IMG/VR virus record: IMGVR_UViG_3300023371_000086
Origin: an uncultured virus (IMG/VR IMGVR_UViG_3300023371_000086)
Taxonomy: Duplodnaviria; Heunggongvirae; Uroviricota; Caudoviricetes
Length of the DNA: 64,000 nt
Reading direction: 5' to 3' (one strand)
Shown in pieces: positions 1 through 64,000 of the stretch. Positions within the stretch are counted from its first letter, which is position 1. Every line of letters starts with the position of its first letter. Position numbers and translations under genes: made by a program. The notes under the pieces were generated by a model, which had not been told where the DNA came from, ran no database searches, and worked only from the letters and a program-made list of their open reading frames with translations.

Positions 1-3000
1 TACCCTTCCTGCAAGAGTGCCAAGATCGGAATCCAAGGCTCTCTTGGCTATGTCAGCATTCATGGTAGACAAGATAGCAGCAAGGTCATCAGAGCTGCTG
101 TATCCGTCAAGGAATGCCTTGACCTCATTCCAAGTATTGATGATGCCTTCTGCTTCCTCATCCATTCCGAGGACAGCTTCGATGTTGTCCACCTCGCCCT
201 GCAAGGTTTCAAGCGATGTCTTTGTAGCGTATGTAGAACCAATATCTGCTATCTTAGCATAAGGGATAAGGCTTTCCGTAATCTTTGCATCTGTCTCCTC
301 ATTAGTGTAGTAGTCCGACAGGTCAACATCTACATCCAAGTCCTTGAAAGCATCGGTCATGTTAAGGAGACCATCAATGATGTCTGTGTATTCATCGTCT
401 CCTACCTTTACTCCGATGATTCCACCTGCGGCTCCTGCGTCTCTACCTTTAGCAGTAGAAGACATGTCGCCTCCGATGATTACATTCTTGGCTATCCTAA
501 CATTGCGGTCAGTGACAAGATCACCTGTCTCCTCATCTATCTTCCATATGTCAGCCAATGTGGCTACAATGGTCAAAAGTGAGCCGAGGGTTTCTTCTCC
601 TGAAGCACCTATCCTAATCTGATCGCCAAAGTCTACCGAACCATCGTAGTTAATCCAGATAGCACCATTTCCAAGGTTGATACCCTTGTCTTTATCCCAC
701 TTGAACAGTCCGTCTGCGAAGTAGCCGGTGCCGTCATGCCTTATTACAGACTTAGCAGCGTTTTCCTTGTCATCATCTAGTTCAATATCTTTCATCAGAC
801 CTCCGAACCAGGCTGCAATGGATTGGTCTCCTTTTTCTTCTGTCTTGACACCACTTACACCTGCCATGTTATTGAGGTGGAGTATGCCTTTCAGCAAGTC
901 AAGCCAAGTATTTCCATCAGCACTCTTGATAGTGTCTGTAGTTATCTGACCAGGCAGAATCTCAGTAAAGCCATACATCGAAGCAAACGAACGATCTCCG
1001 TCTACCTCTGCATTGAGAATACCAACAAGCAGGTTGTAGTATCCTTCTTCTGCTTCAAGCTTGATCGACTCCTTCGACAGCAGAAATGTGCCTTGCTGAG
1101 AATCCTTCGACACCTTTGCATACAGATAGTATCCCGAATCCTTTTCCAGGGATTCAGAAGCATAAGCAGCCACATTCCACCTAAGATATTCATCGTTGGA
1201 ATGAACAGGACTGATGCTGTCTATCTCAAGTGTCATGTGCTTGATGAAAGCATCAGATACACTGAACACTCCATCGTTTGGATCGAACGAATACTCCAAC
1301 ACTGACGGGGCATCAGTGTCAAGGGACTGAGTGAACAAATACTGAAGACTCTTATCACCGACAACAGCAAGCATGGTCTCCACTGTTATAGGATTGATGC
1401 CTTCCGAGTAGTTATCGAAAGCATCAGACAGCATTTCAATGGTCTGCTTTATGTCAGTGTATCTTCTCTTCGTATATCGCCTGGCCTCCTCATACAGTTC
1501 AGCTACGTGAGCATCCTTATTCTCAATCTTGTTAAGCCTAGAGGACACAGTGGAAGAACCGACTGTGTTAGACAGCTCAATCTTAGGATAATGAGGGTTG
1601 TTCACATACTGAGTGATTCCTACTATTCTTACCAATGCAGGTTCGTCCGGGAACATCTTCTCATGGGTGAAGCTGACATAGCTTCCAATCCTCATCCTTG
1701 GTCCTATGGTATCCCAGTTTTTCTTGGCCCACATTCCGTCAATCTCTCCTGCGAAATTGAACTCAGAAACACATTTCTCATAAAGATACCTTGAAGCCTC
1801 CCTTAAGATGTCATACTCTGCACCTGAATAGGTAGTAGCATCTGATATGTATGAAGCAGGGAGATACACGTTAAAAACAGCATACGAATCGTCTACCTTT
1901 GGAATGAACGAATCCTGTGGCATTGGCTGTCCATCGAACTCCTGCTTTATGAGCTGAAATCTTTTCTTGTCTGACAGGTAGTTTGCGTTAAGCTCACGAC
2001 CTGCAAGCATGCCAGACTGGAACACAACTGTAAGGGGTTCGTTGTTTTCCATGAGGCATTCGTTGAAATCAAGACTATCCGGAATGGTATTGTCAATGAT
2101 GTCAATCTGAACTTCATTCCAATCATCTGCAGTCCATGATGATTCCGGGGTGGTGTACTCATTACCTTTGAAGATATACACTACTCCTGTAACCTTGCAT
2201 ACTCTGCTAGGATATACCTCACTCAAGTCAAGGCTGTCTTCCCTACCACCTGTCATTCCATCAACTGACACAGACATTCCGTCTGCATCTGTTTTGAACG
2301 ACTTTGCATATTTTTCAACGAATCCTTCTTCTCCTTCGAACTTGTTTCCGTCAAACTTGAATGACAATAACTTTGGCAAGTGAAGCTCAGACGAGCCATA
2401 CTCCTTAAGAGAGATATTCCTGCTTCCTCCCTGCACGAACAATCTTTGAACAGGAAGACCATCATCTACGCTAGTTCTCTGTATGCCAGGACGGAATCCG
2501 TTACCCTTTCCATACGACAGAGCCAACGGATCATCTTTGAAGTATTCTACCTTCTTTAGACTGATAACCTTTCCAACTACCTCTATTTCAGTGCTGAAAG
2601 TATCAGCTATGCTTACGAGGGCTTCTTCGCAATTTGTATGATTGTAAGAAACAAGCTTCTCAACAGAATCAATGCAGTTACCTATTGACCATCCTCCGTC
2701 TCTTGAGTTAAGATTGTCAACAATCATCTGCAGATGCTCATGAGGCTTTGCAACAAGATCGAACTTCAATCTTCTGTCAACCATGTTGCAGACCTTGTAT
2801 CTTGACACCAAGGCAAAGTAAGAAGACAGAACAACTGTGTAGTCATAGTTCTCCGTGTGATTCATCTTCACATCGGCATCTGACATCACCTCATATCTGT
2901 TGCCTTCGAAGTTGCACCATGCACCTATAGGAATCTCCACATGCCTATCAAGAGTGAAGTGCAAAGTGAGCCTATCCTTGTTATCAAGACCACAATAAAG

Positions 3001-3063
3001 ACTTGACTTGTCGGAAACCTTTGTCTCCAACAAAACATTATCGTATGAATCGTATATAATCAT
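1..3063 (-). CDS. Tail tip / host-specificity protein, partial (runs off left edge)
   Basis: Absent from the ORF track. ATG at 3063 begins MIIYDSYDNVLLETKVSDKSSLYCGLDNKDRLTLHF, 4 bp after the Dit-like stop; the segment near the edge reads like a fibre shaft (VDLSDYYTNEETDAKI). Follows the tape measure and Dit-like genes. Confidence 0.75.
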   Translation of the reverse strand, partial: MIIYDSYDNVLLETKVSDKSSLYCGLDNKDRLTLHFTLDRHVEIPIGAWCNFEGNRYEVMSDADVKMNHTENYDYTVVLSSYFALVSRYKVCNMVDRRLKFDLVAKPHEHLQMIVDNLNSRDGGWSIGNCIDSVEKLVSYNHTNCEEALVSIADTFSTEIEVVGKVISLKKVEYFKDDPLALSYGKGNGFRPGIQRTSVDDGLPVQRLFVQGGSRNISLKEYGSSELHLPKLLSFKFDGNKFEGEEGFVEKYAKSFKTDADGMSVSVDGMTGGREDSLDLSEVYPSRVCKVTGVVYIFKGNEYTTPESSWTADDWNEVQIDIIDNTIPDSLDFNECLMENNEPLTVVFQSGMLAGRELNANYLSDKKRFQLIKQEFDGQPMPQDSFIPKVDDSYAVFNVYLPASYISDATTYSGAEYDILREASRYLYEKCVSEFNFAGEIDGMWAKKNWDTIGPRMRIGSYVSFTHEKMFPDEPALVRIVGITQYVNNPHYPKIELSNTVGSSTVSSRLNKIENKDAHVAELYEEARRYTKRRYTDIKQTIEMLSDAFDNYSEGINPITVETMLAVVGDKSLQYLFTQSLDTDAPSVLEYSFDPNDGVFSVSDAFIKHMTLEIDSISPVHSNDEYLRWNVAAYASESLEKDSGYYLYAKVSKDSQQGTFLLSKESIKLEAEEGYYNLLVGILNAEVDGDRSFASMYGFTEILPGQITTDTIKSADGNTWLDLLKGILHLNNMAGVSGVKTEEKGDQSIAAWFGGLMKDIELDDDKENAAKSVIRHDGTGYFADGLFKWDKDKGINLGNGAIWINYDGSVDFGDQIRIGASGEETLGSLLTIVATLADIWKIDEETGDLVTDRNVRIAKNVIIGGDMSSTAKGRDAGAAGGIIGVKVGDDEYTDIIDGLLNMTDAFKDLDVDVDLSDYYTNEETDAKITESLIPYAKIADIGSTYATKTSLETLQGEVDNIEAVLGMDEEAEGIINTWNEVKAFLDGYSSSDDLAAILSTMNADIAKRALDSDLGTLAGRV

Positions 3064-3066
3064 TCT

Positions 3067-3885
3067 TTATTCTCCTATGCATCCGAATGTCAATTCAAAC
3101 TCCCACCAGCTTCTACCTGAGTAATCAAAGTCTACAGAGTTGCAACTCTTGTAATAGACCTTTGTATCTCTGCCTTTCCATGATATTGTCCTTTCTCCTT
3201 CTTTCGTGAGGTTCAAGAACAGTGCATCACGTTTATTCCAGAAGTCAGCCTTGTCATCAGACCTCATAATCAGCCTAAATCTCACATCGCCCCTTTCAAC
3301 ATAAATGCCTGACTCGTTCGAATGTTCCTGGCCATCACTGTAGTCTGACTCCTCAAGCTTATTTTCCTTCATTCTGATGTCCGGGAACAGACCATCTATA
3401 CTTCCTGAAAGCAGACATCCGTACTTGGAAACATCCACTCCGTCAAGCGATAATCCAACCAACTTCCCAGAGGATGAAGGCTCCACGTAAACAAGTCCTA
3501 CTCTTGGATCATCATCATACATGTCAACCTTAATGTTGCAGATTGAGCAAATCCTGCTTGCTCCTACATCGAAAACTCTGAGAGTGCGTGTCCTTTCGAT
3601 GTCTACCATTTCTACAGCATGGGTTCTCTTGGACATTATGAAGTCAACGAACGATTGAAGCATATCCATCGTTCCTTTCATCATGAATCTGAACGACATA
3701 TTATGGCTTTCAACACATGGAGAAGACAAGTCAACCTCTACATCATTGCTCTCGAACCATTCGTTCTTTTCCGGAGCCTTCATTTCAGAGAAGGCAGGAA
3801 CATCATCATAGCCTCCATCGACTATGTATGCTCCGTAAGTGGACTTGATGTCCACTCCATCTATGAGTACCTTTCCTGTTATCAT
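3067..3885 (-). CDS. Distal tail (Dit-like) protein
   Basis: 272 aa directly after the tape measure gene; internal duplication (IDGVDIKSTYG / LDGVDVSKYG). Confidence 0.6.
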   Translation of the reverse strand: MITGKVLIDGVDIKSTYGAYIVDGGYDDVPAFSEMKAPEKNEWFESNDVEVDLSSPCVESHNMSFRFMMKGTMDMLQSFVDFIMSKRTHAVEMVDIERTRTLRVFDVGASRICSICNIKVDMYDDDPRVGLVYVEPSSSGKLVGLSLDGVDVSKYGCLLSGSIDGLFPDIRMKENKLEESDYSDGQEHSNESGIYVERGDVRFRLIMRSDDKADFWNKRDALFLNLTKEGERTISWKGRDTKVYYKSCNSVDFDYSGRSWWEFELTFGCIGE

Positions 3886-6800
3886 AGCATTGTCACTCCT
3901 CTGTTCTTTATTACCTCTATATCACTGCTTATTGCTGCGATGTTTGTCGAAATGGTAGAGAGGTATGCCGTATTCCTTTCAATCGCCGTAAGCCTTGATA
4001 TGATTTGTGCGCTGTATGCTCCATTCTTCTTGCACTCCTCATTGATGGAGTATGTGTGACTCTGTATTGCTGTCAGCCTTGCGTTGTTTTCATCAACGCT
4101 CTCCTGCGATGCGGTTGCGATTCCTTTCTTTGAAGGTTCTCTATCGGGACCACCTTCATCCTCTCCTGAGAGTGCTCCACCAGTCACCTCGTCTACACCT
4201 GCCAGGTAATCGTTGATATGAGGAGCAAGCTCGTTCGCCTGCTCAAGAAGACCTGCAAGTATTGAGAGAGCACCTTCAGTATCACCAACAGCAACCAAAT
4301 CTGCCATCTGCTGTGCTGCTTCATCTGTGAAGATGCTTTCAAGCAACTTGGATTCAATAACAGCCTTTGCCATAGCCTTTGCATAGTCTCCTAGAACATC
4401 CTTGGCATTAGCAATAGCATTGCCGGTCTCTATCCAGGAATCAATCATGCTGTCTGCTACAGTGGAAGACATTGTACCGAACAGAGACTTGACATAGTCA
4501 TTTATCTCTGCCACTGTCTCACCGTAAGCCTCCCAATCAGCTATCATGCTTTCTACAGTCTGGCGAGTCTCGTCAGACAGACCTTCTCCATACGAATCCA
4601 ACCATGCTTTGAGACCTTCTGTATCAAGTGCACCGGATTCATCTATAAAGTCCGAAAGATTGGCAACATGGATATTTTCAACACCACTTCCCCAATACTT
4701 CTGCCAAGTGCTTCTCATGTCTGAAACAAGGGCTGTATCACCTTGAGCCATTATCTCATCAAGCTTGTCTCTTACTTTCTTACTCAATGAAGCCCAAGAC
4801 CTGTCTGAGAACATGTCCATGTAATAGTCAGTGTAGTCGAATGTCGACATACTTCCAAGAGACTCTTTCAGCTCATCAAGCTTCTTCTTTGCTCCTTCTG
4901 ACTTTTCTATGAATTCTCCGAGTGCATCGTTTCCGAAAGCTGTATCATACTTCTCCTTGAGTTTCTGATCAGTCAATTCTTCCAGAGCTCTTCTATATTC
5001 GTCTGCTGCTTTTGCTGATGCTAGGTAAGCCTGCTTATTCTCCTCTGCTGCATTTGTAAAGAACTGAACAACCTTGATTGCTGCAGAGATTACAGCAAGC
5101 ACTGCAGAAGCCTTTTCTGCAGCAGAAGCAGCCTCTCCAATAGTCTTGATGCCATTTGCCATACCAACAGCCGCACTGGCAATTCCGCCTACTCCAGCAA
5201 GAACTTCTCCGGCTACTCCTGGGATGACATCTCCTAGTTCTCCGAACACTGAACCTGCATCGTTAATTACTTTTGACAGTTCAGTCCAGTTTGCCTTGCT
5301 TTCCTTAGTGGTGTCGTTCGAATTAGATATGGCTGTTTCAAGCGATTCGATTGCAGCCTCTGCCTGTGCTATCTCAAGTTCGTCAACACCTTCTGTATTC
5401 TTTAGAATAGAAAGTCTAGCCTTTGCAAGAGCCAACATCTTATTCAGCTCTGTAATAGCTATAGAAGATAACGAGTCAGCCCATGATTCGAAAGCATCAC
5501 TCTTATCTGCGTAGTTCTCAGCTACCTCCTCAATGGCTTCCTTCTTCTGGCGTTCAAGTTCTCTGACATTATCATCGTCGAATCCAGCCTTGAAAGTCTT
5601 TCCGTCTTCCTCGTACATCTTCTTACGCTTCTCATCGTATTCCTTCTCTATACGAGTGACAGCCTGCTGATAGGTCTCAAACTCTTTCAGAAGGTCCTGC
5701 AGTTCTTCCTTGATCTTATCACTCTTTTCCTTGTTGGCTTCGTTGATTTCGATATCAGCCATCTGCTTTTCAACCTCTACCATTCTTGCGAAACTTTCCT
5801 CAAGCTCCTTGGTATCCTTACCGGCTGCTTCGTAGATAGCCTTGTATGCCTCAAGCTCATCATTGAGAGCATCAATCTTCTCGTCTCTCTCAAGTTCTAT
5901 GAGCTTTATTTCATCGTCTGTCTGAGCCTTCTTAAGGTCATACTCTGCCTTTCTTGAAGCCTCAGCGACCTTCTCTGCTGTCTGCTGTGCCTTCTTGATG
6001 GCATTTTCCTCATATTCTTCTTCCTTTGGCTTATTCTTGTCTCTGTTAGCCTTAATCTGAGCAAGGAATGAGTCCACGTTGGCTATGGCATCAGTAATCT
6101 GCTGCTCTGTAGCGAATGTGATGTCCTCTCCGGAAACAAGCGAATAATCCTGCTCCTGCTTTGTCTCCTTGAACTTACTGAGGATTTCGGCAAGATCCTT
6201 CTTTGTCTGATTCAACTGCTCCTCAGTCAGAGTCTTCAGACCTTTATTGAAGTCGGATGTATCAGCACCAAAACCAAACATGGTTCTAGCATTGTTGATG
6301 AACTCATCCTGCTGAACATTCAGGTCATTGAGGTCAGCTATGTAGTCACGGATAGGATTCTGAATGGCTGTGAACTTCTTGCCAGTGTTATCAGTTCCCT
6401 TGAGCACCTTGTCGAAACTCTTGATGACATTCTCAGTCTCCTGGTCAAGAGCTTCGCCCTGGAAGATGTTCTTCCATATCTTCGAATACGTGCGAGCTGC
6501 ATCTTCTGTGCTTATGCCTTTGGCTCCGTAGATAGTCTCCTGGAGCTTCTTGAGCTTACCAGTGACATCCTTGTCATATCTCTCGGTCTCCTCCTCTACA
6601 TACTTGTCGTACATCCTTGCGTTAGCTGAATCCTGTATAGCCTTTGCAAGGACATCGTACTTTGTAGAAAGGTCTCCAACTCTCTCTATCTCATCAGCAA
6701 GAGTTGAATCGTACTTACCGAAGTTCTTGACAATCTCATCCTTGATTTCGTAGTATTCTGCAGAACCTTTCTTGGCAGCAGACAATCTGCCTTTGAGTTC

Positions 6801-8030
6801 ATCAAGCTTCTTGATCTCCGAACCGGCAGAAGCAGATGCCTCAGAGAAAGCATCGTTCAATCGTTTCTGTGCCTTCTCTGCCTCAGTCTGATATGTAATG
6901 AGCTTGTAGATACCGAAACCTAGTGCAGTTACAGCTGCTGCTGCAAGTACATAAGGATTGGTCAAGGCTTTGCCAAGACCCTTCATGGTAGTGAGAAGCT
7001 TCTTCTTTGCTTCAGTGAGAAGCTTTGTAGCTGCTGCAGCTTTAGCCTGCTGTATGGTGAGGTTATGATGCTGTGCTGCTACAATACCAATCTCAACAGC
7101 AGCTCTCTCCATTACCATAGTGTGAACCTTCTGAACAGCTGTAGTTGCTACAAGCGCTGCTCTATAGGTTCCATAAACACCTGCTATCTCAACTATGATG
7201 CGACCTACCTTTTCGTAGTTATCTATGAGGGTGGAAGCTGTCTGAATTGCACCAGATGCAAGACCTTGCGTCTTGGTACCAATCTCATTCAGCATCATGT
7301 CCCAGGCATCCTCAAGGTTGCTTATCTGACCGGTGAGAGAGCTTGACTGCTTCTCCATGAGGTTGTAGAACTTACCTCCTTCGTTGGTCATTGCGTGGAT
7401 AGCCTTCTCAACTTCAGGGAAGCCAACCTTACCTTCTGTAACAAGCTCACCAATTTTATCCTTGGTGACACCGAACTGCTTTGCAAGCTCATCAGCCAAT
7501 GGAATACCACGACCCATGAACTGCCTCAAATCCTGCGTAAACAGACGACCCTGTGTCATAGTTGTGCCATAAAGGTACACAAGGTCATTCAACGGAATCG
7601 ACAGTCCGGAAGCGATGTTTCCAAGCCTTACAAGGGTTTCGTTTACTTCCTCCGATGCTGTACCATAAGCAAGGAGCTGTTTTGCTCCATGTGCTATATC
7701 AGAAAGACCGAATGGAGTCTTTGCTGCGGTTGCTGTCAACTGTGCCATAAGAGCATCAGCCTTCTCCTGGCTTCCAAGCATTGTCTCCATTGCAATACCT
7801 AGCTGCTGGTATTCGCCTCTTACTCTTACTATATCAGAAATCAGCTTGGTAGCAGTGAATCCTGCTCCAAGTGAAGCTATCCCACTTCCAAGCTTCTTGA
7901 AGATAGCCTCCATTTCATTGCCTTCTTTCTCTACTTTCTTCGTGGTCTCAGAAACCTTATCCTGCACCTGACGAACCTTGTTGAGAAAGTCTCTATTGTC
8001 TGCTGTGATATGAAACTCCAAACCTGCCAT
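3882..8030 (-). CDS. Tail tape measure protein
   Basis: 1382 aa, Ala/Lys/Glu-rich helical; tape-measure motifs AAKTPF, LGNIASG, QDLRQFMGRGIP, GQISNLEDAW. Confidence 0.95.
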   Translation of the reverse strand: MAGLEFHITADNRDFLNKVRQVQDKVSETTKKVEKEGNEMEAIFKKLGSGIASLGAGFTATKLISDIVRVRGEYQQLGIAMETMLGSQEKADALMAQLTATAAKTPFGLSDIAHGAKQLLAYGTASEEVNETLVRLGNIASGLSIPLNDLVYLYGTTMTQGRLFTQDLRQFMGRGIPLADELAKQFGVTKDKIGELVTEGKVGFPEVEKAIHAMTNEGGKFYNLMEKQSSSLTGQISNLEDAWDMMLNEIGTKTQGLASGAIQTASTLIDNYEKVGRIIVEIAGVYGTYRAALVATTAVQKVHTMVMERAAVEIGIVAAQHHNLTIQQAKAAAATKLLTEAKKKLLTTMKGLGKALTNPYVLAAAAVTALGFGIYKLITYQTEAEKAQKRLNDAFSEASASAGSEIKKLDELKGRLSAAKKGSAEYYEIKDEIVKNFGKYDSTLADEIERVGDLSTKYDVLAKAIQDSANARMYDKYVEEETERYDKDVTGKLKKLQETIYGAKGISTEDAARTYSKIWKNIFQGEALDQETENVIKSFDKVLKGTDNTGKKFTAIQNPIRDYIADLNDLNVQQDEFINNARTMFGFGADTSDFNKGLKTLTEEQLNQTKKDLAEILSKFKETKQEQDYSLVSGEDITFATEQQITDAIANVDSFLAQIKANRDKNKPKEEEYEENAIKKAQQTAEKVAEASRKAEYDLKKAQTDDEIKLIELERDEKIDALNDELEAYKAIYEAAGKDTKELEESFARMVEVEKQMADIEINEANKEKSDKIKEELQDLLKEFETYQQAVTRIEKEYDEKRKKMYEEDGKTFKAGFDDDNVRELERQKKEAIEEVAENYADKSDAFESWADSLSSIAITELNKMLALAKARLSILKNTEGVDELEIAQAEAAIESLETAISNSNDTTKESKANWTELSKVINDAGSVFGELGDVIPGVAGEVLAGVGGIASAAVGMANGIKTIGEAASAAEKASAVLAVISAAIKVVQFFTNAAEENKQAYLASAKAADEYRRALEELTDQKLKEKYDTAFGNDALGEFIEKSEGAKKKLDELKESLGSMSTFDYTDYYMDMFSDRSWASLSKKVRDKLDEIMAQGDTALVSDMRSTWQKYWGSGVENIHVANLSDFIDESGALDTEGLKAWLDSYGEGLSDETRQTVESMIADWEAYGETVAEINDYVKSLFGTMSSTVADSMIDSWIETGNAIANAKDVLGDYAKAMAKAVIESKLLESIFTDEAAQQMADLVAVGDTEGALSILAGLLEQANELAPHINDYLAGVDEVTGGALSGEDEGGPDREPSKKGIATASQESVDENNARLTAIQSHTYSINEECKKNGAYSAQIISRLTAIERNTAYLSTISTNIAAISSDIEVIKNRGVTML

Positions 8031-8033
8031 AGA

Positions 8034-8738
8034 CTACTCCTCCAACATTGCTTTGATTTTCTCGAAATTCTTCGGATCGGAAGCATTAATAACTTCCCTG
8101 TCAGCCGACACATGGAGTTTCTTCATGTCATCCTTGCTTAGATACATAGAAACCACTGAATCGGCGGTAATCATTCTGAGGTTGGTGTAAGATATTCCCC
8201 ATACAACGTAGTCAAAGGACCAGCCATATCGCTCACATGCGGAGTCAATCAAGGTGCCGTAAACAGTCTTGCCACCGAAAGACAGATTGCCCTTGTCTCT
8301 CTTGTATCTGACAATCTTCTGAACCAACTGTCTTTCCTTGTCAATGCCGTACTCCTTGATGAATCTGTCAGAGCTGTCTTGAGTGAGTACCATCATAAGC
8401 AAAGTCGCCAACTCCTTGTCATCAAGGGTTGACAAGATCGAGCATCTATGCTCAATCAGCTCATTGTCGAAATGGTCTTCTTTGTCTTTGACTGTATAGA
8501 ATGAGATAAGCCTTACTACATTCTCCCTACTGAAACGACACAGACGTGCTGCTTCTGAAAAGGGGTCTTCCGAAAGTCTCTGCTGACTTACTTTCATGGA
8601 ATCAAGAAGCCTGGCAACAAGATACATCTTGCCAAGGCTTGCATGGAATAGATTCATCCTTTCTTTGCCAACTGAAAAAGCGATAGGGCGCTCTATAATG
8701 GCATCTGTTAATTCGTTGTATATCTCTCTTGATTCCAT
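8034..8738 (-). CDS. Tail assembly chaperone
   Basis: Between major tail and tape measure genes; FGGKTVYG...WSFDYVVWGISYTNL; start revised to ATG 8738 (MESREIY). Confidence 0.6.
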   Translation of the reverse strand: MESREIYNELTDAIIERPIAFSVGKERMNLFHASLGKMYLVARLLDSMKVSQQRLSEDPFSEAARLCRFSRENVVRLISFYTVKDKEDHFDNELIEHRCSILSTLDDKELATLLMMVLTQDSSDRFIKEYGIDKERQLVQKIVRYKRDKGNLSFGGKTVYGTLIDSACERYGWSFDYVVWGISYTNLRMITADSVVSMYLSKDDMKKLHVSADREVINASDPKNFEKIKAMLEE

Positions 8739-8759
8739 TGCCTTTTTACTATTGGCGTA

Positions 8760-8810
8760 GAGAGAGGGGGTCAGTCCTCTCTCCACATGTGCGACAATTA
8801 AGCCTGTCGC
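8760..8810 (-). terminator. Two hairpins after the major tail gene (possible terminator or stabiliser)
   Basis: GAGAGAGG/CCTCTCTC and GCGACA/TGTCGC inverted repeats; no strong U-tract. Confidence 0.35.
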
Positions 8811-8816
8811 ATAGCC

Positions 8817-9317
8817 TTATGCCTTAGCCTGTGAAACAGACGTGATAGACTTTCCGTCTGCACCTCTTTCGATAGTGACAACACCCCACTCAACCTGAGA
8901 GCCTTCGTTAGGCTGCAGAGCATCGTGAGTGTAGACAATTGCTCCACCCTCTGCTGTTGAATAGGTATCCTCTGCTGAAACAACAGACTTCTTGATCATG
9001 ATACCAGGAACAGTAGGGTCCTCCGGCTGAACAGCTACAGCATACTCACCTTCAACAACACCATCAAGTGCAGCGAAAGGCATTGTCTTGCCCTTTGCAA
9101 CACGAATCTGATATGCGAGTGCGTATGTGTTTCTTCCGTACTTTACATCCTCGTTGGCACCACCCTCAAGCTTTGCTTCTGTCTTGTCGCCTTTGGTGGT
9201 AGTGAGGCTTGTAGTATCCTCAGCAGGTGTAGGAACCTCTGACCATGTGGTAGGCTCTCCGCTTGCATCAAGCTTCGAGATTACGATAGTGGGTCTTCCC
9301 CAACCGATAACTGCCAT
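8817..9317 (-). CDS. Major tail (tube) protein
   Basis: 166 aa, MAVIGWGRP...EDTTSLTTTKGDKTEAKLEGG; position in tail module. Confidence 0.75.
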   Translation of the reverse strand: MAVIGWGRPTIVISKLDASGEPTTWSEVPTPAEDTTSLTTTKGDKTEAKLEGGANEDVKYGRNTYALAYQIRVAKGKTMPFAALDGVVEGEYAVAVQPEDPTVPGIMIKKSVVSAEDTYSTAEGGAIVYTHDALQPNEGSQVEWGVVTIERGADGKSITSVSQAKA

Positions 9318-9342
9318 AGTAAAACTTACTTTTTTTGATTAC

Positions 9343-9774
9343 TTACTCCGTGCATACATTCACACGAATCTTATGATTGATTGCGTGGAAATCTTCTCCG
9401 TTGACTTCGTACAGCTTTTGAGACTCAAGCTTGTACCTTAATCCGAATTCCTGTCTTCCGGTTTCGTCTGAAGCATAGACAACTACTCCTTCTTCAAGGA
9501 TGTCAAGACACTTTCTCATAAGCGGCTTGACTCTGTCATCGTTGTATATGAACTCTTTTCCTCTCTTGATGTCCGGAACATAGACATTGATATTGAGTAT
9601 GAAAGGCTGAATCTGACCTGCTCCTGTAGCAAGAACCGAAATGACTACATCCTCTACCTTGGAATTGAGAGGGCGTCTGTCTCTGTAGACAGAACCACTG
9701 ATCATCCTTGACAGTTCGGATGCTTTAATGAGCGTAAAGAACGCCTCCTTTATTTCGATTTCTGACAGTATCAT
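9343..9774 (-). CDS. Tail terminator / completion protein
   Basis: 143 aa, RPLNSKVEDVVI...NINVYVPD; synteny. Confidence 0.6.
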   Translation of the reverse strand: MILSEIEIKEAFFTLIKASELSRMISGSVYRDRRPLNSKVEDVVISVLATGAGQIQPFILNINVYVPDIKRGKEFIYNDDRVKPLMRKCLDILEEGVVVYASDETGRQEFGLRYKLESQKLYEVNGEDFHAINHKIRVNVCTE

Positions 9775-10241
9775 TTCTTGAACTTACCTATCTGCTCGTC
9801 TATTCTCTTTATCATCTTCGGGAGTTCTCTTTCTACGAAAAGGGATGAAGAAGCAAGCACATCCTTATTCTCCATCTCCTCCACGTAGGAAGCGTAGTTC
9901 ATACCTGCTACGACTATGAGGACATACTTTCCTGGGTAGTCTTTCGCCACTTCTGCAGCGAATTCCTTTCCTTCGCTAGGACCTTCTGTACCATCTAGAA
10001 TCTGGGAGAAGCCTCCCCTTCTTACGATACCTCCATCCTTTGCTATGACATAACCTATTGAAGACCTTAGGTTTCCAGTCTGGTCATACCAGCTTTCTGC
10101 ACCTGTCCTGTTCCTTGCGTAAATCACTGCCTCCTCTCCGAGCCTTTGAAGGTTGCGAATCACAACCTTGTCCATCCTTTCGATTGAGCTCTTGATGTAC
10201 TCCTGGATTTCAGACATTTCGGTCTTGCATTTTATAGCCAT
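9771..10241 (-). CDS. HK97 gp10-like tail/neck protein
   Basis: DQTGNLRSSIGY and AGMNYASYVE motifs. Confidence 0.8.
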   Translation of the reverse strand: MAIKCKTEMSEIQEYIKSSIERMDKVVIRNLQRLGEEAVIYARNRTGAESWYDQTGNLRSSIGYVIAKDGGIVRRGGFSQILDGTEGPSEGKEFAAEVAKDYPGKYVLIVVAGMNYASYVEEMENKDVLASSSLFVERELPKMIKRIDEQIGKFKK

Positions 10242-10555
10242 AGCTTTGCGTTTAACTGTCCTCTGTGGAATCCGTGTGAGGTAAACTTTCCTCTGCTCAC
10301 TCCTGACTGATCGAACAATTCGACTTCATCACCGTAGGAAATCTCCGGGCAATCTGAATCTAGATAGACCATGTAGGAATACATATAGACACTGCCATCT
10401 TCTAGAGCTATGGTATTGGCTCTGCCGTTTGGCTCGTATCTACAAGGGATTCCTTCTATAGTCTTCTCACCTCCCTTGATGTACTTTCCGGTGCCATCGT
10501 AGGCACCGGGAAGCGACACCTTTAGTGTGAGATTGTGAGGTCTGAAATTAACCAT
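10232..10555 (-). CDS. Head closure / head-tail adaptor
   Basis: 107 aa; synteny between connector and gp10-like gene. Confidence 0.55.
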   Translation of the reverse strand: MVNFRPHNLTLKVSLPGAYDGTGKYIKGGEKTIEGIPCRYEPNGRANTIALEDGSVYMYSYMVYLDSDCPEISYGDEVELFDQSGVSRGKFTSHGFHRGQLNAKLWL

Positions 10556-10872
10556 TACCAGTCAAGGGGTTTTACAGTGGGAGTCTCTAGACCAAAGAGC
10601 GGCTCTCCGTATTTTCCGTAGATACCATTCGCTATGGAAATCATCGACGACTTGTCGTTGAAAGATATGCTGACACCACCTTCTGAAACATTAGGTGTCA
10701 TGACAACAGTCTTGATAATGTCAGCCTTGGCAAGTTCGAATGGCTTACTAGATGCACTGAATGCATCGAATTCATTGTCAAGAACTAGTCCTCTTGAGAT
10801 TGCTATTACCTCAAGCTCACCATCATTGACATAGAATGGAAACGATTTACGGAGGGCTTCTCTTACAGTCAT
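10555..10872 (-). CDS. Head-tail connector protein
   Basis: 105 aa after capsid gene; PNVSEGGVSIS motif. Confidence 0.6.
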   Translation of the reverse strand: MTVREALRKSFPFYVNDGELEVIAISRGLVLDNEFDAFSASSKPFELAKADIIKTVVMTPNVSEGGVSISFNDKSSMISIANGIYGKYGEPLFGLETPTVKPLDW

Positions 10873-10888
10873 AAAGCTACACTACTAC

Positions 10889-12013
10889 TTAGGCTTTTGC
10901 TACTTCTCCGTTAGCCCACTCAGAGTTCTCAGTATTGAGGAACATCAAGCTTGAGCGATTGATAAGGGCAGGCTGCACGTATGCCTCTGCCATTGTCACC
11001 TCAAGCATAGGGTTAACCTCTGAGTACCTTGTGGTCTTATAGAATCCACCGTAAGCCTGGAGGGCTTCTGTGTTAGGAACCTGCGGAACAGTCTTGTACC
11101 ATGTCCAACCGAGCTGTGCAGTAAGAGAGAGTACAACAACGTTCTCAGCCCAAGGCTTAACTGTAGTCTCGCTTCCGTCCTTCGCCTGGATAGTAACCCA
11201 AGTGTCAAGGATAGCGATTCTAGGCATGCCCTTGCTTGAGAGGTAGTTGTTGATGTTCTCAAGGGTAACACGCTCTGCTGTGAAGATCATGTCGTTCTTG
11301 AGAGCTGCTGCTGTGAACAGTCTCTTTGCAGTCTTCTCCTGTGCGCAGAGGTAGTCGAAAGCCTGCTGCTCCATGAATGCGTAAGCAGGAGCCTTCTTGC
11401 CAGCCTTCTTGAGAGCTCTTACCATCTTCATGATGTCACCGAGACCATCGGCTGTAGGGTCAGACCACTTCACTGCTGTTCCGTGGAAATTCTCCTTCGG
11501 TACGTTGAAGTTGATGATGTCCTCTGTTGCGTTCTCACCGTCAACCTCCTTAGTGTAGGTCTTTACTCCGTGAGAAGCGATACGCATGGCATCAAGCTCA
11601 ACTCTTGCATCCATACCATTGTTACAGAACTCTACGTCATCGTAAATCATGTCAACGAGATACTGCTTTGCAGCCTTGTCTGTATCAGCTGCAGCAGCGA
11701 TACGCTTAAGGTCGTTGTACTCATTGATTTCGATTTCGTCTTTCTCCCTAGAGATTGCAATCTTCTCAAGAGTACCACTCCATGAGCCGATTGTCTTTCT
11801 GCTCTTGAGAGGTGCCTTAGTGTTGAATGCAACTCTGTCGGCAGAGATAGGAATACCCTCCTTACCTTCGATTCCCTTAAGGTCAAACTTAGGGGTGTAT
11901 CGGAGTGGGAAAAGGTCTCTCCAGGCAAATCCGTTACCTGGAACATACGAATCGACCTCAGCCTGAAGACTAGGCTGGTCGATGTCCATCAGTGGTTTGT
12001 TCATTGTACCCAT
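10889..12013 (-). CDS. Major capsid protein (lambda gpE-like, HK97 fold)
   Basis: 374 aa; LFP..., INFNVP...KWSDPTADGLGDI; follows scaffold and decoration genes. Confidence 0.85.
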   Translation of the reverse strand: MGTMNKPLMDIDQPSLQAEVDSYVPGNGFAWRDLFPLRYTPKFDLKGIEGKEGIPISADRVAFNTKAPLKSRKTIGSWSGTLEKIAISREKDEIEINEYNDLKRIAAAADTDKAAKQYLVDMIYDDVEFCNNGMDARVELDAMRIASHGVKTYTKEVDGENATEDIINFNVPKENFHGTAVKWSDPTADGLGDIMKMVRALKKAGKKAPAYAFMEQQAFDYLCAQEKTAKRLFTAAALKNDMIFTAERVTLENINNYLSSKGMPRIAILDTWVTIQAKDGSETTVKPWAENVVVLSLTAQLGWTWYKTVPQVPNTEALQAYGGFYKTTRYSEVNPMLEVTMAEAYVQPALINRSSLMFLNTENSEWANGEVAKA

Positions 12014-12019
12014 ACTACA

Positions 12020-12583
12020 CTACACTTTTGAGATTCCTTTCATCTGAGCCACCACCTCGTCAGCGACAGGTGCTGTCTCCTTGCGAATGTTTGCTCCGTT
12101 GACGAGCTTAACCATGAAGTCACCTGAGTTTGCAGGGACATCATCACCGACCAGATAAACTGGAACAACAGAGAGAGCTGCTGTTGCTGTTGAACCATCG
12201 GCTGCTGCGGTTGCCTGATAGAGCACCTGTCCGGCCTTTACTTCAACTCCGAGTGAAATTGTAAGCACATCATAGTTTGGATCAGTTGTAACCACCTTAG
12301 TGACCTTTACGGCCTTCTTGCCTGTGGCAAGGAAATCACCGGATACTACTGCTGAACCCTTCTTAACCTTGATGGTTGTGGCTTCTGCTGTAGCGTCCTC
12401 ATAGAGCATCGGTGCCTTGATGACCTGATACTTTCCAGCTGCGTTAAGACCGGCAGCCATACCCTCCTTCACATCGAAGTCGTGGTTGGCAAGCAGTCCA
12501 CCGCCTGGCTTCTCAGCAAAAATCTGCTCGAAGACGATTGGCTTCGGAGCAGGAGCTTCTGTGTGAGCGAATTTTACTTCCAT
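12020..12583 (-). CDS. Head decoration protein
   Basis: 187 aa beta-rich, between scaffold and capsid genes. Confidence 0.55.
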   Translation of the reverse strand: MEVKFAHTEAPAPKPIVFEQIFAEKPGGGLLANHDFDVKEGMAAGLNAAGKYQVIKAPMLYEDATAEATTIKVKKGSAVVSGDFLATGKKAVKVTKVVTTDPNYDVLTISLGVEVKAGQVLYQATAAADGSTATAALSVVPVYLVGDDVPANSGDFMVKLVNGANIRKETAPVADEVVAQMKGISKV

Positions 12584-12627
12584 TTGGACTTACTTTTATT
12601 TGATTGATTACGGGCCTTACTCCAGAA

Positions 12628-13311
12628 TTACTCTAGACCCTTTATTGCAGACTTGGTTTCAACTGCCTTTCTTGCTTCTGCCCTTGCTACAACACCTTCG
12701 TTTGGCTTTGTTGGCTTTGGACCACCTCCTGGAGGGATAACATCTGCCATAGCCTTGATGTTCTTGTCTGTACAGAACTCTGTCCAGTCATTCATTACTT
12801 CTGAGACATAGGTGTCGACATCTTCCTGCTTCTCGAAGGTCTTTCCCTTAAGGTCTCTGTAGAATCTTGGATCGACATCCTTAAGACTTGAGAGAGCACT
12901 AGCCATAAAGCCTTCATTGGCTTTCTCCTGGCTCATCTGATTGAACCTGTCATTGGTAGCCTTCTTGTCTGATTCGTACTTCTCCTGGAAAGCTTTGAAC
13001 CATGCAGGGGCTTCATCTACAGGTGGGTCAGCTGGCTTCGGTGGCTCAGGCTGCGGTGTTGGTGTTGGTTTTGGCTTGTTCTCATCTTCGAATTTCGCCT
13101 TCATTCGTTCGTAAGACCGATTGGCGGCACTCTGAGAGATTTTCAAGAATGGCAGAGAAGCTTCGATTCTAGCATCGATTGCTTCATCTGTGGCTTCCTC
13201 TTCGGAACTGAAACCATTTGCTATAGACTCGCACACAGTCATCAGCTCATCTTTACTGAATCCGTAGGACTTAGCCTTCGGCTCCAGTCTGGTAAATACC
13301 TTGTTCTTCAT
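12628..13311 (-). CDS. Capsid scaffolding protein
   Basis: Charged helical protein with Pro-rich linker (KPKPTPTPQPEPPKP) and PAWF motif; start revised to 13311 (MKNKVF) because the longer frame spans the promoter. Confidence 0.65.
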   Translation of the reverse strand: MKNKVFTRLEPKAKSYGFSKDELMTVCESIANGFSSEEEATDEAIDARIEASLPFLKISQSAANRSYERMKAKFEDENKPKPTPTPQPEPPKPADPPVDEAPAWFKAFQEKYESDKKATNDRFNQMSQEKANEGFMASALSSLKDVDPRFYRDLKGKTFEKQEDVDTYVSEVMNDWTEFCTDKNIKAMADVIPPGGGPKPTKPNEGVVARAEARKAVETKSAIKGLE

Positions 13312-13414
13312 TTCTTTTAACTTACTTTTTTTATTATAGGGTCTGCTATCTTGAGAACAGCAGACCCCTAGCCAGTAAGTTATGAAAGGTAGTAGCCTAC
13401 TTTTCTGGAATAGC
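13312..13414 (-). promoter_or_regulatory. Structured 5' leader of the head/tail operon
   Basis: Hairpin GGGTCTGCT/AGCAGACCC plus a 9-bp inverted repeat (13318-13326 vs 13374-13382) covering the start-region motif. Confidence 0.55.
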
Positions 13415-13420
13415 TTGCGA

Positions 13421-13458
13421 CAAAGGTATAAAAAAAGTGTTGCAAAATGCAACACTTT
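13421..13458 (-). promoter_or_regulatory. Promoter with palindromic operator (head operon)
   Basis: Bacteroidetes -7 element TACCTTTG (13421-13428) and perfect inverted repeat AAAGTGTTGCA-AAA-TGCAACACTTT (13434-13458). Confidence 0.7.
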
Positions 13459-13535
13459 CTAAAAGATTTTATTGCTCAACTTGTTTTTACTGACCTATTT
13501 AGGCTAAAACAGCCACTTTCATGGGGTAACTTTGC

Positions 13536-13910
13536 CTAAAAACTCCGGTCTCTGTCTTTCAATGCAAAGAAAGCTTCATCCATCATTTCTATGAGACCCT
13601 TGACCTCATCTTCGGTGCAAACAACACTCACATCTATGATTTCCGATAGTGACCTCGCCACATAGGTAGCAGTCTCATCAGACACAGAAACGAACGAGCC
13701 TCCGTTCCTTGAACTTGCATTCTTGACCTTGATCTGGAGCAATCCCAGGTCTGCAGTGATAGTCTGCGAATACTTGTGACCATGCCTGTTCAACCTGCCT
13801 ACAATCTTCTGAACACACTCTGCTATCTGTTCGTTGTTGTATGACTCATGCATTGCGTATGCCTCCTCCTGGAGGAGTTCCATCGCCATATCATATACTC
13901 TGTTTCCCAT
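13536..13910 (-). CDS. Hypothetical protein
   Basis: 124 aa ORF in a tightly packed minus-strand array. Confidence 0.7.
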   Translation of the reverse strand: MGNRVYDMAMELLQEEAYAMHESYNNEQIAECVQKIVGRLNRHGHKYSQTITADLGLLQIKVKNASSRNGGSFVSVSDETATYVARSLSEIIDVSVVCTEDEVKGLIEMMDEAFFALKDRDRSF

Positions 13911-13912
13911 AA

Positions 13913-14071
13913 CTAAAATGCCGGCTTCATCCTTACCAATCTCAATACTTCTTTCAGCTCACTGTCTGTGTACCTTTCTGCCATTCCACGTGTGACTCCA
14001 TTCACATTCATGGTTATTTCGATTGCCCTCTCTCTTGAGACCAATCGCTGATTCGTGTTTACTCTATCCAT
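13913..14071 (-). CDS. Small hypothetical protein (52 aa)
   Basis: Read by hand (MDRVNTNQRLVSRERAIEITM...); fills the gap between neighbours. Confidence 0.6.
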   Translation of the reverse strand: MDRVNTNQRLVSRERAIEITMNVNGVTRGMAERYTDSELKEVLRLVRMKPAF

Positions 14072-14074
14072 GCC

Positions 14075-14395
14075 TTACTCTCCTTCTATGTAACAGTAGT
14101 CAATCTCCCAAGAACTGAGGTAAAAGTCAAGCCTTATTCCTTCCTCTGAACCATCCATGCAATCAGCGAAAATCGAATTACCACCAAGACCTGGGATGAA
14201 ATACTTGTTGTCACTAACGAACTGATAGGACCTTGACTCTAGGCTGTAATCTTTGCCTGGCCAGTTATCTTCCTTGAAAACAACAACTCCTACTAGTCTG
14301 TTAGACTTTGAGGCAGAATACTGGCTTGTCACCTTTTTCTCCTCGTTGTGCTTAACGAACCTTTTGTACACCTGTTCAAATGTCAACTTCTTCAT
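14075..14395 (-). CDS. Hypothetical protein
   Basis: 106 aa; AGTAAGTT-ATG start motif. Confidence 0.75.
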   Translation of the reverse strand: MKKLTFEQVYKRFVKHNEEKKVTSQYSASKSNRLVGVVVFKEDNWPGKDYSLESRSYQFVSDNKYFIPGLGGNSIFADCMDGSEEGIRLDFYLSSWEIDYCYIEGE

Positions 14396-14419
14396 AACTT
14401 ACTTTGTTTTGGGTTTATA

Positions 14420-14704
14420 CTAAATACATTCTTTCATCATGTGGTAAACTTCGTCTCCCCATTCATAGCTCAACTTAGAAAGCATAATATTGTCTAGGAA
14501 CAGTTCGGTGGAGATAATGTATGCACCTTGCTTTTGAGCACCTTGTAGCTCCTTATAGACTTCTTCGAAAGGCTTGCCATCTATGTTAAGGGCGAAGTAC
14601 CTTGCTATCTCTATCTTGGCTTCGATTCTCCTGCCCTTTTCATTCAACATCTTCCACCTGTTGATTCTTGGGGTAAGAATCTTACTCAACAGCTTCTCAT
14701 TCAT
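14420..14704 (-). CDS. Hypothetical protein
   Basis: 94 aa ORF in array. Confidence 0.7.
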   Translation of the reverse strand: MNEKLLSKILTPRINRWKMLNEKGRRIEAKIEIARYFALNIDGKPFEEVYKELQGAQKQGAYIISTELFLDNIMLSKLSYEWGDEVYHMMKECI

Positions 14705-14707
14705 GGC

Positions 14708-14887
14708 TTAGTCCTTTCTATAAAGGTCTGACTTCGGATCGAGAATCATTCCAATGATGTACATCGCTCCTCCGGTAAACAAACAGTGCTTTCCTGCTGT
14801 GAAGCCACCAATCACACAAACGGCAACAAGGGCATATGCAATAAACGCAGGGATTCTTTCACGTGGGATTCTTCTAACTTTCTTCAT
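14708..14887 (-). CDS. Small membrane protein (59 aa)
   Basis: Read by hand: MKKVRRIPRERIPAFIAYALVAVCVIGGF...; hydrophobic segments; AAGTAAGTT upstream. Confidence 0.6.
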   Translation of the reverse strand: MKKVRRIPRERIPAFIAYALVAVCVIGGFTAGKHCLFTGGAMYIIGMILDPKSDLYRKD

Positions 14888-14981
14888 ACAACTTACTTTT
14901 TTACTATCTTTGCAGGGCTGGAGAATGAAATCTTAATCTTCAGCGAGGGGAGAGCCGGAAACTGACCCCTCGCCCTTGGCA

Positions 14982-15041
14982 CTAGTAGTTAGTAACTACA
15001 AATGTCCATCTGCCAAGTCTGATAGAGATTCTTATTCTCAT
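14982..15041 (-). CDS. 19-aa basic/hydrophobic peptide MRIRISIRLGRWTFVVTNY (candidate type I toxin)
   Basis: Read by hand; downstream of promoter 15162-15194 and followed by a GCGAGGGG/CCCCTCGC hairpin. Confidence 0.5.
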   Translation of the reverse strand: MRIRISIRLGRWTFVVTNY

Positions 15042-15097
15042 AACAGCGAAGATTAAGTTCCGGAGGACAAATTCTTAAGGCGTTCCTCCACTACCTC

Positions 15098-15128
15098 GCC
15101 TCTTCCCTTGGGAGAGGCTTTCTTTTTT
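15098..15128 (+). terminator. Intrinsic terminator
   Basis: GCCTCTTCC-CTT-GGGAGAGGC followed by TTTCTTTTTT. Confidence 0.7.
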
Positions 15129-15161
15129 CCAGCTTTTCAAAGAACTTTCTTTTAGCTAATG

Positions 15162-15194
15162 TAAAGGTACGCATAAATGTTTTTCAACGAGCCA
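15162..15194 (-). promoter_or_regulatory. Phage promoter, TGGCTCGTTG-N15-TACCTTTA class
   Basis: Motif repeated with identical spacing at five loci. Confidence 0.7.
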
Positions 15195-15261
15195 TTGTAA
15201 AACATTATTTTTCAATGATTTAACAAGTTTTTACATTGGTCTCAGCTACGTTCTGAATGAC

Positions 15262-15296
15262 AAACAAAAAGGGTGGGGACTATCCGTCCCTACCCT
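15262..15296 (-). terminator. Intrinsic terminator
   Basis: AGGGTAGGGAC-GGATA-GTCCCCACCCT then TTTTGTTT on the minus strand. Confidence 0.7.
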
Positions 15297-15473
15297 GACA
15301 AGAAAACTCCTCTACCAACGCCTTCATATAGATTAACGAACTCAACATCGCAAAAGACAAAACACGTGCCATACATCACACAACTTATTGCTACTCTTGC
15401 ACTTGAATCCCTTTTTATATGAGCAAACTGAGAAAGCCTGGGGACCTTCACAGCCGTCATAACCACCTGACTA

Positions 15474-15719
15474 CTAGTGAGTTGAATCACAGCCAATCTC
15501 CATTCCACCTTCTGGGCTTCCGAACGGACAGATAACTCTTATCTTCTCACTGCACATGTAATAGCAGCTATCAAGATCAAAACCAAGCCCTCCTTGACTT
15601 ATAGGTGCCTGAATAAATGCTGCAACATCGTTGTTGAAGTCACGTTCAACAATCTTTTCGTCAGCTTTCAGAAGTATCACTTCACTTACGCTGTAATCCA
15701 AAATTGCAATGTCTACCAT
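15474..15719 (-). CDS. Hypothetical protein
   Basis: 81 aa ORF in array. Confidence 0.7.
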   Translation of the reverse strand: MVDIAILDYSVSEVILLKADEKIVERDFNNDVAAFIQAPISQGGLGFDLDSCYYMCSEKIRVICPFGSPEGGMEIGCDSTH

Positions 15720-15730
15720 ATCTTATTGAC

Positions 15731-16327
15731 TTACTTGAAACACTTTTCTTCTGCGAACGAGTAGCACACGCCTTCATTCGTAACCATCACATGGTCTGTA
15801 AGAGCAATGCCAACTGAACTCAATGCATTCTTCACACTTCTGACCTTATCTATCACATCCCTACTTGGAAGCAGGTCTTCATCCTTACAACTTTGTGCTA
15901 ATATGGCAGCTTCTCCTTTGTTTTCAATCACATTCTTGCAGATGTACATTGGGGCAAATCTTGAAAATTCGAACTTTCCGAAGAAGCATGCATCAATGCT
16001 CTTGATACAATGCATTCTGTCTAAAGTGATACACCACACCTCGTCTCTGTACTCCTCGCGCCCTGCCAGAACTGATCTGAGTATAGGGACAACATCTTCT
16101 ACTCCCCTTATTGGAGCAGGTTGATTGTAGACTCTTAATCTTTCATAAAGACCAATAGCGGCCTTTACAACTGGCTGTTGGGTTGGAGATACATTGCCTA
16201 TGATTGCCTCCAATGGAAGCGTTTGGTACTTCTTCATCTCCACTCCTAGGATGCCGGCTAGTTCGTGAGTCTCCTTTTTTCTGTACTCTGACATCATGTC
16301 GTCAAACAACTTCGACTTCTTTTCCAT
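15731..16327 (-). CDS. RadC-like JAB-domain protein with degenerate active site
   Basis: EVWCITLD...AAILAQSC...LLPS...VGIALTDHVMV...YSFAEE layout of RadC; the HNHPSG motif is replaced. Confidence 0.7.
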   Translation of the reverse strand: MEKKSKLFDDMMSEYRKKETHELAGILGVEMKKYQTLPLEAIIGNVSPTQQPVVKAAIGLYERLRVYNQPAPIRGVEDVVPILRSVLAGREEYRDEVWCITLDRMHCIKSIDACFFGKFEFSRFAPMYICKNVIENKGEAAILAQSCKDEDLLPSRDVIDKVRSVKNALSSVGIALTDHVMVTNEGVCYSFAEEKCFK

Positions 16328-16354
16328 AACTTACTTTTCTTTGAGCCGTTACAC

Positions 16355-16621
16355 TTAAACTGCTATTACCGGAGTGACAACTGCCTTGAACTTGCATCTT
16401 CTATACTTTGCGATGTCAAGCATATCAGCAACCGTGCCGAAACACTCCGTCTTGATACGAAAACAGTTCTTTCCACATTCGCCCTGGCTCACAAACTCAA
16501 ATCTTGCCGATTCTTCTATGAATACCTTGGCTATCTTCTTTGCGTTGTCAAGGTCCTGCGCATACACCTCGGTGTCTACAATCACAGCAGGATCCATGCT
16601 GATGTTTCCAATCTTCTTCAT
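16355..16621 (-). CDS. Hypothetical protein
   Basis: 88 aa ORF in array. Confidence 0.7.
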   Translation of the reverse strand: MKKIGNISMDPAVIVDTEVYAQDLDNAKKIAKVFIEESARFEFVSQGECGKNCFRIKTECFGTVADMLDIAKYRRCKFKAVVTPVIAV

Positions 16622-16640
16622 TTCTTTCTCTACTTCTGTT

Positions 16641-16859
16641 CTACAGTCTGTTTATATCGTTATAATGGAGAACTTCTCCTTCTTCAAAACCTTCTTCGAT
16701 GTTGCTTTCAAAAAGCTCCTTGAGAGATAGCCATCCGTGACGGATCGAACCTTTCAACTCCTGATACTTCTCATCTGCTACATCCTTGTCTGAAAACAAT
16801 CTTCTTTTCTTCTTACCTTCAAGAGTGAGATACCACTCCAACAAATACAACTTGCTCAT
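16641..16859 (-). CDS. Hypothetical protein (resembles 36399-36641)
   Basis: 72 aa; shared LY.L.W...R.F.DK..A pattern. Confidence 0.7.
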   Translation of the reverse strand: MSKLYLLEWYLTLEGKKKRRLFSDKDVADEKYQELKGSIRHGWLSLKELFESNIEEGFEEGEVLHYNDINRL

Positions 16860-16871
16860 ATCTTTATCAAT

Positions 16872-17141
16872 CTAAAATTCAAAATGCACAAGACCAATCT
16901 CCTTCGCCAAAACTTCAATATCTTGTATCCTTTTTACTCTCCTAGGAATTACTGTGCCGTTTTCAGACTTACTATAACTTATAGGACCAGGAACTCTCTT
17001 TCCGTCATTCCTTCTGACAATATCAGCGTACTTAAGCGTATAATATGATACACCTCTGTAGTCTGTCACGTAATCTGCCAAAAGCACCTTCTTGAAATAT
17101 TTGTCGTAAACTGCGACATGCTTCAAATTGGACTCTATCAT
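16872..17141 (-). CDS. Hypothetical protein
   Basis: 89 aa; AGTAAGTT-ATG; TACCTTTA element at 17166-17173 upstream. Confidence 0.7.
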   Translation of the reverse strand: MIESNLKHVAVYDKYFKKVLLADYVTDYRGVSYYTLKYADIVRRNDGKRVPGPISYSKSENGTVIPRRVKRIQDIEVLAKEIGLVHFEF

Positions 17142-17253
17142 AACTTACTATTTTGATTTCTTATGTAAAGGTAAGCATGAATTTTGAATTACCGACACAT
17201 AACATGCTGATTTTATGCAAGTTATGACATTTTTATTCAAAATGAACTTTTCA

Positions 17254-17649
17254 TTACTTTTTGGACCTGTACAAAACCTCCATCTTTCGATTTCTTTCAT
17301 CAACCCATGCCAGGTAAAGCCTCTGCATTCTCTTACTGCTGAACTTTACATAACCCGAACTTCCTTGGAAGCTGTTCTCAAAGCTGTAAGCCAGGAGAAA
17401 CAAGGTCTTCTGCTTGTCATACTTGATAGTCTTATTGTACAACCTATCGAAGGTGCAATAGCATACGTTTTCTTCGGGAAGGTTCTTATACCATTCTTGG
17501 TACTCTTTTTCATGGACTTTGGATATGAAGTATCCATCATTTCTTCCAGACTGGAATTCAAAGACAAGCCTCTGTAAGAAGATACCTTCCTTTTCTTCTC
17601 CGGAAAACATGCCTTTATCAACTCCATCTACCAAATAAATCAATTTCAT
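17254..17649 (-). CDS. Hypothetical protein
   Basis: 131 aa ORF in array. Confidence 0.7.
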   Translation of the reverse strand: MKLIYLVDGVDKGMFSGEEKEGIFLQRLVFEFQSGRNDGYFISKVHEKEYQEWYKNLPEENVCYCTFDRLYNKTIKYDKQKTLFLLAYSFENSFQGSSGYVKFSSKRMQRLYLAWVDERNRKMEVLYRSKK

Positions 17650-17688
17650 AACTCTACTTTTTTCTATAAAAATATAAATCTATAAAAC

Positions 17689-17847
17689 CTAGGCTTCATA
17701 CTCCATTAGGAGCTCAAAGTAAGCCTGTATGTCTTCATCCCTCATACCATTGGGGATATTGTAGTAAAACTGGTCATCTTTCAATGATGTGGCTGTTCCG
17801 TTCTCTACCTTGAATACGCCGAAACATGTGTCAACTAATCTTATCAT
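17689..17847 (-). CDS. Small hypothetical protein (52 aa)
   Basis: Read by hand: MIRLVDTCFGVFKVENG... Confidence 0.55.
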   Translation of the reverse strand: MIRLVDTCFGVFKVENGTATSLKDDQFYYNIPNGMRDEDIQAYFELLMEYEA

Positions 17848-17850
17848 AAC

Positions 17851-18012
17851 TTAAAATGTTAACTTCTGTTCAATATCTTCTACTATGTTCTGATGTGGAC
17901 AATACTTTCCTTCCATCTCCCAGGCTAACTTCTCTGCCTCTTTCAAGGTCTTAGCCTCCACCTCAATCGTTCCATACTCTGTCATGGTGGTGTAAAAAAC
18001 AAACTTTGCCAT
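17851..18012 (-). CDS. Small hypothetical protein (53 aa)
   Basis: Read by hand: MAKFVFYTTMTEYGTIEVEAKTLKEAEKLAW... Confidence 0.6.
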   Translation of the reverse strand: MAKFVFYTTMTEYGTIEVEAKTLKEAEKLAWEMEGKYCPHQNIVEDIEQKLTF

Positions 18013-18015
18013 AAT

Positions 18016-18174
18016 TTACAATTCTATGTCATTCATTCTTGCAACATGCTCGAAATAAACATGGGCTTCATCTGTATTCATAGCCTGATACAATTCTTCA
18101 AGGAAGACTTCTGCTCCTAGCTGCTCCTTGAGGGTTTCATACTCCTGTTGTACTTCAATGTGATCCATGTCCAT
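18016..18174 (-). CDS. Small acidic hypothetical protein (52 aa)
   Basis: Read by hand: MDMDHIEVQQEYETLKEQLGAE...; TAATG coupling to the upstream gene. Confidence 0.6.
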   Translation of the reverse strand: MDMDHIEVQQEYETLKEQLGAEVFLEELYQAMNTDEAHVYFEHVARMNDIEL

Positions 18175-18500
18175 TACTCCTTACATTTTTCAACTTCGTA
18201 ATATGGAGACACCTCTCCACCATGTTCAATAGCTTCTGGACTAAGCAGCTCTAGACCTTCGAAATAAAGCTCTGCCTCATCCTTGCTTTTAGCCTTGATG
18301 AAAACCTCAGACCGGAATTTGAAACAGAAGACCTTTTCCTCCTCATCAGGCTCTTCTTCTCCTTCAATCTTCCAGATACAGCCTGGTCTCATTATTCCTG
18401 TGTTGTAGCCTTCCTTAATGGAATCTGCCACTTCCTTCAAATTCTTCGAAAGCTCCTCCATGTTGCGGGCTTTCATGTTCTGCATGTTCAATGTCAACAT
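18174..18500 (-). CDS. Hypothetical protein
   Basis: 108 aa acidic ORF. Confidence 0.7.
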   Translation of the reverse strand: MLTLNMQNMKARNMEELSKNLKEVADSIKEGYNTGIMRPGCIWKIEGEEEPDEEEKVFCFKFRSEVFIKAKSKDEAELYFEGLELLSPEAIEHGGEVSPYYEVEKCKE

Positions 18501-18504
18501 ATCT

Positions 18505-18807
18505 TTAACTATTCATTTTGTAATACTTCTCAAAATAACATTCTCTAGGCTTTCTTTCATCTATCCTGCAGGCTCCTAGATAAACCCAAGGTCCATTGTT
18601 GTCACTGTCTCTTTCGAACGTGTCGTACAGATCGACAAACTCCTCATCTATGGTCTTGGCTTCTCCAACCTGCAGATAACTTCTTGTGCAGTTGACAGGA
18701 GGAACACAATCCCTTAACTGCCATACAACCGGTTCATCGACTTCCTGTCCTACTGTGAGCTTGAGAACCTTGTCTCTCCTCCAGTCTTGCATCGTGTACA
18801 TTGCCAT
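18505..18807 (-). CDS. Hypothetical protein
   Basis: Start revised to MAMYTMQDW to avoid overlap. Confidence 0.7.
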   Translation of the reverse strand: MAMYTMQDWRRDKVLKLTVGQEVDEPVVWQLRDCVPPVNCTRSYLQVGEAKTIDEEFVDLYDTFERDSDNNGPWVYLGACRIDERKPRECYFEKYYKMNS

Positions 18808-18809
18808 AT

Positions 18810-19370
18810 CTACCTTGTTTTTACTACTGAACCATCTTCTGAAACCTTGTACCATGTAGCAGGATAACTAGGCTTTTTCGTTACTGTCCTTACTCTCATC
18901 TTATCTGAGTGAGAATTCCACTTGTTTTCTACAATCTCCGTCTCAAGCAGGGTCTTGCATTCACAGACAAGCTTGTCTTTCCAAATCCTGTCTGAGCATA
19001 CTACATAAAACTTTTCCATTGGTGTCCACTCTGTAGCTCTCAAGTGGCTATCTACTAGATCAACTCTGCCATCTTCGAACATGGTGACAAGCATATCTAT
19101 ACTTTCCTGCAGTCTTTCCCATATGGATTCAACGGACTTTGGGGCATTCCTTTTTAGCTCTCTCACACAAACCTTCAATCCGGAAAAAGCTTCAACCTTT
19201 TCAATGGTATATCCATCTTTTGGTATCAGCGTAACAGGGTAAATAAACACATAGATTCCTCTTTTCTCCTCCTGGTGGGTAAAGGAGTTCCAACCTCCTG
19301 GTTGATAGCTTACGGACACCTTAATATGAGTGGTGTCTTTAAGCTTTGTGGTCTCAAAATACTTTTCCAT
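18810..19370 (-). CDS. Hypothetical protein
   Basis: 186 aa; AGTAAGTT-ATG. Confidence 0.75.
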   Translation of the reverse strand: MEKYFETTKLKDTTHIKVSVSYQPGGWNSFTHQEEKRGIYVFIYPVTLIPKDGYTIEKVEAFSGLKVCVRELKRNAPKSVESIWERLQESIDMLVTMFEDGRVDLVDSHLRATEWTPMEKFYVVCSDRIWKDKLVCECKTLLETEIVENKWNSHSDKMRVRTVTKKPSYPATWYKVSEDGSVVKTR

Positions 19371-19405
19371 AACTTACTTTCTTTAAGGCATCGAATTCGA
19401 TGCGG

Positions 19406-19720
19406 TTAATAATTGATAACATTCTTTGCCGGGATTCTCTCCGAGTGGAGATTAACAGCCCATACTCTGAAATCGTAGAAGTCTCCTTCAACATTGAAAG
19501 TGATTGTCTGCGACTTCTCTGATGCATCGTTCATTACTGTGTCTCTCCAAACATATAAGTCTTTTACTTCTTTACCTTCCGACCTCCTGTTTCTGATAAA
19601 CTTTGCCACGTAGTCTCTCATCAACTGGATAGCATGTTCTGGGAGGGTAAAAGAGTGGCAACCAAAATCCCAACCATTATCATTGCACTCGCAACCTACA
19701 ACGTAAACTTTCTTGCTCAT
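19406..19720 (-). CDS. Hypothetical protein
   Basis: 104 aa ORF in array. Confidence 0.7.
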   Translation of the reverse strand: MSKKVYVVGCECNDNGWDFGCHSFTLPEHAIQLMRDYVAKFIRNRRSEGKEVKDLYVWRDTVMNDASEKSQTITFNVEGDFYDFRVWAVNLHSERIPAKNVINY

Positions 19721-19723
19721 GAT

Positions 19724-19975
19724 CTAGAATCTTTCCGGGTAAAACACATCTACATCTTTATGACCTTCTGCTCTTCTCAACGACACGAGAGCTGACCTCA
19801 AGTATGTCAAGTGGGCAGACAGCTCCATAGTCTTATTGAAAAGCCTGTCAACTTCGTTGCACCTTTCTTCTGTGAACTCCATCTTCTTGGCAGAAGCCAA
19901 TCTTTTTTCGACACAAACAAGATAAGACTGCTCATCTACTATCATCTGCTTCAACTGATTCAAAATCTCTTTCAT
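19724..19975 (-). CDS. Hypothetical coiled-coil protein
   Basis: 83 aa; AGTAAGTT-ATG. Confidence 0.7.
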   Translation of the reverse strand: MKEILNQLKQMIVDEQSYLVCVEKRLASAKKMEFTEERCNEVDRLFNKTMELSAHLTYLRSALVSLRRAEGHKDVDVFYPERF

Positions 19976-19992
19976 AACTTACTCTATTGATA

Positions 19993-20187
19993 TTAAAACT
20001 GAATGAAATTGTCTTCAAGGAATGTATTGCTTACTCTCCAGTAATCTCCAAGACCTTTTCTCTCAGAATACGTCTTATTGGCATCAAGAAGAACAACATG
20101 CCAATCTTCAATCTCAATAACATACCAATGCTTCCTACTTATTCTTGGATTAACACACAAGAGAATATCTCCAACATTGACTTCCAT
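19993..20187 (-). CDS. Hypothetical protein
   Basis: 64 aa, first gene after promoter 20228-20260. Confidence 0.65.
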   Translation of the reverse strand: MEVNVGDILLCVNPRISRKHWYVIEIEDWHVVLLDANKTYSERKGLGDYWRVSNTFLEDNFIQF

Positions 20188-20227
20188 ATCTTACTCTATC
20201 TTAGTGATTACTAATTGATTACACATG

Positions 20228-20260
20228 TAAAGGTAGCCAATGATTTGTTTCAACGAGCCA
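20228..20260 (-). promoter_or_regulatory. Phage promoter, TGGCTCGTTG-N15-TACCTTTA class
   Basis: Exact motif and spacing. Confidence 0.7.
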
Positions 20261-20309
20261 TTGACTACCAATATTTTACATGTTTTTCTCAAGTTTTTTC
20301 AAGTGACTA

Positions 20310-20636
20310 TCAAAAGTCCATAATGTCGCCTAGGTCCTTCACTAAGCATCCATCGAAATACAGGTCTCTCTCAACCTTTAGACCGAATGGAAGACTGAGG
20401 TTTTCAAGCTCTCTTAGACCGAAATAACCATACTCTGCTCCATAGTCATTAACGACTATTCCAAAGAACATCCAGTCTCCGTCTTCCAGTATGTCACCCT
20501 CCAACACATACCATGTCCATGAACCAACAGGAGCAAAGAACTTGCACACAACCTTGGCTTCTACACCTTTTTCATCCTGAGACCTAAGAGGAAACTTCTC
20601 AAGCTTCTTCTCTATAGCTTTTGTCAACAACTTCAT
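20310..20636 (-). CDS. DUF2958-like protein
   Basis: KFFAPVGSWTWYVLE...FFGIV...EYGYFGLREL...VERDLYF. Confidence 0.75.
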   Translation of the reverse strand: MKLLTKAIEKKLEKFPLRSQDEKGVEAKVVCKFFAPVGSWTWYVLEGDILEDGDWMFFGIVVNDYGAEYGYFGLRELENLSLPFGLKVERDLYFDGCLVKDLGDIMDF

Positions 20637-20656
20637 AACTTACTTTTTACTTTATT

Positions 20657-21244
20657 CTACTCCTGGCTGCACATCTCTATCAGTTCATACACATCTTCTG
20701 CGTAATCTATGCAGAATCTATTGAACTCATCATCATTATCTTCACTGAAGTGGTAGAAGTCTGCACTTCTGCATTCCTCCTTGTACCTCTCCAACATCGT
20801 GTTCTCAACATCCCAGTAATTGGCTACTTTGCCATCGTGTTCCAACTCCGGGTCTGACCATTCTCCGTGCAAAATCACTGTGACTCCTTCGACACCTCTC
20901 CAATAGCTCTGTTCCATAACTTGCTCTTTTTGTTTTTCTGCAATTTCTTCTAAATCTTTCCAGGCATTGACGTTTTCTCCGTCATAATATAAGCTAGAAC
21001 ACCCACCATCTGCGTAATAATCAAACTTGTGTTCGTCTAGACCAAGCTCTTCAACAGCCCTGTATATTACTTGCTTATACAAGTCCCATATTAAAACGTT
21101 TCCAAAACGTTTATAATCAATGCCACTATTCAACAATGCGTAGACATCACTATCGATTATATCAACATCGAAATTATCAGTGATCTCATCAACTTTCCAG
21201 GAACAAACTCCTAGACAAGCACACAGAAAATCTTTGGTTTCCAT
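20657..21244 (-). CDS. Acidic hypothetical protein
   Basis: 195 aa, Asp/Glu-rich. Confidence 0.75.
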   Translation of the reverse strand: METKDFLCACLGVCSWKVDEITDNFDVDIIDSDVYALLNSGIDYKRFGNVLIWDLYKQVIYRAVEELGLDEHKFDYYADGGCSSLYYDGENVNAWKDLEEIAEKQKEQVMEQSYWRGVEGVTVILHGEWSDPELEHDGKVANYWDVENTMLERYKEECRSADFYHFSEDNDDEFNRFCIDYAEDVYELIEMCSQE

Positions 21245-21249
21245 AACAT

Positions 21250-21471
21250 CTATTCATTAAAGCAAACATTTATACAATTCGGCAAATTCTTAATGTATCT
21301 GATATGCACTTTCGCTGCATTTGCACATTCTTGATGACGTCTATCTGAAGAATCGTAATAACTTTTTATCAACTCTGAAAACTGCTCTCCAGTGATAACT
21401 TCTCCTATTGGGGCTAGAAACCCATAAGCTTCTGCCACATATTCTGCTAATTCTTTGACATTCTTTCCCAT
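21250..21471 (-). CDS. Hypothetical protein
   Basis: Start revised to MGKNVKE. Confidence 0.65.
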   Translation of the reverse strand: MGKNVKELAEYVAEAYGFLAPIGEVITGEQFSELIKSYYDSSDRRHQECANAAKVHIRYIKNLPNCINVCFNE

Positions 21472-21475
21472 AACT

Positions 21476-21898
21476 CTAAAAATGCGGATCAATATAGTGT
21501 CTCTGATAGTGGAGAGCCAATGCTACTCCATCCCGAACTGGTTGACCCTCCATAATCCATCTTCCATTCTTCCTATGAGTAAAGTATTGCACCTCTCCGT
21601 GAAGGCCTGGTAAAATCTCATAATTACCTCCATACCAATCCTTACATTCCGTGTCGTTGAACATTACTCCAACTCTATTCATCTTCTCATTAACTTCTAC
21701 TACTGTAGCTGCTCTGTAATCCGAGAAGTACACTATCGTGCAAGGGATGCCAACCTCCGGGATTATGCCTCTGACTACAGACAGCCACTTTGCTTCAAGC
21801 CTTTCTTCCTCTTTGCTGTCGTACTCATCCTTGATCTGTTCACGAAGCTTCTTGATTTCAGCCATCGCCTGGCTGTAAGGCATTCTTACCATTTCCAT
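21476..21898 (-). CDS. Hypothetical protein
   Basis: 140 aa; AGTAAGTT-ATG. Confidence 0.75.
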   Translation of the reverse strand: MEMVRMPYSQAMAEIKKLREQIKDEYDSKEEERLEAKWLSVVRGIIPEVGIPCTIVYFSDYRAATVVEVNEKMNRVGVMFNDTECKDWYGGNYEILPGLHGEVQYFTHRKNGRWIMEGQPVRDGVALALHYQRHYIDPHF

Positions 21899-22066
21899 AA
21901 CTTACTTTATTTGACTTAGAATCAATGCAACGGCTTCCTTTGCATCATTTATTCCTCTTTCATAACCACGAGTGTACTCCCTCACCTCTTTGGAGCCAAC
22001 CTTGGTCATGTAAGTAGCAGAACTACTCCATCTTTTCAACTGTTCTATAACTTTATCTTTCATGAC

Positions 22067-22270
22067 TTACTTTCTGCTAAGATTAACAACTCCACCTGAC
22101 AGACATGCAACACAATAGTCGACATCCATGCCTTCCTTCCAATATCTGTATGCCATTTCAACATACTCCTTGGTCTTTTCCATGCAATAGCAAACTACTT
22201 TAGGCTTATTGACGATTCTACTTGCTCCTACAAGCTCTTCAATCATCTGCTTCTTGGTTAACTTACTCAT
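22067..22270 (-). CDS. Hypothetical protein
   Basis: 67 aa; AGTAAGTT-ATG. Confidence 0.7.
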   Translation of the reverse strand: MSKLTKKQMIEELVGASRIVNKPKVVCYCMEKTKEYVEMAYRYWKEGMDVDYCVACLSGGVVNLSRK

Positions 22271-22282
22271 AACTTACTTATT

Positions 22283-22462
22283 CTAATAGGTTTCAATCAA
22301 TCTCTTCTTACTAGGCTTGGTCATAAGCATGTCCGACCACACACCTCCTACAGGTCCATATCTCCAAAACTTCACAAAGTGAGGCTTCTCTGCATACTGC
22401 TCAATGTATAGCATGGTTCCTGAACCGGCCTCAAACACTTCTCTTTTGTAAACTATTGTCAT
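22283..22462 (-). CDS. Small hypothetical protein (59 aa)
   Basis: Read by hand: MTIVYKREVFEAGSGTMLYIEQY... Confidence 0.6.
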   Translation of the reverse strand: MTIVYKREVFEAGSGTMLYIEQYAEKPHFVKFWRYGPVGGVWSDMLMTKPSKKRLIETY

Positions 22463-22465
22463 AAC

Positions 22466-22699
22466 CTAACAAGCTACTGTATAAAGATACAACTTCTTTC
22501 CTTCAAGCTCCTTGAACTCAAAAACCTTGTACTTTCCCTTCTCGTCAATAGTGAGCATCAGCTTAGTGTAGCTACCACCATTCCACTTCTTTGCAAAGTC
22601 TATGAACTGATAAGACTTCTTGCTGCTTCCGACCTGGAATACGTGACCCATGCACATTCCGTCAAAATCCCAATAATTGCATTTTTCAATGATCTGCAT
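22466..22699 (-). CDS. Hypothetical protein
   Basis: 77 aa ORF in array. Confidence 0.7.
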   Translation of the reverse strand: MQIIEKCNYWDFDGMCMGHVFQVGSSKKSYQFIDFAKKWNGGSYTKLMLTIDEKGKYKVFEFKELEGKKLYLYTVAC

Positions 22700-22710
22700 A
22701 ACTATATCTC

Positions 22711-23070
22711 CTAAAACTTTACTTCTTTCTGCTTGTATGACACTATGTACTGTCCGTTGTACTCTACCTTGAAAACACAGATGGCTACATCTCCGTGAGA
22801 TTCAATCTTATTCTTAACATACTCTTTGTTCTCACCGCCTTCTGCTCCACGAGTTCTTAAGCCAAGCCAAAAAACAAAAGGACAACTACTGTTGCTTTCA
22901 ACTTCATAATCCCTACATTCCTTATCGATTCTTCTAAGGTGCTCTATCTCAGCCTGTGCATCGTTAATGATAAGGTGCTGATTGAGGACCATCGAGTATG
23001 CGTTACACATATTCCATAAGAAGTTCTCCACCTGCTCTATTGTAGCAAATTCTTTCTCTATCTTTTTCAT
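22711..23070 (-). CDS. Hypothetical protein
   Basis: 119 aa, first gene after promoter 23101-23133. Confidence 0.7.
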   Translation of the reverse strand: MKKIEKEFATIEQVENFLWNMCNAYSMVLNQHLIINDAQAEIEHLRRIDKECRDYEVESNSSCPFVFWLGLRTRGAEGGENKEYVKNKIESHGDVAICVFKVEYNGQYIVSYKQKEVKF

Positions 23071-23100
23071 AACTTATTGATTTCTAATGGTTTACAGTTG

Positions 23101-23133
23101 TAAAGGTAAGCAAGATAATGTATCAACGAGCCA
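23101..23133 (-). promoter_or_regulatory. Phage promoter, TGGCTCGTTG-N15-TACCTTTA class
   Basis: Exact motif and spacing. Confidence 0.7.
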
Positions 23134-23193
23134 AGTGATTTCATTATTTTTCAAAAAAAATGCAAGTTTTTACATAGTTCGTTCCAGGGCAAC

Positions 23194-23230
23194 AAAAAAG
23201 GTCGCAAGACTCTCATCTGCGACCTTTTTT
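23194..23230. terminator. Bidirectional intrinsic terminator
   Basis: AAAAAAGGTCGCA-N11-TGCGACCTTTTTT. Confidence 0.8.
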
Positions 23231-23235
23231 ATAAT

Positions 23236-24003
23236 CTAATCGTCTATAGCAAAGTAGAACTGATCTATAATCACAAGCATTTCTGGTGGAAGGTATTTTT
23301 TTACTTCTAACCTCATCCATAGAGGAATCCCCCACACTGCTTCTGCTATTCCACCAACAATAGCTGCTATGGTATCCGTGTCACCACCATGAGCTACAGC
23401 TTTTCTTATGGCTTCTTCAAAGCTATCTGACTCAGAAATTATCTTGAAGCACAACGGAACAGTACCTTGACAAGTCTCATCGAACACACCTTTCTTATAG
23501 TCTGCTGTCAAACAGCCTGGATAATACTTTTCAGCTATGCTATTAACTGCACTGCGCTTTGCACCGGAGATATGTCTTGCAAACCATATTGCACTTGCCA
23601 CTGCAACAGCACCTTTGATGCCTTCTTCATGGTTATGAGAACATTCTGCAGACATCTTTGCCTGTCTCTTGACTTCTTCATAGTCATCGTAATAGAATCC
23701 TATGGCAGAAACTCTCATGGCAGAGCCATTGCCGAAGCTGTTGTATGGATTGTGATCCTTCGACCTTACCCATCCTGCGAACCTTGCACCATAGCCTCCC
23801 ATAGGGTGAGGGTACTTACTGCACCACTTAGCTATGGACTGGCCGTAATCTTTACCACAAAGAATGGCATCTGCCACAGCTATCGTACAAATGGTATCAT
23901 CTGTGAAATCGCACTCCGAGTGAAATATCTCGAACTGCTGTGTAAAAATATTGTCGAACTCAAACCTTGAGCCGACAACATCACCTATAATTGCACCCAA
24001 CAT
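23236..24003 (-). CDS. ADP-ribosylglycohydrolase (DraG/ARH family)
   Basis: GAIIGDVVG, FTDDT, SFGNGSAMRVS, SHNH and GGDTDTIAAIVG motifs. Confidence 0.92.
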   Translation of the reverse strand: MLGAIIGDVVGSRFEFDNIFTQQFEIFHSECDFTDDTICTIAVADAILCGKDYGQSIAKWCSKYPHPMGGYGARFAGWVRSKDHNPYNSFGNGSAMRVSAIGFYYDDYEEVKRQAKMSAECSHNHEEGIKGAVAVASAIWFARHISGAKRSAVNSIAEKYYPGCLTADYKKGVFDETCQGTVPLCFKIISESDSFEEAIRKAVAHGGDTDTIAAIVGGIAEAVWGIPLWMRLEVKKYLPPEMLVIIDQFYFAIDD

Positions 24004-24005
24004 AG

Positions 24006-24290
24006 CTATTTCCCTCCATTCTCCTTTTCTGCTATGGCAAGGATGTAGTCTGCAGCCTCCTGGGCTGTGTCGAACAACTTATTCCTAAGAATCGGATGAT
24101 ACTTTTCTCTCATTTCGTCTTTGGCATGCCTAATCATTGCAGAAAACTTATACTCATCTGCCTCTTTATCAACAAGCTCCGGACGTACATACACCAACGG
24201 TATGGGGCTTCTTGGGTCATAGTACCGATTCCCTTCTTCCATGCCACGAATCTGCATCATGGCTCTAATAGCATTCTCATGTCCTTTCAT
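24006..24290 (-). CDS. Hypothetical protein between ART and ARH (possible second immunity factor)
   Basis: Start revised to MKGHENA, preceded by AGTAAGT and by promoter 24318-24350. Confidence 0.65.
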   Translation of the reverse strand: MKGHENAIRAMMQIRGMEEGNRYYDPRSPIPLVYVRPELVDKEADEYKFSAMIRHAKDEMREKYHPILRNKLFDTAQEAADYILAIAEKENGGK

Positions 24291-24317
24291 ACTTACTAGT
24301 CTAAATTTTTCTTTGTG

Positions 24318-24350
24318 TAAAGTTACGAAGAATATTGTTTCAACGAGCCA
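24318..24350 (-). promoter_or_regulatory. Phage promoter, TGGCTCGTTG-N15-TAACTTTA class
   Basis: Exact box and spacing just after the MuF-ART stop. Confidence 0.7.
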
Positions 24351-24360
24351 AGATAATACA

Positions 24361-26082
24361 TTAATTTTCAATTATATAACAAATTATCTCAATAACTCCG
24401 CTATCATTCATTTTTGCTGACGTAACCTTATACTTTAGGTCTCTCTGCAATAACAATTCTGCTTCTTTGCTTATCTGTCGTTGTGCAGTCTTGCCATCCC
24501 AAGACAATCTATCATTACATCCAAATGCAGAAAAAGGGTCACAATATGCACCTTTTGTACCCTTTGGAACAAATATCTGAAAATCTACTGATCTGCTGAA
24601 TCCTCTACCCTTAGTAACTCCACAGCTTACGAATGCCTTATCTGTAAGCTCTTTTCCAACAAGACTATCTAGCAACTTGTCACTTGCTCCTGTCAAATCA
24701 ATGCCGGTCATGTTTGCCCATGCATCAACACCTCGCCTAACCCAAACATCCTCCGGAATGGTATTTTTGTCAATGTATTCCGTAAGCAACTCGATTTGCT
24801 TTGTATCAGGCTCTCCCTTTCTCATTGGCCTGTTATATGGAGCCTCATCCCAAGTATATTCATAAGCTGCCTTTCTCATATCAGCATCTGAATCAAGCCA
24901 AGCCTTACTAGCTACTGGGAACATAATATCATTCATCTCCTGCACTGTCCTCCAGTCAGTCTCCTTCATTCTCTCCTCAATAGACTTGACAACCTTTGGC
25001 TTAGGTGGATACAAAGCTCTATTGATGTAGACACTATTGTCTTTCATGTAGTATGGCAACGTACCTATCTTCTTTGCTCTGAGGATTCTTGCCTTGTTGT
25101 CGAATATCCATTGATTGAAGCCTTCGGGCGGTGCAGTAACAGTGTTTACGCTCTTTCTTGCATATTGCTTACCACGTAATATGGAATCACTCTGCTTGTC
25201 GAACTCCTCCTGGGTATTGAGGATAGGAACTACGTAACAGCGACAATTCGGGTGCCAAGGTGTAAAAAAGAAATCCTTTGGGTACTTTCCCTTGTGTGAC
25301 TCACATATGTCGCAATGATAAGGATGTGTACTTCTCTTCACCTCAAAACCTACTATGAAATCAAGGTCTTGGTATCTCTGCATTTCAGCACTATGATATG
25401 CCATATTGATTTCAGTCCTTGCAAGTCTTTGAGCATTTCTCACACTGCTTCGATATGCTCCTGCTCCGGGATGATAAGACTTTGCATTCTTTGACAGCTT
25501 CAATTCTCCGTACTTGTCACGAACTCTACGAAATAACTTATCCGGCTCCTTGAGACACTTCTTAACTTTCCTAGCAAGTTCTGCCGCAGATTCTCCTCTT
25601 TCGATTGACAAAGCCAACTGAGTTTCAAGGCGGTGGTACTCTGCCATATTCCACACCTTGTCTGACAGGCTCAATCCTTTGATTTTTCTTTTCTGAAAAG
25701 CTTCAAGAGCCTTATCGTGATTATTGAACAGATCAACAACATCCGAATTCTTTATGGCATCTATATTAACACCCCTGCTTTTGAACAAGTCTCTGACCAT
25801 TTGGTCTGTAATTTCGTTGGATTTCTTCCACTCGGCAGAGGTTCCAGTGAGAATCACATCGTATATGGACGAAGATAGGCTGTTTACGACACTATCTGCC
25901 TTCTTCTTGAGGGTTGGATAGTCTTCGAAGAAAAACTGGCTAGAATCGTCGTATTTTGCCTTGCCGAACAACTTACAGAATTCAGAAGTGGCATCATCAA
26001 AGAATCGCTCAAGCATCTGCAGATACTTGGCGACCCTCTGAATATGAGCATTGCTCTGATATGTGTAATCGACCTTTGCCAT
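24361..26082 (-). CDS. MuF/SPP1 gp7-like minor head protein fused to a C-terminal VIP2-like ADP-ribosyltransferase
   Basis: After portal; RLARTE, CDIC, PWHPNCRC (MuF); C-terminal YT...YNRPMR, VRRG, FVSCG, EAELLL (R-S-ExE ART). Confidence 0.85.
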   Translation of the reverse strand: MAKVDYTYQSNAHIQRVAKYLQMLERFFDDATSEFCKLFGKAKYDDSSQFFFEDYPTLKKKADSVVNSLSSSIYDVILTGTSAEWKKSNEITDQMVRDLFKSRGVNIDAIKNSDVVDLFNNHDKALEAFQKRKIKGLSLSDKVWNMAEYHRLETQLALSIERGESAAELARKVKKCLKEPDKLFRRVRDKYGELKLSKNAKSYHPGAGAYRSSVRNAQRLARTEINMAYHSAEMQRYQDLDFIVGFEVKRSTHPYHCDICESHKGKYPKDFFFTPWHPNCRCYVVPILNTQEEFDKQSDSILRGKQYARKSVNTVTAPPEGFNQWIFDNKARILRAKKIGTLPYYMKDNSVYINRALYPPKPKVVKSIEERMKETDWRTVQEMNDIMFPVASKAWLDSDADMRKAAYEYTWDEAPYNRPMRKGEPDTKQIELLTEYIDKNTIPEDVWVRRGVDAWANMTGIDLTGASDKLLDSLVGKELTDKAFVSCGVTKGRGFSRSVDFQIFVPKGTKGAYCDPFSAFGCNDRLSWDGKTAQRQISKEAELLLQRDLKYKVTSAKMNDSGVIEIICYIIEN

Positions 26083-26092
26083 AGGTCATATT

Positions 26093-27526
26093 CTACTGTG
26101 CTCCTTCAAACACATCTACTGACCTCTGAGCAGCAAGGTCGGACATTGTCTCGTCTTCTATTCTCTTGATTTCCTCATCAACATCTGCAACATCATCAAA
26201 CTGCTCAATAGCTGACCTTCTCGAAAGAAGCCTGCTGTCAACTCTCTTTGCAAGTCTATCTGTCTGCGATGTCTGGTCATTCTGAATGAACGGAGTGATG
26301 ATATGTTTACAAGTCAACCTATTGACAAGAGGCTTCCAAGAAGGATTCACTGTTGCCAATATAGACTTGATTACAGAGAACTCTCTATCAAGGAACCAAA
26401 CTATATCGTGGGACTCCTCTCCTACTTTCAAGTGAGCATCGGTAAGGAGTGTCTTTCTTGCTTCTCCACTCATCTGTCCAAGACCTTTGATATTTTCCAT
26501 CGAAAGGTCAGGCATCTGAGTTACCTCTGAGATAAACTCCTTCTGTGTTCCTATATGCAACTTCACCTGATCTGAAGACATAGCAGGATTGAGAAGTTCA
26601 ACCTTTCCTCCATTCTTGAGCTGATATGCCTCTCGTCCTCTACCATTAGCAGGTGGAGCACCTACAACATCTCCTGAGACTACTATGATAGGACTGCTGT
26701 TCTTCTTGATTACGTCAGAGTTTCTGCTGTTTGAAAACTCTATCTCGTTTCTGAAATCCTGTATTCCGTCATACAATGCTCCTGGTCTGCTTATGTAAGC
26801 TGCCTGAATCTTTCCAATGACAACCTTCTTTTCCTCTACAGTCCATCCATCCTCTCCGTTTGTCCAATAGTAAGCATTCTGTGCAGTAAAGCAGTCGAAC
26901 TTCTCTACATCCTTACCATTGACATTGACAACGTACTTGAAGCTCAATGCTATGAGGTCTCCGGAATCATCGAACAATGGATAGATATCTGCCTGGTAAA
27001 TCTGCGACATCTTTGAAGCCATTGGAGAATAGCTCCTGCATCTTATCTTTGCACTAGTAGGGAAGCCATACTTCTCATGCTTCTCTCCACCATCATCTGT
27101 GACATACCAGACTGTAGCCATTTCGCATGAAGCAAAGTAAGCCTTCATTCGCTTCATGTTGACACCATCTATTCTGACAGCATCATACACTTTTTCTATA
27201 GCATCTGCGAATGCCTTTTCTGCTTCATTCGCTGCAGAATAAACTCTCTTAACAGGAATGGAGAAAGCCATCTGAGCCATTCTTCTTACAGCTATCTTTT
27301 CAGCAGGGTAAGAAATCTTTGCCGGAACATCTCTCTGACCATCTGCATTTGACTTTTCAACAGGTCTTAGCGTAGGGTCATTCTTGATCGGATGCTTGCT
27401 TTCATCATACAACTTCTCCAATTCAATCCAGGTAGGAACATCCTTTGTACAAGAGCAAAGGTCTGCAATGATATCTTCGGGCTTTCTTCCCGCTTCAAAG
27501 ATTTCTTCCAATGTATTCATATTCAC
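26093..27526 (-). CDS. Portal protein (SPP1 gp6-like)
   Basis: 477 aa after TerL; QMPDLS...SGEARK...EIKRIEDE. Confidence 0.9.
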   Translation of the reverse strand: MNMNTLEEIFEAGRKPEDIIADLCSCTKDVPTWIELEKLYDESKHPIKNDPTLRPVEKSNADGQRDVPAKISYPAEKIAVRRMAQMAFSIPVKRVYSAANEAEKAFADAIEKVYDAVRIDGVNMKRMKAYFASCEMATVWYVTDDGGEKHEKYGFPTSAKIRCRSYSPMASKMSQIYQADIYPLFDDSGDLIALSFKYVVNVNGKDVEKFDCFTAQNAYYWTNGEDGWTVEEKKVVIGKIQAAYISRPGALYDGIQDFRNEIEFSNSRNSDVIKKNSSPIIVVSGDVVGAPPANGRGREAYQLKNGGKVELLNPAMSSDQVKLHIGTQKEFISEVTQMPDLSMENIKGLGQMSGEARKTLLTDAHLKVGEESHDIVWFLDREFSVIKSILATVNPSWKPLVNRLTCKHIITPFIQNDQTSQTDRLAKRVDSRLLSRRSAIEQFDDVADVDEEIKRIEDETMSDLAAQRSVDVFEGAQ

Positions 27527-27542
27527 GCTGTTTTATCATCGG

Positions 27543-27579
27543 CAAAATTAGCAAAACTGTTTCATTATGCAACACTTTT
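27543..27579 (-). promoter_or_regulatory. Promoter with degenerate palindromic operator (portal)
   Basis: TAATTTTG at 27543-27550; AAAACTGTTTCA-TTA-TGCAACACTTTT. Confidence 0.55.
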
Positions 27580-27580
27580 A

Positions 27581-29128
27581 CTAACCAAACATCCTTACCA
27601 AGTCGCTCTGACTAAGAACATTATTATCCGGGATGTGAGGATAGAACGTGTTGTTCAAGGCATCCATCCTATCGGGAGACCTTCCCAATCTTGCCTGTAT
27701 GTCCTCTTTCGGCTCTATGATGATAGAACCATTACTCTGAAACTTCCACTTAGGTTCTGTCAACTCTTGTGCCAACATATCATCTGGAGGAAGCATTGCA
27801 TTATGTCCGTTTCTTGGGTCCAGCCAGTCTCTTGTGCACCAATGCAGGTAAGCCCTCATGTTGGCAAACGTGTACTGTCCGGTAACATCAGTCAGTTCTT
27901 TTGCACCTTCACTATTCTTGCATGAGATAGCCCACTTGTGGTCAAGTTCCTCAAGTCTAGAGAATACTCCAGCACCTTCACCAATGGTATCTATCATTGC
28001 AAATGCCCCTTTTGCAACAGATTCATGGATTCCTTGGATTATCATACCTGCAACATGCATGTGGTCTGCCTTTCCTGCAGACTGATAAGAATCTATCTTC
28101 CTTACGAAATTTCCGTATCTGTGAGCAAGGTTAGAGCTGTCTCGTCCCATACCTGCCACATCGACACCAAGTCTCAAAGGTTCTTTTGGAGGAATGTAGT
28201 CATATCCGTGCTCCTCTACGAATTCAAGCCATCTTCTGTTTGCAAGCTCCACCCATTCGTATGGAATGAGGATGTCAGAAGACACTCTAGGAAACATACC
28301 AAGCACCTTGATCCTAAACAAGTCGTTCGGTCTGTAGAAAGCACCTTCCCACAAAAAGTCTCCTTCTCCTTCATTGAAATCCCTCTCTTGTATAGGAATG
28401 GTCCAGTTCTCAACCTTATCCTTTACCCAATCGTAGTCAACCTGGCCAGGAATGACTATCTTCTTTGAAACAACATTCTCTGCATTCAGCGAAGAAAGTC
28501 TGAACTTTCTGAATCGTTCAGACTTCATAGCTCTTGCAGCATATCCTGTAGTAACATTGGGGTTGAACACAAGCAGTATTCTTGAATTACCCTGCAAGTT
28601 ACCCTCTATGGCATTGTACACTATCTCCGAAATACCGGAAGCCTCCGTAATGGAGAACATAGTGTTTACTGCATGGAATCCAGACCAAGCCTCTGTTGCA
28701 TCGTCTCCAGCCTTGAAGCCAGTCAAGAACCACTCCTCATAGTCTGTACGAATATCATCTGCCACCAATCTTCCGGGAAGGAATCCTGCGTTTCTGAACA
28801 GTCTTCTTACTTCCGGGGTCATGATGTTGTGCACCTGTCTTCCTGTAGGTGCCGTCATGGCAACCTTCGTGTTGGCAACTAACCTACCATTGGCATCCCA
28901 ACGTGGAGTGAGATAAAAGAACGAGAGACAAGCACAAGCTGAAACGAAGTCCTTTCCCCTTGCTGTTCCAGATGCCACTGCTGTCATCTTATTCTCTTGC
29001 ACACTATTGATGATAGCCTGCTGTTCAGAATCAAGACGAGCCTTAAGGACATCACGAACAAAGCGGTTCCAGTCTTCTCTCCATGCCAACATGTACTTGG
29101 CGGCTTTCTCTAGTTCTCTTTCGTTCAC
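27581..29128 (-). CDS. terL: Terminase large subunit
   Basis: Walker A-like SGTARGKD, APT, TEASG, FNP, nuclease LGVDVA...D, SPDRMDA; start probably GTG 29128 (track gives 29179). Confidence 0.92.
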   Translation of the reverse strand: MNERELEKAAKYMLAWREDWNRFVRDVLKARLDSEQQAIINSVQENKMTAVASGTARGKDFVSACACLSFFYLTPRWDANGRLVANTKVAMTAPTGRQVHNIMTPEVRRLFRNAGFLPGRLVADDIRTDYEEWFLTGFKAGDDATEAWSGFHAVNTMFSITEASGISEIVYNAIEGNLQGNSRILLVFNPNVTTGYAARAMKSERFRKFRLSSLNAENVVSKKIVIPGQVDYDWVKDKVENWTIPIQERDFNEGEGDFLWEGAFYRPNDLFRIKVLGMFPRVSSDILIPYEWVELANRRWLEFVEEHGYDYIPPKEPLRLGVDVAGMGRDSSNLAHRYGNFVRKIDSYQSAGKADHMHVAGMIIQGIHESVAKGAFAMIDTIGEGAGVFSRLEELDHKWAISCKNSEGAKELTDVTGQYTFANMRAYLHWCTRDWLDPRNGHNAMLPPDDMLAQELTEPKWKFQSNGSIIIEPKEDIQARLGRSPDRMDALNNTFYPHIPDNNVLSQSDLVRMFG

Positions 29129-29135
29129 AAATATT

Positions 29136-29282
29136 CTATATTCTGGTAAATTTTGGAGTGGACACCCTTTGAAGGACATCAGCCTTTGGCAAGCTAATCT
29201 CTATCGGTGACTCAAATGGCATAAAAGCACCGATTACTGATGCTACAATGATAGCACCTACTACACTAATAACATTTTCCAT
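29136..29282 (-). CDS. Small membrane protein (48 aa)
   Basis: Read by hand: MENVISVVGAIIVASVIGAFMPFESP...; fills the terS-terL gap. Confidence 0.5.
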   Translation of the reverse strand: MENVISVVGAIIVASVIGAFMPFESPIEISLPKADVLQRVSTPKFTRI

Positions 29283-29294
29283 AACCAAATTTAT

Positions 29295-29666
29295 TTAGAC
29301 ATCATCCGGCAGAGACATCATCAACTGCTGGAATGGATTGACTTCAACCTTCTGTTCGATCTGCTCAACATATCCTCTCTTCTTGCCCTTGGTCTTCAAG
29401 AAGAAAATGATTGCCGTCATGTCGTTATTGAGGATTGCCTGCTTCAACTTTGTCTCAACCATGTCTATGTTGCTCTCCTCAGCATCTTCTATCGCCTCTC
29501 TGAACTTGGGATTTCTTTCCATCCAGTAATAGAAGTTTCTTCTTGACATACCGACCTTCTCACAAGTGTGCGATATGTTGCACAATCCAGGACCTCCGTA
29601 GAGTTCAATAAACTTTTTCTGCTTCTTTGTAAGTTTGACAGCAGATTTTTCAACTACCTCTTTCAT
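29295..29666 (-). CDS. terS: Terminase small subunit (HTH)
   Basis: NISHTCEKVGMSRRNFYYW HTH; AIIFFLKTKGKKRGY; upstream of terL. Confidence 0.8.
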   Translation of the reverse strand: MKEVVEKSAVKLTKKQKKFIELYGGPGLCNISHTCEKVGMSRRNFYYWMERNPKFREAIEDAEESNIDMVETKLKQAILNNDMTAIIFFLKTKGKKRGYVEQIEQKVEVNPFQQLMMSLPDDV

Positions 29667-29858
29667 AAAAATGCTCTCGTATTACTTTGGGGTTATAAGC
29701 GGCGCCAACCGCATATAACCCAATGTTGAATCTAACCCAAAACTAATAACTATCCGTCCTTCACAGGAGGGTTTTTGAGAGAGTAGTGCAACCCAATGCA
29801 ATACTCCCAACAGGAAGGCTCTCTGAGCTTTCACCGCTATCCAGCAGGTGTCCTATTG

Positions 29859-29945
29859 CGGAAGGAGAGAGATTCGAACTCTCGGAACATTCACATGTTC
29901 GCCTCCTTAGCAGAGAGGTGGTTTAAGCCACTCACCCATCCTTCC
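29859..29945 (-). tRNA. tRNA-Ser(GCT)
   Basis: Acceptor GGAAGGA/TCCTTCC with G discriminator, D-loop GAGTGGCTTAA, anticodon loop CTGCTAA, long variable arm GAACAT/ATGTTC, T-loop GTTCGAATC; CCA not encoded. Confidence 0.93.
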
Positions 29946-30033
29946 TTTGGGGAGCCGACTTCCCCGATGATTTTGAACACTTATAAACAATGGCATTTTT
30001 CCTAACTTGGTCTATATTTGTCGGCTTCTTTCA

Positions 30034-30666
30034 TCAAAATAGTGTTGGAGAACCATCATTCTTCCTCTCGTCATTTCTGTAAGCTTTGTCTGTTGCCGGC
30101 AGATCCTCCCTCTCAATTCCGTAGACATTGTCAATCTTCCAGGCAATTCTTTCAAGCTCCTCCTCACCTTTTACCTTGTTGGCATTGGTTATCTTGCAAC
30201 TTTCCTTGTAGAAATAATCAAGCCCTCTACCCATAGCCTTTCCTCTCCTGGTATGCATGTCGAAAGCCCAATTTGGAATCTCCTTCATTTCCTCTCTGTT
30301 CTGTTGCCAATAAACAGTGATTGCATGATCAATGAATCTTGACTTCCTACTATTGACAAGAACTGCTATTGCGTGAGTAAAAGGCAGCTTCTTGGCTCCA
30401 ATATCTTTTCGCATTGTCAAGTAGTCAAACGACTGCTTCAATGCCATAATCTGAACCACACAACTTGGCTCGCCTAGACCTACATCCTCACTGGCCATGA
30501 TAATCATTCGCTTCCAAGCATACTCCTCATAGTTGCTTTCATACAGCTCGATTCCCCAATACATCGCATCTTCAAGAAGCCCCCTTCTTATGGACTTCTG
30601 AAAAGCCGAAGCGACTTCGTAAAAGTCATAACCTTTCTTCGTAAGTCTCTGATAACTATCTCCCAT
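30034..30666 (-). CDS. Stand-alone MgsA/RarA C-terminal-like domain protein
   Basis: YEVASAFQKSIRRG...AMYW...KRMIIMASEDVGLG...A...KS; no Walker A. Confidence 0.75.
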   Translation of the reverse strand: MGDSYQRLTKKGYDFYEVASAFQKSIRRGLLEDAMYWGIELYESNYEEYAWKRMIIMASEDVGLGEPSCVVQIMALKQSFDYLTMRKDIGAKKLPFTHAIAVLVNSRKSRFIDHAITVYWQQNREEMKEIPNWAFDMHTRRGKAMGRGLDYFYKESCKITNANKVKGEEELERIAWKIDNVYGIEREDLPATDKAYRNDERKNDGSPTLF

Positions 30667-30697
30667 AACTCATTAAACTTTAATTGATTAGCTTCTA

Positions 30698-30730
30698 TAA
30701 AGTTACGAAATATATTGTTTCAACGAGCCA
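30698..30730 (-). promoter_or_regulatory. Phage promoter, TGGCTCGTTG-N15-TAACTTTA class
   Basis: Exact box and spacing. Confidence 0.7.
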
Positions 30731-30745
30731 TGACACTCTTTAAAA

Positions 30746-31489
30746 TTAGTATGGAATGACAAGGGTTCTCTGGAACTCAGACTTTCTCTTTGCAAGCATC
30801 GTATCCTCTTTCAGCCTTATGGCATCACCAAACATTCTGCGAAGAAAAAGAGTATCCTCCATCTCCTGCTTGTTGGTTCTTGTGTTGGCACATCCTCCAG
30901 TGTTTCCAAAGGTCTTCTGACCAACTGCACTGAATCTCTTGTCAATCCAACAGTATCTATGAACATAGGCGTTGTAGGCAGAAATCCAGTAGTCTTCACT
31001 CACCTTTGCCATTTCATGGAAGAACAGCTTAGAACCTTCAAGTAGACCTATATCTCCATTAAGTATTCCGGTAAGGTGGATTGGGTGATTCTCATCATAT
31101 GCAAGAGGATTGCACTCCTTACTGATTCCAAACAGGAAGCATCCTGCCATCTTTGCACAGTTGCCTATATACTGAATGATGTCGTATGCTTCATCCTTAT
31201 CAAGCACTGCATCTTCTCCTTTCTCCACATACAATCTTCCAAGATGTTTGATGTCATCGTCGATTTGGAACGAATTTTTAAAATGCTCATATATGAACTG
31301 CCTCTTGAGAGTGAGACCCTTAAGACTATCGGGATGTGTCAATATCTCCATTCCTTGATTATGCTCACGATATGCAGACTCCTCAGATTCAGGTACACAC
31401 AGCACTGCGTTACTAATGGCGTTCTTTGTGAGAACTCTATCTGCCCTTCCCATTGACGGAATGACAATCTTTATATCTACAGCAGACAT
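30746..31489 (-). CDS. GT-A fold glycosyltransferase (GREB1-like / TET-associated TAGT family)
   Basis: IVIPSMGRA, QIDDDI, SEDY and NTGGC motifs. Confidence 0.75.
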   Translation of the reverse strand: MSAVDIKIVIPSMGRADRVLTKNAISNAVLCVPESEESAYREHNQGMEILTHPDSLKGLTLKRQFIYEHFKNSFQIDDDIKHLGRLYVEKGEDAVLDKDEAYDIIQYIGNCAKMAGCFLFGISKECNPLAYDENHPIHLTGILNGDIGLLEGSKLFFHEMAKVSEDYWISAYNAYVHRYCWIDKRFSAVGQKTFGNTGGCANTRTNKQEMEDTLFLRRMFGDAIRLKEDTMLAKRKSEFQRTLVIPY

Positions 31490-31490
31490 A

Positions 31491-32117
31491 CTACTTCTCC
31501 TCCCATTGTTTGCGGAACTTGTCTACATCTATGACCATAGCCTTTCCTGTTCTTGAATTCTTGTAAGACTGACACTTCTCTATGCCTAGCACTGTCTCAA
31601 GGAAAGCTGTATCAATACTATTCTTCGATACGATTATAACTGCATCGTACTTCTCAGAGAACTTAGGAACTAGAGGATACACACAAGTGGCATTACTCTC
31701 CTTGTGGAACTTCTCCTCAAACTCAGTCATGAATGCCTTAAGCTCCTCCTCTTTGAAGCCTATGCCTAACAGCATATCTTTTTTGAAGTACTTTGCAAGG
31801 AGGTCATGGTCTATGCTTGCTGTATTCTTCGACAACCTGGCATTGAGTTCCATTTCTTCATCCGGATATGAGCAATACACTTCAACACAAGGCAGCTTGG
31901 TGTATCCAAGCTTCTTTGCTACTCTCAATCTCTGATGACCACCGACAATGACATTCTCTCTACCTTCTTGCATATTGACGATTATCGGATCAACGAATCC
32001 GAACTTCTTGATACTGTCCTCTATGCCCTTCTCCTCTTTTGGAGTACACTTCTTTGGATTGTACTCTGCCGGCTTTAGGGTGTCTATGTCCTTATAGACT
32101 ATCTTCATTTCTTCCAT
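31491..32117 (-). CDS. ParB N-terminal (ParB/Srx) domain protein
   Basis: LKPAEYNP, SIKKFGFVDPIIVN, VGGHQRL. Confidence 0.88.
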   Translation of the reverse strand: MEEMKIVYKDIDTLKPAEYNPKKCTPKEEKGIEDSIKKFGFVDPIIVNMQEGRENVIVGGHQRLRVAKKLGYTKLPCVEVYCSYPDEEMELNARLSKNTASIDHDLLAKYFKKDMLLGIGFKEEELKAFMTEFEEKFHKESNATCVYPLVPKFSEKYDAVIIVSKNSIDTAFLETVLGIEKCQSYKNSRTGKAMVIDVDKFRKQWEEK

Positions 32118-33154
32118 AACTTATTAGCTTTAGCGATGAACTTGTATGAGTTGACCATCCATTCTTTCAGACCGAACACATTCATCATCGAATACATCAA
32201 ATGACGGTACGACCTTACAAACAGGAACAGATAAATGCTTAAGAATCCAACATACGAAAAGAGGGTGTGGTATAGTGTTGGATATGACAATAACGGACAG
32301 ATTAAGACAAGACACATAAGCCATAGGCATCTGAATGTGCTCAATGTCTTTTTAAGAGCCTCCAGAGCCATTCCATTGTATCCTCCGGAATACGCCACAC
32401 ACATATTAACAGCTCGTCTTGCTTCATCCTTTACATCAAATGACATTCTTTCAGTATTGATGTGAACCAGCGGGTCATAAATATCTATACAGTCTCCAAC
32501 TTTGGGATATATGAAAGAACCTTCCTTGAAATAGAAGTCACACTGCGAACCTCTCCTAATCTGACAGCATACTCCTTTGTCTGCATCCAATGTGACGTAC
32601 TCAGATATGTACTTATCCATAGTCAGCACCATCAGAAAGTTCGGATACTCAATCACAAGAGCATCATTGTTCATATACTCTCCAACATTATCTGACACAA
32701 GGTTGTCTCCGGATACCATTTCAAGATTACCATCGGAATAGTGCTTCCAAATATGTACAATCTTACTTGGATTAAGCACTATATGCTTGCTGAACTTATT
32801 GAGGTACACAGCAACATGATCGTAAGCTTTCCAACGCCTCTCAAACTGTCCAACAATATCATATTCGAAGCTATCACGTGAGAAGTCAATAGCATCACGC
32901 TTCTTGAGATTCATGGTAGAAACCCCTCTCTCAACAAGTGTGACTATTCCATTTACAGGAGACACTATCCTAGGAAGCGTAAAGCTTTCATTACGGACTT
33001 CCAGGCTTGACAGATAGAATAGGATATCATCCAAGTAGTTGTTCATCCATAAAACACCTAAACAGGTCAAAATTCCTGCAAACGGATGCATCAGCAAAGA
33101 CACCGGAAGAACTATAGCTACTATGTATCTTAGTATGTTTGCAAACTTTGTCAT
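32105..33154 (-). CDS. Phosphatidylserine-decarboxylase-like pyruvoyl enzyme with N- and C-terminal TM segments
   Basis: IVSPVNG (cf. SPADG), VYLNKFSKHIVLNP (cf. IFMSxxNVHVNRxP), QIRRGSQCDFY (cf. IRFGSRVD cleavage motif). Confidence 0.65.
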   Translation of the reverse strand: MTKFANILRYIVAIVLPVSLLMHPFAGILTCLGVLWMNNYLDDILFYLSSLEVRNESFTLPRIVSPVNGIVTLVERGVSTMNLKKRDAIDFSRDSFEYDIVGQFERRWKAYDHVAVYLNKFSKHIVLNPSKIVHIWKHYSDGNLEMVSGDNLVSDNVGEYMNNDALVIEYPNFLMVLTMDKYISEYVTLDADKGVCCQIRRGSQCDFYFKEGSFIYPKVGDCIDIYDPLVHINTERMSFDVKDEARRAVNMCVAYSGGYNGMALEALKKTLSTFRCLWLMCLVLICPLLSYPTLYHTLFSYVGFLSIYLFLFVRSYRHLMYSMMNVFGLKEWMVNSYKFIAKANKLWKK

Positions 33155-34005
33155 TTCACAACCTCCTCTACTTTTATGAGTAATTCTTCGAATGTATGCC
33201 AGCCTTCGTCATAGTCATTAACTGACATTTCAACATCATTTAACAGACAGAACGGATTGTAGCCTCTAAGTATGTTTACAAGCGATGTTCCGGAAATCCT
33301 CTTGCTTCCCTCAATGTAGTACAACTTTCCGCTATGGTCTTCAACGACCTGAATGTGACATGGGCCTCTGAACATTCCAAGCACATCGGCATTCACAACA
33401 TCACGTGCGAACCTAGCCACTTTATGACCATCGAACAAAAACCTTATGTACCTATCGTATCCTGCTCTCAGTTTCACCTCTCTTGGGTATAACTGCACAA
33501 CTTCTCCGTCTTGATCGACAAACATATCAACAACATATTCGTGAGCGATGTCAATCCTTTGCTGTACACAATAGTCATCAAGGTTCATTATGCCCTTACT
33601 TCCTGCAGACATCGTATTGGGCTTTACAATAACTTCATCTGCCATCAATGTCTTAGGAACAGAGACTCCTCTACTTTCAAGCATGGCTGTAACGAATCTC
33701 TTGTCATACATTTCCTGGCCGACACAATTAAACCACTCACCTGCTCCATATTTACATCCTCTCTGCCTTGTAAGTTCATCAGCAGGGAAGACGACAAATT
33801 CTCCTAGATACTCACGAATCAGAACACTAGCACACAATGTCTTTACAGAATCATATCTTTCATTATTGGTAGCATGGAAAACCTTGTCATCATCCACCAT
33901 AAAAAGATTATCGTCACATTTAGCAAGCTTCTTATATTGCCTAAAAAACATCAGTGCAGAAAGACCTGCCCTGCTTCCAGCTTCAAATACAACCCAGTTT
34001 TTCAT
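33151..34005 (-). CDS. ATP-grasp ligase
   Basis: DK...GVSVPKT, VIVKP...GSKGI, VQQRI...EYVVD, GPCHIQ, YIEGSKRISG. Confidence 0.82.
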   Translation of the reverse strand: MKNWVVFEAGSRAGLSALMFFRQYKKLAKCDDNLFMVDDDKVFHATNNERYDSVKTLCASVLIREYLGEFVVFPADELTRQRGCKYGAGEWFNCVGQEMYDKRFVTAMLESRGVSVPKTLMADEVIVKPNTMSAGSKGIMNLDDYCVQQRIDIAHEYVVDMFVDQDGEVVQLYPREVKLRAGYDRYIRFLFDGHKVARFARDVVNADVLGMFRGPCHIQVVEDHSGKLYYIEGSKRISGTSLVNILRGYNPFCLLNDVEMSVNDYDEGWHTFEELLIKVEEVVK

Positions 34006-34643
34006 GACTTCATCTTCTGTATGTAAAACAATTCTGCGTAATCAGCTCCACACTCTCTACCTCTAATGGCAGCAAGGGAACGGATGCCTTCTTCATTGAT
34101 TGGAGACGGAGCCTTTCTGATCTGACTCTCGTACTTCTCCATCAAATCACATTTAGCATCAATGACATCACCTATATCGTGATACCACCTACCTCCGTCA
34201 ATTATTTCTCCTGGCTCAAGACATGGATACTCATACAATGCGACCATCTTAGGGACATAACCTTCCCTCTGTCTCATTGAAGCCATTGCACATTCGTACA
34301 ACTTCTTGTGGTCTTGGTGGTGTGATGTGCAGTTAATGAAAACCTCATCTGGTCTATATTCATCCACTTCCTTGTCTATCGCACTTATAATCGAACGACT
34401 AGGGACAGTGTCTAACTCTGCATCTTTTCCGTAGAACAGAACTTTGTAGGTTGCTTTGAGATTTTGGACGACAGACATCACCTCCAACTCCCTTGTGTTA
34501 GAATTCTGACGGATGTCTTCTCCACCTATGGCACCATAGATTATGTAGATGCTGTTACCTTTTTGACTTTCATGCAAAAGATAACCTCCTACTCCAAGCA
34601 CCTCGTCATCTGCATGGGGTGCTATCACCAATATCTTCTTCAT
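34002..34643 (-). CDS. PIG-L / LmbE family N-acetylhexosamine deacetylase
   Basis: APHADDE, R..E, HHQDH, YE, K...YESQ, YAELF motifs. Confidence 0.9.
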   Translation of the reverse strand: MKKILVIAPHADDEVLGVGGYLLHESQKGNSIYIIYGAIGGEDIRQNSNTRELEVMSVVQNLKATYKVLFYGKDAELDTVPSRSIISAIDKEVDEYRPDEVFINCTSHHQDHKKLYECAMASMRQREGYVPKMVALYEYPCLEPGEIIDGGRWYHDIGDVIDAKCDLMEKYESQIRKAPSPINEEGIRSLAAIRGRECGADYAELFYIQKMKS

Positions 34644-34658
34644 AACTTAACTTTTGCA

Positions 34659-34697
34659 CAAAAATAGCCAAAGTGTTGCAATTTACAACACTTTGGC
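34659..34697 (-). promoter_or_regulatory. Promoter with palindromic operator (modification operon)
   Basis: TATTTTTG at 34659-34666; GCCAAAGTGTTG-N7-CAACACTTTGGC. Confidence 0.7.
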
Positions 34698-34728
34698 AAC
34701 AAATTGTGCTCAAAACAAGCAGTTATCT

Positions 34729-35049
34729 CTATTTTACGACCTTTAGCCTTGATGCTATTATTTCGTAAAAATTCTTCTTCTCACCGGAAGCCGATGTGTA
34801 CTGAGTCGATCTCATTCGTCCTTCAACATACACGGATGTGCCCCTATCTATGCTTTCCAGGCTGTCTTCGCTCTCGCTCTGCCAGCAAACCACATTGTGC
34901 CATGTGACTTCACATGCAGGAGAGCTTCCTGGCATCTGCTTAAGATACTCTGTAGCAACCGACAGGTTAACCACCTTAGTTCCGTGAATTTCACTGAGCC
35001 TTACAGCTCCCACTGTTCCTCTAATCTGAATTCTATTCAAATATTCCAT
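34729..35049 (-). CDS. ssb: Single-stranded DNA-binding protein (OB fold, no acidic tail)
   Basis: LNRIQIRG, SVAT, TWHNVVCW, GTSVYVEGRMR, EIIA. Confidence 0.88.
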   Translation of the reverse strand: MEYLNRIQIRGTVGAVRLSEIHGTKVVNLSVATEYLKQMPGSSPACEVTWHNVVCWQSESEDSLESIDRGTSVYVEGRMRSTQYTSASGEKKNFYEIIASRLKVVK

Positions 35050-35057
35050 AACTTACT

Positions 35058-35324
35058 TTATTTACTGAATAATCTCTTATAGGTTTCGAAATTCCTCTCC
35101 TCGTATGGGATGTCCTCCTGGTATCTTGTAGACCTCTGCAACCATTCATCGTAACACTCCTTGCAGAACCACTGATTTAGGACTGCTATGTAGTAACCAA
35201 CTTCCGGGGAACTCATGCAGCTATCGCATACTCCAATGCACCCATACTGAGCTAACTTACTTACCATCTCGGCTCTTGTAATCTCCATGACAAGAAAGCC
35301 TTTTTCATTCTTCACTTCTTTCAT
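35058..35324 (-). CDS. Zinc-finger hypothetical protein
   Basis: CDSC...CKEC. Confidence 0.7.
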   Translation of the reverse strand: MKEVKNEKGFLVMEITRAEMVSKLAQYGCIGVCDSCMSSPEVGYYIAVLNQWFCKECYDEWLQRSTRYQEDIPYEERNFETYKRLFSK

Positions 35325-35326
35325 AA

Positions 35327-35806
35327 CTACTCAATAATTCTTATAGATTCTCCACAGGCAACGTCATCAAGGATATTACCTCCGTCATCTGCCTTCTGCA
35401 TATCCCACAGCTTGTGCCAATTTTCTTTAGATGGATATCCGTGAGGAAATGCCTTCATTCCAAAGTCATTCATTCCAATCTTCTTTAATCCATTCTTATA
35501 AGCAACAAACTGAAGATAATTGGCTATCATTGTACTTATTCCGAAGTTCTCTATGATATTACCCAAATACAGACACAATGCAGGAGAAATCTCAAAAGTA
35601 TGACATGCTTTTATTCTATTCCAGAGAATCGAAGCATAATTATCATTGCTTTCAAGTAGCTTCATCAGCTCCGGATCCTTATTCATATCCTCTTCACGAG
35701 TATGACAAGTAATGAACATTCTCATCTCATCGGTGGTCATTTCTTCTTTCTTGATCGAGGCTACTTCTCTAGCCCAATCTTCTATTGCGTGTGGACTTCT
35801 TTTCAT
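35327..35806 (-). CDS. Hypothetical protein
   Basis: 159 aa ORF in array. Confidence 0.75.
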   Translation of the reverse strand: MKRSPHAIEDWAREVASIKKEEMTTDEMRMFITCHTREEDMNKDPELMKLLESNDNYASILWNRIKACHTFEISPALCLYLGNIIENFGISTMIANYLQFVAYKNGLKKIGMNDFGMKAFPHGYPSKENWHKLWDMQKADDGGNILDDVACGESIRIIE

Positions 35807-35808
35807 AA

Positions 35809-36192
35809 CTATAACTCTTGATAAACTTTTCCGAAAGGCTTACATCTCTTTTCAACGAAATGCTCCCAATCTTTGTACTTTCTAATTGGAGGGATACATC
35901 CCCAATCTTTACCTCCATTGAATGAGAAACTTCTTCTGATAACTTCTTCTGTGATTTCATGTGGGTCAAGACACTTGTCTGAACCGAAACCACTACCCCA
36001 TCCACTGTCTCCTATATGAACTGTTCCTAGCTCAATGCCGGATAAACCAACTTGCATATAACCTATATTCTTTCCATCAGTAATGAAAGCATAATTCCAA
36101 TCCATATCATTGTAGCCATACACCTTGTAACCGAGGGACTTTACCTTTTCTATGGCTTCTTTGAAATAGGCTATCTTGTGTTCTTGTCTCAT
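35809..36192 (-). CDS. Hypothetical protein
   Basis: 127 aa; AGTAAGTT-ATG. Confidence 0.75.
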   Translation of the reverse strand: MRQEHKIAYFKEAIEKVKSLGYKVYGYNDMDWNYAFITDGKNIGYMQVGLSGIELGTVHIGDSGWGSGFGSDKCLDPHEITEEVIRRSFSFNGGKDWGCIPPIRKYKDWEHFVEKRCKPFGKVYQEL

Positions 36193-36200
36193 AACTTACT

Positions 36201-36395
36201 CTATTTTTTACATATCATTTCACTTAACACCTTTGAAACAGCGTCCTGGACATTGCTGACATAAGCATCTATGCCTTCCATCTTTACCTTTACATCATCT
36301 ATGATTGACTCTAAAACATTCTTCCTCATATCATCATCCAGGAAGATTCCAGACAATATCACATCGGTAAGTTCCGATATAACCCTATCTCTCAT
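36201..36395 (-). CDS. Hypothetical protein
   Basis: 64 aa; AGTAAGTT-ATG. Confidence 0.7.
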   Translation of the reverse strand: MRDRVISELTDVILSGIFLDDDMRKNVLESIIDDVKVKMEGIDAYVSNVQDAVSKVLSEMICKK

Positions 36396-36398
36396 AAC

Positions 36399-36641
36399 TT
36401 ACTCCTCCGAATACTCTAAAACCTTACTCTCAACATATCCGTTGATACCTTGATCCTCCATCTCACTCAATCTGCACCAATCATCACTTGGCAAAGCATC
36501 AACAACAATAGCATACACCTGACGTGCTGTCTCTTTGTCGGCAAAGTATCTCTCCTTACGAACTTTGCCATTGGACCATTGTAGCCTGTATAACACGGCT
36601 CCATTTTGAACTTCTTGTGACATCTTATGACCATTTATCAT
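36399..36641 (-). CDS. Hypothetical protein (resembles 16641-16859)
   Basis: 80 aa; shared pattern. Confidence 0.7.
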   Translation of the reverse strand: MINGHKMSQEVQNGAVLYRLQWSNGKVRKERYFADKETARQVYAIVVDALPSDDWCRLSEMEDQGINGYVESKVLEYSEE

Positions 36642-36931
36642 TAAACTTCTCCTCCTGCTCTCATCTTGAAATGGTCAATAACACCGGTGATGCTCTGCAT
36701 TGCATCTGTCTTGCTCATCATTTCATCAATCTCACCTTTTGAACGGTCATCCTGCATCCATTCTCTGAACATCAGAACTACCATATCTCTCAAGTTCTGC
36801 AGCTCTAGCAACGACATCTTATCAAGACCGAAATGATTCATCAACATCTTGATTTCACTGATTGAGGTGATTCCTTTGGTCTCCGGGCGATAATCCCGAA
36901 TGTCCATGATCATCTGAAAATTTGTCTTCAT
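36641..36931 (-). CDS. Hypothetical protein
   Basis: 96 aa; AGTAAGTT-ATG. Confidence 0.7.
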   Translation of the reverse strand: MKTNFQMIMDIRDYRPETKGITSISEIKMLMNHFGLDKMSLLELQNLRDMVVLMFREWMQDDRSKGEIDEMMSKTDAMQSITGVIDHFKMRAGGEV

Positions 36932-36940
36932 AACTTACTT

Positions 36941-37159
36941 TTATTCATTATAGATTATCTCATCTGTCATGTGAGAAAACTCATCTTCTGACAGTTTTAC
37001 AACATCCTTACCAACTCTTCCGGAGAAGTTAACTCTGACCTTGTCGTACACTCCTACTGCCTGCATGTGGATAAGGCTAGCATCCATTTCAGTCTCACAC
37101 TCGACTGCGTAACGCTTCTCATTGTGGGTAAATGTAATGTACATCATGGCTCTATGCAA
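36941..37159 (-). CDS. Hypothetical protein
   Basis: 72 aa ORF in array. Confidence 0.65.
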   Translation of the reverse strand: MHRAMMYITFTHNEKRYAVECETEMDASLIHMQAVGVYDKVRVNFSGRVGKDVVKLSEDEFSHMTDEIIYNE

Positions 37160-37541
37160 TTATTCTTTCTTCTCCTGTAACTCCGTTATAACTGTAGACC
37201 ATGAGGTCGTGACCATTGTTGCCTCCATGGAAATTGTGCTTATACGAAACTCCTATATTGAAACAAACTCCAAGTTCCTCATCCTCATCATTCGGCCACA
37301 CATCCATTCTCAACTCTGCAGAATCGAACAACTGCTTCAAGATTGCGTTTGCTCTCATCTTCTCATCTACATCAGACAAAGTATCAACAACTTTAATATA
37401 GTTATCTCCATTATAGAGACGTTCTACATTAAACTCCAGATTCACCTTTACTCCAAGCGTCTTCTTGATAGCCTTCTCAAGCTTCGACTTACACTCGCTT
37501 TCAATGAAAGCAACAATCTTATTTGCATACTCTGTTCTCAT
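37152..37541 (-). CDS. Hypothetical protein
   Basis: 129 aa; AGTAAGTT-ATG; first gene after promoter 37592-37624. Confidence 0.75.
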   Translation of the reverse strand: MRTEYANKIVAFIESECKSKLEKAIKKTLGVKVNLEFNVERLYNGDNYIKVVDTLSDVDEKMRANAILKQLFDSAELRMDVWPNDEDEELGVCFNIGVSYKHNFHGGNNGHDLMVYSYNGVTGEERIIA

Positions 37542-37591
37542 AACTTACTCTATTTTGATTTAACTTAATGATTACTAATTGATTACATTTG

Positions 37592-37624
37592 TAAAGGTAG
37601 TCAAGAAAATAATATGCCGAGCCA
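37592..37624 (-). promoter_or_regulatory. Variant phage promoter TGGCTCGGCA-N15-TACCTTTA
   Basis: Same spacing, 7/10 match to the box. Confidence 0.6.
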
Positions 37625-37719
37625 TTGATAATCAATATTTTACATAAAAATTGCAAGTTTTTACAGAATGTCGCAAATGACACACAACATACTCTGTAAA
37701 GACTTGCAATCACATAAAA

Positions 37720-38193
37720 TTAAGACCTCTGACCTGTTGTTCCGAAGCCTCCATCACGTTCAGTCTCCGAAAGGGATTCTGCTTCTATAAGCTCAATCTC
37801 CGGAACATCAACAATCCTCATCTGCGAGATCCTTGAGCCTTTCTTGAAATACCACTTACACCCATAGAGGAGATGACCGTAATTTCTCACCCGCAATATT
37901 GTCCCAACATTACCCCTATAGTTGCTGTCTACTAAGCCAATCCTGACATCAGCATCGATGTAGCGAGATTCCCCTTTGTCATTGAACACCTCTATGCCTT
38001 TCGAAGAACATCCGCTTCTAGGCTGAATGATAGCAGCCTTACCTTTAGGCAACTCTATGGCAAACTTCATATTAATAATCTGTCTGCCGGACATCACTTC
38101 TACATTTTCTGGAACATACAGGTCAAATGCTGCATCTCCAACGTGCTGCTTCTTTGGCATCATGCCACCGTTTAGTTTTACTTTCACTTCCAT
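37720..38193 (-). CDS. dut: Trimeric dUTPase
   Basis: AAFDL, PRSG, GLVDSNYRG, RISQM, RDGGFGTTG motifs. Confidence 0.93.
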   Translation of the reverse strand: MEVKVKLNGGMMPKKQHVGDAAFDLYVPENVEVMSGRQIINMKFAIELPKGKAAIIQPRSGCSSKGIEVFNDKGESRYIDADVRIGLVDSNYRGNVGTILRVRNYGHLLYGCKWYFKKGSRISQMRIVDVPEIELIEAESLSETERDGGFGTTGQRS

Positions 38194-38225
38194 TCTTGTA
38201 AATCTTTAAAGTTTCTTCAAGTATT

Positions 38226-38714
38226 TTAACATTTAGAGGATGCATTGGCTCTTTCGGGATGTTCATAAACATTGCCAATCACATCGAAAATATACACCGG
38301 GGACGAGGTTCTTTGATCACCTGCAAGTACACACAAGTCTGTGTCACATCCTTTCTCATCTTTGAAAACAAAACCTCCTTCACAAAATCTTATGCTTGTC
38401 ACATAATCTTTTTTCCTTTTGCCGGCACATTCTGCCAAAGTAAAAGCATCAAACTCTGCTTGGCAACCAAACGTCTTTATCAGTTCGTTTTCATGTTCAG
38501 TCACATGGAGAATATCACCTTCGTAAACTTCTTTTCCATTGACATCCTTGATTCCGGTGTACTGACCTACTGTGCTAGGAAACACTTCATTTTCTTTATA
38601 AAGGTTTGAACAGTCAATCGGATATATGTAAACTCCACCAATGTTATCGTGCAGCAAGTCTCCATATAGCCATCCACATATTTTGGCGTATCCCCTGAAC
38701 TTAATATCTCTCAT
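38226..38714 (-). CDS. YopX family protein
   Basis: MRDIKFRG...WLYGDL...TVGQYTGIKDVNGKEVYEGDI...VIGNVYEHPE. Confidence 0.9.
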   Translation of the reverse strand: MRDIKFRGYAKICGWLYGDLLHDNIGGVYIYPIDCSNLYKENEVFPSTVGQYTGIKDVNGKEVYEGDILHVTEHENELIKTFGCQAEFDAFTLAECAGKRKKDYVTSIRFCEGGFVFKDEKGCDTDLCVLAGDQRTSSPVYIFDVIGNVYEHPERANASSKC

Positions 38715-38941
38715 TTCTTCTTTACTAGTTTTCTTATGGTCCTGTAGGCTTGATCCAGCTCTTTCTCAGTCTCATTGAGCTGCTTCTTCAACTCCTTGTT
38801 TCTCCTGGATTCTTCTGACTTGTATTGTCTGCTTCCACAAGTGCAGTAAGCCTTACCAGGACCATGTACAGCACATCCCATACAGCCTGGGACAAAGACC
38901 TTAAGTCCGTCCTCGGTATATATGTAATGACATCTGCTCAT
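38711..38941 (-). CDS. Cys-rich hypothetical protein
   Basis: 76 aa; CHY...PGCMGC...CTC plus coiled coil. Confidence 0.7.
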   Translation of the reverse strand: MSRCHYIYTEDGLKVFVPGCMGCAVHGPGKAYCTCGSRQYKSEESRRNKELKKQLNETEKELDQAYRTIRKLVKKK

Positions 38942-38942
38942 A

Positions 38943-39782
38943 TTACTTTATCTTGAATTTGGATATATCCTGTGGACTGAAAACATCCTGTCCGTCAAGC
39001 TGTGCAACGAAATCCACTATTTTTTCAAAGTTACCTTCACTTCCTACAACCTTATTCATCACAAGCATCATGAGGCGAGTAAACTCAGCTGCATTGACAT
39101 CTATGGATGTGTACATCTTTTCGTCAAGCTGCTTCGTTTCCTTATCAGTACACATGGCTACGATATGCTTCTGAATGGTGGATTCAAACGTAGTGCGTAT
39201 GGTACTGCATCCTTTTTCAAACTTTGACTTCATTCCTTCGTATATCTTCTTGATACTTGCGAAAGCATACTTGTGTTTGAATATCCAGTCCTTGTCTGAC
39301 TTGTGATTGGCTACATCTTCGGCATCCGGAAATGGATTGTTCTTGAACATAGCATCCGTCCTTCTTTCAAAGTCTTCAAGAAGAATCTGCGAACCTACAA
39401 TCATGTCAATCATGAGGGTTAACAACCAGTTACATTTCTGTTCTTCAACATTCTGCTGCTTCTGCCATTGAAGCGATATTTCTGCAGCTTGCTTTGCAGC
39501 TGATTCTGCACGTCTCTTTTGCTCATCCTCATCTGTAATGAAGTTGAAACAGCCATACTGATATGGGAATATTGCCTTTTTATAAAACTCACAATATGTA
39601 CAAGTAGGATTGGAGTGGGCACAATCTTCACATTTCTGCAACATTCCAGATTTTGTCACAGGCAAATCCTTTTCAGTCTTAATGGTAATCTTTGTGGGAG
39701 CCTGCTGCTTTAGAGAAGGGAACCTGTCTGTCAGTTTGGCGTTACTTCTTGCCACCTCTACATTTTTACGAATCTTACTCAT
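38943..39782 (-). CDS. Hypothetical protein
   Basis: 279 aa; CEDC...C..C cluster, helical C-terminus. Confidence 0.75.
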   Translation of the reverse strand: MSKIRKNVEVARSNAKLTDRFPSLKQQAPTKITIKTEKDLPVTKSGMLQKCEDCAHSNPTCTYCEFYKKAIFPYQYGCFNFITDEDEQKRRAESAAKQAAEISLQWQKQQNVEEQKCNWLLTLMIDMIVGSQILLEDFERRTDAMFKNNPFPDAEDVANHKSDKDWIFKHKYAFASIKKIYEGMKSKFEKGCSTIRTTFESTIQKHIVAMCTDKETKQLDEKMYTSIDVNAAEFTRLMMLVMNKVVGSEGNFEKIVDFVAQLDGQDVFSPQDISKFKIK

Positions 39783-40164
39783 TTTTCTTTCCTCCCTTGT
39801 TTCTCAACCTAGAGGCTTCCATCTTAGCATTCTTCAACTTTAGCTTTAGGTCTTTGTTCTCTGAAATAATACCACCTATAAGGTTACTCTGCTCCTGGTT
39901 CTTTGTGGACAGCTCCTTGTTGATAGTTATGAGTTCATCATTGTTCTTCATCACTCCGTCCACAATAGAAGCAATAGTCATTGACTTATTCTTCTCTTTG
40001 TGCCATCCTAGTGCAGTAAGGACATATGCTAATGCTAGCAACGATTCAATAAGGCTGTGTCTATAACCTCCAATAAAAAGAGAAACACCTCCAACCGCAT
40101 ACATTGTAATGAACGGCCAGGAATTGCAGATCATCTGCTTTAACTTCAATAACTTACTTTTCAT
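39775..40164 (-). CDS. Membrane-anchored coiled-coil hypothetical protein
   Basis: Start revised to MKSKLL; two hydrophobic segments. Confidence 0.65.
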   Translation of the reverse strand: MKSKLLKLKQMICNSWPFITMYAVGGVSLFIGGYRHSLIESLLALAYVLTALGWHKEKNKSMTIASIVDGVMKNNDELITINKELSTKNQEQSNLIGGIISENKDLKLKLKNAKMEASRLRNKGGKKNE

Positions 40165-40171
40165 AATTCTA

Positions 40172-40501
40172 TTACTTTTTGGTTTTGATTTGCTTCTTTG
40201 CAATAGAAAGAGGAACATTCTTCTTTATCAACTTAAATGTCTTCTCTCTACCTAAGCTTCTATACACCGGGAGCCAGTCTTCTTGAACCAAGTCGGCAGG
40301 CTCTCCTGGAGGAATGGCATATTCTCCATTTCCGGACCAATACTTCGACATTGGATTAGATAGTTCTTCTAGAGTAATGCCATGCTTATTCACAATTTTA
40401 TACTCTTTTCCGTTGAATTTAAGACCACCATAATATGTGGCAATCGAGAGCTGACTATTTTGCCAATACTCCTTCGTCATAATGATTGGAGTAGTTGTCA
40501 T
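40172..40501 (-). CDS. Hypothetical protein
   Basis: 109 aa ORF. Confidence 0.7.
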   Translation of the reverse strand: MTTTPIIMTKEYWQNSQLSIATYYGGLKFNGKEYKIVNKHGITLEELSNPMSKYWSGNGEYAIPPGEPADLVQEDWLPVYRSLGREKTFKLIKKNVPLSIAKKQIKTKK

Positions 40502-40627
40502 ATGTCATAAATCTTAGGTTCAACATCATCGTAAACTTTAAGGCAAGAAGCATATATAACAGCTCCAATCTTCGTGAAGAACTTACGCTTCATGTACTCT
40601 GTGAGATTACATTCGTACCATCTTACT

Positions 40628-40882
40628 TCAAACTTCCTTTTCATTCTCTTTGATTTTTAATACAATCAACTCACATACTTCCGACAGATACTCACACTCA
40701 AGCTCCTCTTCAAGGCTTGGTCTTACATCGAATCTTTCTTCAAGATCGGCAAAGAAGATAATCTCGTCTATCGAATCGAAATACATCTTTAATGAATCTG
40801 CCGGTTCTACTTCTTTAGGATTAAATCCATTTCTTTCCAGATAGTCCTGGATGTAACTTAAAACTTCTTCTTTCATAGGCAT
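40628..40882 (-). CDS. Acyl carrier protein-like protein
   Basis: ~84 aa, very acidic; FDSIDEII...LEERFDV matches the ACP DS(L/I)...EEEF pattern. Confidence 0.7.
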   Translation of the reverse strand: MPMKEEVLSYIQDYLERNGFNPKEVEPADSLKMYFDSIDEIIFFADLEERFDVRPSLEEELECEYLSEVCELIVLKIKENEKEV

Positions 40883-40909
40883 CTAATAAGTTTATAAATT
40901 ATTAATTTG

Positions 40910-41080
40910 TCATATTCTTATCGGTTTACCATTCCACTCTAGTTGTAGCATCTCAAACGCCCTGCTCACTTCCACCACCTTTCCATCATCGGCTATCCAT
41001 GCTCCTTCTTCTTCGTTGAATCTTGGACAGGAAGCGAATAGCAGCTCCTGTCCATCGTTATCTTTAGCTATCCAAGCCAT
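40910..41080 (-). CDS. Small hypothetical protein (56 aa; resembles 41466-41657)
   Basis: Read by hand: MAWIAKDNDGQELLF... Confidence 0.6.
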   Translation of the reverse strand: MAWIAKDNDGQELLFASCPRFNEEEGAWIADDGKVVEVSRAFEMLQLEWNGKPIRI

Positions 41081-41272
41081 CGGTCTTTCTTTGTTAGTGT
41101 TGCCATAGTTATGCTATTGTCGGTTTTCGTGTCTCACATAATACTTTCCACTTTCCGTCTTTCGATTTAACAAGAGCAACAAAGTGCGCACAATCAAGAC
41201 AGTTGTCGGTCATTCTCCAATCAAGAAAGCATTTATCGGTTTTGAGTTCCGACACTTCTATAAAATGCTGTT

Positions 41273-41464
41273 TCATTTCTCAATCAGTTTTAGTTCGACA
41301 TTCAGTAGTCGGCACATCTTTTCCATTGTGATACCAGATGGCCAAGCATACCCTTTCTCTATGCTACACATAGCATTGGTTGAGATACCTAACTGCTCTG
41401 CAAGTTGCTTTTGTGACAAGCCTTTCTTCTTGCGTAATGATTTGATCTGTTCTCCAAGCATCAT
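41273..41464 (-). CDS. XRE-family HTH regulator
   Basis: IKSLRKKKGLSQKQLAEQLGISTNAMCSIEKG. Confidence 0.9.
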   Translation of the reverse strand: MMLGEQIKSLRKKKGLSQKQLAEQLGISTNAMCSIEKGYAWPSGITMEKMCRLLNVELKLIEK

Positions 41465-41465
41465 C

Positions 41466-41657
41466 TTACTTCTTTATTACAAGTTCCACTTCCATCGGGC
41501 TGTTCTCGAAGGTCACTTCGGGGAATGAATCCGCTCTTAAAAACAAGCCATTCCCACCTACCCAATATTGACCGATTCCTTCTTCGTAGAAAGATTTAGG
41601 CTTTATCTTGAATAACTCTAATGTGTTATCGGAGTTTCTTGCTATCCACATCTTCAT
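41466..41657 (-). CDS. Hypothetical protein
   Basis: 63 aa; MWIARNSD...FPEVTFENSP. Confidence 0.7.
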   Translation of the reverse strand: MKMWIARNSDNTLELFKIKPKSFYEEGIGQYWVGGNGLFLRADSFPEVTFENSPMEVELVIKK

Positions 41658-41659
41658 GA

Positions 41660-41911
41660 CTATTCCTCCATTTCTTTTCTAAATGATTCAACTCTTTCTT
41701 GGTCTTCGGGATTGAGGTAGTCATAGACATTCTCAAAGAGCCATTGTGTAGCCTTTTCAATCATAGTTTTGTCAGCCCACCTCGCACCTTCGATAAATGC
41801 CTTTCTTCTTGGGAGGTTGGCATCATAAGTGCCTGTAGCCTTTTTGTTTTCTTTCTCTTTAATTCGGTATTCGCTTAATGCTTTGATTTCTATTTCTTCT
41901 CTTCGTGTCAT
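41660..41911 (-). CDS. Hypothetical protein
   Basis: 83 aa; AFIEGARWAD motif. Confidence 0.7.
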   Translation of the reverse strand: MTRREEIEIKALSEYRIKEKENKKATGTYDANLPRRKAFIEGARWADKTMIEKATQWLFENVYDYLNPEDQERVESFRKEMEE

Positions 41912-42258
41912 ACCAAATACTCCTTGTTAAAATACCCTTCCTTGATTCTTGTTTCAATACCTTCTATAAGTCTATCAAAAGTATCGTCTAACGGAACAAT
42001 TTGAGAAGATGCTTTCATTCTCATAATTTCAAGCAATCTTCCAAGCGACCAAGCGGGGATAGAACCTTCACGAATATTGCGATAAAATGGGTCATCCGAA
42101 ATCCAAAAATCCTGTGGAACCAATATAGGTGCTTTGTCTGGGTTAAACTTGATGGGAATAATAGCATCCGCAGTCTCCTTCTTGAGACCTAATGCCAACA
42201 ACCTCTCACTTTGTTCGCGTGAAGTACAGATGGCTGATTTGAAATTGAATTTGCTCAT
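41908..42258 (-). CDS. Hypothetical protein (paralog of 50489-50833)
   Basis: ICT..EQSERL.ALGLKKETAD...PAWSL.RL. Confidence 0.75.
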   Translation of the reverse strand: MSKFNFKSAICTSREQSERLLALGLKKETADAIIPIKFNPDKAPILVPQDFWISDDPFYRNIREGSIPAWSLGRLLEIMRMKASSQIVPLDDTFDRLIEGIETRIKEGYFNKEYLV

Positions 42259-42260
42259 AA

Positions 42261-43034
42261 CTAAAAAAATCTATTTGTTATTTCATTCTTGGTTTCTTCT
42301 ATTCTTCTTTCGGCAATCTTGAAGTATTCCTCATTTAGTTCAATGCCGATGAAATTTCTTTCTGTATTCACGCAGGCAACGCCCGTAGAGCCTGAACCCA
42401 TAGTATTGTCAAGAATGGTATCGCCTTTAGTCGTATAGGTCTTAATGAGCCACTCACATAACTCAACAGACTTTTCCGTAGGATGAACGGATTTGCTTGG
42501 ATGTGTCTTTTGAAACCTTATTATGGACTTGGGGTATTTATCCGTACTTCCTTTCCTATGTTCTTCCGTCACATTAAGAGTACCGTAGCAGTTGTTGGTC
42601 AATTCCTTGTTCTTGTAGGATGTTCCTCTGCCGTGTAGTGGCTGTCCTTTTGTCATTTGTGGATTGTAGGTAGGCAACTCTTTGTAAAACACACAAATAT
42701 CCTCGTGTGACCTAAGTGGCATTTTTTTAGCGTTCAAAAAACCACTCGTTAAAACTTTATCCCAAATCAAGTTGTATCGCCACATCTTAGGGTTTGACAT
42801 CATAAGTTGAGCTGTAAACATACCCTGTGCAAATAATACAATCGCACCATTATCTTTGATTATGCGATTGTATTGTTCCCATAACTTATCGAAAGGAATA
42901 AGCCTATCCCATTGGGCGTGTTCGTTACCTTTGTTCAGCACTTCGTAAGGTAAATCACATAGAATCATATCTATGCTCTTGTCGGCAATATCTTTCATCT
43001 TATCGAGACAATCTCCAAGTATAAGTTTTTCCAT
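42261..43034 (-). CDS. DNA N6-adenine/N4-cytosine methyltransferase (beta class)
   Basis: CDLPY catalytic motif, HPTEK, ILDNTMGSGSTG SAM-binding motif. Confidence 0.92.
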   Translation of the reverse strand: MEKLILGDCLDKMKDIADKSIDMILCDLPYEVLNKGNEHAQWDRLIPFDKLWEQYNRIIKDNGAIVLFAQGMFTAQLMMSNPKMWRYNLIWDKVLTSGFLNAKKMPLRSHEDICVFYKELPTYNPQMTKGQPLHGRGTSYKNKELTNNCYGTLNVTEEHRKGSTDKYPKSIIRFQKTHPSKSVHPTEKSVELCEWLIKTYTTKGDTILDNTMGSGSTGVACVNTERNFIGIELNEEYFKIAERRIEETKNEITNRFF

Positions 43035-43142
43035 ACCTATCTTACTTTATAAACAACCGTTGAATCTATTTGTCTGCCGCTAAAATTCCGAGCCAAAAAC
43101 CTACAAGAGCAGCTACAAGAGCTATTATTATGTTTACACCAA

Positions 43143-43370
43143 TCATTTCCTTTCCTCCTCCAACTTTTTAAGGTCATACATCATCATTAGAATAACGGCA
43201 GGAACACCGAATATCTCCTCGCATCTCTTTGCTTGCTTGGTTGTGAATCCTCGCTTATTCGTAAGGATATCGCACATTACAGGGGTGCTGATACCAATCT
43301 TCTCTGCAAGTTCTCTCTGATTCATTCCCGCATCGGTCATAAAGACCTTGATAAATTGTCCGAATGTCAT
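43143..43370 (-). CDS. XRE/HigA-like HTH protein
   Basis: MNQRELAEKIGISTPVMCDILTNKRGFT. Confidence 0.85.
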   Translation of the reverse strand: MTFGQFIKVFMTDAGMNQRELAEKIGISTPVMCDILTNKRGFTTKQAKRCEEIFGVPAVILMMMYDLKKLEEERK

Positions 43371-43732
43371 TTCCTTTCCTCCTTTTCAAAGTAAAACTTA
43401 CCATCCCAATGATTTAAGGCAACCATACCATATTTAACCGCAAGTCTTGTGTTGAAATGCTCCGCAAGGTACACCGCTTCAAATGTGCGTAACTTTCTTC
43501 TCAGCTCTTCGATAGTTGCTGTTCCCTTATAGAAATTGCACGTACGGCAGGCAGGCATAAGATTCTCTATATCATTGCTTGCGTTCCTTCCTTCGGCTTC
43601 TGCTCGGTACACACTATCAAGATGGTCAACCTGCATATGCTTGATGTCAAGTTCGCATCCGCAGTAAGCACAATGCCCGTTGTATTTCTCATAGACCTCT
43701 TGTCTTACTTTGTGTGGTATTGATTTTCTCAT
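43367..43732 (-). CDS. HNH endonuclease
   Basis: CAYCG...VDH...NLMPACRTCN..K. Confidence 0.9.
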   Translation of the reverse strand: MRKSIPHKVRQEVYEKYNGHCAYCGCELDIKHMQVDHLDSVYRAEAEGRNASNDIENLMPACRTCNFYKGTATIEELRRKLRTFEAVYLAEHFNTRLAVKYGMVALNHWDGKFYFEKEERK

Positions 43733-43938
43733 TTCCTTTTCTTTTTTCGTTCATATCTATCACAAGCCATAGTCATCGTGCCGTGACTTTTTGTGCAGTC
43801 ATAGAACCTCTTGCAAGTCTTGCATTTCGGTGCTTCGCCTTTCTTCTTGACCACCAATAATGGCATAACTGGGAATGGTCTGCGAGGATGCTCTAACTGA
43901 AAATACTCTGATGGAGTATCCCATAAACTCAAGTTCAT
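43729..43938 (-). CDS. Cys-rich hypothetical protein
   Basis: 69 aa; CKTC...C...C. Confidence 0.65.
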   Translation of the reverse strand: MNLSLWDTPSEYFQLEHPRRPFPVMPLLVVKKKGEAPKCKTCKRFYDCTKSHGTMTMACDRYERKKKRK

Positions 43939-44084
43939 TTCCTTTCCTCCCTATATTCAAATCCTAACAATAACCTCCAAAACCACCTCTTGAACCGTGG
44001 CATCGGCTTATAAATCGGAAAACATGTCTCTATGTACGGATTATACAAATACATTGCTTTTGGTGTTTCATTTCCTGCTTTCAT
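43935..44084 (-). CDS. Small hypothetical protein (49 aa)
   Basis: Read by hand: MKAGNETPKAMY...EERK. Confidence 0.55.
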   Translation of the reverse strand: MKAGNETPKAMYLYNPYIETCFPIYKPMPRFKRWFWRLLLGFEYREERK

Positions 44085-44156
44085 ATCCTAGTCCTCATTA
44101 TTAAACAATAACTTCCTGTACTTGCAACGCACTTACCATTGAGGTAGTGGAAATAT

Positions 44157-44339
44157 CTAAGACATTGGTTGGTCATGGTCAACTTCATCATTACTTACTC
44201 TTTCTATATCTTCATTCATGTTCTTTACAAACAAATGCCACAGGATTCCTGCTATTACAACTCCTACAAGAGCTACTACTATGGCACAAATCAAAAAACC
44301 TACAAGCGAGGTTATAATCTCTACTGTTGTCATACGCAT
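44157..44339 (-). CDS. Small membrane protein
   Basis: Long hydrophobic segment. Confidence 0.6.
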   Translation of the reverse strand: MRMTTVEIITSLVGFLICAIVVALVGVVIAGILWHLFVKNMNEDIERVSNDEVDHDQPMS

Positions 44340-45598
44340 TGTCTAAACTTATTCATGTTCTTATTTACTGTCGACAGGATCCTGTCATGATATTTGCTCT
44401 TCTGATTACTATTACCTCTGCACTGAACAACTCTCCAGTCTCTTGTATCAACTTCTATGGTCTCTGTCCTTACTCCGTTAACTCTTGCTCCAAGGATAAG
44501 GGTGTATTCTCTGTCATAATACTTACCACTGAACACACAATGATGCAGTGTGTCACCTTCTCTCTTAAAATCTACTAGAGACTGCAAAGGCTTTATCGTC
44601 AGATCGCCACTTACTATCTCTACTCCTAGCCACCTTCCGCATCTTTCAACAAACCTTGACATCACCTCTCCGTCATCCTTGAGGATTTGAGCTATCTCCT
44701 CTTTCTCAGTCTTTCTGTTCAACATCCTTTCTGCAAGATCGTGAGCTGACTTAAGGTCTGCAGGGCAAATCCATCGTGGGCTTCTGGTATCCTTTCCACA
44801 TCTATTGAGCATATAAATCATATCTACCCAACAATCTACATCACTTATCTTGTACCCATGTCTCAGTGCAACTCTTATTGAAGCAAATACGTCTTTTGAT
44901 ATGCCTCTGTGGTTAAGATGATACTTGACTAGATTCCAGGCTTTGTGTTTCAAAAGAATCTCTATTTGAGGGTCATTAAGAACTCCCTCCAACAATGGGA
45001 TGTAATGTACATCATAAGGAATTCTCTTGAGACCATTCCTCTTGACTACCGGCAGCAGATCAACCTTCTTCGAAAGGTAGCCATGCAATTCATATCTATG
45101 ATGATACTGCTTCAATGTTAGCCTCGTACTCATTTTCCATGAATCGACATAGTAAGTACCAATGTTTACACACCTTGCCATATAGTGATTCTTACATCCA
45201 GGCTTCATCCATACTTGGAACACCTCGTCACAAGACCAATAAACGATACCTACTTCTCTCCTGGAAGCTCTGTTGCACATGAAACTACGAACGACCTGAT
45301 AACCACCACAAGTTTGAACCAATGCGAAATAGTATGAATCATGGCTTATGGTCTTTCTTTTGACATTCTTGATGTACAGCTTCGTTCCACAATGAGGACA
45401 CCTATACCATTCCTTCTTGCTACCACTCTTTACCTCCTGCTTCCACACATAGCCACAATGGTCACACCACGAAGATGCGTTGCTGTGGTACATGTGATTA
45501 TGGGACCTGCGAGCTTCTTCTATCTGCTTTTCAGTAATAGGAGGAAGCGTTGCACTCAAGGCAACTACTTCCTTTTCTTGTGCAGTTCTTGGTTTCAT
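44330..45598 (-). CDS. PcfJ-like protein
   Basis: CDHCG/CPHCG, CPADLKSAHD, EGDTLHHCV, ETIEV...VQCRGNSN. Confidence 0.88.
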   Translation of the reverse strand: MKPRTAQEKEVVALSATLPPITEKQIEEARRSHNHMYHSNASSWCDHCGYVWKQEVKSGSKKEWYRCPHCGTKLYIKNVKRKTISHDSYYFALVQTCGGYQVVRSFMCNRASRREVGIVYWSCDEVFQVWMKPGCKNHYMARCVNIGTYYVDSWKMSTRLTLKQYHHRYELHGYLSKKVDLLPVVKRNGLKRIPYDVHYIPLLEGVLNDPQIEILLKHKAWNLVKYHLNHRGISKDVFASIRVALRHGYKISDVDCWVDMIYMLNRCGKDTRSPRWICPADLKSAHDLAERMLNRKTEKEEIAQILKDDGEVMSRFVERCGRWLGVEIVSGDLTIKPLQSLVDFKREGDTLHHCVFSGKYYDREYTLILGARVNGVRTETIEVDTRDWRVVQCRGNSNQKSKYHDRILSTVNKNMNKFRQCV

Positions 45599-45603
45599 AA
45601 CGC

Positions 45604-46095
45604 CTAGTCATCAAAGCCAAACAACAGACCACCTCCGGCATACTCCTCTTTCTGCTTCTCAAGCATTTCCTTTCGCTTCTTCTCTGCATCCTCAGCTTTC
45701 TTCTTAGCCTTTTCCTCCTCTTTCTTCTTCTCCTCAAGAAGCTTTTTCTTGGCTTGCTCTACAGCATCCTTCTCAATCTCCTCCTGTGCCTGGCGACGGA
45801 TCCTCTCCTGGTCTTCTTCTGACAGACTTTCGTGGGATACTACTACCTTGCATTGAGGTGCCTTGCCATCAAACTTGATGTCTTCATCGAAATAGTGCAT
45901 AGCCATACCGAACACCTCGGCATCGGTCATAGCCTGGCGCTTCAACTTCTTGACTTCACTGATGATGTAATTGCAGCACTTCTCTATGCTGTCATTTTCA
46001 ACTTCGCACTTGGTGCGATACTTCTCTGCGAACGCAGGGTCTTCCGATGCAACCTTGTCTAGATGCGACTTGATTGCCAATTCAAACTCATTCAT
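45604..46095 (-). CDS. PcfK-like protein (family that includes AcrIIA9)
   Basis: FELAIKSHLD..A.ED..FA...CCNYIISEVKK...EVFGMAMHYFDE; upstream of pcfJ. Confidence 0.85.
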   Translation of the reverse strand: MNEFELAIKSHLDKVASEDPAFAEKYRTKCEVENDSIEKCCNYIISEVKKLKRQAMTDAEVFGMAMHYFDEDIKFDGKAPQCKVVVSHESLSEEDQERIRRQAQEEIEKDAVEQAKKKLLEEKKKEEEKAKKKAEDAEKKRKEMLEKQKEEYAGGGLLFGFDD

Positions 46096-46194
46096 AACTT
46101 ACTTTCTTTAGCTGTTTGCTTCTATAAAGGTAGTCAATGATTTTGAATTGAGAAAATCATAACTCATTTATTTTCAGCAAATTAACAAGTTTTA

Positions 46195-46587
46195 TCATTT
46201 ATTTTTCATATAGTCTACAACCTCACACATGAATTGCTCAAATGTACGGCAGACCACATACTTGTTTCCAGCCTTCTCAAACTCCTCTCTCCACACCTTT
46301 TGGGAGTCAGACAGTCTTCCGGTAGGAGTCTTCATTTCTATCGCCAGGCTTCCGTACTCCTTGTTTGGAGTGAGCAGAAGCAGATCTGCAACTCCTGCAA
46401 CCAGTCCTTCTGCCTTTAGCCTTGCTCCGGAACTGCATACTACTTTCATACCATACTTGGTATGCACCATCTTTGTGTTTCTCTTTCCTTCATTCGGAAC
46501 GTGAATCAACACCTGAGCATACTTTGGATATTGGAAGCGGAACCAACGAATAACCTCTTGCTGTAATTGACTTTCTAAATTTCTCAT
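46195..46587 (-). CDS. VRR-NUC nuclease
   Basis: ESQLQ, HVPNEG, GVADL, IEMK, LSDSQ. Confidence 0.9.
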   Translation of the reverse strand: MRNLESQLQQEVIRWFRFQYPKYAQVLIHVPNEGKRNTKMVHTKYGMKVVCSSGARLKAEGLVAGVADLLLLTPNKEYGSLAIEMKTPTGRLSDSQKVWREEFEKAGNKYVVCRTFEQFMCEVVDYMKNK

Positions 46588-47159
46588 ATCTTAACTTTCT
46601 TAAACATCATTCCTTTATAGGGTCTACCTCTTTTCATTTGACGGAATAGCGTGCCTAAACTGATACCATCTTTTGAAGCTTCACTTATAGGACAATATCT
46701 TTTTACCTCGACACCATCTTTATATGCTATTAAAACCTTGCACAAATAATGTTCAGTACCTCTCTTGGGCCTTACATTCTTTGCCGGATCAGACAAACCT
46801 AACTTACAAGCGTGAACTTTATTCTCTGAACTTGTAACCCATTCTAAGTTCTCCACGCGGTTATCAGTCTTTATACCATTTTTGTGGTTTATCTCTCTCT
46901 TGTTTTGTGGATTTTCTATGAAAGCTGTAGCTACTGCTCTATGAACTCTTATACCAATTAGCTTTCCTTTATTTCTTATACCACATATTAAATAGCCATC
47001 TCTATCACTCCAAAGTTTTCTAACTTTTGGGGCGTAATGAAATACTCTACCATCCTTATAAACAACAGTTCTATTAGTTGAGCGAACACGGCCTTTTGTA
47101 CTAACCTCGTATCGTCCTTGAGTATCTTCAATTATTTTCCAACTTTCTTGCATTGACAT
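46584..47159 (-). CDS. NUMOD4-HNH homing endonuclease
   Basis: WK.I...YEVSTKGRVRS; VHRAVATAF; INHKNGIKTDNRVENLEW. Confidence 0.92.
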   Translation of the reverse strand: MSMQESWKIIEDTQGRYEVSTKGRVRSTNRTVVYKDGRVFHYAPKVRKLWSDRDGYLICGIRNKGKLIGIRVHRAVATAFIENPQNKREINHKNGIKTDNRVENLEWVTSSENKVHACKLGLSDPAKNVRPKRGTEHYLCKVLIAYKDGVEVKRYCPISEASKDGISLGTLFRQMKRGRPYKGMMFKKVKI

Positions 47160-47172
47160 AAACTTACTTTTT

Positions 47173-47394
47173 TTATCTTTTAGCGTTTCCTACTATAACG
47201 ATTCCCTTTACTTCCTTTTGCTTAAAATTCTTCAAGCATCTGTAATCACAATTCAGCCTATACTTTCCACTCAACTTGCATTCTCCAAGCGATATAACCA
47301 TGAAACTAGGATGAGCTGTGCTGTGCCATTCTTCTCCTGGCTGCCAATGCTCACAATCTGAACATCTTTGGCTTGGTCTTCTTCCCATAATCAA
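47173..47394 (-). CDS. Cys-rich hypothetical protein
   Basis: CSDCEHW...C. Confidence 0.65.
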   Translation of the reverse strand: MIMGRRPSQRCSDCEHWQPGEEWHSTAHPSFMVISLGECKLSGKYRLNCDYRCLKNFKQKEVKGIVIVGNAKR

Positions 47395-47576
47395 AACAAT
47401 TTTGGTCTTCTTACATAAGCTATCATGTCATCTACTTTACGTTCAAGCTCCTTGCTTCTTTTCAGATCGTCACTGTTCCTGGTCTTGAAGTAAGACTTCT
47501 GGGCTTCACGCATTGCCTCTACAGCATTTAAGAATGCAACCAATGCTTCTCCGAAGGGGTTTTTGTCGTGTTCCAT
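47391..47576 (-). CDS. Hypothetical protein
   Basis: MREAQKSYFKTR...SKELERKVD. Confidence 0.7.
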   Translation of the reverse strand: MEHDKNPFGEALVAFLNAVEAMREAQKSYFKTRNSDDLKRSKELERKVDDMIAYVRRPKLF

Positions 47577-47578
47577 GT

Positions 47579-47779
47579 CTATTTCTTTTTACGTTTCTTT
47601 CTATTTACTCTCTGCCATACCAGGTATTCTGCATAGTCCACACAATTTGCAATCATTTCATGATAACCCATATAGAATCCTAGTAAATAACAGCTATGCC
47701 ATGTACTTCCTCTTGATCCATCGTAAGGGGGTATCTGTCTTTTTCTATTGTGTGGACAATCAGTACACGGCTTTCTCAT
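47579..47779 (-). CDS. Hypothetical protein
   Basis: 66 aa; CTDC. Confidence 0.6.
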   Translation of the reverse strand: MRKPCTDCPHNRKRQIPPYDGSRGSTWHSCYLLGFYMGYHEMIANCVDYAEYLVWQRVNRKKRKKK

Positions 47780-48183
47780 CGTATCACTATCTTTGCTTTA
47801 TCATCAACTCCTAACATTCTTATAGCATGCTGTAACTCATGCACATAGAGGCTATAGATATTGATACGTCCAAACATAGGATACTCAAGGACTATGTGCG
47901 TGTCATCTTCTTTTTTGAGAGTGAATCCCAATCCTACACCATTAAGCTCAATGCTCTTGTTTATAACTATGGGATTGAGGTACGGAAACATATGCACAAA
48001 TTCTATTTCAATAGGCTGACACTCTTTAACAGTGCATTCGTAACCTCCATTCATGTAATCATTGTCTGCTCTGACCATAAGGTCGCCAGTCTCATTGATG
48101 TATTCAACCTTGGCATACACCAGGCCGAGTTCTTCGTGTGTGACTCCTATGATGTCACCTATCATCAGTTCTTTTGTTGTCAT
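47776..48183 (-). CDS. Hypothetical protein
   Basis: ELMIGD...YVHELQHA. Confidence 0.75.
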   Translation of the reverse strand: MTTKELMIGDIIGVTHEELGLVYAKVEYINETGDLMVRADNDYMNGGYECTVKECQPIEIEFVHMFPYLNPIVINKSIELNGVGLGFTLKKEDDTHIVLEYPMFGRINIYSLYVHELQHAIRMLGVDDKAKIVIR

Positions 48184-48563
48184 AATCTTTTACCTAATAC
48201 TATATTGAATACTGTTTCATTACGTGGTGCACCTGCGTGTGGATACATGCCATATCCGAAATACATTCCAGATATCTCAAACAACATAGATGTCTTGGTA
48301 TAGCCTCGTCTGAATCTAACAGCATCGTAGTCTTTAAACTTTAATTCTCCACTTAATAAGCCTGCTGTAATAGCATTAGGAACATCAGCAAAGTATTGTG
48401 CAGTTAGATTATCTATTTCAATATGCTTACCGGCAGAGGTGTCATATTGGAGCATCAGTCTTTTTATCCAATGTGGGATAGCCTTTCGGTATTCAACAGG
48501 CTTTTGGCCTATTTCTATCATGTCGTACCACTTGTGCATCAGCACTAAATCTAGAATTTTCAT
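48180..48563 (-). CDS. ASCH-domain protein
   Basis: L.L..KWYDMIEIGQKPVEYR...F.RGY. Confidence 0.8.
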   Translation of the reverse strand: MKILDLVLMHKWYDMIEIGQKPVEYRKAIPHWIKRLMLQYDTSAGKHIEIDNLTAQYFADVPNAITAGLLSGELKFKDYDAVRFRRGYTKTSMLFEISGMYFGYGMYPHAGAPRNETVFNIVLGKRL

Positions 48564-48802
48564 AGCTGTTCCTCCTCTAAAAACCGATTTAAACTACCTA
48601 TCATTTGTCCTTTACCTTTCTTTCTAAGCCACTCTTCTACTTTTTCAAGCATAGTATCATCAGCCCACCTGATTATATTACCTACTGTTCTTATCATTTC
48701 TCTTTCGTCAATGAAGATATCTCCATCATTCCAAGGAATATCTATTCCTCTCTTTGAAGCATATTCCTGTGCTTCTTCGAAACTCATGTTGTAATTTCCC
48801 AT
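48560..48802 (-). CDS. Hypothetical protein
   Basis: 80 aa; RWADDTMLEK resembles 41660-41911. Confidence 0.7.
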   Translation of the reverse strand: MGNYNMSFEEAQEYASKRGIDIPWNDGDIFIDEREMIRTVGNIIRWADDTMLEKVEEWLRKKGKGQMIGSLNRFLEEEQL

Positions 48803-48805
48803 AAC

Positions 48806-49162
48806 TTATTCCGGGTTACTTATTGGTGCGTTCAAATATTTAAGCACGACATCGTTGTAGAACGACAATGCACTCTGTGCTCTTTTGTGAGCTTCGGCAA
48901 TTACCTGCTCTCTCTTTATAGCTTGCTCAAGTCTTGCTTCTTCAAGATCGAACCACAAACAAACACTTGTACTTTGTTTGAAATACGCTTTTGTGTCTCC
49001 TTCTTCGCATTCATATCCATCGCCATACCTATCCTCGTTGATGATAAATTTACTTTTACCTTCAACTTCTTTCTTACGGATACTTCTAATGACTACCTTT
49101 TCAATCTTATCTTCATTGACCTTGTAGACCACTGACGAATAACTTAATTCTTCTACTTTCAT
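48806..49162 (-). CDS. Hypothetical protein
   Basis: 118 aa; AGTAAGTT-ATG. Confidence 0.7.
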   Translation of the reverse strand: MKVEELSYSSVVYKVNEDKIEKVVIRSIRKKEVEGKSKFIINEDRYGDGYECEEGDTKAYFKQSTSVCLWFDLEEARLEQAIKREQVIAEAHKRAQSALSFYNDVVLKYLNAPISNPE

Positions 49163-49178
49163 AACTTACTTTATTAGA

Positions 49179-49514
49179 TTAGCACAATATATTCTCTCTT
49201 TCATCTTCATCATTCCTTGAATAGTCCGGATCGATAAACGAAAGGTTTACAAACTTCCAAATATCTTCCGGATTCTTCTCATACAATCCGCTATCATCAT
49301 TCAACCATGCTGAATTCCAGGCACCAACACCAATACCATGTGTGGCTACTTTATACCAGTACCTTTGTCCGTTATCGTAGTCTATTCTTTGAGCTTTGAC
49401 TACAAGCCTTTCCATACGGTCATATATTGGCTTATAATCAGCGAAGCATACAAGCTGATAGCCTTGATCCAGTAGCTCCCTGAATCTTCCATAATCCTTA
49501 CTTACCTTGTACAT
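49179..49514 (-). CDS. Hypothetical protein
   Basis: 111 aa; AGTAAGTT-ATG. Confidence 0.7.
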   Translation of the reverse strand: MYKVSKDYGRFRELLDQGYQLVCFADYKPIYDRMERLVVKAQRIDYDNGQRYWYKVATHGIGVGAWNSAWLNDDSGLYEKNPEDIWKFVNLSFIDPDYSRNDEDERENILC

Positions 49515-49526
49515 AACTTACTTTTC

Positions 49527-49841
49527 TTATAATCCTAAAAACATTCTGATTTGCTGTGCTCTTGTTTCCGGGACTTCCCATCCTGCGTCATTGATGCTTT
49601 CTCTTACGAAGTCCATCACCATTTCATCGTCCCATCCGTCATCCTGGTCATATAATTCAGCACAGTATTCCTCTACAACATCGTAACAGTCTTCATCCAG
49701 GTCCATCGAAAAGAATCCATCAGGGCCGGAACCAACATAGTGCGTGTACTGAGCACCTTTCTTAATCTTCTCTCCGCACAGGTAGCATGTATGCTCCTTT
49801 CTTGCAGATCGAATCTTTCTTATCTTGTAAAAATTTGACAT
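49527..49841 (-). CDS. Zinc-ribbon hypothetical protein
   Basis: ARKEHTCYLCGEKIKKG..Y. Confidence 0.7.
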   Translation of the reverse strand: MSNFYKIRKIRSARKEHTCYLCGEKIKKGAQYTHYVGSGPDGFFSMDLDEDCYDVVEEYCAELYDQDDGWDDEMVMDFVRESINDAGWEVPETRAQQIRMFLGL

Positions 49842-49843
49842 GG

Positions 49844-50062
49844 CTACAGTTCTTTTAATTCTTCTTCAAGCCTACTTATCTCACTTTTGAAAAAGTCAAT
49901 CATTACCTCTCTCAAACCTTCATCAAAAGACAGATTGGTTATATCGAGCATTCCTCTTTCTAAGAATATTTTACACTGTGCCTCAAGGTCTTTTTTAGCT
50001 CTCTCACAGTGCTTGATGTCATCGTCTATTTTTTGAGCTTTTTTGAATGTTTCTCTATCCAT
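49844..50062 (-). CDS. Hypothetical coiled-coil protein
   Basis: 72 aa. Confidence 0.7.
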   Translation of the reverse strand: MDRETFKKAQKIDDDIKHCERAKKDLEAQCKIFLERGMLDITNLSFDEGLREVMIDFFKSEISRLEEELKEL

Positions 50063-50067
50063 GGCTA

Positions 50068-50334
50068 TTACTCCTCAAACATATCTTTAATCTCATCTTC
50101 TGACAAATCCATAAACGAAAGAACAGTATCAAAGTTCTCTATACAAATATGCATTGCATCTGCATACATAGGAATACTGCCATGTTCTGCTTCATAGCTG
50201 TCGTCAATGTTCTGATAGACAAACTCCAACAGCTCTTGTATGTTACAGAGAAGCACATAAATGATTAAACTGTCGTTTTCCCAGTGATACTCATCTATCA
50301 AATCACAGATGGACTTCTTTTCTCTAAATTTCAT
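50068..50334 (-). CDS. Acidic hypothetical protein
   Basis: 88 aa. Confidence 0.7.
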   Translation of the reverse strand: MKFREKKSICDLIDEYHWENDSLIIYVLLCNIQELLEFVYQNIDDSYEAEHGSIPMYADAMHICIENFDTVLSFMDLSEDEIKDMFEE

Positions 50335-50488
50335 AACTATTCTCTCTTAAAACTTTCCATAAAATTCATCAACACCCAATTATGCAGGTTACAGATGAAT
50401 CCGAAAATATGCATCAACAACCACTGCAAAGGGGCTGTAATCAAGAACAACATTAAAAACATTGGTCCTGTAATAATTTTGTGCGGTT

Positions 50489-50833
50489 TCATACCAAATA
50501 CTCATTGTTAAATTTTCCTTGTTTAACTTGAAATTCAATTCTTCCAATAAGCATGTCGTAAGCATTTCCAAGATAAACTGGTACAATATCTTCTTTCCAA
50601 TTACCGTAAGCAAGCTCAATCAGCCTGTGCAGACTCCAAGCAGGGAGAACATCCGGAAACACCCTAAAATAATCTTCAGCAAAAACAGGCAAGGCTTTAG
50701 GATGATAGTATTTCCGCAACTCTCCAGCCATATGAACCATGTCTGCTGTTTCCTTTTTCAAGCCTAATGCAATCAGACGTTCGCTCTGCTCAACATCTGT
50801 ACATATCTGAGAAAAGAACATCATATCTAACAA
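50489..50833 (-). CDS. Hypothetical protein (paralog of 41908-42258)
   Basis: Shared motifs and C-terminal F N.EYLV. Confidence 0.75.
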   Translation of the reverse strand: MLDMMFFSQICTDVEQSERLIALGLKKETADMVHMAGELRKYYHPKALPVFAEDYFRVFPDVLPAWSLHRLIELAYGNWKEDIVPVYLGNAYDMLIGRIEFQVKQGKFNNEYLV

Positions 50834-51141
50834 CCTTTTACTTGTGGACTTTTCATGATCGAATCAATCTCTGCAATATCCTTCTTCAATTCAGCAAGCA
50901 AAGTATTGTATGCAGAAATGGCTTCTGCCATCACTTCCACTGCTATTGAAAGGTCTCCAGGGAACTTTGCTTCAAGCTCTACCTTTGCAGGTGCGGCTGT
51001 ACCTCTTGTGCTCTTTTCAAAGGTTATCTTGTACCCTCCGAAGGTTGATATATCTTCCAACTTTCCAATGGTATCTTCTATCCTACGTATTTCAGCATTT
51101 GTTTTGTGCCATCTACGGCTGATTTCATTTACTTTTTCCAT
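50827..51141 (-). CDS. Hypothetical protein
   Basis: 104 aa; AGTAAGTT-ATG. Confidence 0.7.
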   Translation of the reverse strand: MEKVNEISRRWHKTNAEIRRIEDTIGKLEDISTFGGYKITFEKSTRGTAAPAKVELEAKFPGDLSIAVEVMAEAISAYNTLLAELKKDIAEIDSIMKSPQVKGC

Positions 51142-51144
51142 AAC

Positions 51145-51465
51145 TTACTCTATTGATTTGTTTAGCTGTAATCCAACAACGTTGAATCCTTTTCTTATAT
51201 ACCATTCACTGAGCCATCCTACAGAATCGCACCTCAGTTCAATATTGGTACATCCGTTTTCCTTAGCCACACTTGTGCAGTAATCAAGTATTTCGTTTCC
51301 CCTGCCCTGCTGTCTTACTTCTTCAAGGACGTGCAAATCCGTCAGATAAGCTGTCTTCTCTTCATCCTTGTAGATGTGGATTCTGCATACAGACTTCTTG
51401 TCTTCTGCCAATACAAGAATCTCTTTTCTGTCATCCCAGTGAAGCTCTATGTTTGAATAATTCAT
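51145..51465 (-). CDS. GNAT acetyltransferase
   Basis: LHV..EVRQQGRG (motif A), WYIRKGF (motif B). Confidence 0.85.
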   Translation of the reverse strand: MNYSNIELHWDDRKEILVLAEDKKSVCRIHIYKDEEKTAYLTDLHVLEEVRQQGRGNEILDYCTSVAKENGCTNIELRCDSVGWLSEWYIRKGFNVVGLQLNKSIE

Positions 51466-51473
51466 AACTTACT

Positions 51474-51752
51474 TCATTTTTTATATCCGCCTAAATCCAC
51501 AGTATCAAGATCTATAGAAACGCAATAATCTTCTTTCATATAACCATTTGTAAAGCTAATGCGTACGTAAGGATCATCTGTTACTTTTCCGAAAAACCCA
51601 TTACCGCCTATAATAATTTGAATGCTTTCACCTTTAAGAGGGACTCTTTGTAATTCAAATACAGCTTCATCAATAAATTGGCTAATAGCACGTCTTTTTT
51701 CAATAGGATACCTTTCGCGGTAACATTCATCAACAAAAATTACAACTTCCAT
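51474..51752 (-). CDS. Hypothetical protein
   Basis: 92 aa. Confidence 0.65.
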   Translation of the reverse strand: MEVVIFVDECYRERYPIEKRRAISQFIDEAVFELQRVPLKGESIQIIIGGNGFFGKVTDDPYVRISFTNGYMKEDYCVSIDLDTVDLGGYKK

Positions 51753-52594
51753 TATTCCTCCTCCTTTGGCTTGTTGTAGGCTTCTGTGAACTCAAGTCCT
51801 ATAACTCCTGCACAGTTAACCTTTGTGGCTGAAATCACGTTAATCTTCATACTCTCCTGGGCTATGTAGGAATCCACAACACCAAGTCCGTTTTCATCCG
51901 ACTTCTGTGCTATCTTCTCACGGACATGCTTCTCAATCTTCAACTTGGCATCCTCCACATCCTTTGCGTAAATCAAGAACCGGTACGACCTTTCGTTGTC
52001 TTCTCCAAGAGTCACATTCGCTTCAATCGAATAGAACATGTAGACATACACTTTCTCCTCGTTCACTTCGTTCTCTGGCTTTTCCACGCCTTTATCCTCG
52101 ACTAATTTCACTGTATCATCGAAGATGAAGATGTGGTCCTTGTACTCCTTTGCTGACGTTAGAGAGAAGTTTATGTCACAATGAAGCTCTAGGTAATCCT
52201 CTGCAATCTCAAGAGCCTGGAAGATGTTTCTTGCGAACAGCAGATACTTGTGCTTCTTCGTCAGCTTTGCTGTGACACACCAAGGCTGAACGCCCCAACC
52301 TGTAGCGAAGACTCCACACCTTTTCTGATCGGAAACTGTCACCTCTGTAACGTCTCCTGCCTGGAGGTGGAAGTTTATCACTGCTAGCTGATCATGCAGC
52401 AGGTGTGTTCCTTTCTCCAAGACCATTTCATTACGTTCAACTTGGATTATTTCTCCAGAATCTTCATCAAGGAAGTTCTCATACCACTTACGGAAAAGCG
52501 GCTTTACAAGATACTTCCCATACATTTCATCAGTATTGGATGTGGTCATTATGACCTCATTCTTTTTTGTCTGAATCTTTTTGTTCTCTTTCAT
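51752..52594 (-). CDS. Protein with an N-terminal RNA polymerase beta-insert-like domain and tandem DUF4494-like domains
   Basis: GKYL...W.ENFLDEDSGEIIQVERNE resembles Bacteroidetes RpoB GRKL...[20 protein letters not shown] (from memory). Confidence 0.6.
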   Translation of the reverse strand: MKENKKIQTKKNEVIMTTSNTDEMYGKYLVKPLFRKWYENFLDEDSGEIIQVERNEMVLEKGTHLLHDQLAVINFHLQAGDVTEVTVSDQKRCGVFATGWGVQPWCVTAKLTKKHKYLLFARNIFQALEIAEDYLELHCDINFSLTSAKEYKDHIFIFDDTVKLVEDKGVEKPENEVNEEKVYVYMFYSIEANVTLGEDNERSYRFLIYAKDVEDAKLKIEKHVREKIAQKSDENGLGVVDSYIAQESMKINVISATKVNCAGVIGLEFTEAYNKPKEEE

Positions 52595-52799
52595 ATTCTT
52601 TCAATCTTACTTTTTCAATTTTCTCAACTTTGGCATAATCCCTAACTATTCTTTTTGCCAGTCTTACTGCCATCTTTTCGTCTATGTCATTAAACTGCCA
52701 ATCCGAAATATGGGCTTCTGCCATTCTAATAACTTTTTTCAATGCCTCTATACCTTCCTTCGATATAGTCACCTTGCACATTATCACTTTCGGCTTCAT
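52557..52799 (-). CDS. Hypothetical protein
   Basis: Start revised to MKPKVIM. Confidence 0.6.
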   Translation of the reverse strand: MKPKVIMCKVTISKEGIEALKKVIRMAEAHISDWQFNDIDEKMAVRLAKRIVRDYAKVEKIEKVRLKEYEREQKDSDKKE

Positions 52800-52801
52800 G
52801 T

Positions 52802-53731
52802 CTAATATGGGGGTTGAAATGATATCTGAACTCCTCTGCTCCACTTGTTCATGAAAGGAGCCAATATATCCATGTTCTGCTTTAGGAAAGCTGCAACATC
52901 TGACTTGCAATAAACAACTGGCGTTCCTCCTCTCCATCCTCCGTCTGCCTTTTCATCAAGCATCTTCATGGCTGTATCCGGCTGCGACCTTTTCACTGCA
53001 TCATACACCGACTTCCACATCTTGAGGAAATCTGCAGAACATCTGTCTCCAGCCTCCTGCGGCTTCCACTGCATTGCAAGTCCTAATCTCTCCTCTACTG
53101 TCGACCATACCTTTCCACTCTTACCTGTCCACTTGTGCGATTCGTTGTGGCCGAAGAACCTTTCTGCTTCTTGTCTAGGATTCTTGATATTCCTAAAAAA
53201 GATACATTCGTAATAAACTTCTTGTTGTTGTTCCTCGCGCACGTGTGCGTGCGTATTATTAACAATAACAATACTATTACTATCCTCTCCTATCCTATCC
53301 GGCGTCGAGTTCCCTGCGTGACCACGTGGGGTGCTCGTAGTGGTCTCTACGTGGTCTCCTGTAGAGTTCGATTTTATGCCCAAAACCTTATCTACAACCT
53401 CTTCCGGAACCACCCTCTTGAAGTATCTTTTATCAACAACCTGATGGTCTGCGAATGTTCTTACGACATAATAGTTATCTCTGCTGTGCGTGAAAGGAAT
53501 AATCATCTTAAGTTCCTCAAGCTTCTTCAACCATGCCTTGACTTCTGAAACTTTCAGATCATCATCGTATGGGAAAATCCTTGACTTGAGAAAAGACGGA
53601 TTGGCATTGAAGACACCCTGGTCATCTGCGAATGTCCAGCAACCGATATAGAACAGCCTACACTCCATAGGCAGTGATGCTATATGCTCGTCATCCCAAA
53701 ACTCAGGCTTTATGCTTCTTATTCTTGCCAT
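52802..53731 (-). CDS. Replication initiator protein
   Basis: MARIRSIKPEFWDDE...RLFYIG.W..ADD.G N-terminus; low-complexity linker with short repeats. Confidence 0.8.
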   Translation of the reverse strand: MARIRSIKPEFWDDEHIASLPMECRLFYIGCWTFADDQGVFNANPSFLKSRIFPYDDDLKVSEVKAWLKKLEELKMIIPFTHSRDNYYVVRTFADHQVVDKRYFKRVVPEEVVDKVLGIKSNSTGDHVETTTSTPRGHAGNSTPDRIGEDSNSIVIVNNTHAHVREEQQQEVYYECIFFRNIKNPRQEAERFFGHNESHKWTGKSGKVWSTVEERLGLAMQWKPQEAGDRCSADFLKMWKSVYDAVKRSQPDTAMKMLDEKADGGWRGGTPVVYCKSDVAAFLKQNMDILAPFMNKWSRGVQISFQPPY

Positions 53732-53743
53732 TCTTAATCAATT

Positions 53744-54139
53744 CTAATATCCGGAACGTGTCAGCTTTAACTGTTCCTTGCTGAACGAAATCTGTGTTCT
53801 CATGTTCTCACCGATGTGGACCAATGCCCTGTTAAGCCTTTCAATCCAATTAACAAGCATGTTGGCTTCTCCACACATTGATGCTACCATCTTGTTGACT
53901 GCAGATGCAGGCATTCCAGTGAAATCGTATGCCATGTATGCATCGAACAGTGACTTGTCTTGTATCATCTTTGCTTCTGCAAGCATTACCGATGTCCTTG
54001 CCATATAGTGGTTAAGGTCAGTCAGCCTGTCAACAAGCACATTTGCATCATCTGTAGGGCAACTCTGAGCGAACAACTGTATCCTCTCTGCCTCATCGTT
54101 CAGCAGCTTGAATTTCTGTTCATATTCCTGCGGTATCAT
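53744..54139 (-). CDS. Helical hypothetical protein in recombination module
   Basis: 131 aa, coupled to the MBL gene. Confidence 0.7.
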   Translation of the reverse strand: MIPQEYEQKFKLLNDEAERIQLFAQSCPTDDANVLVDRLTDLNHYMARTSVMLAEAKMIQDKSLFDAYMAYDFTGMPASAVNKMVASMCGEANMLVNWIERLNRALVHIGENMRTQISFSKEQLKLTRSGY

Positions 54140-54879
54140 AATGTAATCTCCTTGTTAAAGGACAGCGTAACTCCCTTTCTTGCTACAGTCACCATCTTAC
54201 CTACTGACTCCTCTACTTTCGTCTTGAACATATCCGAATCCGAATTGTTGCTCGATAGATGCAATAGGACAACATTGTTTACCCTTGAAATGTCATTTGC
54301 CTTCAAAGTGGATATTGTGGTTTCAAGCGACATATGAGACTGCTTAATGCGGTCTTTTACGAATGGCTTGATAACTCCTGCTTCAACATTCCTTTCAAGG
54401 ATTCCGTTATCGTAATTGCACTCAATCATTATCTGGGTAAGGTCATCGAACTTGTACTTCAAATAGTATGTATCCGTAGCGAATAGCAAAGTACCTATGG
54501 CTTCATGCTGTATGAGGAATCCTATAGGCTCTGCCGAATCATGCTGAGTATCGAAAGCCATTACTTTGAAGCCTCCAAGCTGATAAGTCTTGAGACATTC
54601 AACAATCCTAGGTCTGATTGGCTTTTTAAACGGCCAATTTTCAACTGTACCATTCGAAGTGAGGGTTGGTATTGCTGCTTCTAGATATTGCTCAATATAA
54701 CGGCAATGATCGCCATGTTCGTGAGTAACCAAAGCACCTACAATCTTCCTCCTGTCGAATCCGACAGCCTCAAGGCATCTGGAGTAAGTGCAACCGCACT
54801 CCAACACCAGTGCCTCTCGGTCATCGTGTAGCACATATCCGTTGGCTCTAGAGCCGCTGTCCAGCACTGTAAGCTTCAT
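54136..54879 (-). CDS. Metallo-beta-lactamase-fold hydrolase (YycJ-like exonuclease)
   Basis: SGSRAN, THEHGDH, HD, TDT, IECNYD, SHMS, LHLS. Confidence 0.9.
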   Translation of the reverse strand: MKLTVLDSGSRANGYVLHDDREALVLECGCTYSRCLEAVGFDRRKIVGALVTHEHGDHCRYIEQYLEAAIPTLTSNGTVENWPFKKPIRPRIVECLKTYQLGGFKVMAFDTQHDSAEPIGFLIQHEAIGTLLFATDTYYLKYKFDDLTQIMIECNYDNGILERNVEAGVIKPFVKDRIKQSHMSLETTISTLKANDISRVNNVVLLHLSSNNSDSDMFKTKVEESVGKMVTVARKGVTLSFNKEITL

Positions 54880-55688
54880 TATTGCATCCAGTCTGGAATG
54901 TCATTACTTGCACCAACAGGAGCTTCTGCGGTTGGAACCGGCTTCACAGTTTCGGCTTGCTTGATTTCAGAAGCATTATTCACAGGCTCCGCACCTGCTG
55001 TGTCAATCTTGATTGTCTTGGCATTGGCTTTCTGCTTGATTTCCTCCTCTACCGACTGAACTCCGTAACCCTGGTCTTCTGCTGTGTCATGAAGCTCCTC
55101 TGCAGTCATGAGTCCCATGCCAATCTCCGGACAGTTTGTCCTCTGCCAAAATGCTGCTGCTCTGTACATGAGCATCTGACCTGGCATTGTCTTCCATTTG
55201 CTTCCGTTCTTGTTGAACCAACCTTCTGCCTTTGCCATTCCGATAGAAACCCACTGTCCGTAAAGTGGCTCCTTCTTGAGCTTGTCATCAGCTTCGTAGG
55301 TGTAGCATCTGCAAGACCAGTCGTCAGCACCCTCCGTTCCTTTCCACTCATATCTGAGCCTTGCATACTGACCGCTTGCATTGATAGTGGCAATCAAAAA
55401 CTTGCTAGACCAGCCTGGATTGCCGTGAACAATGTAGAGATTCTGCATAATCATAAGAGGATTGGCATTCATTCTCATAGCCATGTCCAATGCGATTACA
55501 CAGTTGCCAAGATTACCTTTGTAGGTGTCAGGCACGATTGTGCTCTCAGAATACATCTTGGCCATTCTTTGCTGTGTCTCGAACTGCTTTATCTGCTGTC
55601 CGATTGGAGTGAGTGCGAATGCGGCTGCACTCTGAGCCTTGATGACTTCAATCTGATTGGCAGTCATCTGATTTGTTCCTTCATTCAT
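54879..55688 (-). CDS. Single-strand annealing recombinase (RecT-like)
   Basis: VP..Y.GN..NC.IA...P..MQNLYIVHG.P; W..MP.QML.YRA; GL...EE; acidic tail DIPDW. Confidence 0.8.
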   Translation of the reverse strand: MNEGTNQMTANQIEVIKAQSAAAFALTPIGQQIKQFETQQRMAKMYSESTIVPDTYKGNLGNCVIALDMAMRMNANPLMIMQNLYIVHGNPGWSSKFLIATINASGQYARLRYEWKGTEGADDWSCRCYTYEADDKLKKEPLYGQWVSIGMAKAEGWFNKNGSKWKTMPGQMLMYRAAAFWQRTNCPEIGMGLMTAEELHDTAEDQGYGVQSVEEEIKQKANAKTIKIDTAGAEPVNNASEIKQAETVKPVPTAEAPVGASNDIPDWMQ

Positions 55689-55742
55689 AACTTACTTTTT
55701 TGATTTGCCTTGTAAATATATGCATAAGTGATTGATTGCGAA

Positions 55743-57701
55743 CTACATAACAACAAGTTTTTCACAAGTTTCATCTGCAGTCAAAGTGATAATCTGACCT
55801 ATCGGGTCAATGATTTCGAAAACAGATTCCTTGTTGTCTATGAACATTGGCATCGAAATGCCAAGCCATTTAGAAATTGCGTTCACAACGTCAATACCAG
55901 CATTTACTTTTGCTGCATAGTTGAGATTGCCGGAGTAAGGAACACCATTGACCAACGGCTCACATATTTCCTTTTCTCCATCATTGGTAACATTCCTTTC
56001 GTACATCTGAAACTTTACAAGGCTGAACATTCCGGATACCTTCTCCTCTACAGCGTTGATTCTTTCCTTACCATATCTCTGAATCTCGTGCAGTAAAGCA
56101 TCGTGTTCTGCCAGTCTTGCAGCTACTTCTACAGCCTCCTGCTCCAACTGAGACCTTCTTTCTTCAATCTCCTTGATCCTGGACTCCTCACCCAACATCC
56201 TGAGAACATCCTTCAACCTTGCCTTGAGAGAGAGCTTTTCATTTTCAATCTCAGAATCATCGTAAGCCTTCTGCGACTTATCCTTTTCAATGGAAATCTT
56301 CTCCTTTACAGAAGCCTCCTTTGAAATGAGTGTCATATACTCCCTGCTTGCTTCCTTGAGATTTTCTATAGTAGGTACTGAATCAAGCTTTAAAACAGCT
56401 CTGCTTTCTTCTTCAACCGCCTCTCCTCTGCTTTTCTTGAAAGACACCACCTTCTCATCAATTTCATTCTTCTGTTCCTTAGCCTTGGTCAATGCCTCAG
56501 AAATCTTGTTGCCCTTTTCCCTTACTTCTTTCAGTCTTTCAACCTTTTCTACATTGAATCTTCTGATAAGGTCATTTCTCCTTTCAGCAACAACATCTTC
56601 ATCGAACGGACGGCCACAAGTAGGGCAGGCTGCATCAACTGTATCCTTGAACTCACTTGCATTAACCTTTGTCCATTCCTCTCCACATGCCTTAAGATTC
56701 TTCTGATACTCGTTAATCTCAATATCAAGCATCTGAGACTTTCTTTCCAAAGAGGATATGTCAGCACTGAATGCTCCAATCTTTCTTCCAATGGCTTCTA
56801 TCTGCGACTTGTGCTGATAAACGGCATCCTCCCTTTCCTTGCGGAATGACCTTTCACAGTCCTCTATCTGACTACGTATTTCGTTCAACTGCTTGTTAAG
56901 GTCTGCACATGCATCAAACAAAGTGGCATCTGCATGTCTTTGAAGAACTCCATCAATTTCAGATATTCTCCTTTCAATCCTTTCAGCTTCCGACTTAAGG
57001 GCAGCGAAATCATGTGTAGGTCTCTTTCTCTCATTTTCGTCAATCCTCAAAGGAATGCCGATTCTTGCTTCCTCATCCCTTTTCCTGGCAAACAGAGCTC
57101 TCTGCTTGGAACCATCAACCGACTTTGTTTCCTTGATGTCCTTGAATAATCTTGGATATGCCTCCTCAGTCAAGATGTCCGGCATTTCTCCTGCCATCTG
57201 AACCAATAGCGATCTTGCATCCTTTACCGGCAACGAAAAGAACTGGAAGACCGATGAAATCATACGAAGCTTGTCTGCATCACAGAATGATTCCTTTATC
57301 TTTGCGTTGAAGGCTATTGCAGTGACAGGAACATCATCTATGAAATAGTCAGTGCTATTGCCTTTGAGAACTTCCTTATCAGTACCCTTTGGCTTTGACC
57401 ATTTCTGACTCAAGCACCTCTTGAATACTGTCTCTACTCCATCAACAGAGAATCTGCATGAAACTGTTGTCATCAGCTTCGGAATAGTCTCATTGTTCTG
57501 ATCGACAGGCTGAACCTTGAACGATTCACTACCTTTAGAATCCTTGCCAGTGAGAAGCCATAGATAGGCATCATACACACTGGTCTTACCCGTGCCGTTG
57601 TTTCCACGAATCTGTGTCAACAGGCAATCAATGTCAACCTCAAAGTGGCTTATACCCTTGAAGTTGTCAATGGTCATGTTTCTTAAAAATACTTCCTTCA
57701 T
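55743..57701 (-). CDS. Rad50/SbcC-like ATPase
   Basis: NFKG, Walker A GNNGTGKT, long coiled coil with CPTC hook, FIDNKE. Confidence 0.88.
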   Translation of the reverse strand: MKEVFLRNMTIDNFKGISHFEVDIDCLLTQIRGNNGTGKTSVYDAYLWLLTGKDSKGSESFKVQPVDQNNETIPKLMTTVSCRFSVDGVETVFKRCLSQKWSKPKGTDKEVLKGNSTDYFIDDVPVTAIAFNAKIKESFCDADKLRMISSVFQFFSLPVKDARSLLVQMAGEMPDILTEEAYPRLFKDIKETKSVDGSKQRALFARKRDEEARIGIPLRIDENERKRPTHDFAALKSEAERIERRISEIDGVLQRHADATLFDACADLNKQLNEIRSQIEDCERSFRKEREDAVYQHKSQIEAIGRKIGAFSADISSLERKSQMLDIEINEYQKNLKACGEEWTKVNASEFKDTVDAACPTCGRPFDEDVVAERRNDLIRRFNVEKVERLKEVREKGNKISEALTKAKEQKNEIDEKVVSFKKSRGEAVEEESRAVLKLDSVPTIENLKEASREYMTLISKEASVKEKISIEKDKSQKAYDDSEIENEKLSLKARLKDVLRMLGEESRIKEIEERRSQLEQEAVEVAARLAEHDALLHEIQRYGKERINAVEEKVSGMFSLVKFQMYERNVTNDGEKEICEPLVNGVPYSGNLNYAAKVNAGIDVVNAISKWLGISMPMFIDNKESVFEIIDPIGQIITLTADETCEKLVVM

Positions 57702-57704
57702 AAC

Positions 57705-58043
57705 TTACTTACTATATAACAGTTTTCTTTTCATCTCAACGAAGTCAAGCAGCAAGGCATCTGATGCACGAATGAGTATTTTGGCATCGCAACTCATCGG
57801 GTGCGTAGGAATCATTCCCATCCTTACATACTTTCTTACAAGCTCCGGGGATACAGAGTGAAGCTCTGCCACAACCGCAGTGGTAAGTGTGCTGTTGTAG
57901 AATCTTCTGCAATCACAAGAATGAGACTGCATTTCTTCATTCAACTTCTCAAGGCTATTGCATCTGCTTTTAAGTGTCTCAACCTGCTCACGAAGAACTG
58001 TGTTGGAACTCACAAGGTCAGATACCGCATCTACAACATTCAT
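57705..58043 (-). CDS. Coiled-coil/HTH protein (excisionase-like)
   Basis: LTTAVVAELHSVSPELVRKYVRMG. Confidence 0.6.
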   Translation of the reverse strand: MNVVDAVSDLVSSNTVLREQVETLKSRCNSLEKLNEEMQSHSCDCRRFYNSTLTTAVVAELHSVSPELVRKYVRMGMIPTHPMSCDAKILIRASDALLLDFVEMKRKLLYSK

Positions 58044-58073
58044 AAGCTACTCCCTTTCATTTTTAATTGAACA

Positions 58074-58286
58074 CTAACACCTTTCTGGGAAAAGCTCCTC
58101 TGCAGGAATCTTTGTCACCTGACTGATGTAGTCAACATGATCCTGCTCCGCAGGTCTCGCCCTACCTTTAATCCAATTTCTGACAGCAGTCTCAGTAACA
58201 TTGCAGGCTGTTGCCAACTCCCTCACGAACTCCTGCTTCGGAGCTGACGAATGAGGAAGATTTTCATAATACTCTTTCAGATTCAT
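58074..58286 (-). CDS. Cro-like XRE HTH regulator
   Basis: LATACNVTETAVRNWIKG; divergent from the CI-like gene; start revised to MNLKE. Confidence 0.8.
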   Translation of the reverse strand: MNLKEYYENLPHSSAPKQEFVRELATACNVTETAVRNWIKGRARPAEQDHVDYISQVTKIPAEELFPERC

Positions 58287-58407
58287 TGCTTTACATGTTG
58301 CATTTTGCAACTCTTTTTACTAAGTTTGTCATTATATAATTATATCATGGTGTAAAATTAGGCATTTAGTTTGGATTTTCCAAATAATAGTTCTAAAAAT
58401 ACGTATT
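58287..58407. promoter_or_regulatory. Divergent lysis/lysogeny switch region
   Basis: Plus TAAGTTTG (58321-58328), minus TAATTTTA (58353-58360), palindromes GTTGCA-TTT-TGCAAC (58297-58311) and TTTGGA-TTT-TCCAAA (58370-58384). Confidence 0.65.
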
Positions 58408-58836
58408 ATGGACAGAAAAGAACAGCTTGGAATCATTTACGATTACTTGAGAAGCAAAGGAATCGTACATACAAAAAAGGAATTCGCACAAATGCTTGAA
58501 ATGAATTACTCTAGCATTACAAGTGCATTCAGCGGAAGCGAAAAATGCCTTACCGACAGCCTGTTCGTTTCGAGAATTGGCTCCACATTCTCCGATATAT
58601 TTAATAAGGAATGGCTCAAGACCGGGGAGGGTTCAATGCTCAAGTCTGACGGCATAAACATTTCTATCGGAGAGCTCGTCAACAATGGGAGCGGAAGCCA
58701 GAAAGTGGTCGGGCTTAACTTAGAAGACTCGGAGTCTATGAAAAACATCTTACTCATATTACAACAAAAGTGTGCAGAACAGGATGCGTATATTAAACAG
58801 CTCCTCGAAATTATCAAAAACCTGTCCAAAAACTAA
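58408..58836 (+). CDS. CI-like repressor
   Basis: TKKEFAQMLEMNYSSIT HTH; WLKTGEGSM motif; C-terminal coiled coil, no S24 peptidase seen. Confidence 0.75.
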   Translation: MDRKEQLGIIYDYLRSKGIVHTKKEFAQMLEMNYSSITSAFSGSEKCLTDSLFVSRIGSTFSDIFNKEWLKTGEGSMLKSDGINISIGELVNNGSGSQKVVGLNLEDSESMKNILLILQQKCAEQDAYIKQLLEIIKNLSKN

Positions 58837-58841
58837 AAGTC

Positions 58842-59774
58842 ATGAATCTATTTGAATCGGTAGCAAAAATCAAGGATGTAGCAACTCATGCACTCCATGC
58901 CATAACAACAGAGGAGGCTACAAAAACAGCACTCATACTGCCAATGCTGTCTGCTCTTGGATATGACATTTTCAACCCATATGAGCTGATACCTGAAATG
59001 GACTGCGACCTTTCTAGAGGTGGCGACAAGGTGGATTATGCAATATCTATCAACGGATCAATACGAATAATCATAGAGTGCAAGCACCATACTTGCAACC
59101 TTGCTGTACATGCTCCACAGCTCATGAAATACTATGCAGCATCAGAGGCGAAGTGTGGCATAATTACAAACGGCATCGAATATTGGTTCTATTCTGACAC
59201 AGTAAAGCAGAACATCATGGACAAAGAACCATTCCTTAAGTTCAACCTACTTGAAATGGGAAACGATGTCATCGAAGAACTGCACATGTTCTCCAAGGAC
59301 AGATTCAGCAACGAAGCCATACAAGGATACATTCGTGAGACCGAGCTTCGTGACAAGATAATCAAGTCATACAGATCGAACGTGACTAAGATGTCGGACG
59401 GATTCATCGAACTAATACTTGATTCTGCAGGAGTAGCCAAGTCTACAGACAACATAAGCCTATGCAGGGAGATACTTGCATCCGAGACAGGCTTCGAATC
59501 ACCAACACAGAATTCAGACGGTCTGTCATTGGTCGAAGTTGCAAGACACATACTGAGCGACTTTGCGGAGCCATCAAGGGTCTTTTCTGTGAAGTATAAG
59601 GAACACGAGACACTGTTCCTTGACAACCAGTCCAAGTGGCTATGCAGGGCATACAAGGGCAAGGGGATGATAATCTTTCCTCCTGCAAGCGAAAGCAGCA
59701 CTATGGACTATTCAAAAGCATCAGACCTTAATAAATATAAGGAACACCTGCTCAATGTAGCCAAGGGATACTAG
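58842..59774 (+). CDS. HsdR N-terminal-like PD-(D/E)xK nuclease-domain protein
   Basis: TEEATK.ALI.P...LGYD, KVDYAI...IECK, QL.KYY, TNG..Y.FY.D. Confidence 0.85.
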   Translation: MNLFESVAKIKDVATHALHAITTEEATKTALILPMLSALGYDIFNPYELIPEMDCDLSRGGDKVDYAISINGSIRIIIECKHHTCNLAVHAPQLMKYYAASEAKCGIITNGIEYWFYSDTVKQNIMDKEPFLKFNLLEMGNDVIEELHMFSKDRFSNEAIQGYIRETELRDKIIKSYRSNVTKMSDGFIELILDSAGVAKSTDNISLCREILASETGFESPTQNSDGLSLVEVARHILSDFAEPSRVFSVKYKEHETLFLDNQSKWLCRAYKGKGMIIFPPASESSTMDYSKASDLNKYKEHLLNVAKGY

Positions 59775-59798
59775 TCACAAACTAACCACAGAAAACAG

Positions 59799-60065
59799 AT
59801 GCCATCTACTCAAATACCAAAGGCTGCCATTGATATAAATGCAAGATTCTTCCAGGCTGTTGACTACCTTGTGGAAACAAGGAGAATCAGAGGACTTGGA
59901 ACTATAGCTACATTATGGGATGTAAGCCGCTTCTCTCTCACATGGTCAAAGAATCATCCTGAAGAAAAGCGACTCAAGATTGAATACATATATTATATAG
60001 CGAGGGACTACAACATATCACTGAACTGGCTCTTTTTCGGAAAGGGCGAAATGATTGAACCATGA
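59799..60065 (+). CDS. HTH DNA-binding protein
   Basis: RFF.A...ISLNWLFFGKGEM. Confidence 0.65.
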   Translation: MPSTQIPKAAIDINARFFQAVDYLVETRRIRGLGTIATLWDVSRFSLTWSKNHPEEKRLKIEYIYYIARDYNISLNWLFFGKGEMIEP

Positions 60066-61375
60066 TCTGCTTCTATCTCACTAACAGAGGGCGAGAAAAG
60101 TCGCCTATCAAAATGGAGATATACTTCAAGGGTAAGCACTACTCTAAGTATATCGGCGAGAGCGTGGACACAGCAATGTGGAACACAAAGAAGCAGGTAT
60201 CAAGGGTAACATCATCGTATCCGGAAGGCTCTCTAATCAATTCGCAGGTAGAAAAGTGGAGAACGGCAGCTTCCGAGACAATCGAACATTTCAAGGACAG
60301 GATGTCGCCTCCTTCTTCTGACGAATTCAAGGAAGAACTTGAAAAGCGAAGATTCAAGGACGGATACAGAACTCCTACGTCTTTGGTGGACTATTTCGAC
60401 ACATTCATAAAAAGGTATGAGAAAACAAGGTCTCCAGGACGAGTGAAGCACTACAGGCTTGCAAAAAACATCGTCACTGAATATCAGTCTGAAAAGAAAG
60501 TTACATTACGCTTCGAAGACATCAACCAGGACTTCTATAACCGGTTCACAGAATGGTTCTACTTGAAAGGTCATTCTGCAAACTACCTTGGGGAGACAAT
60601 AAAGGTCCTTAAGCTCGTTATCAACGAAGCAATGATAGTTGATAAGCTCCACTCAAATATTGACTTCAAAAGCCGTGGATTTTTGGCTCCTTCATCCCAG
60701 GTGGACAGCATCTACCTTACCGAAGACGAGCTTTTAAAGCTTCACAACCTTGAAATCAATGAAACAACAATTCAAGAAAGTTTCAACGGAATAGACATTT
60801 GGCAGACACAGCGAAAGATAAAGGCTTACACAAAGGCAAGGGACATGTTTCTAATCGGAGCATTCACCGGACTGCGAGTATCAGACTACTCTAGGCTTCT
60901 TCCTGAGAACATCACAGACAAGGTGAGGATACAAGCAAAGAAGACAGGCATCAAGTCAGTCATTCCTATTCATTGGGTGGTCCAGGAAATCATCGACAGA
61001 GGATACGACTTCTCAACAACAATGACCGATCAGAAGCTTAACAAGCACATCAAGGAAGTGGCGAAGCTTGCCGGCATTTCCGAAGAAGTCACCTACACAA
61101 AGAACGTGGGAGGAAAAGCTGTGCAGTTATCTTCTCCGAAGTATGAACTGATAAGCAGTCACACTGCCAGGCGTTCGTTTGCAACCAATGCATACAAGGC
61201 AGGAATACCGACTGTCTCAATAATGAAGATTACCGGACACAAGAAAGAAAGCACATTCCTCAAGTACATAAAAATCTCCGAGGAGGAAAATGCCGAAATG
61301 CTTATGACGCATTCTTTCTTCACGAAGCCAAATGCAGAGGGAAACGCAGAGGTAAAAAACAATGACGAAACTTAG
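60062..61375 (+). CDS. int: Tyrosine integrase
   Basis: TGLRVSD, KTG, SHTARRSFATN, TGH, FLKYI catalytic motifs. Confidence 0.95.
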   Translation: MICFYLTNRGREKSPIKMEIYFKGKHYSKYIGESVDTAMWNTKKQVSRVTSSYPEGSLINSQVEKWRTAASETIEHFKDRMSPPSSDEFKEELEKRRFKDGYRTPTSLVDYFDTFIKRYEKTRSPGRVKHYRLAKNIVTEYQSEKKVTLRFEDINQDFYNRFTEWFYLKGHSANYLGETIKVLKLVINEAMIVDKLHSNIDFKSRGFLAPSSQVDSIYLTEDELLKLHNLEINETTIQESFNGIDIWQTQRKIKAYTKARDMFLIGAFTGLRVSDYSRLLPENITDKVRIQAKKTGIKSVIPIHWVVQEIIDRGYDFSTTMTDQKLNKHIKEVAKLAGISEEVTYTKNVGGKAVQLSSPKYELISSHTARRSFATNAYKAGIPTVSIMKITGHKKESTFLKYIKISEEENAEMLMTHSFFTKPNAEGNAEVKNNDET

Positions 61376-61580
61376 AATCTCATCATGCGACCTTTACATA
61401 GACAAGTAATGATAATGAAAGAGACAGACAAAATAATGACGAAATATCGGCTTTGGTAAGGATTCCACTTCTTGCGATTCCCTTCCAACCGAATCACCAT
61501 TCAACTTTATAACTTACTTTTTTTGAGCCACTTAAAACTTTCCGCAGAGTGATGCGCAGAGGTAAAAGTGGCTTTTTTCT
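61334..61580. other. Probable attP region
   Basis: After int; direct repeats GCAGAG-N4-(A/G)CGCAGAGGTAAAA at 61334-61357 and 61544-61567; phage-like genes continue beyond. Confidence 0.45.
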
Positions 61581-61698
61581 TTGTTTTTAGCCTCATTCCT
61601 GGCAATCTCTGAAAACCACAAAGGCAACAACTTCGAACACCTATATTATATAATGGCATACATTGTGCCTTTGTTATGTCAAGTTCATTTTCACTAAC

Positions 61699-61836
61699 AT
61701 GACAGACATTGATTTCATTAGACTTTCCGCACTTGTGTTTGCGACAAGACTGATTGGCAAGGCTGCCGACCCAGTCAGTGAGGGGACGGATATGGCAGAA
61801 AGATTGTTTAACAAACTAAAAGAAAAGGAGGAATGA
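61699..61836 (+). CDS. Small protein (45 aa)
   Basis: Read by hand: MTDIDFIRLSALVFATRLIGKAADPVSEGTDMAERLFNKLKEKEE; followed by a terminator. Confidence 0.55.
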   Translation: MTDIDFIRLSALVFATRLIGKAADPVSEGTDMAERLFNKLKEKEE

Positions 61837-61844
61837 TGAAAAGC

Positions 61845-61879
61845 ACCCTGCTCCGGTGAGAATCGAAGCAGGGTTTTTT
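61845..61879 (+). terminator. Intrinsic terminator
   Basis: ACCCTGCT-N14-AGCAGGGT followed by a T-tract. Confidence 0.7.
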
Positions 61880-61911
61880 CATGCGTTATGGATATGTGAG
61901 TATTCTAATGC

Positions 61912-62340
61912 TCACTCTAATCCCTTGTACAGTTTCTTCCTACAGCAATCGCACATGAACATCTTTGCAACTGAGAACATCTTCTTGGCTATGTCACCGC
62001 TCATATACTGAAACTCCTCTCCATACGGATCAATATCATAAGCCAAGGCAATGTGTTTAGCAAGATGACCTTTCTCATGGTCGTAGGAATGAGCGAACTC
62101 ATCTGGACTACTAGTCTTGGCAATCACCATGACAGTCTCTCCCTTTCTGCTATTGGAATAAGTAAAGCCAGTATTAAGTTCTCCGGACTCAAGATTCTCC
62201 TTTGCTCTCCTATACTTCTCTCCTGAACATCCAATTCTTTTGAGTTCATTCAGTATGTCTTCCACCCAATAAGTGGTCACTGAGTAGAAGACCTTGCAAT
62301 GCCAATCGTAGTCCGGTAGGTATATGTCATGTACTATCAT
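61912..62340 (-). CDS. HExxH motif protein (putative metallopeptidase)
   Basis: HEKGH...EE; start revised to MIVHDIY. Confidence 0.6.
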   Translation of the reverse strand: MIVHDIYLPDYDWHCKVFYSVTTYWVEDILNELKRIGCSGEKYRRAKENLESGELNTGFTYSNSRKGETVMVIAKTSSPDEFAHSYDHEKGHLAKHIALAYDIDPYGEEFQYMSGDIAKKMFSVAKMFMCDCCRKKLYKGLE

Positions 62341-62342
62341 GG

Positions 62343-62774
62343 CTACAATATATCTTCCCAAGGGATAGGAACTCCGTTTCCATCCATCTTGGCAATCCAC
62401 ATTCTGAAAAGATTTTCGGGATTGTCGTCAACATCATCTATAATGCACTTAATGTGCTTTGCAAGATGCTGTTCATCTTCTATGGACTCCTTCCAAAAAT
62501 CGGCAAGGATCATGTTTGCTACATATACGAAGTTGTATCCTATGTTGTTCTTTAGGGTAACTCCATTCTTTGTAAGCATTTCTTCCACTCTCTCCTTTGA
62601 ATATGGCTCAATCTTTTCCAGGTTTCCAGTAGCCTTGCTTTCTCTTTCCATTAAAGAAACAGCCCATTCGCAAGCCTTCTTCGAGAATGAGTATCCATAG
62701 TTACGGAGATAAGCCTTCATCCTAGGAGGCATCATCTCCACATCATACATATCAAGAGGTGTTCTTCTTTTCAT
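62343..62774 (-). CDS. Conserved phage hypothetical protein
   Basis: YGYSFSKKACEWAVS.M...YVANMILADF...IPWEDIL. Confidence 0.75.
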   Translation of the reverse strand: MKRRTPLDMYDVEMMPPRMKAYLRNYGYSFSKKACEWAVSLMERESKATGNLEKIEPYSKERVEEMLTKNGVTLKNNIGYNFVYVANMILADFWKESIEDEQHLAKHIKCIIDDVDDNPENLFRMWIAKMDGNGVPIPWEDIL

Positions 62775-62787
62775 ATCACTCTTTCTT

Positions 62788-62812
62788 AAAAGAGGGGAGT
62801 TTCCTCCCCTCT
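62788..62812 (-). terminator. Hairpin / weak terminator
   Basis: AGAGGGGAG-GAAA-CTCCCCTCT-TTT. Confidence 0.5.
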
Positions 62813-62818
62813 GATTAA

Positions 62819-63121
62819 CTACCTGCGTCTTCTGCGTCTTTCGTTCATGTCGTCATCCTCATCGTCATAGTCGAATCGGTTTCCGTACATTGATCGACTG
62901 CTGTAAGAGCCACCTCCCTGGCTTCCTCTGCCTCCGTATGAACCGCCTCCGGAACCGCCAGAACCCATCTGGCCATAGTTTCCTCTTTCGCCCATACTCT
63001 CAGGGTCTTCCATCATCTGCTCTACGCATTGCATGGCTTTTCCCATATACTTCAGAGCCTTTTCGATATGGTCGGAAACTTTCTCAACCTTATCTTCTGT
63101 GATTTCAACAATGTATCCCAT
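62819..63121 (-). CDS. Gly/Ser-rich hypothetical protein with Arg tail
   Basis: 100 aa; GSGGSGGGSYGGRG; MNERRRRRR. Confidence 0.75.
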   Translation of the reverse strand: MGYIVEITEDKVEKVSDHIEKALKYMGKAMQCVEQMMEDPESMGERGNYGQMGSGGSGGGSYGGRGSQGGGSYSSRSMYGNRFDYDDEDDDMNERRRRRR

Positions 63122-63123
63122 AA

Positions 63124-63642
63124 TTATTCCTCCTTACTTCTTTTAGATTTAGACTGTTCCAGGGCATTAGACAGCATGGACATCATATCCCTAAGGGTAT
63201 CTTTGATGCCGACTACCTCTCCCTCAAGCATTGTCATCTTCTCTTCATGCTCCTTTTCTTTCTTGAAACTTGGATTCAAATCTCTGAGGATTCCATCGCA
63301 AGAGGCAAGCACCTTTTCGTGATAACCAACACTATCTAGGATTCCCTTGCTTGTATGGAGTAATCCTTCAACCTCTGCACTCATTGCCTCCTTGCTGTCA
63401 CTTACAATGACACTTCCACTGTTTGCAATACTAGCATTGGCATTGAGCTGTTTGAACTCAAGGATTTCTTCGTCAACTTTGACCTTTACATCTACAACCA
63501 TCTCCGGCTGCGTATTATAGCCAAACTGACCATACTTTGGTTGTGGATTGGTCATACTTACCACTTGACCAATCTTGAGCTTTAGTTCTTCTCCTTTCTC
63601 TAGGATGTAGAACAATCCATTCTGTCTAAGCCCTGAAAACAT
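63124..63642 (-). CDS. Hypothetical protein with C-terminal coiled coil
   Basis: 172 aa. Confidence 0.75.
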   Translation of the reverse strand: MFSGLRQNGLFYILEKGEELKLKIGQVVSMTNPQPKYGQFGYNTQPEMVVDVKVKVDEEILEFKQLNANASIANSGSVIVSDSKEAMSAEVEGLLHTSKGILDSVGYHEKVLASCDGILRDLNPSFKKEKEHEEKMTMLEGEVVGIKDTLRDMMSMLSNALEQSKSKRSKEE

Positions 63643-63664
63643 ATCTAAATCATTTTGTTGTTAC

Positions 63665-64000
63665 TTAAAACGAACCCGAAGCCTCCGGTGCCGAAGCAGC
63701 AGCCGCAGCAGCCGCAGGTGCTTCATAAGTTCCAACCAATTGCAATCTACCTGTTCGGCTGTTATAGTAAACAAGTACAAGGCTTGCTGTATCTGCTCCA
63801 CCTAAGTCAGCTACAGTTGCTTGACCTCCACTTGAGTTGAGAAGCTGAACTGAGCCAAAGAGGACGGGCAGAGTATCTGTAGCAGCCGTTGGAATAGGCT
63901 GTTGCAAATCAACGAGCAACAGACCAGTAAAAGCATTGTTCCTAAAAGCATCAAATGTGTAGGTCACATTTGTAGCTGTTGCGGTAACGCCTCTACTTTC
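63665..64000 (-). CDS. Hypothetical protein, partial (start beyond right edge)
   Basis: Frame open to the edge (ESRGVTATATNVTYTF...). Confidence 0.7.
   Translation of the reverse strand, partial: ESRGVTATATNVTYTFDAFRNNAFTGLLLVDLQQPIPTAATDTLPVLFGSVQLLNSSGGQATVADLGGADTASLVLVYYNSRTGRLQLVGTYEAPAAAAAAASAPEASGSF

Follow-up and report, generated by a model that had tools for sequence, protein, structure and literature searches.

A head-operon leader that may mask its own translation start with an antisense copy of a phage start motif

Why does the leader of a phage head operon carry an exact antisense copy of the motif with which the same phage opens many of its other genes? The window analysed here, meaning the whole stretch of 64,000 nucleotides, holds one such copy, and a preliminary description had proposed that it acts as an RNA switch, either in cis on the structural genes or in trans on early mRNAs. 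We favour an explanation, and hold it to be reasonably probable, in which the locus serves as 5' untranslated leader to the scaffold/major-head-protein operon, the phage being temperate and siphophage-like and its host one of the Bacteroidota, and in which the leader folds back to mask its own translation initiation region (TIR). Judging from the predicted structures, this fold-back probably holds head-protein synthesis in check. The masking of a TIR is as such already known; the leader that would do so here is new and un-catalogued.

The leader, its promoter and the antisense motif

The first gene of the head operon (12628..13311, - strand; ATG at 13311..13309) encodes a protein of 227 aa that is scaffold-like by position and belongs to phrog_5824, of unknown function. 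It has no Pfam match above the cut-off, and its Atlas look-alikes, which are a lead only, are DUF4355 and capsid assembly scaffolding proteins. Downstream lie a gene of 187 aa and then the major head protein (10889..12013, phrog_29). An integrase is encoded at 60062..61375, as in temperate phages.

The start motif is the 11-mer AGTAAGTTATG, which has 21 exact copies in the window for 0.04 expected, a number reached by 0 of 100 shuffles. All copies except one are on the - strand, each ending in the ATG of an ORF, so that the "at least 20 genes" first attributed to the motif are exactly 20 in the window. The + strand has a single copy (13374-13384), and this is what the - strand leader carries as its anti-motif (CAUAACUUACU): read in the direction of the genes (13384..13374), CATAACTTACT is the exact reverse complement of the 11-mer, as had been claimed. 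The gene strand has this one exact copy, and allowing up to two mismatches adds just two sites. We set aside the resulting scarcity (3 sites versus 57 on the other strand) as a signal, because the bias arises from the motif copies themselves and from purine-rich coding strands. The order of elements given in the preliminary description also agrees with our reading of the - strand: CCAG-AAAAGTAG-GCTA-CTACCTTT-CATAACTTA-CTGG, a hairpin GGGTCTGCT...AGCAGACCC, and then AAAAAAAGTAAGTTAAAAGAAATG. The scaffold gene has its own copy of the motif core, AGUAAGUUA (13318..13326, - strand), 6 nt upstream of the AUG.

This conserved leader of ~105 nt is situated between a Bacteroidota-type promoter and the scaffold-like gene. 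By sequence comparison, the feature exceeds chance: L005/L009, L008, L010, and L006, relatives whose scaffold proteins are only 33-40% identical, keep the AACTTACT core at an unchanged position in their scaffold leaders. The core is invariant in 6/6 leaders aligned with MAFFT, an alignment in which the 3' arms are misaligned. The leader matches no Rfam family at the gathering threshold (the best of 12 weak matches has 23.5 bits for a threshold of 50), and no close relative was found by DNA or protein in the annotated phage collection. Our literature search, which does not prove absence, found no description of the leader or of the AGTAAGTT start motif.

The promoter consensus of Bacteroidota is described as TAnnTTTG at -7 and TTTG at -33 (PMC7366714). 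The leader is preceded by a -7 box of this type, TACCTTTG (13421..13428, - strand), and by a TTG at 13452..13450, with a spacer of 21 nt. In MCP relatives, the 38 distinct sequences listed from upstream of the scaffold gene have a TAnnTTTG box, and between the arms of the helix described below (13374 to 13326) we found no such box and no second promoter. Given the spacing from the -7 box and the AGC conserved after it in relatives, transcription is predicted to start at A13415 +/- 2 (13413..13417, - strand). The arrangement TTGCA..TGCAAC plus TAnnTTTG is common to three promoters (34688, 27572, and 13452), of which the first two have leaders of 15-22 nt, versus ~105 nt for the third. The -33 TTG of the head-operon promoter is itself held within a hairpin (GTGTTGCA-TTT-TGCAACAC; 13437..13455, - strand) that is followed by seven T (13436..13430) and looks like the intrinsic terminator of the upstream gene (13536..13910). 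This hairpin is not among the terminators listed by a terminator consensus scan; the joint terminator/promoter arrangement is kept in L005, L008, L010, L006, and L011.

Contigs from RNA libraries, which show neither strand nor true ends, bridge 12912-13403, including the hairpin at 13338-13368 (X7 record 28; minor 3' ends are invisible to contigs), and hence the leader, the hairpin, and the 5' end of the gene are on one molecule. The contig that reaches 13403 ends there without a loose end. From 13418 to ~14900 there is zero cover in X1, X2, X4, and X7 (four runs, two studies), a gap that is itself no evidence. These contigs give a weak hint that transcription begins upstream of the anti-motif. 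Together with the position of the promoter they put the predicted start upstream of 13384, and not downstream of 13374, the outcome that the preliminary description had named as contrary to its proposal. We also considered an internal promoter, TACCTTT at 13391, which resembles the TACCTTTAC boxes of six other intergenic regions, but do not take it for the main start, since the relatives do not conserve it and the RNA-library contig extends to 13403.

Predicted folds in the window and in related leaders

All folds discussed here are thermodynamic predictions. The leader of the window has a minimum free energy (MFE) of -35.1 kcal/mol, a stability that 0 of 200 shuffles equal (z = -4.7 to -4.9). 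Its MFE and centroid folds contain a 5' hairpin, GAAA.GUAG-GCUA-CUAC.UUUC (13384..13405, - strand), and a GC-rich hairpin with a 13-bp stem and the loop CUCAA (13338..13368, - strand), which is followed by UAUAAUAAAAAAA, a poor U-tract. Around the latter closes a long-range helix, in which UAACUUACU (13382..13374, - strand), a part of the anti-motif, is the 5' arm and the scaffold gene's AGUAAGUUA the 3' arm. The proposed pairing of the anti-motif with the scaffold's own motif core is thus borne out as a prediction (P = 0.81), and keeping the anti-motif unpaired costs a ddG of 9.9 kcal/mol. Truncating the leader after the hairpin leaves the anti-motif 0.79 unpaired, versus 0.11 in the full leader.

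Three other structural proposals fared less well. A balanced competition between two folds finds no support: 615 of the 616 suboptimal structures within 4 kcal/mol keep the cis helix (>=7/9 pairs). The CCAG:CUGG closure is absent from the MFE structure, and forcing it to form carries a penalty of 7.5 kcal/mol for the full leader and of 2.4 kcal/mol for the hairpin-truncated one. The predictions for the window do not bear out a block of initiation, since the helix of 9 bp covers -17..-9, leaving the AUG 0.88 unpaired and the positions -12..-1 0.48 unpaired, and 19 of 100 shuffles of the arm pair with the A-rich TIR at least as well. The corresponding number for L011 is 15/100; in these two leaders the cis pairing does not exceed what base composition gives.

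The comparison covers the window and six related leaders (L005, L008, L010, L006, L007, and L011), which make up only ~5 independent lineages; 32 scaffold protein homologues are outside this set. The same design was found in the MFE and centroid folds of 7/7 leaders: a 5' stem, a helix between an anti-TIR and the TIR, and an enclosed GC hairpin (z from -2.1 to -5.4). The anti-motif, whose lack of conservation had been named as a possible refutation, is conserved, and the equivalent helix is predicted in 6/6 related leaders, with the anti-TIR paired to its own TIR at P 0.66-1.00 (ddG across leaders 4.9-10.1 kcal/mol). In five of them (L005, L008, L010, L006, and L007), shuffling the arm 100 times matches the actual pairing at most once (0-1 of 100). 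These same five are the distant relatives, in which the helix also covers the AUG, with lineage-specific extensions: AGUCUC:GAGACU in L005 and L008, and CGUAAC:GUUAUG plus UUUCUUU:AAAGAAA in L006. The AUG is 0.00-0.05 unpaired in L010, L006, and L007, 0.34 in L008, and 0.41 in L005. L007 lacks any AACUUACU, yet masks its own AUG with the pairs UCCAU:AUGGA and CUUC:GAAAG.

The relatives have a 5'-terminal stem, AGCU..GGCU, instead of the 5' hairpin of the window. The GC hairpin is at the same place in all seven leaders, with a different sequence in each, and is followed by a U-rich tail in L005 (UUUUUAUU), L008 (UUUUAUAA), L006 (AUUUAUUA), and L007 (UUUUUAUUUU); the window, L011, and L010 have only a weak tail there. 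The AACUUACU core is unvarying while the core of the leader's own TIR differs in L005, L008, L010, and L006, a combination that a purely cis constraint explains poorly.

Searches beyond this set gave few further cases. A leader-pattern search returned 63 stretches, of which two (in G002 and G003) were judged true by eye; a further pattern search gave the same two, and genome contigs had 0 matches. A second site in G003 is an independent case, with a perfect anti-TIR:TIR pair (13/13; UUCUAACUUACUU with AAGUAAGUUAGAA) that spans ~135 nt and has a canonical promoter between its arms (z = -7.6). The leader's own TIR ranks 7/98 as partner of the anti-motif in G002 and 10/51 in G003. The long leader is lacking in 51 of 53 MCP relatives, whose short scaffold leaders open with AU-rich palindromes right after the -7 box. 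Searching with the scaffold alignment A1 brought up three relatives from viral contigs, four from metagenome contigs, and 0 from genome contigs; with the single protein as query, viral contigs yielded no relative.

Following these predictions, transcription from the host-type promoter (TTG / TACCTTTG) would begin at ~13415, and the leader would fold into its 5' hairpin, the stable GC hairpin (13368..13338), and the helix between anti-motif and ribosome landing site (13326..13318). The helix would make the TIR double-stranded and thereby lower or gate translation of the scaffold. The mask would be a family trait, burying also the AUG and first codons in the more distant relatives, and being shorter and partial in the window. 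Candidates for its relief would be a phage RNA-binding protein, the scaffold protein as autoregulator, processing by an RNase, or motif-bearing early mRNAs that titrate the anti-motif.

Alternative readings of the leader

The alternative that survives best, which we judge unlikely, is an action in trans: the leader, or a fragment freed at the hairpin through termination or processing, would take the exposed anti-motif as its seed, pair with the shared AGUAAGUUAUG of ~20 non-structural mRNAs and stop their translation, or the early mRNAs would titrate the anti-motif and unmask the scaffold TIR. Early mRNAs would then be shut off when the head operon switches on. With each of the 20 motif TIRs the anti-motif can form an unbroken run of 11 pairs, which takes in the AUG. 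Among the 118 TIRs against which duplex energies were computed, the mean is -13.0 kcal/mol for these 20, versus -5.0 kcal/mol for 97 others and -9.0 kcal/mol for the scaffold's own TIR; all 20 are within the top 25, and the own TIR ranks 28th. The motif is found at 20 of 99 non-structural starts and at 0 of 19 starts of the structural module (Fisher p = 0.04, with a crude ORF caller), and the motif genes that have names are of recombination and replication (SbcC-like, RecT, and SSB). The exposure of the anti-motif in the truncated leader, the 4-5 U that immediately follow the hairpin of L005, L008, and L007 and give an sRNA-like shape, and the invariance of the core beside a drifting cis partner point the same way, as does the existence of 5'UTR-derived sRNAs in Bacteroides (PMC7366714). 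Against this, the cis helix holds the anti-motif in nearly every suboptimal structure of the full-length leader, and the cost of opening it nearly cancels the -13 kcal/mol of the trans duplex. The window hairpin has UAUAAUAAAAAAA in place of a U-tract, which would set a free leader loose; contigs from the RNA libraries continue across this hairpin, and no short leader RNA was seen. The anti-motif of G002 does not align in register with the consensus of its own phage, CGAAAGTAAGTTTATG, giving ~9-10 contiguous pairs, and L007 retains the design without any shared motif. Sequence complementarity would allow trans silencing of motif-bearing mRNAs. Its extension to a reciprocal switch, in which the early mRNAs of the 20 genes, when abundant, pair with the anti-motif and unmask the scaffold while their own TIRs, AUG included, are blocked, is to our mind slightly less probable. 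If true, one 11-nt RNA word would tie the beginning of head assembly to the shut-off of ~20 genes, of recombination, replication, and accessory functions, and would do so in a phylum without Shine-Dalgarno-based initiation.

There is a similarly slim chance that the leader is an attenuator, with the GC hairpin terminating transcription close to the promoter until a late factor of the phage permits read-through, and with the pairing of the anti-motif being secondary. This reading can be likened to phage lambda, in which read-through of a promoter-proximal late terminator takes place with the Q protein. It accounts for a hairpin of similar strength and unrelated sequence at the same place in 7/7 leaders and for the U-rich tails in four, and a near-consensus host promoter in a temperate phage would need a lock. 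L005, L008, and L007 indeed have the form of an intrinsic terminator, with their U directly behind the stem, and L006 has it roughly. The window's stem has UAUAAUAA behind it and is absent from the list of the terminator scan; the tail is weak in L011 and L010 too. The RNA-library contigs bridge the hairpin, no antiterminator gene was found, and the reading leaves unexplained why every lineage, even L007, has retained an arm that complements the TIR.

It is very unlikely, in our view, that the leader is a constitutive stabiliser or tuner, guarding an abundant late mRNA from decay that depends on the 5' end, or fixing its translation rate, with no switch. The 5'-terminal stems start at the predicted +1 in L005, L008, L010, and L006, AU-rich palindromes after the -7 box occur also in the short scaffold leaders of MCP relatives, and the mask of the window is partial, all of which suit this reading. 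It sits badly with the masking of the AUG and first codons in the five distant relatives, a high price for a protein of which hundreds of copies are required, and with the lack of the long leader in nearly all MCP relatives. Lastly, we give almost no credence to the + strand copy being a real gene start (of a 26-codon ORF, 13382..13462, divergent over the head promoter) or a DNA site read on either strand: the exact match to motif plus ATG, the open frame behind it, and a promoter-like TTG-N19-TACTTTTT upstream on the + strand are outweighed by the absence of the ATG in L005/L009 and L006 (ACG), a frame of only 8 codons in L008, a conservation pattern that suits a promoter and RNA helices instead of a coding frame, and the single orientation of the other 20 copies, each adjoining an ATG, which favours a signal at the RNA level.

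The leader matters because little has been learnt about how Bacteroidota and their phages control genes after transcription. Bacteroidota do not use Shine-Dalgarno pairing (PMC7366714), and here a non-Shine-Dalgarno start motif has a natural antisense copy in cis, within a leader that is small, conserved, and amenable to experiment. Among its natural variants, the predicted mask is partial in the window and covers the AUG fully in L006, L010, and L007. A regulated mask would give a temperate gut phage a checkpoint for its late genes; an anti-motif with an additional action in trans would be the counterpart, in RNA, of T4 RegA. Both leader and motif could serve as translation-control parts in Bacteroides.

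Comparison with known systems

Bacteroides have small RNAs that derive from 5'UTRs and others that end in terminators (PMC7366714). The leader shares with those described there the succession of promoter, 5' stem, single-stranded stretch, and GC hairpin, with a U-tract in L005, L008, and L007. It differs in the window, where the hairpin lacks the U-tract and is read through according to the contigs, and it belongs to no Rfam family. The T4 RegA protein is a translational repressor of many early mRNAs (PMC3014915). An action of the leader in trans would resemble it, as far as that account goes, in one factor serving many early or middle initiation regions for a late shut-off, the candidate here being an RNA seed in a late leader.

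The cis mask that we favour has its own precedents. The scaffolding protein of P22 is described as autoregulated at translation (bioRxiv 10.1101/2022.12.13.520362). The likeness would lie in the scaffold gene being the regulated gene and in control being post-transcriptional. We know of no RNA operator defined for P22. The mom mRNA of phage Mu has a translation-inhibition structure that is opened by the Com protein (PMC6483171). As there, the start signals of a late gene would be buried in a leader structure beside a hairpin. In the Mu system, as described, the block is lifted by a factor acting in trans, which reshapes the RNA; we found no Com-like protein or binding motif here, and because the hairpin loops are unconserved in the seven leaders, a sequence-specific binder of the hairpin is less favoured.

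A further precedent is T4, where the TIRs of gene e (lysozyme), soc, 49, and I-TevI are locked away inside an RNA helix (PMC3014915). In the gene e type as presented there, the ribosome binding site, the AUG, or both are paired to a stretch of the mRNA lying upstream, lowering 30S binding and serving the temporal control of the phage, and the scaffold leader would work alike. Unlike in that type, its predicted helix joins distant arms around a hairpin of its own, the host belongs to the Bacteroidota, and the masked element is the phage's own AGUAAGUU motif instead of a Shine-Dalgarno sequence. The T4 layout, with a promoter between the arms, is matched by the second site of G003, and therefore only read-through transcripts would be masked there. 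In the scaffold leader, both arms are downstream of the sole recognisable promoter, and therefore every transcript would carry the mask.

Genome setting and promoter of the head-operon leader

The window holds the genome of a temperate tailed phage, with nearly all genes on the minus strand. Annotated genes are an integrase (60062..61375), the terminase, portal and minor head protein (29-24 kb), the major head protein (MCP, 10889..12013) and the tape measure protein (3882..8030). It is identical to a virus record of 62,328 bases (G001, 100% complete) across the 361 tested bases around the leader, which separates a 124-codon gene (13536..13910) from the first head-operon gene (12628..13311, ATG 13311..13309). 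The sole match of the latter is a PHROG of unknown function; its position and its Atlas look-alikes named DUF4355 or scaffolding protein, commonest in Bacteroidota, are only a lead to a scaffold-like role. Between the portal/minor-head block and this gene lie about 10 kb of small genes (14000-23200, minus strand), many of them preceded by the start motif and by promoters of their own. The related genome G002 lacks such a block, and a gene there extends as far as the terminator/promoter hairpin ahead of the leader. On the minus strand, a minor-head-protein-like gene (24361-26082) matches PHROGs named ADP-ribosyltransferase (Bxa-type) in its C-terminal part, and its neighbour (23236-24003) matches an ADP-ribosylglycohydrolase PHROG.

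Upstream of the leader, 13455..13421 reads GTGTTGCA-TTT-TGCAACAC, T7, TACCTTTG and fits the Bacteroidota promoter consensus, TAnnTTTG at -7 and TTTG near -33 as described in PMC7366714. Promoters of the same build at 34688 and 27572 have leaders of 15-22 nt, versus about 105 nt for the one at 13452. Because of this match and these short leaders, we predict a transcription start near A13415. Four metatranscriptome runs from two studies contain contigs of 90-99% identical relatives covering 8818..13403. One of them spans 12912-13403 and ends at 13403 without a loose end, and none covers 13418 to about 14900; as contigs reveal neither strand nor true ends, this hints only weakly at an RNA start between 13403 and 13417. 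The contigs do place the leader, its hairpin and the beginning of the gene on one molecule. A start downstream of 13374, which the preliminary description had named as fatal to its reading, is at odds with the contig reaching 13403.

The palindrome TTGCA-N-TGCAA recurs in the window (13437-13455, 58298-58310, 34688 and 27572), with three more copies in G001. The palindrome shares sequence with the -33 element and, in 13455..13430, makes a terminator-like hairpin with T7 behind it; it may serve at once to terminate the upstream gene and, as an operator, to bind a dimeric regulator. A repeated cassette of about 60 nt, TGAAAAATAATG...TGGCTCG...TACCTTTACA (minus strand, 37599, 23108, 20235, 17173, 15169 and also 46132), stands before small genes at 14-23 kb and 37-46 kb and resembles a second class of promoter, specific to the phage.

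The start motif and its antisense copy

The window holds 21 exact copies of the start motif AGTAAGTTATG, for 0.04 expected. Twenty are on the gene strand, every one ending in the ATG of an ORF; the other is on the plus strand (13374-13384), where the minus-strand RNA reads CAUAACUUACU. The antisense copy announced by the preliminary description is thus borne out, and the hairpin (13368..13338) and the scaffold-like gene's own AGUAAGUUA (13326..13318) are present as it drew them. With a crude ORF caller, 20 of 99 non-structural starts carry the exact 11-mer, versus 0 of 19 structural-module starts (Fisher p = 0.04). Motif genes with a name encode SbcC-like, RecT, SSB, acetyltransferase-like and 'DNA repair' proteins, and 11 of the 20 lack a PHROG match. 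The start motif is itself unusual: the string AGTAAGTT runs into the ATG of 20 genes with no spacer in between (20 sites, 57709 to 14403, minus strand); at structural genes (starts 13311, 12583, 9774 and 9317) the motif core stands 4-6 nt before the ATG. The core is GUAAGU, the eukaryotic 5' splice-site consensus, a match that we take as coincidence; Rfam gave no spliceosomal hit. A 26-codon ORF starts in the plus-strand copy (13382-13462). Among related loci with scaffold leaders, its ATG is not kept in L005/L009 and L006, and the frame in L008 has 8 codons.

The 8-mer core is also enriched in two virus genomes with scaffold proteins only 33-40% identical, G002 (mostly AGTAAGTTTATG) and G003 (AGTAAGTAAGTTATG), with 11 and 12 gene-strand copies respectively and 29 copies in the window. 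In five complete or near-complete genomes of MCP relatives (G005-G009), AGTAAGTT is at background (0-1 per strand). Many motif-less genes of G002 and G003 carry AGGAGG-like strings 5-9 nt before the ATG, and these genomes therefore seem to have two classes of initiation region. The host phylum, Bacteroidota, is nevertheless said in PMC7366714 to do without Shine-Dalgarno pairing.

Predicted folds in the window and its relatives

The minimum free energy (MFE) structure of the window leader is also the centroid (-35.1 kcal/mol, z = -4.7 to -4.9). It has a 5' hairpin (13405..13384, minus strand) and a 9-bp helix, UAACUUACU:AGUAAGUUA, that encloses a 13-bp GC hairpin. The anti-motif pairs with the gene's own translation initiation region (TIR) with probability 0.81, and forcing it open costs 9.9 kcal/mol. 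The preliminary description proposed two competing folds; its alternative, closed by CCAG:CUGG, is 7.5 kcal/mol worse, and at least 7 of the 9 cis pairs are kept in 615 of 616 suboptimal structures within 4 kcal/mol. Therefore, there is no balanced two-state switch in thermodynamic terms. The predicted mask is partial, with unpaired values of 0.88 for the AUG and 0.48 for positions -12..-1. Strain variants in RNA-library contigs have one-base insertions between motif and AUG (behind 13314 in record X7, behind 13318 in X4), and the spacer differs and is longer in the relative L011; this spacer (13312-13320) is evolving fast in the window lineage.

Scaffold homologues amounted to 32 proteins, down to 34% identity. 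The comparison of leaders took in L011 (scaffold 94% identical to that of the window over 32 residues at a contig end), L005/L009, L008 and L010 (36-40%), L006 (33%) and L007 (28%). All except L007 share one order of elements: the palindromic -33 hairpin, the TAnnTTTG box, AGC at the predicted start, AACTTACT, a GC hairpin and a motif-like start region. The GC hairpins of the relatives are of unrelated sequence. The MFE and centroid predictions for all seven leaders agree on one architecture (z from -2.1 to -5.4), with probabilities of 0.66-1.00 that the arm pairs with its own TIR and ddG of 4.9-10.1 kcal/mol. In distant relatives the helix also covers the AUG and first codons via lineage-specific sequence, with extensions AGUCUC:GAGACU in L005 and L008, CGUAAC:GUUAUG plus UUUCUUU:AAAGAAA in L006, and pairs UCCAU:AUGGA and CUUC:GAAAG in L007. 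The L007 leader lacks AACUUACU, and its 12.8-kb record has no motif copy on either strand. When 5' arms were shuffled, the observed arm:TIR pairing was reached in 0-1 of 100 cases in L005, L008, L010, L006 and L007, and on this basis the predicted cis helix is a well-supported family trait. It was reached in 19 of 100 cases in the window and 15 of 100 in L011: the helix of the window lineage is shortened and statistically unremarkable by itself.

A further AACTTACT lies on the gene strand of G003, intergenic between hairpins. There, UUCUAACUUACUU (3515..3503 of locus L016) is a perfect 13/13 complement to the start region of the next gene, AAGUAAGUUAGAA (3373..3361, gene strand), with a canonical promoter, TTTG...TAGATTTG, between both arms. 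The read-through RNA forms the helix in MFE and centroid (z = -7.6). By these predictions it is a second, independent case: the phage group makes repeated use of anti-TIR pairing, each time extended in a gene-specific way.

Probable masking in cis, its alternatives and known systems

Computation establishes the sequence features, with their statistical excess and conservation, and the predicted folds with their controls. Cis masking is, in our assessment, the probable primary function of the leader. On this reading, the fold would form in vivo and lower translation, and some factor would relieve the mask. A trans or reciprocal function of the anti-motif seems unlikely, even if its 11-nt duplex averages -13.0 kcal/mol with the 20 motif TIRs versus -9.0 with its own (rank 28 of 118; 7 of 98 in G002, 10 of 51 in G003) and -5.0 with the other 97. 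The AACUUACU core is invariant though the own-TIR core varies (AGUAAAUU in L005, AGUAAACU in L008, AGCAAGUU in L010, AGUAACGUU in L006). However, the cis helix of the full leader nearly offsets the energy of the trans duplex, the G002 anti-motif is out of register with its own consensus, and in L007 the design persists although no motif is shared. A leader cut behind the hairpin would leave the anti-motif 0.51-0.83 unpaired, but the window hairpin has no U-tract and RNA-library contigs bridge it. That the leader is an attenuator is more doubtful still.

A scan based on the MCP gave 53 loci with 53-71% identity over the best segment (53-63% once the 82-residue fragment L134 is set aside). At 51 of them the 2.2 kb upstream lack ACTTACT; the other two are G002 itself and L085, where the site is unrelated. 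The scaffold gene, placed at 49 loci with 38 distinct upstream regions, follows a TAnnTTTG box there, and the 37 regions other than that of G002 have a short leader of about 23-40 nt, often opening with an AU-rich palindrome. These palindromes stand directly behind the -7 box (L082-L134; e.g., AAACTAATTAGTTT and TACAAATTTGTA) and may act as operators or form 5' hairpins. One sub-clade has both the long masking leader and the start motif, which is effectively one evolutionary event, and their co-occurrence therefore does not separate cis from trans.

No Rfam family matches the leader, and literature searches found no description of it or of the start motif. Close to the proposed mechanism are the TIR sequestration of T4 e, soc, 49 and I-TevI (as described in PMC3014915), the translation-inhibition structure of Mu mom, opened by Com (as outlined in PMC6483171), and the translational autoregulation of the P22 scaffold (from bioRxiv 10.1101/2022.12.13.520362); T4 RegA is the closest known case for action in trans. 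The second G003 site has the layout of T4 gene e, with the promoter between the arms, for which PMC3014915 describes read-through transcripts as masked and promoter-proximal ones as not. Four features set the window leader apart from T4, Mu, P22 and RegA: the motif that it would mask is non-Shine-Dalgarno and belongs to a Bacteroidota system, a long-range helix is clamped round a hairpin, the only recognisable promoter lies upstream of both arms, and the arm is the antisense of a motif common to 20 other genes.

Follow-up and report, generated by a model that had tools for sequence, protein, structure and literature searches.

The beta-i4 insert (SI1) of the RNA polymerase beta subunit (RpoB) is the closest described counterpart of the protein analysed here. 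In E. coli, beta-i4 covers residues 225-343 and consists of two BBM2 modules, as described in PMC2939025. Structures from Bacteroidota are available for a Flagellimonas-type 'Fta' RNA polymerase (F. taeanensis, 9N9P) and for that of P. gingivalis (8DKC) (10.1101/2025.06.10.658880). The role of the insertions in Bacteroidota RNA polymerase is stated as open in PMC11685472. For B. subtilis, PMC8318588 describes a partner of SI1, the Tudor domain of the helicase PcrA, which binds the tip of a hairpin. According to this source, PcrA-CTD protects the hairpin tip of B. subtilis RpoB, and change of a glutamate disrupts the pulldown. The PcrA/UvrD partners described there (RpoB, UvrB, YxaL, YwhK) have a hairpin with a DxxTGE-type tip, and the helicase-interaction motif is given as [VIL]DxxTGE[VIL][VILT]. 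The sections of PMC8318588 considered here name no phage protein among these partners. Phage interference with the transcription machinery is represented by T7 Gp2, T4 Alc and the sigma mimic D29 gp53 (10.64898/2026.10.05.756390). These proteins either bind to the polymerase or mimic a factor, whereas the phage protein reported here would imitate the polymerase's own surface.

The stretch of DNA that was analysed (64,000 nucleotides, referred to as the window) is from an uncultured virus (IMG/VR record IMGVR_UViG_3300023371_000086). It codes for tail, head, portal and terminase proteins and for an integrase (60062..61375, plus strand; phrog_1, E=2e-23), which is a marker of temperate phages. 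The window is from a temperate tailed phage. An early block runs leftward. It consists of recombination genes (SbcC-like ATPase, RecT-like annealing protein, metallo-hydrolase; 54136..57701, minus strand; Pfam and PHROG matches) and a gene for a replication initiation protein (52802..53731, minus strand; phrog_1408, E=3.4e-29). The initiator gene is two genes upstream of the gene under study (51752..52594, minus strand), which belongs to this early recombination/replication module. A 126-aa ORF (52557-52937, minus strand) overlaps both genes; it lacks a family match, and its start is probably located further downstream. Promoter and terminator scans stayed at chance level (17 versus 16.1 and 8 versus 5.6, respectively). 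None of the scanned ORFs of the window matched a helicase. From the RpoB match reported below and the taxa listed by the Atlas, we infer that the host belongs to the Bacteroidota.

Several other regions of the window deserve a comment. A head-morphogenesis protein (24364-26082, minus strand) has a match to an ADP-ribosyltransferase family, and an ADP-ribosylglycohydrolase (23239-24003, minus strand) is encoded two genes away. This looks like a toxin-antidote pair. Between the head/scaffold genes and this pair, approximately 10 kb (13539-23070, minus strand) are occupied by short genes, most of which have no PHROG match. Ahead of the terminase, a block that codes for an ATPase, a glycosyltransferase-like protein, a ParB-like protein and unassigned proteins (30037-34643, minus strand) may modify phage DNA. 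An HsdR-N-like endonuclease gene (58842-59774, plus strand), flanked by the presumed repressor region on one side and the integrase gene on the other, is a possible prophage defence gene.

The ORF at 51752..52594 is open and codes for a protein of 280 aa; the peptide that had been quoted in the sequence-only reading corresponds to residues 26-63. The protein is assigned to phrog_35807 (function not assigned; E=3.6e-54), and a copy in the nearest virus record (G001) is identical (280/280). Pfam and NCBIfam returned no named family for it. A weak biotin-ligase match (E=0.017) was set aside. In the Atlas, matches were to hypothetical clusters, with DUF4494 as a lead at 0.83. The AlphaFold model (pLDDT 91.6, pTM 0.78) has an N-terminal domain, two repeats and a linker between them.

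The N-terminal domain (residues 12-89; 52328..52561, minus strand) is a BBM2 module. When the single sequence was compared to the PDB (177,635 sequences, E<=10), only two chains matched, both of them RNA polymerase beta: 9N9P_C over residues 223-280 (E=1.6e-6) and 8DKC_C (E=0.015). A profile of 144 family sequences reached E=1.3e-14 and 2.7e-8 against RNA polymerase beta in the PDB, and another family profile reached E=8.5e-12. Structurally, the domain matches 9N9Q beta 217-309 best, with a Foldseek E of 8.3e-5 and an overlay at Z 7.8 (rmsd 3.6, 81 aligned). Other folds score nearly as high (MoeA Z 7.3; beta' BBM2 and MoeA range from Z 6.5 to 7.3). Because MoeA ties in the fold score, the source of the domain is identified by sequence, not by fold. 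Upon alignment to 54 full-length Bacteroidota RpoB sequences (from 80 loci) and to E. coli RpoB, the segment falls within beta-i4/SI1. It corresponds there to one BBM2 module whose hairpin is extended. Thus, the claim of the sequence-only reading that the protein carries a Bacteroidota RpoB lobe insert is confirmed by the RpoB search and by the model superposition, with residues ~12-89 being a copy of beta-i4/SI1. The match is restricted to ~80 residues, and the rest is DUF4494-like. The conserved flanks from the beta-2 lobe and a full-length subunit are absent. The phage copy resembles its counterparts from Bacteroidota (9N9P/9N9Q, 8DKC) in sequence, in fold and in having a long acidic hairpin. 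Unlike these, it is free of polymerase and fused to DUF4494-like repeats, the phage family has invariant residues of its own (G62, F75, Q90, R92), and several host-invariant residues are missing.

A stray rpoB fragment was ruled out, since the relatives match over the whole length and the context is that of a phage. All matches obtained by a scan of host genomes were of rpoB length (80 loci). Two GenBank/plasmid sets with short matches contained rpoB-sized matches, and the one examined was rpoB. One entry that is filed as a bacteriophage (L309; MT836236.1) is a bacterial stretch coding for ribosomal proteins and RpoB. A survey for prophage copies returned one full-length copy among 401 genomes; as matches were obtained on approximately every fourth genome, this does not translate into a prevalence figure.

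The hairpin is long and acidic (residues 33-59, strands 33-42 and 49-59 according to DSSP on the model; 52418..52498, minus strand). Conservation was analysed for 144 phage domains and 105 distinct host domains. In residues 33-56, agreement of the phage sequences with the host consensus is 65%, compared with 23% and 28% to either side. For the protein from the window, the values are 54% for the hairpin and 24% and 31% for the flanks. Hosts keep the hairpin at 93%, a figure to which 80 loci chosen by a pattern inside the hairpin contribute; among 28 hosts chosen by profile instead, it is kept at 94%. One face (residues 35, 37, 39, 41, 43, 48, 50, 52, 54 and 56), assigned from the strand register of the secondary structure rather than from coordinates, is kept at 0.83 in the phages and the other at 0.44. 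For the same two faces, the values are 0.95 and 0.88 in unselected hosts. Within the phage family, stem residues are best kept (R54 99%, D43 96%, E39 92%), followed by the key glutamate (82%) and the threonine (79%) of the tip motif. Phages have not kept the second hairpin face, nor the host-invariant residues A31, R32 and R61, which are outside the hairpin. Judged from these alignments, the protruding acidic hairpin, mainly one inferred face of it, appears to be the focus of conservation and the mimic surface.

The fusion protein has 64 close relatives, and the family comprises 399 clusters at 50% identity (282 of them at E<=1e-10). In one relative, an FtsK-gamma domain is added. At 43 of 64 viral loci, a homolog of the initiator is encoded in the flank of the gene; at 31 of the 64, it lies no more than 1.5 kb downstream. 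Grouping of the loci at 70% identity leaves 27 groups, of which 16 and 10, respectively, have such a homolog. In a quick tree built from 40 phage domains, 40 host domains (drawn from the sets of 144 and 105) and one E. coli row (83 columns; the careful search is unfinished), phage domains are separated from host domains with a split support of 89. This fits one old capture for the fusion family, the domain presumably having been taken from a host. Repeated recent capture within the family is not supported, since the phage domains group apart from those of hosts.

The hairpin is found in other phage proteins as well. Two pattern scans of viral contigs yielded 17 and at least 94 stretches. After exclusion of 14 short loci, 97 ORFs were classified, of which 52 belong to the fusion family, 4 are RpoB and 41 are other proteins. 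Within the latter group, five ORFs (L330, L342, L349, L360 and L400) probably match by chance and were not considered further, and neither was L356, a frameshifted member of the fusion family. Overall, the beta-i4 hairpin appears in at least five architectures besides the fusion family.

One of these is an independent fusion in the reverse order (P0387, 259 aa; L423:6001-6780, the same gene as L359:1114-1890 on the minus strand), with DUF4494 first (E=7e-16, above the cut-off) and a complete beta-i4 last (RpoB residues 218-295, E=4e-14). It is encoded in a phage replication module, with genes for a DnaJ-like protein and RNase H adjoining and the initiator upstream. It occurred once across the searches. 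A second protein (L426:2239-3087, 282 aa) has a sliding-clamp-like N-terminal part (phrog_947, E=6e-6) that is followed by beta-i4 (RpoB, E=3.8e-21), and its gene is located between two SSB genes. BLASTP against E. coli DnaN gave no support for the clamp label. In proteins of only 96-100 aa, the hairpin resides on another scaffold (L308:4830-5132, L316, L324:1300-1587, L433:232-531). The 100-aa protein is also encoded by three Flavobacterium phages in GenBank (QCW20773, annotated as hypothetical), and the Atlas returned nothing for it. Coiled-coil phage proteins (L313:984-1760 and L317:3-1922, both on the minus strand) carry the hairpin directly after a common short tryptophan-rich motif. Eight metagenome loci include L426 and four BspA-repeat proteins that bear the insert. 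The latter (L429-L432, e.g. L432:256-3744) are BspA-type leucine-rich-repeat proteins of ~1160 aa with the beta-i4 module near the C-terminus, and they are possibly cellular. Siphovirus Gp157 proteins account for 28 of the 97 ORFs (e.g. L336:823-1302, minus strand). Their PcrA-motif-like stretch near the N-terminus is a likeness of the tip only, and this tip is a possible parallel in other phages.

Of 22 positions, 15-19 agree with the host consensus in the other captured hairpins, which is partly built into the search patterns, and 13 in the protein from the window. These captures bear on a rival explanation, namely that the domain was acquired once as a stable fold and that its hairpin is conserved purely for folding. 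The conserved face could indeed pack on the domain, and the split between phage and host domains in the quick tree is as expected after one old capture. However, hairpin residues persist in proteins that lack a BBM2 body (15-18 of 22 identical to the host consensus), I52 or V52 together with R54 are kept in L313, L316, L317 and L324 even though they are outside the search pattern, and the hairpin is present in at least six architectures. We thus consider a mere passenger highly improbable. That the domain is a mimic, as the sequence-only reading had proposed, gains support from conservation on the protruding hairpin, mostly on one inferred face, and from its recurrence in unrelated scaffolds.

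The C-terminal half had been described as two repeats of an L..A....A pattern with similarity to DUF4494. The pattern is present at residues 118-127 and 206-216, and the homology holds up with a qualification, being detected by hhalign below the Pfam cut-off. The first beta-beta-alpha-beta repeat (residues 103-150; 52145..52288, minus strand) was assigned by the model, Foldseek and hhalign, and its predicted fold resembles LX/eL20, PurS and, more weakly, Gp2. Between it and the second repeat (residues 186-259; 51818..52039, minus strand), which was assigned by the model, fold comparison and hhalign, there is an acidic linker (residues 160-185; 52040..52117, minus strand) that varies in length and is modelled with lower confidence (pLDDT 61-84). 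The 280-aa protein has no Pfam match to PF14902, its score being below the gathering cut-off, and only 3 of 30 relatives match this family (E 5e-4 to 0.045), the best with 20.5 of 27 bits and thus also below the cut-off. With hhalign, the probability for DUF4494 rises from 78% (5 rows) to 86% (22 rows; E=5e-6, 110 columns). The top viral match by Foldseek is a DUF4494 protein (5.8e-4), and the order of secondary structure elements is the same as in the host DUF4494 model. Median identity among the phage C-terminal halves is 25%. Like DUF4494 (PF14902; phrog_19572), the protein has tandem beta-beta-alpha-beta repeats and is encoded at the same position within phage replication modules. It differs in that the identity is only ~20%, the score is below the Pfam cut-off and the RpoB module is added.

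A literature search on DUF4494 returned no paper, and no clear solved relative was found by sequence. The host DUF4494 model resembles ribosomal LX/eL20 (Z 7.5), T7 Gp2 (Z 5.8, rmsd 2.1, 53 aligned) and epsilon (Z 4.3). As best fold match, LX/eL20 makes RNA or ribosome binding by DUF4494 a lead that may be worth following. The repeats of the window protein have a weak likeness to T7 Gp2 and epsilon (Z 3.7-4.5), below LX/eL20 and PurS. All these likenesses of predicted folds are under Z 8 and would not indicate a function. They bear on the idea that the beta-i4 copy docks in trans on the host RNA polymerase via the usual contact of the insert and delivers the Gp2-like repeats as an inhibitor or modifier of transcription. 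This would be in line with the likeness to Gp2 and epsilon, and the E. coli insert is described to move with the lobe (PMC6970531). However, the fold scores are at background level, and phages have kept neither A31, R32 and R61 nor the second face of the hairpin. We regard docking in trans as very unlikely.

DUF4494 is a host gene (L146-L148, where the adjoining gene is presumably YggS-like) and also a frequent phage gene (L228-L307), with 66-83% identity. Among host genomes, it was found in 5 of 5 and in 7 of 30. As a stand-alone gene in phages (528 stretches), it takes the slot of the fusion gene in replication modules, and among the best 80 of the 528 stretches, 46 are beside an initiator homolog. 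A separate DUF4494 gene was found in 0 of 19 fusion-bearing records (two sub-threshold matches fall inside the fusion gene, and a 20th record of this set is that of P0387), and the fusion was found in 0 of 25 phage records with DUF4494, for which the positive control worked; some records in both sets are incomplete. Fusion in both orders, in each case within a replication module, the shared slot and the apparent mutual exclusion would be explained if host DUF4494 were an unrecognised factor that acts at beta-i4 or binds it. Phages would then carry either DUF4494 alone, using the insert of the host, or DUF4494 fused to their own copy. The fold likeness of DUF4494 to the RNA polymerase binders Gp2 and epsilon points in the same direction, although ribosomal LX/eL20 outscores Gp2 and all scores are under 8. 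Other points speak against it. The reverse fusion was seen only once, and the other captures lack DUF4494. Among 28 genomes that code for the hairpin, many of which are incomplete, DUF4494 is found in 5 but a Tudor domain in 25. DUF4494 as a universal partner of beta-i4 was rejected based on this host distribution, and the reading of DUF4494 as a factor at beta-i4 is, on the whole, unlikely in our view.

A candidate partner that had been missed by the sequence-only reading is the Tudor domain of PcrA/UvrD, the sole one shown experimentally to bind the hairpin, as far as described in PMC8318588. The tip of the hairpin in the window protein (residues 42-50, LDEDSGEII; 52445..52471, minus strand) is a variant of the helicase-interaction motif defined in PMC8318588, with S for T. 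It fails the strict motif (SGE for TGE), is located on the beta-hairpin and has the key glutamate (E48). It is also the only relaxed match to the motif in the six frames of the window. Among 150 representatives of the fusion family, 35 have the strict motif, 63 a relaxed version and 107 the core, while shuffled sequences gave 0.01, 0.04 and 3.8, respectively. In E. coli RpoB, the motif occurs at position 302 and is aligned with the phage hairpin. The N-terminal domain can also be overlaid on 7EGS_A 226-337 (Z 5.4, rmsd 2.3, 56 aligned). The C-terminal Tudor domain was found in 59 of 61 genomes from the order of a Bacteroidales host and in 27 of 30 across the phylum. In the PDB, the Bacteroidota domain matches 7EGS_B best (E=9.4e-15), the UvrD chain of a crystal structure that also contains the lobe of E. 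coli beta. Compared with the PcrA/UvrD partners described so far, the fusion protein is phage-encoded, has taken the entire RpoB module and has S for T; what it has in common with them is a hairpin with a DxxTGE-type tip.

Our tentative interpretation, to which we give somewhat less than an even chance, is that the fusion protein serves as a plug-in mimic with host PcrA/UvrD as its target, for recruitment or for sequestration. It is suggested because the PcrA Tudor domain binds a homologous tip in Bacillus, the motif is far above chance and Bacteroidota keep the Tudor domain. Further reasons are that an initiator homolog is encoded near the gene at many viral loci while the window ORFs lack a helicase match, that beta-i4 has been joined independently to a clamp-like domain between SSB genes, and that Gp157 proteins have a similar tip. 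The protein would be made early in lytic growth and would display the hairpin away from the polymerase. By analogy to Bacillus, the hairpin would bind the C-terminal Tudor domain of the host PcrA/UvrD helicase, which would be pulled off the RNA polymerase. The helicase may then be brought to phage replication or recombination intermediates, with the DUF4494-like half as a carrier or anchor, or it may merely be sequestered. Recruitment and sequestration cannot be distinguished by sequence analysis.

Several observations argue against PcrA/UvrD as the target. The window copy has SGE, and stem residues (R54, D43, E39) are better kept than the key glutamate. NGE occurs in several independent captures, which is partly an effect of the search word. 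TGE is kept in none of 5 UvrB sequences from Bacteroidota, which may mean that the motif-Tudor system has a narrower reach in this phylum. The hairpin stays invariant in Saprospirales, where the Tudor domain gets low scores or goes undetected (3 misses among the 30 genomes surveyed across the phylum). DxxTGE also occurs as a common turn in BBM2 modules. Targeting of PcrA/UvrD leaves the double fusion to DUF4494 without explanation. In lambda, a uvrD mutation is described to have little effect on Red recombination (PMC2327257).

A decoy for another reader of the hairpin is the rival closest to the sequence-only reading. Candidates are a regulator of Bacteroidota RNA polymerase (DksA/TraR-like, Gre or other), the inhibitor of a rival phage or a polymerase-guarding defence protein. 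The entire hairpin of 24 residues is 93-94% invariant in hosts, which seems more than the small contact between Tudor domain and tip would need, and the residues best kept in phages are along the stem. The 96-100-aa proteins L316, L324 and L433, with little beyond the hairpin on another scaffold, look like pure titrators. In addition, the RNA polymerase insertions from Bacteroides are called uncharacterized in PMC11685472. However, the evidence does not name a candidate reader, and the position in the replication module and the clamp-like fusion point to DNA metabolism. The partners named previously fare differently. TraR binds E. coli Si1, which accounts for 77% of the interface (PMC6970531), but E. 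coli has two BBM2 modules and Bacteroidota only one. The premise that the insert is needed for the action of T4 Alc is weak, since Alc-resistance (paf) mutations are described to be outside beta-i4 (PMC2939025). Thus, mimicry as the core of the proposed titration of RNA polymerase-binding regulators stands, while the named partners are less well supported and a defence sensor as the titrated protein is no more than possible. A decoy for a reader other than PcrA/UvrD appears rather unlikely to us.

Returning to the preferred interpretation, the copies of the hairpin probably capture whichever host protein normally docks at this site, and a DNA-unwinding enzyme is the best candidate. It is tempting to speculate that the beta-i4 hairpin acts as a hub for docking, captured repeatedly by phages (in six or more architectures) in order to hijack its binders. 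DUF4494, as the two fusions of opposite order would indicate, would act in the same pathway as an unrecognised factor that links RNA polymerase, a helicase and DNA replication; this broader scheme is possible but doubtful.

The fusion protein family is real, widespread and apparently undescribed. In the literature searched (titles and abstract openings, with most subscription papers outside this scope), no phage copy of the RpoB beta-i4 insert is described, and imitation of the polymerase's own surface, if true, is a strategy for which no report was found there. The fusion provides a first handle on DUF4494. As a small, soluble and phage-selected copy, the insert is a ready bait for the partner of the Bacteroidota insertion. 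If this partner is PcrA/UvrD, temperate phages that lack a helicase would have a route to take that of the host. If it is not, a new polymerase-binding factor or sensor would be revealed. Having been captured repeatedly, the hairpin stands out as a site of conflict between phages and their hosts in a major phylum of gut and environmental bacteria.
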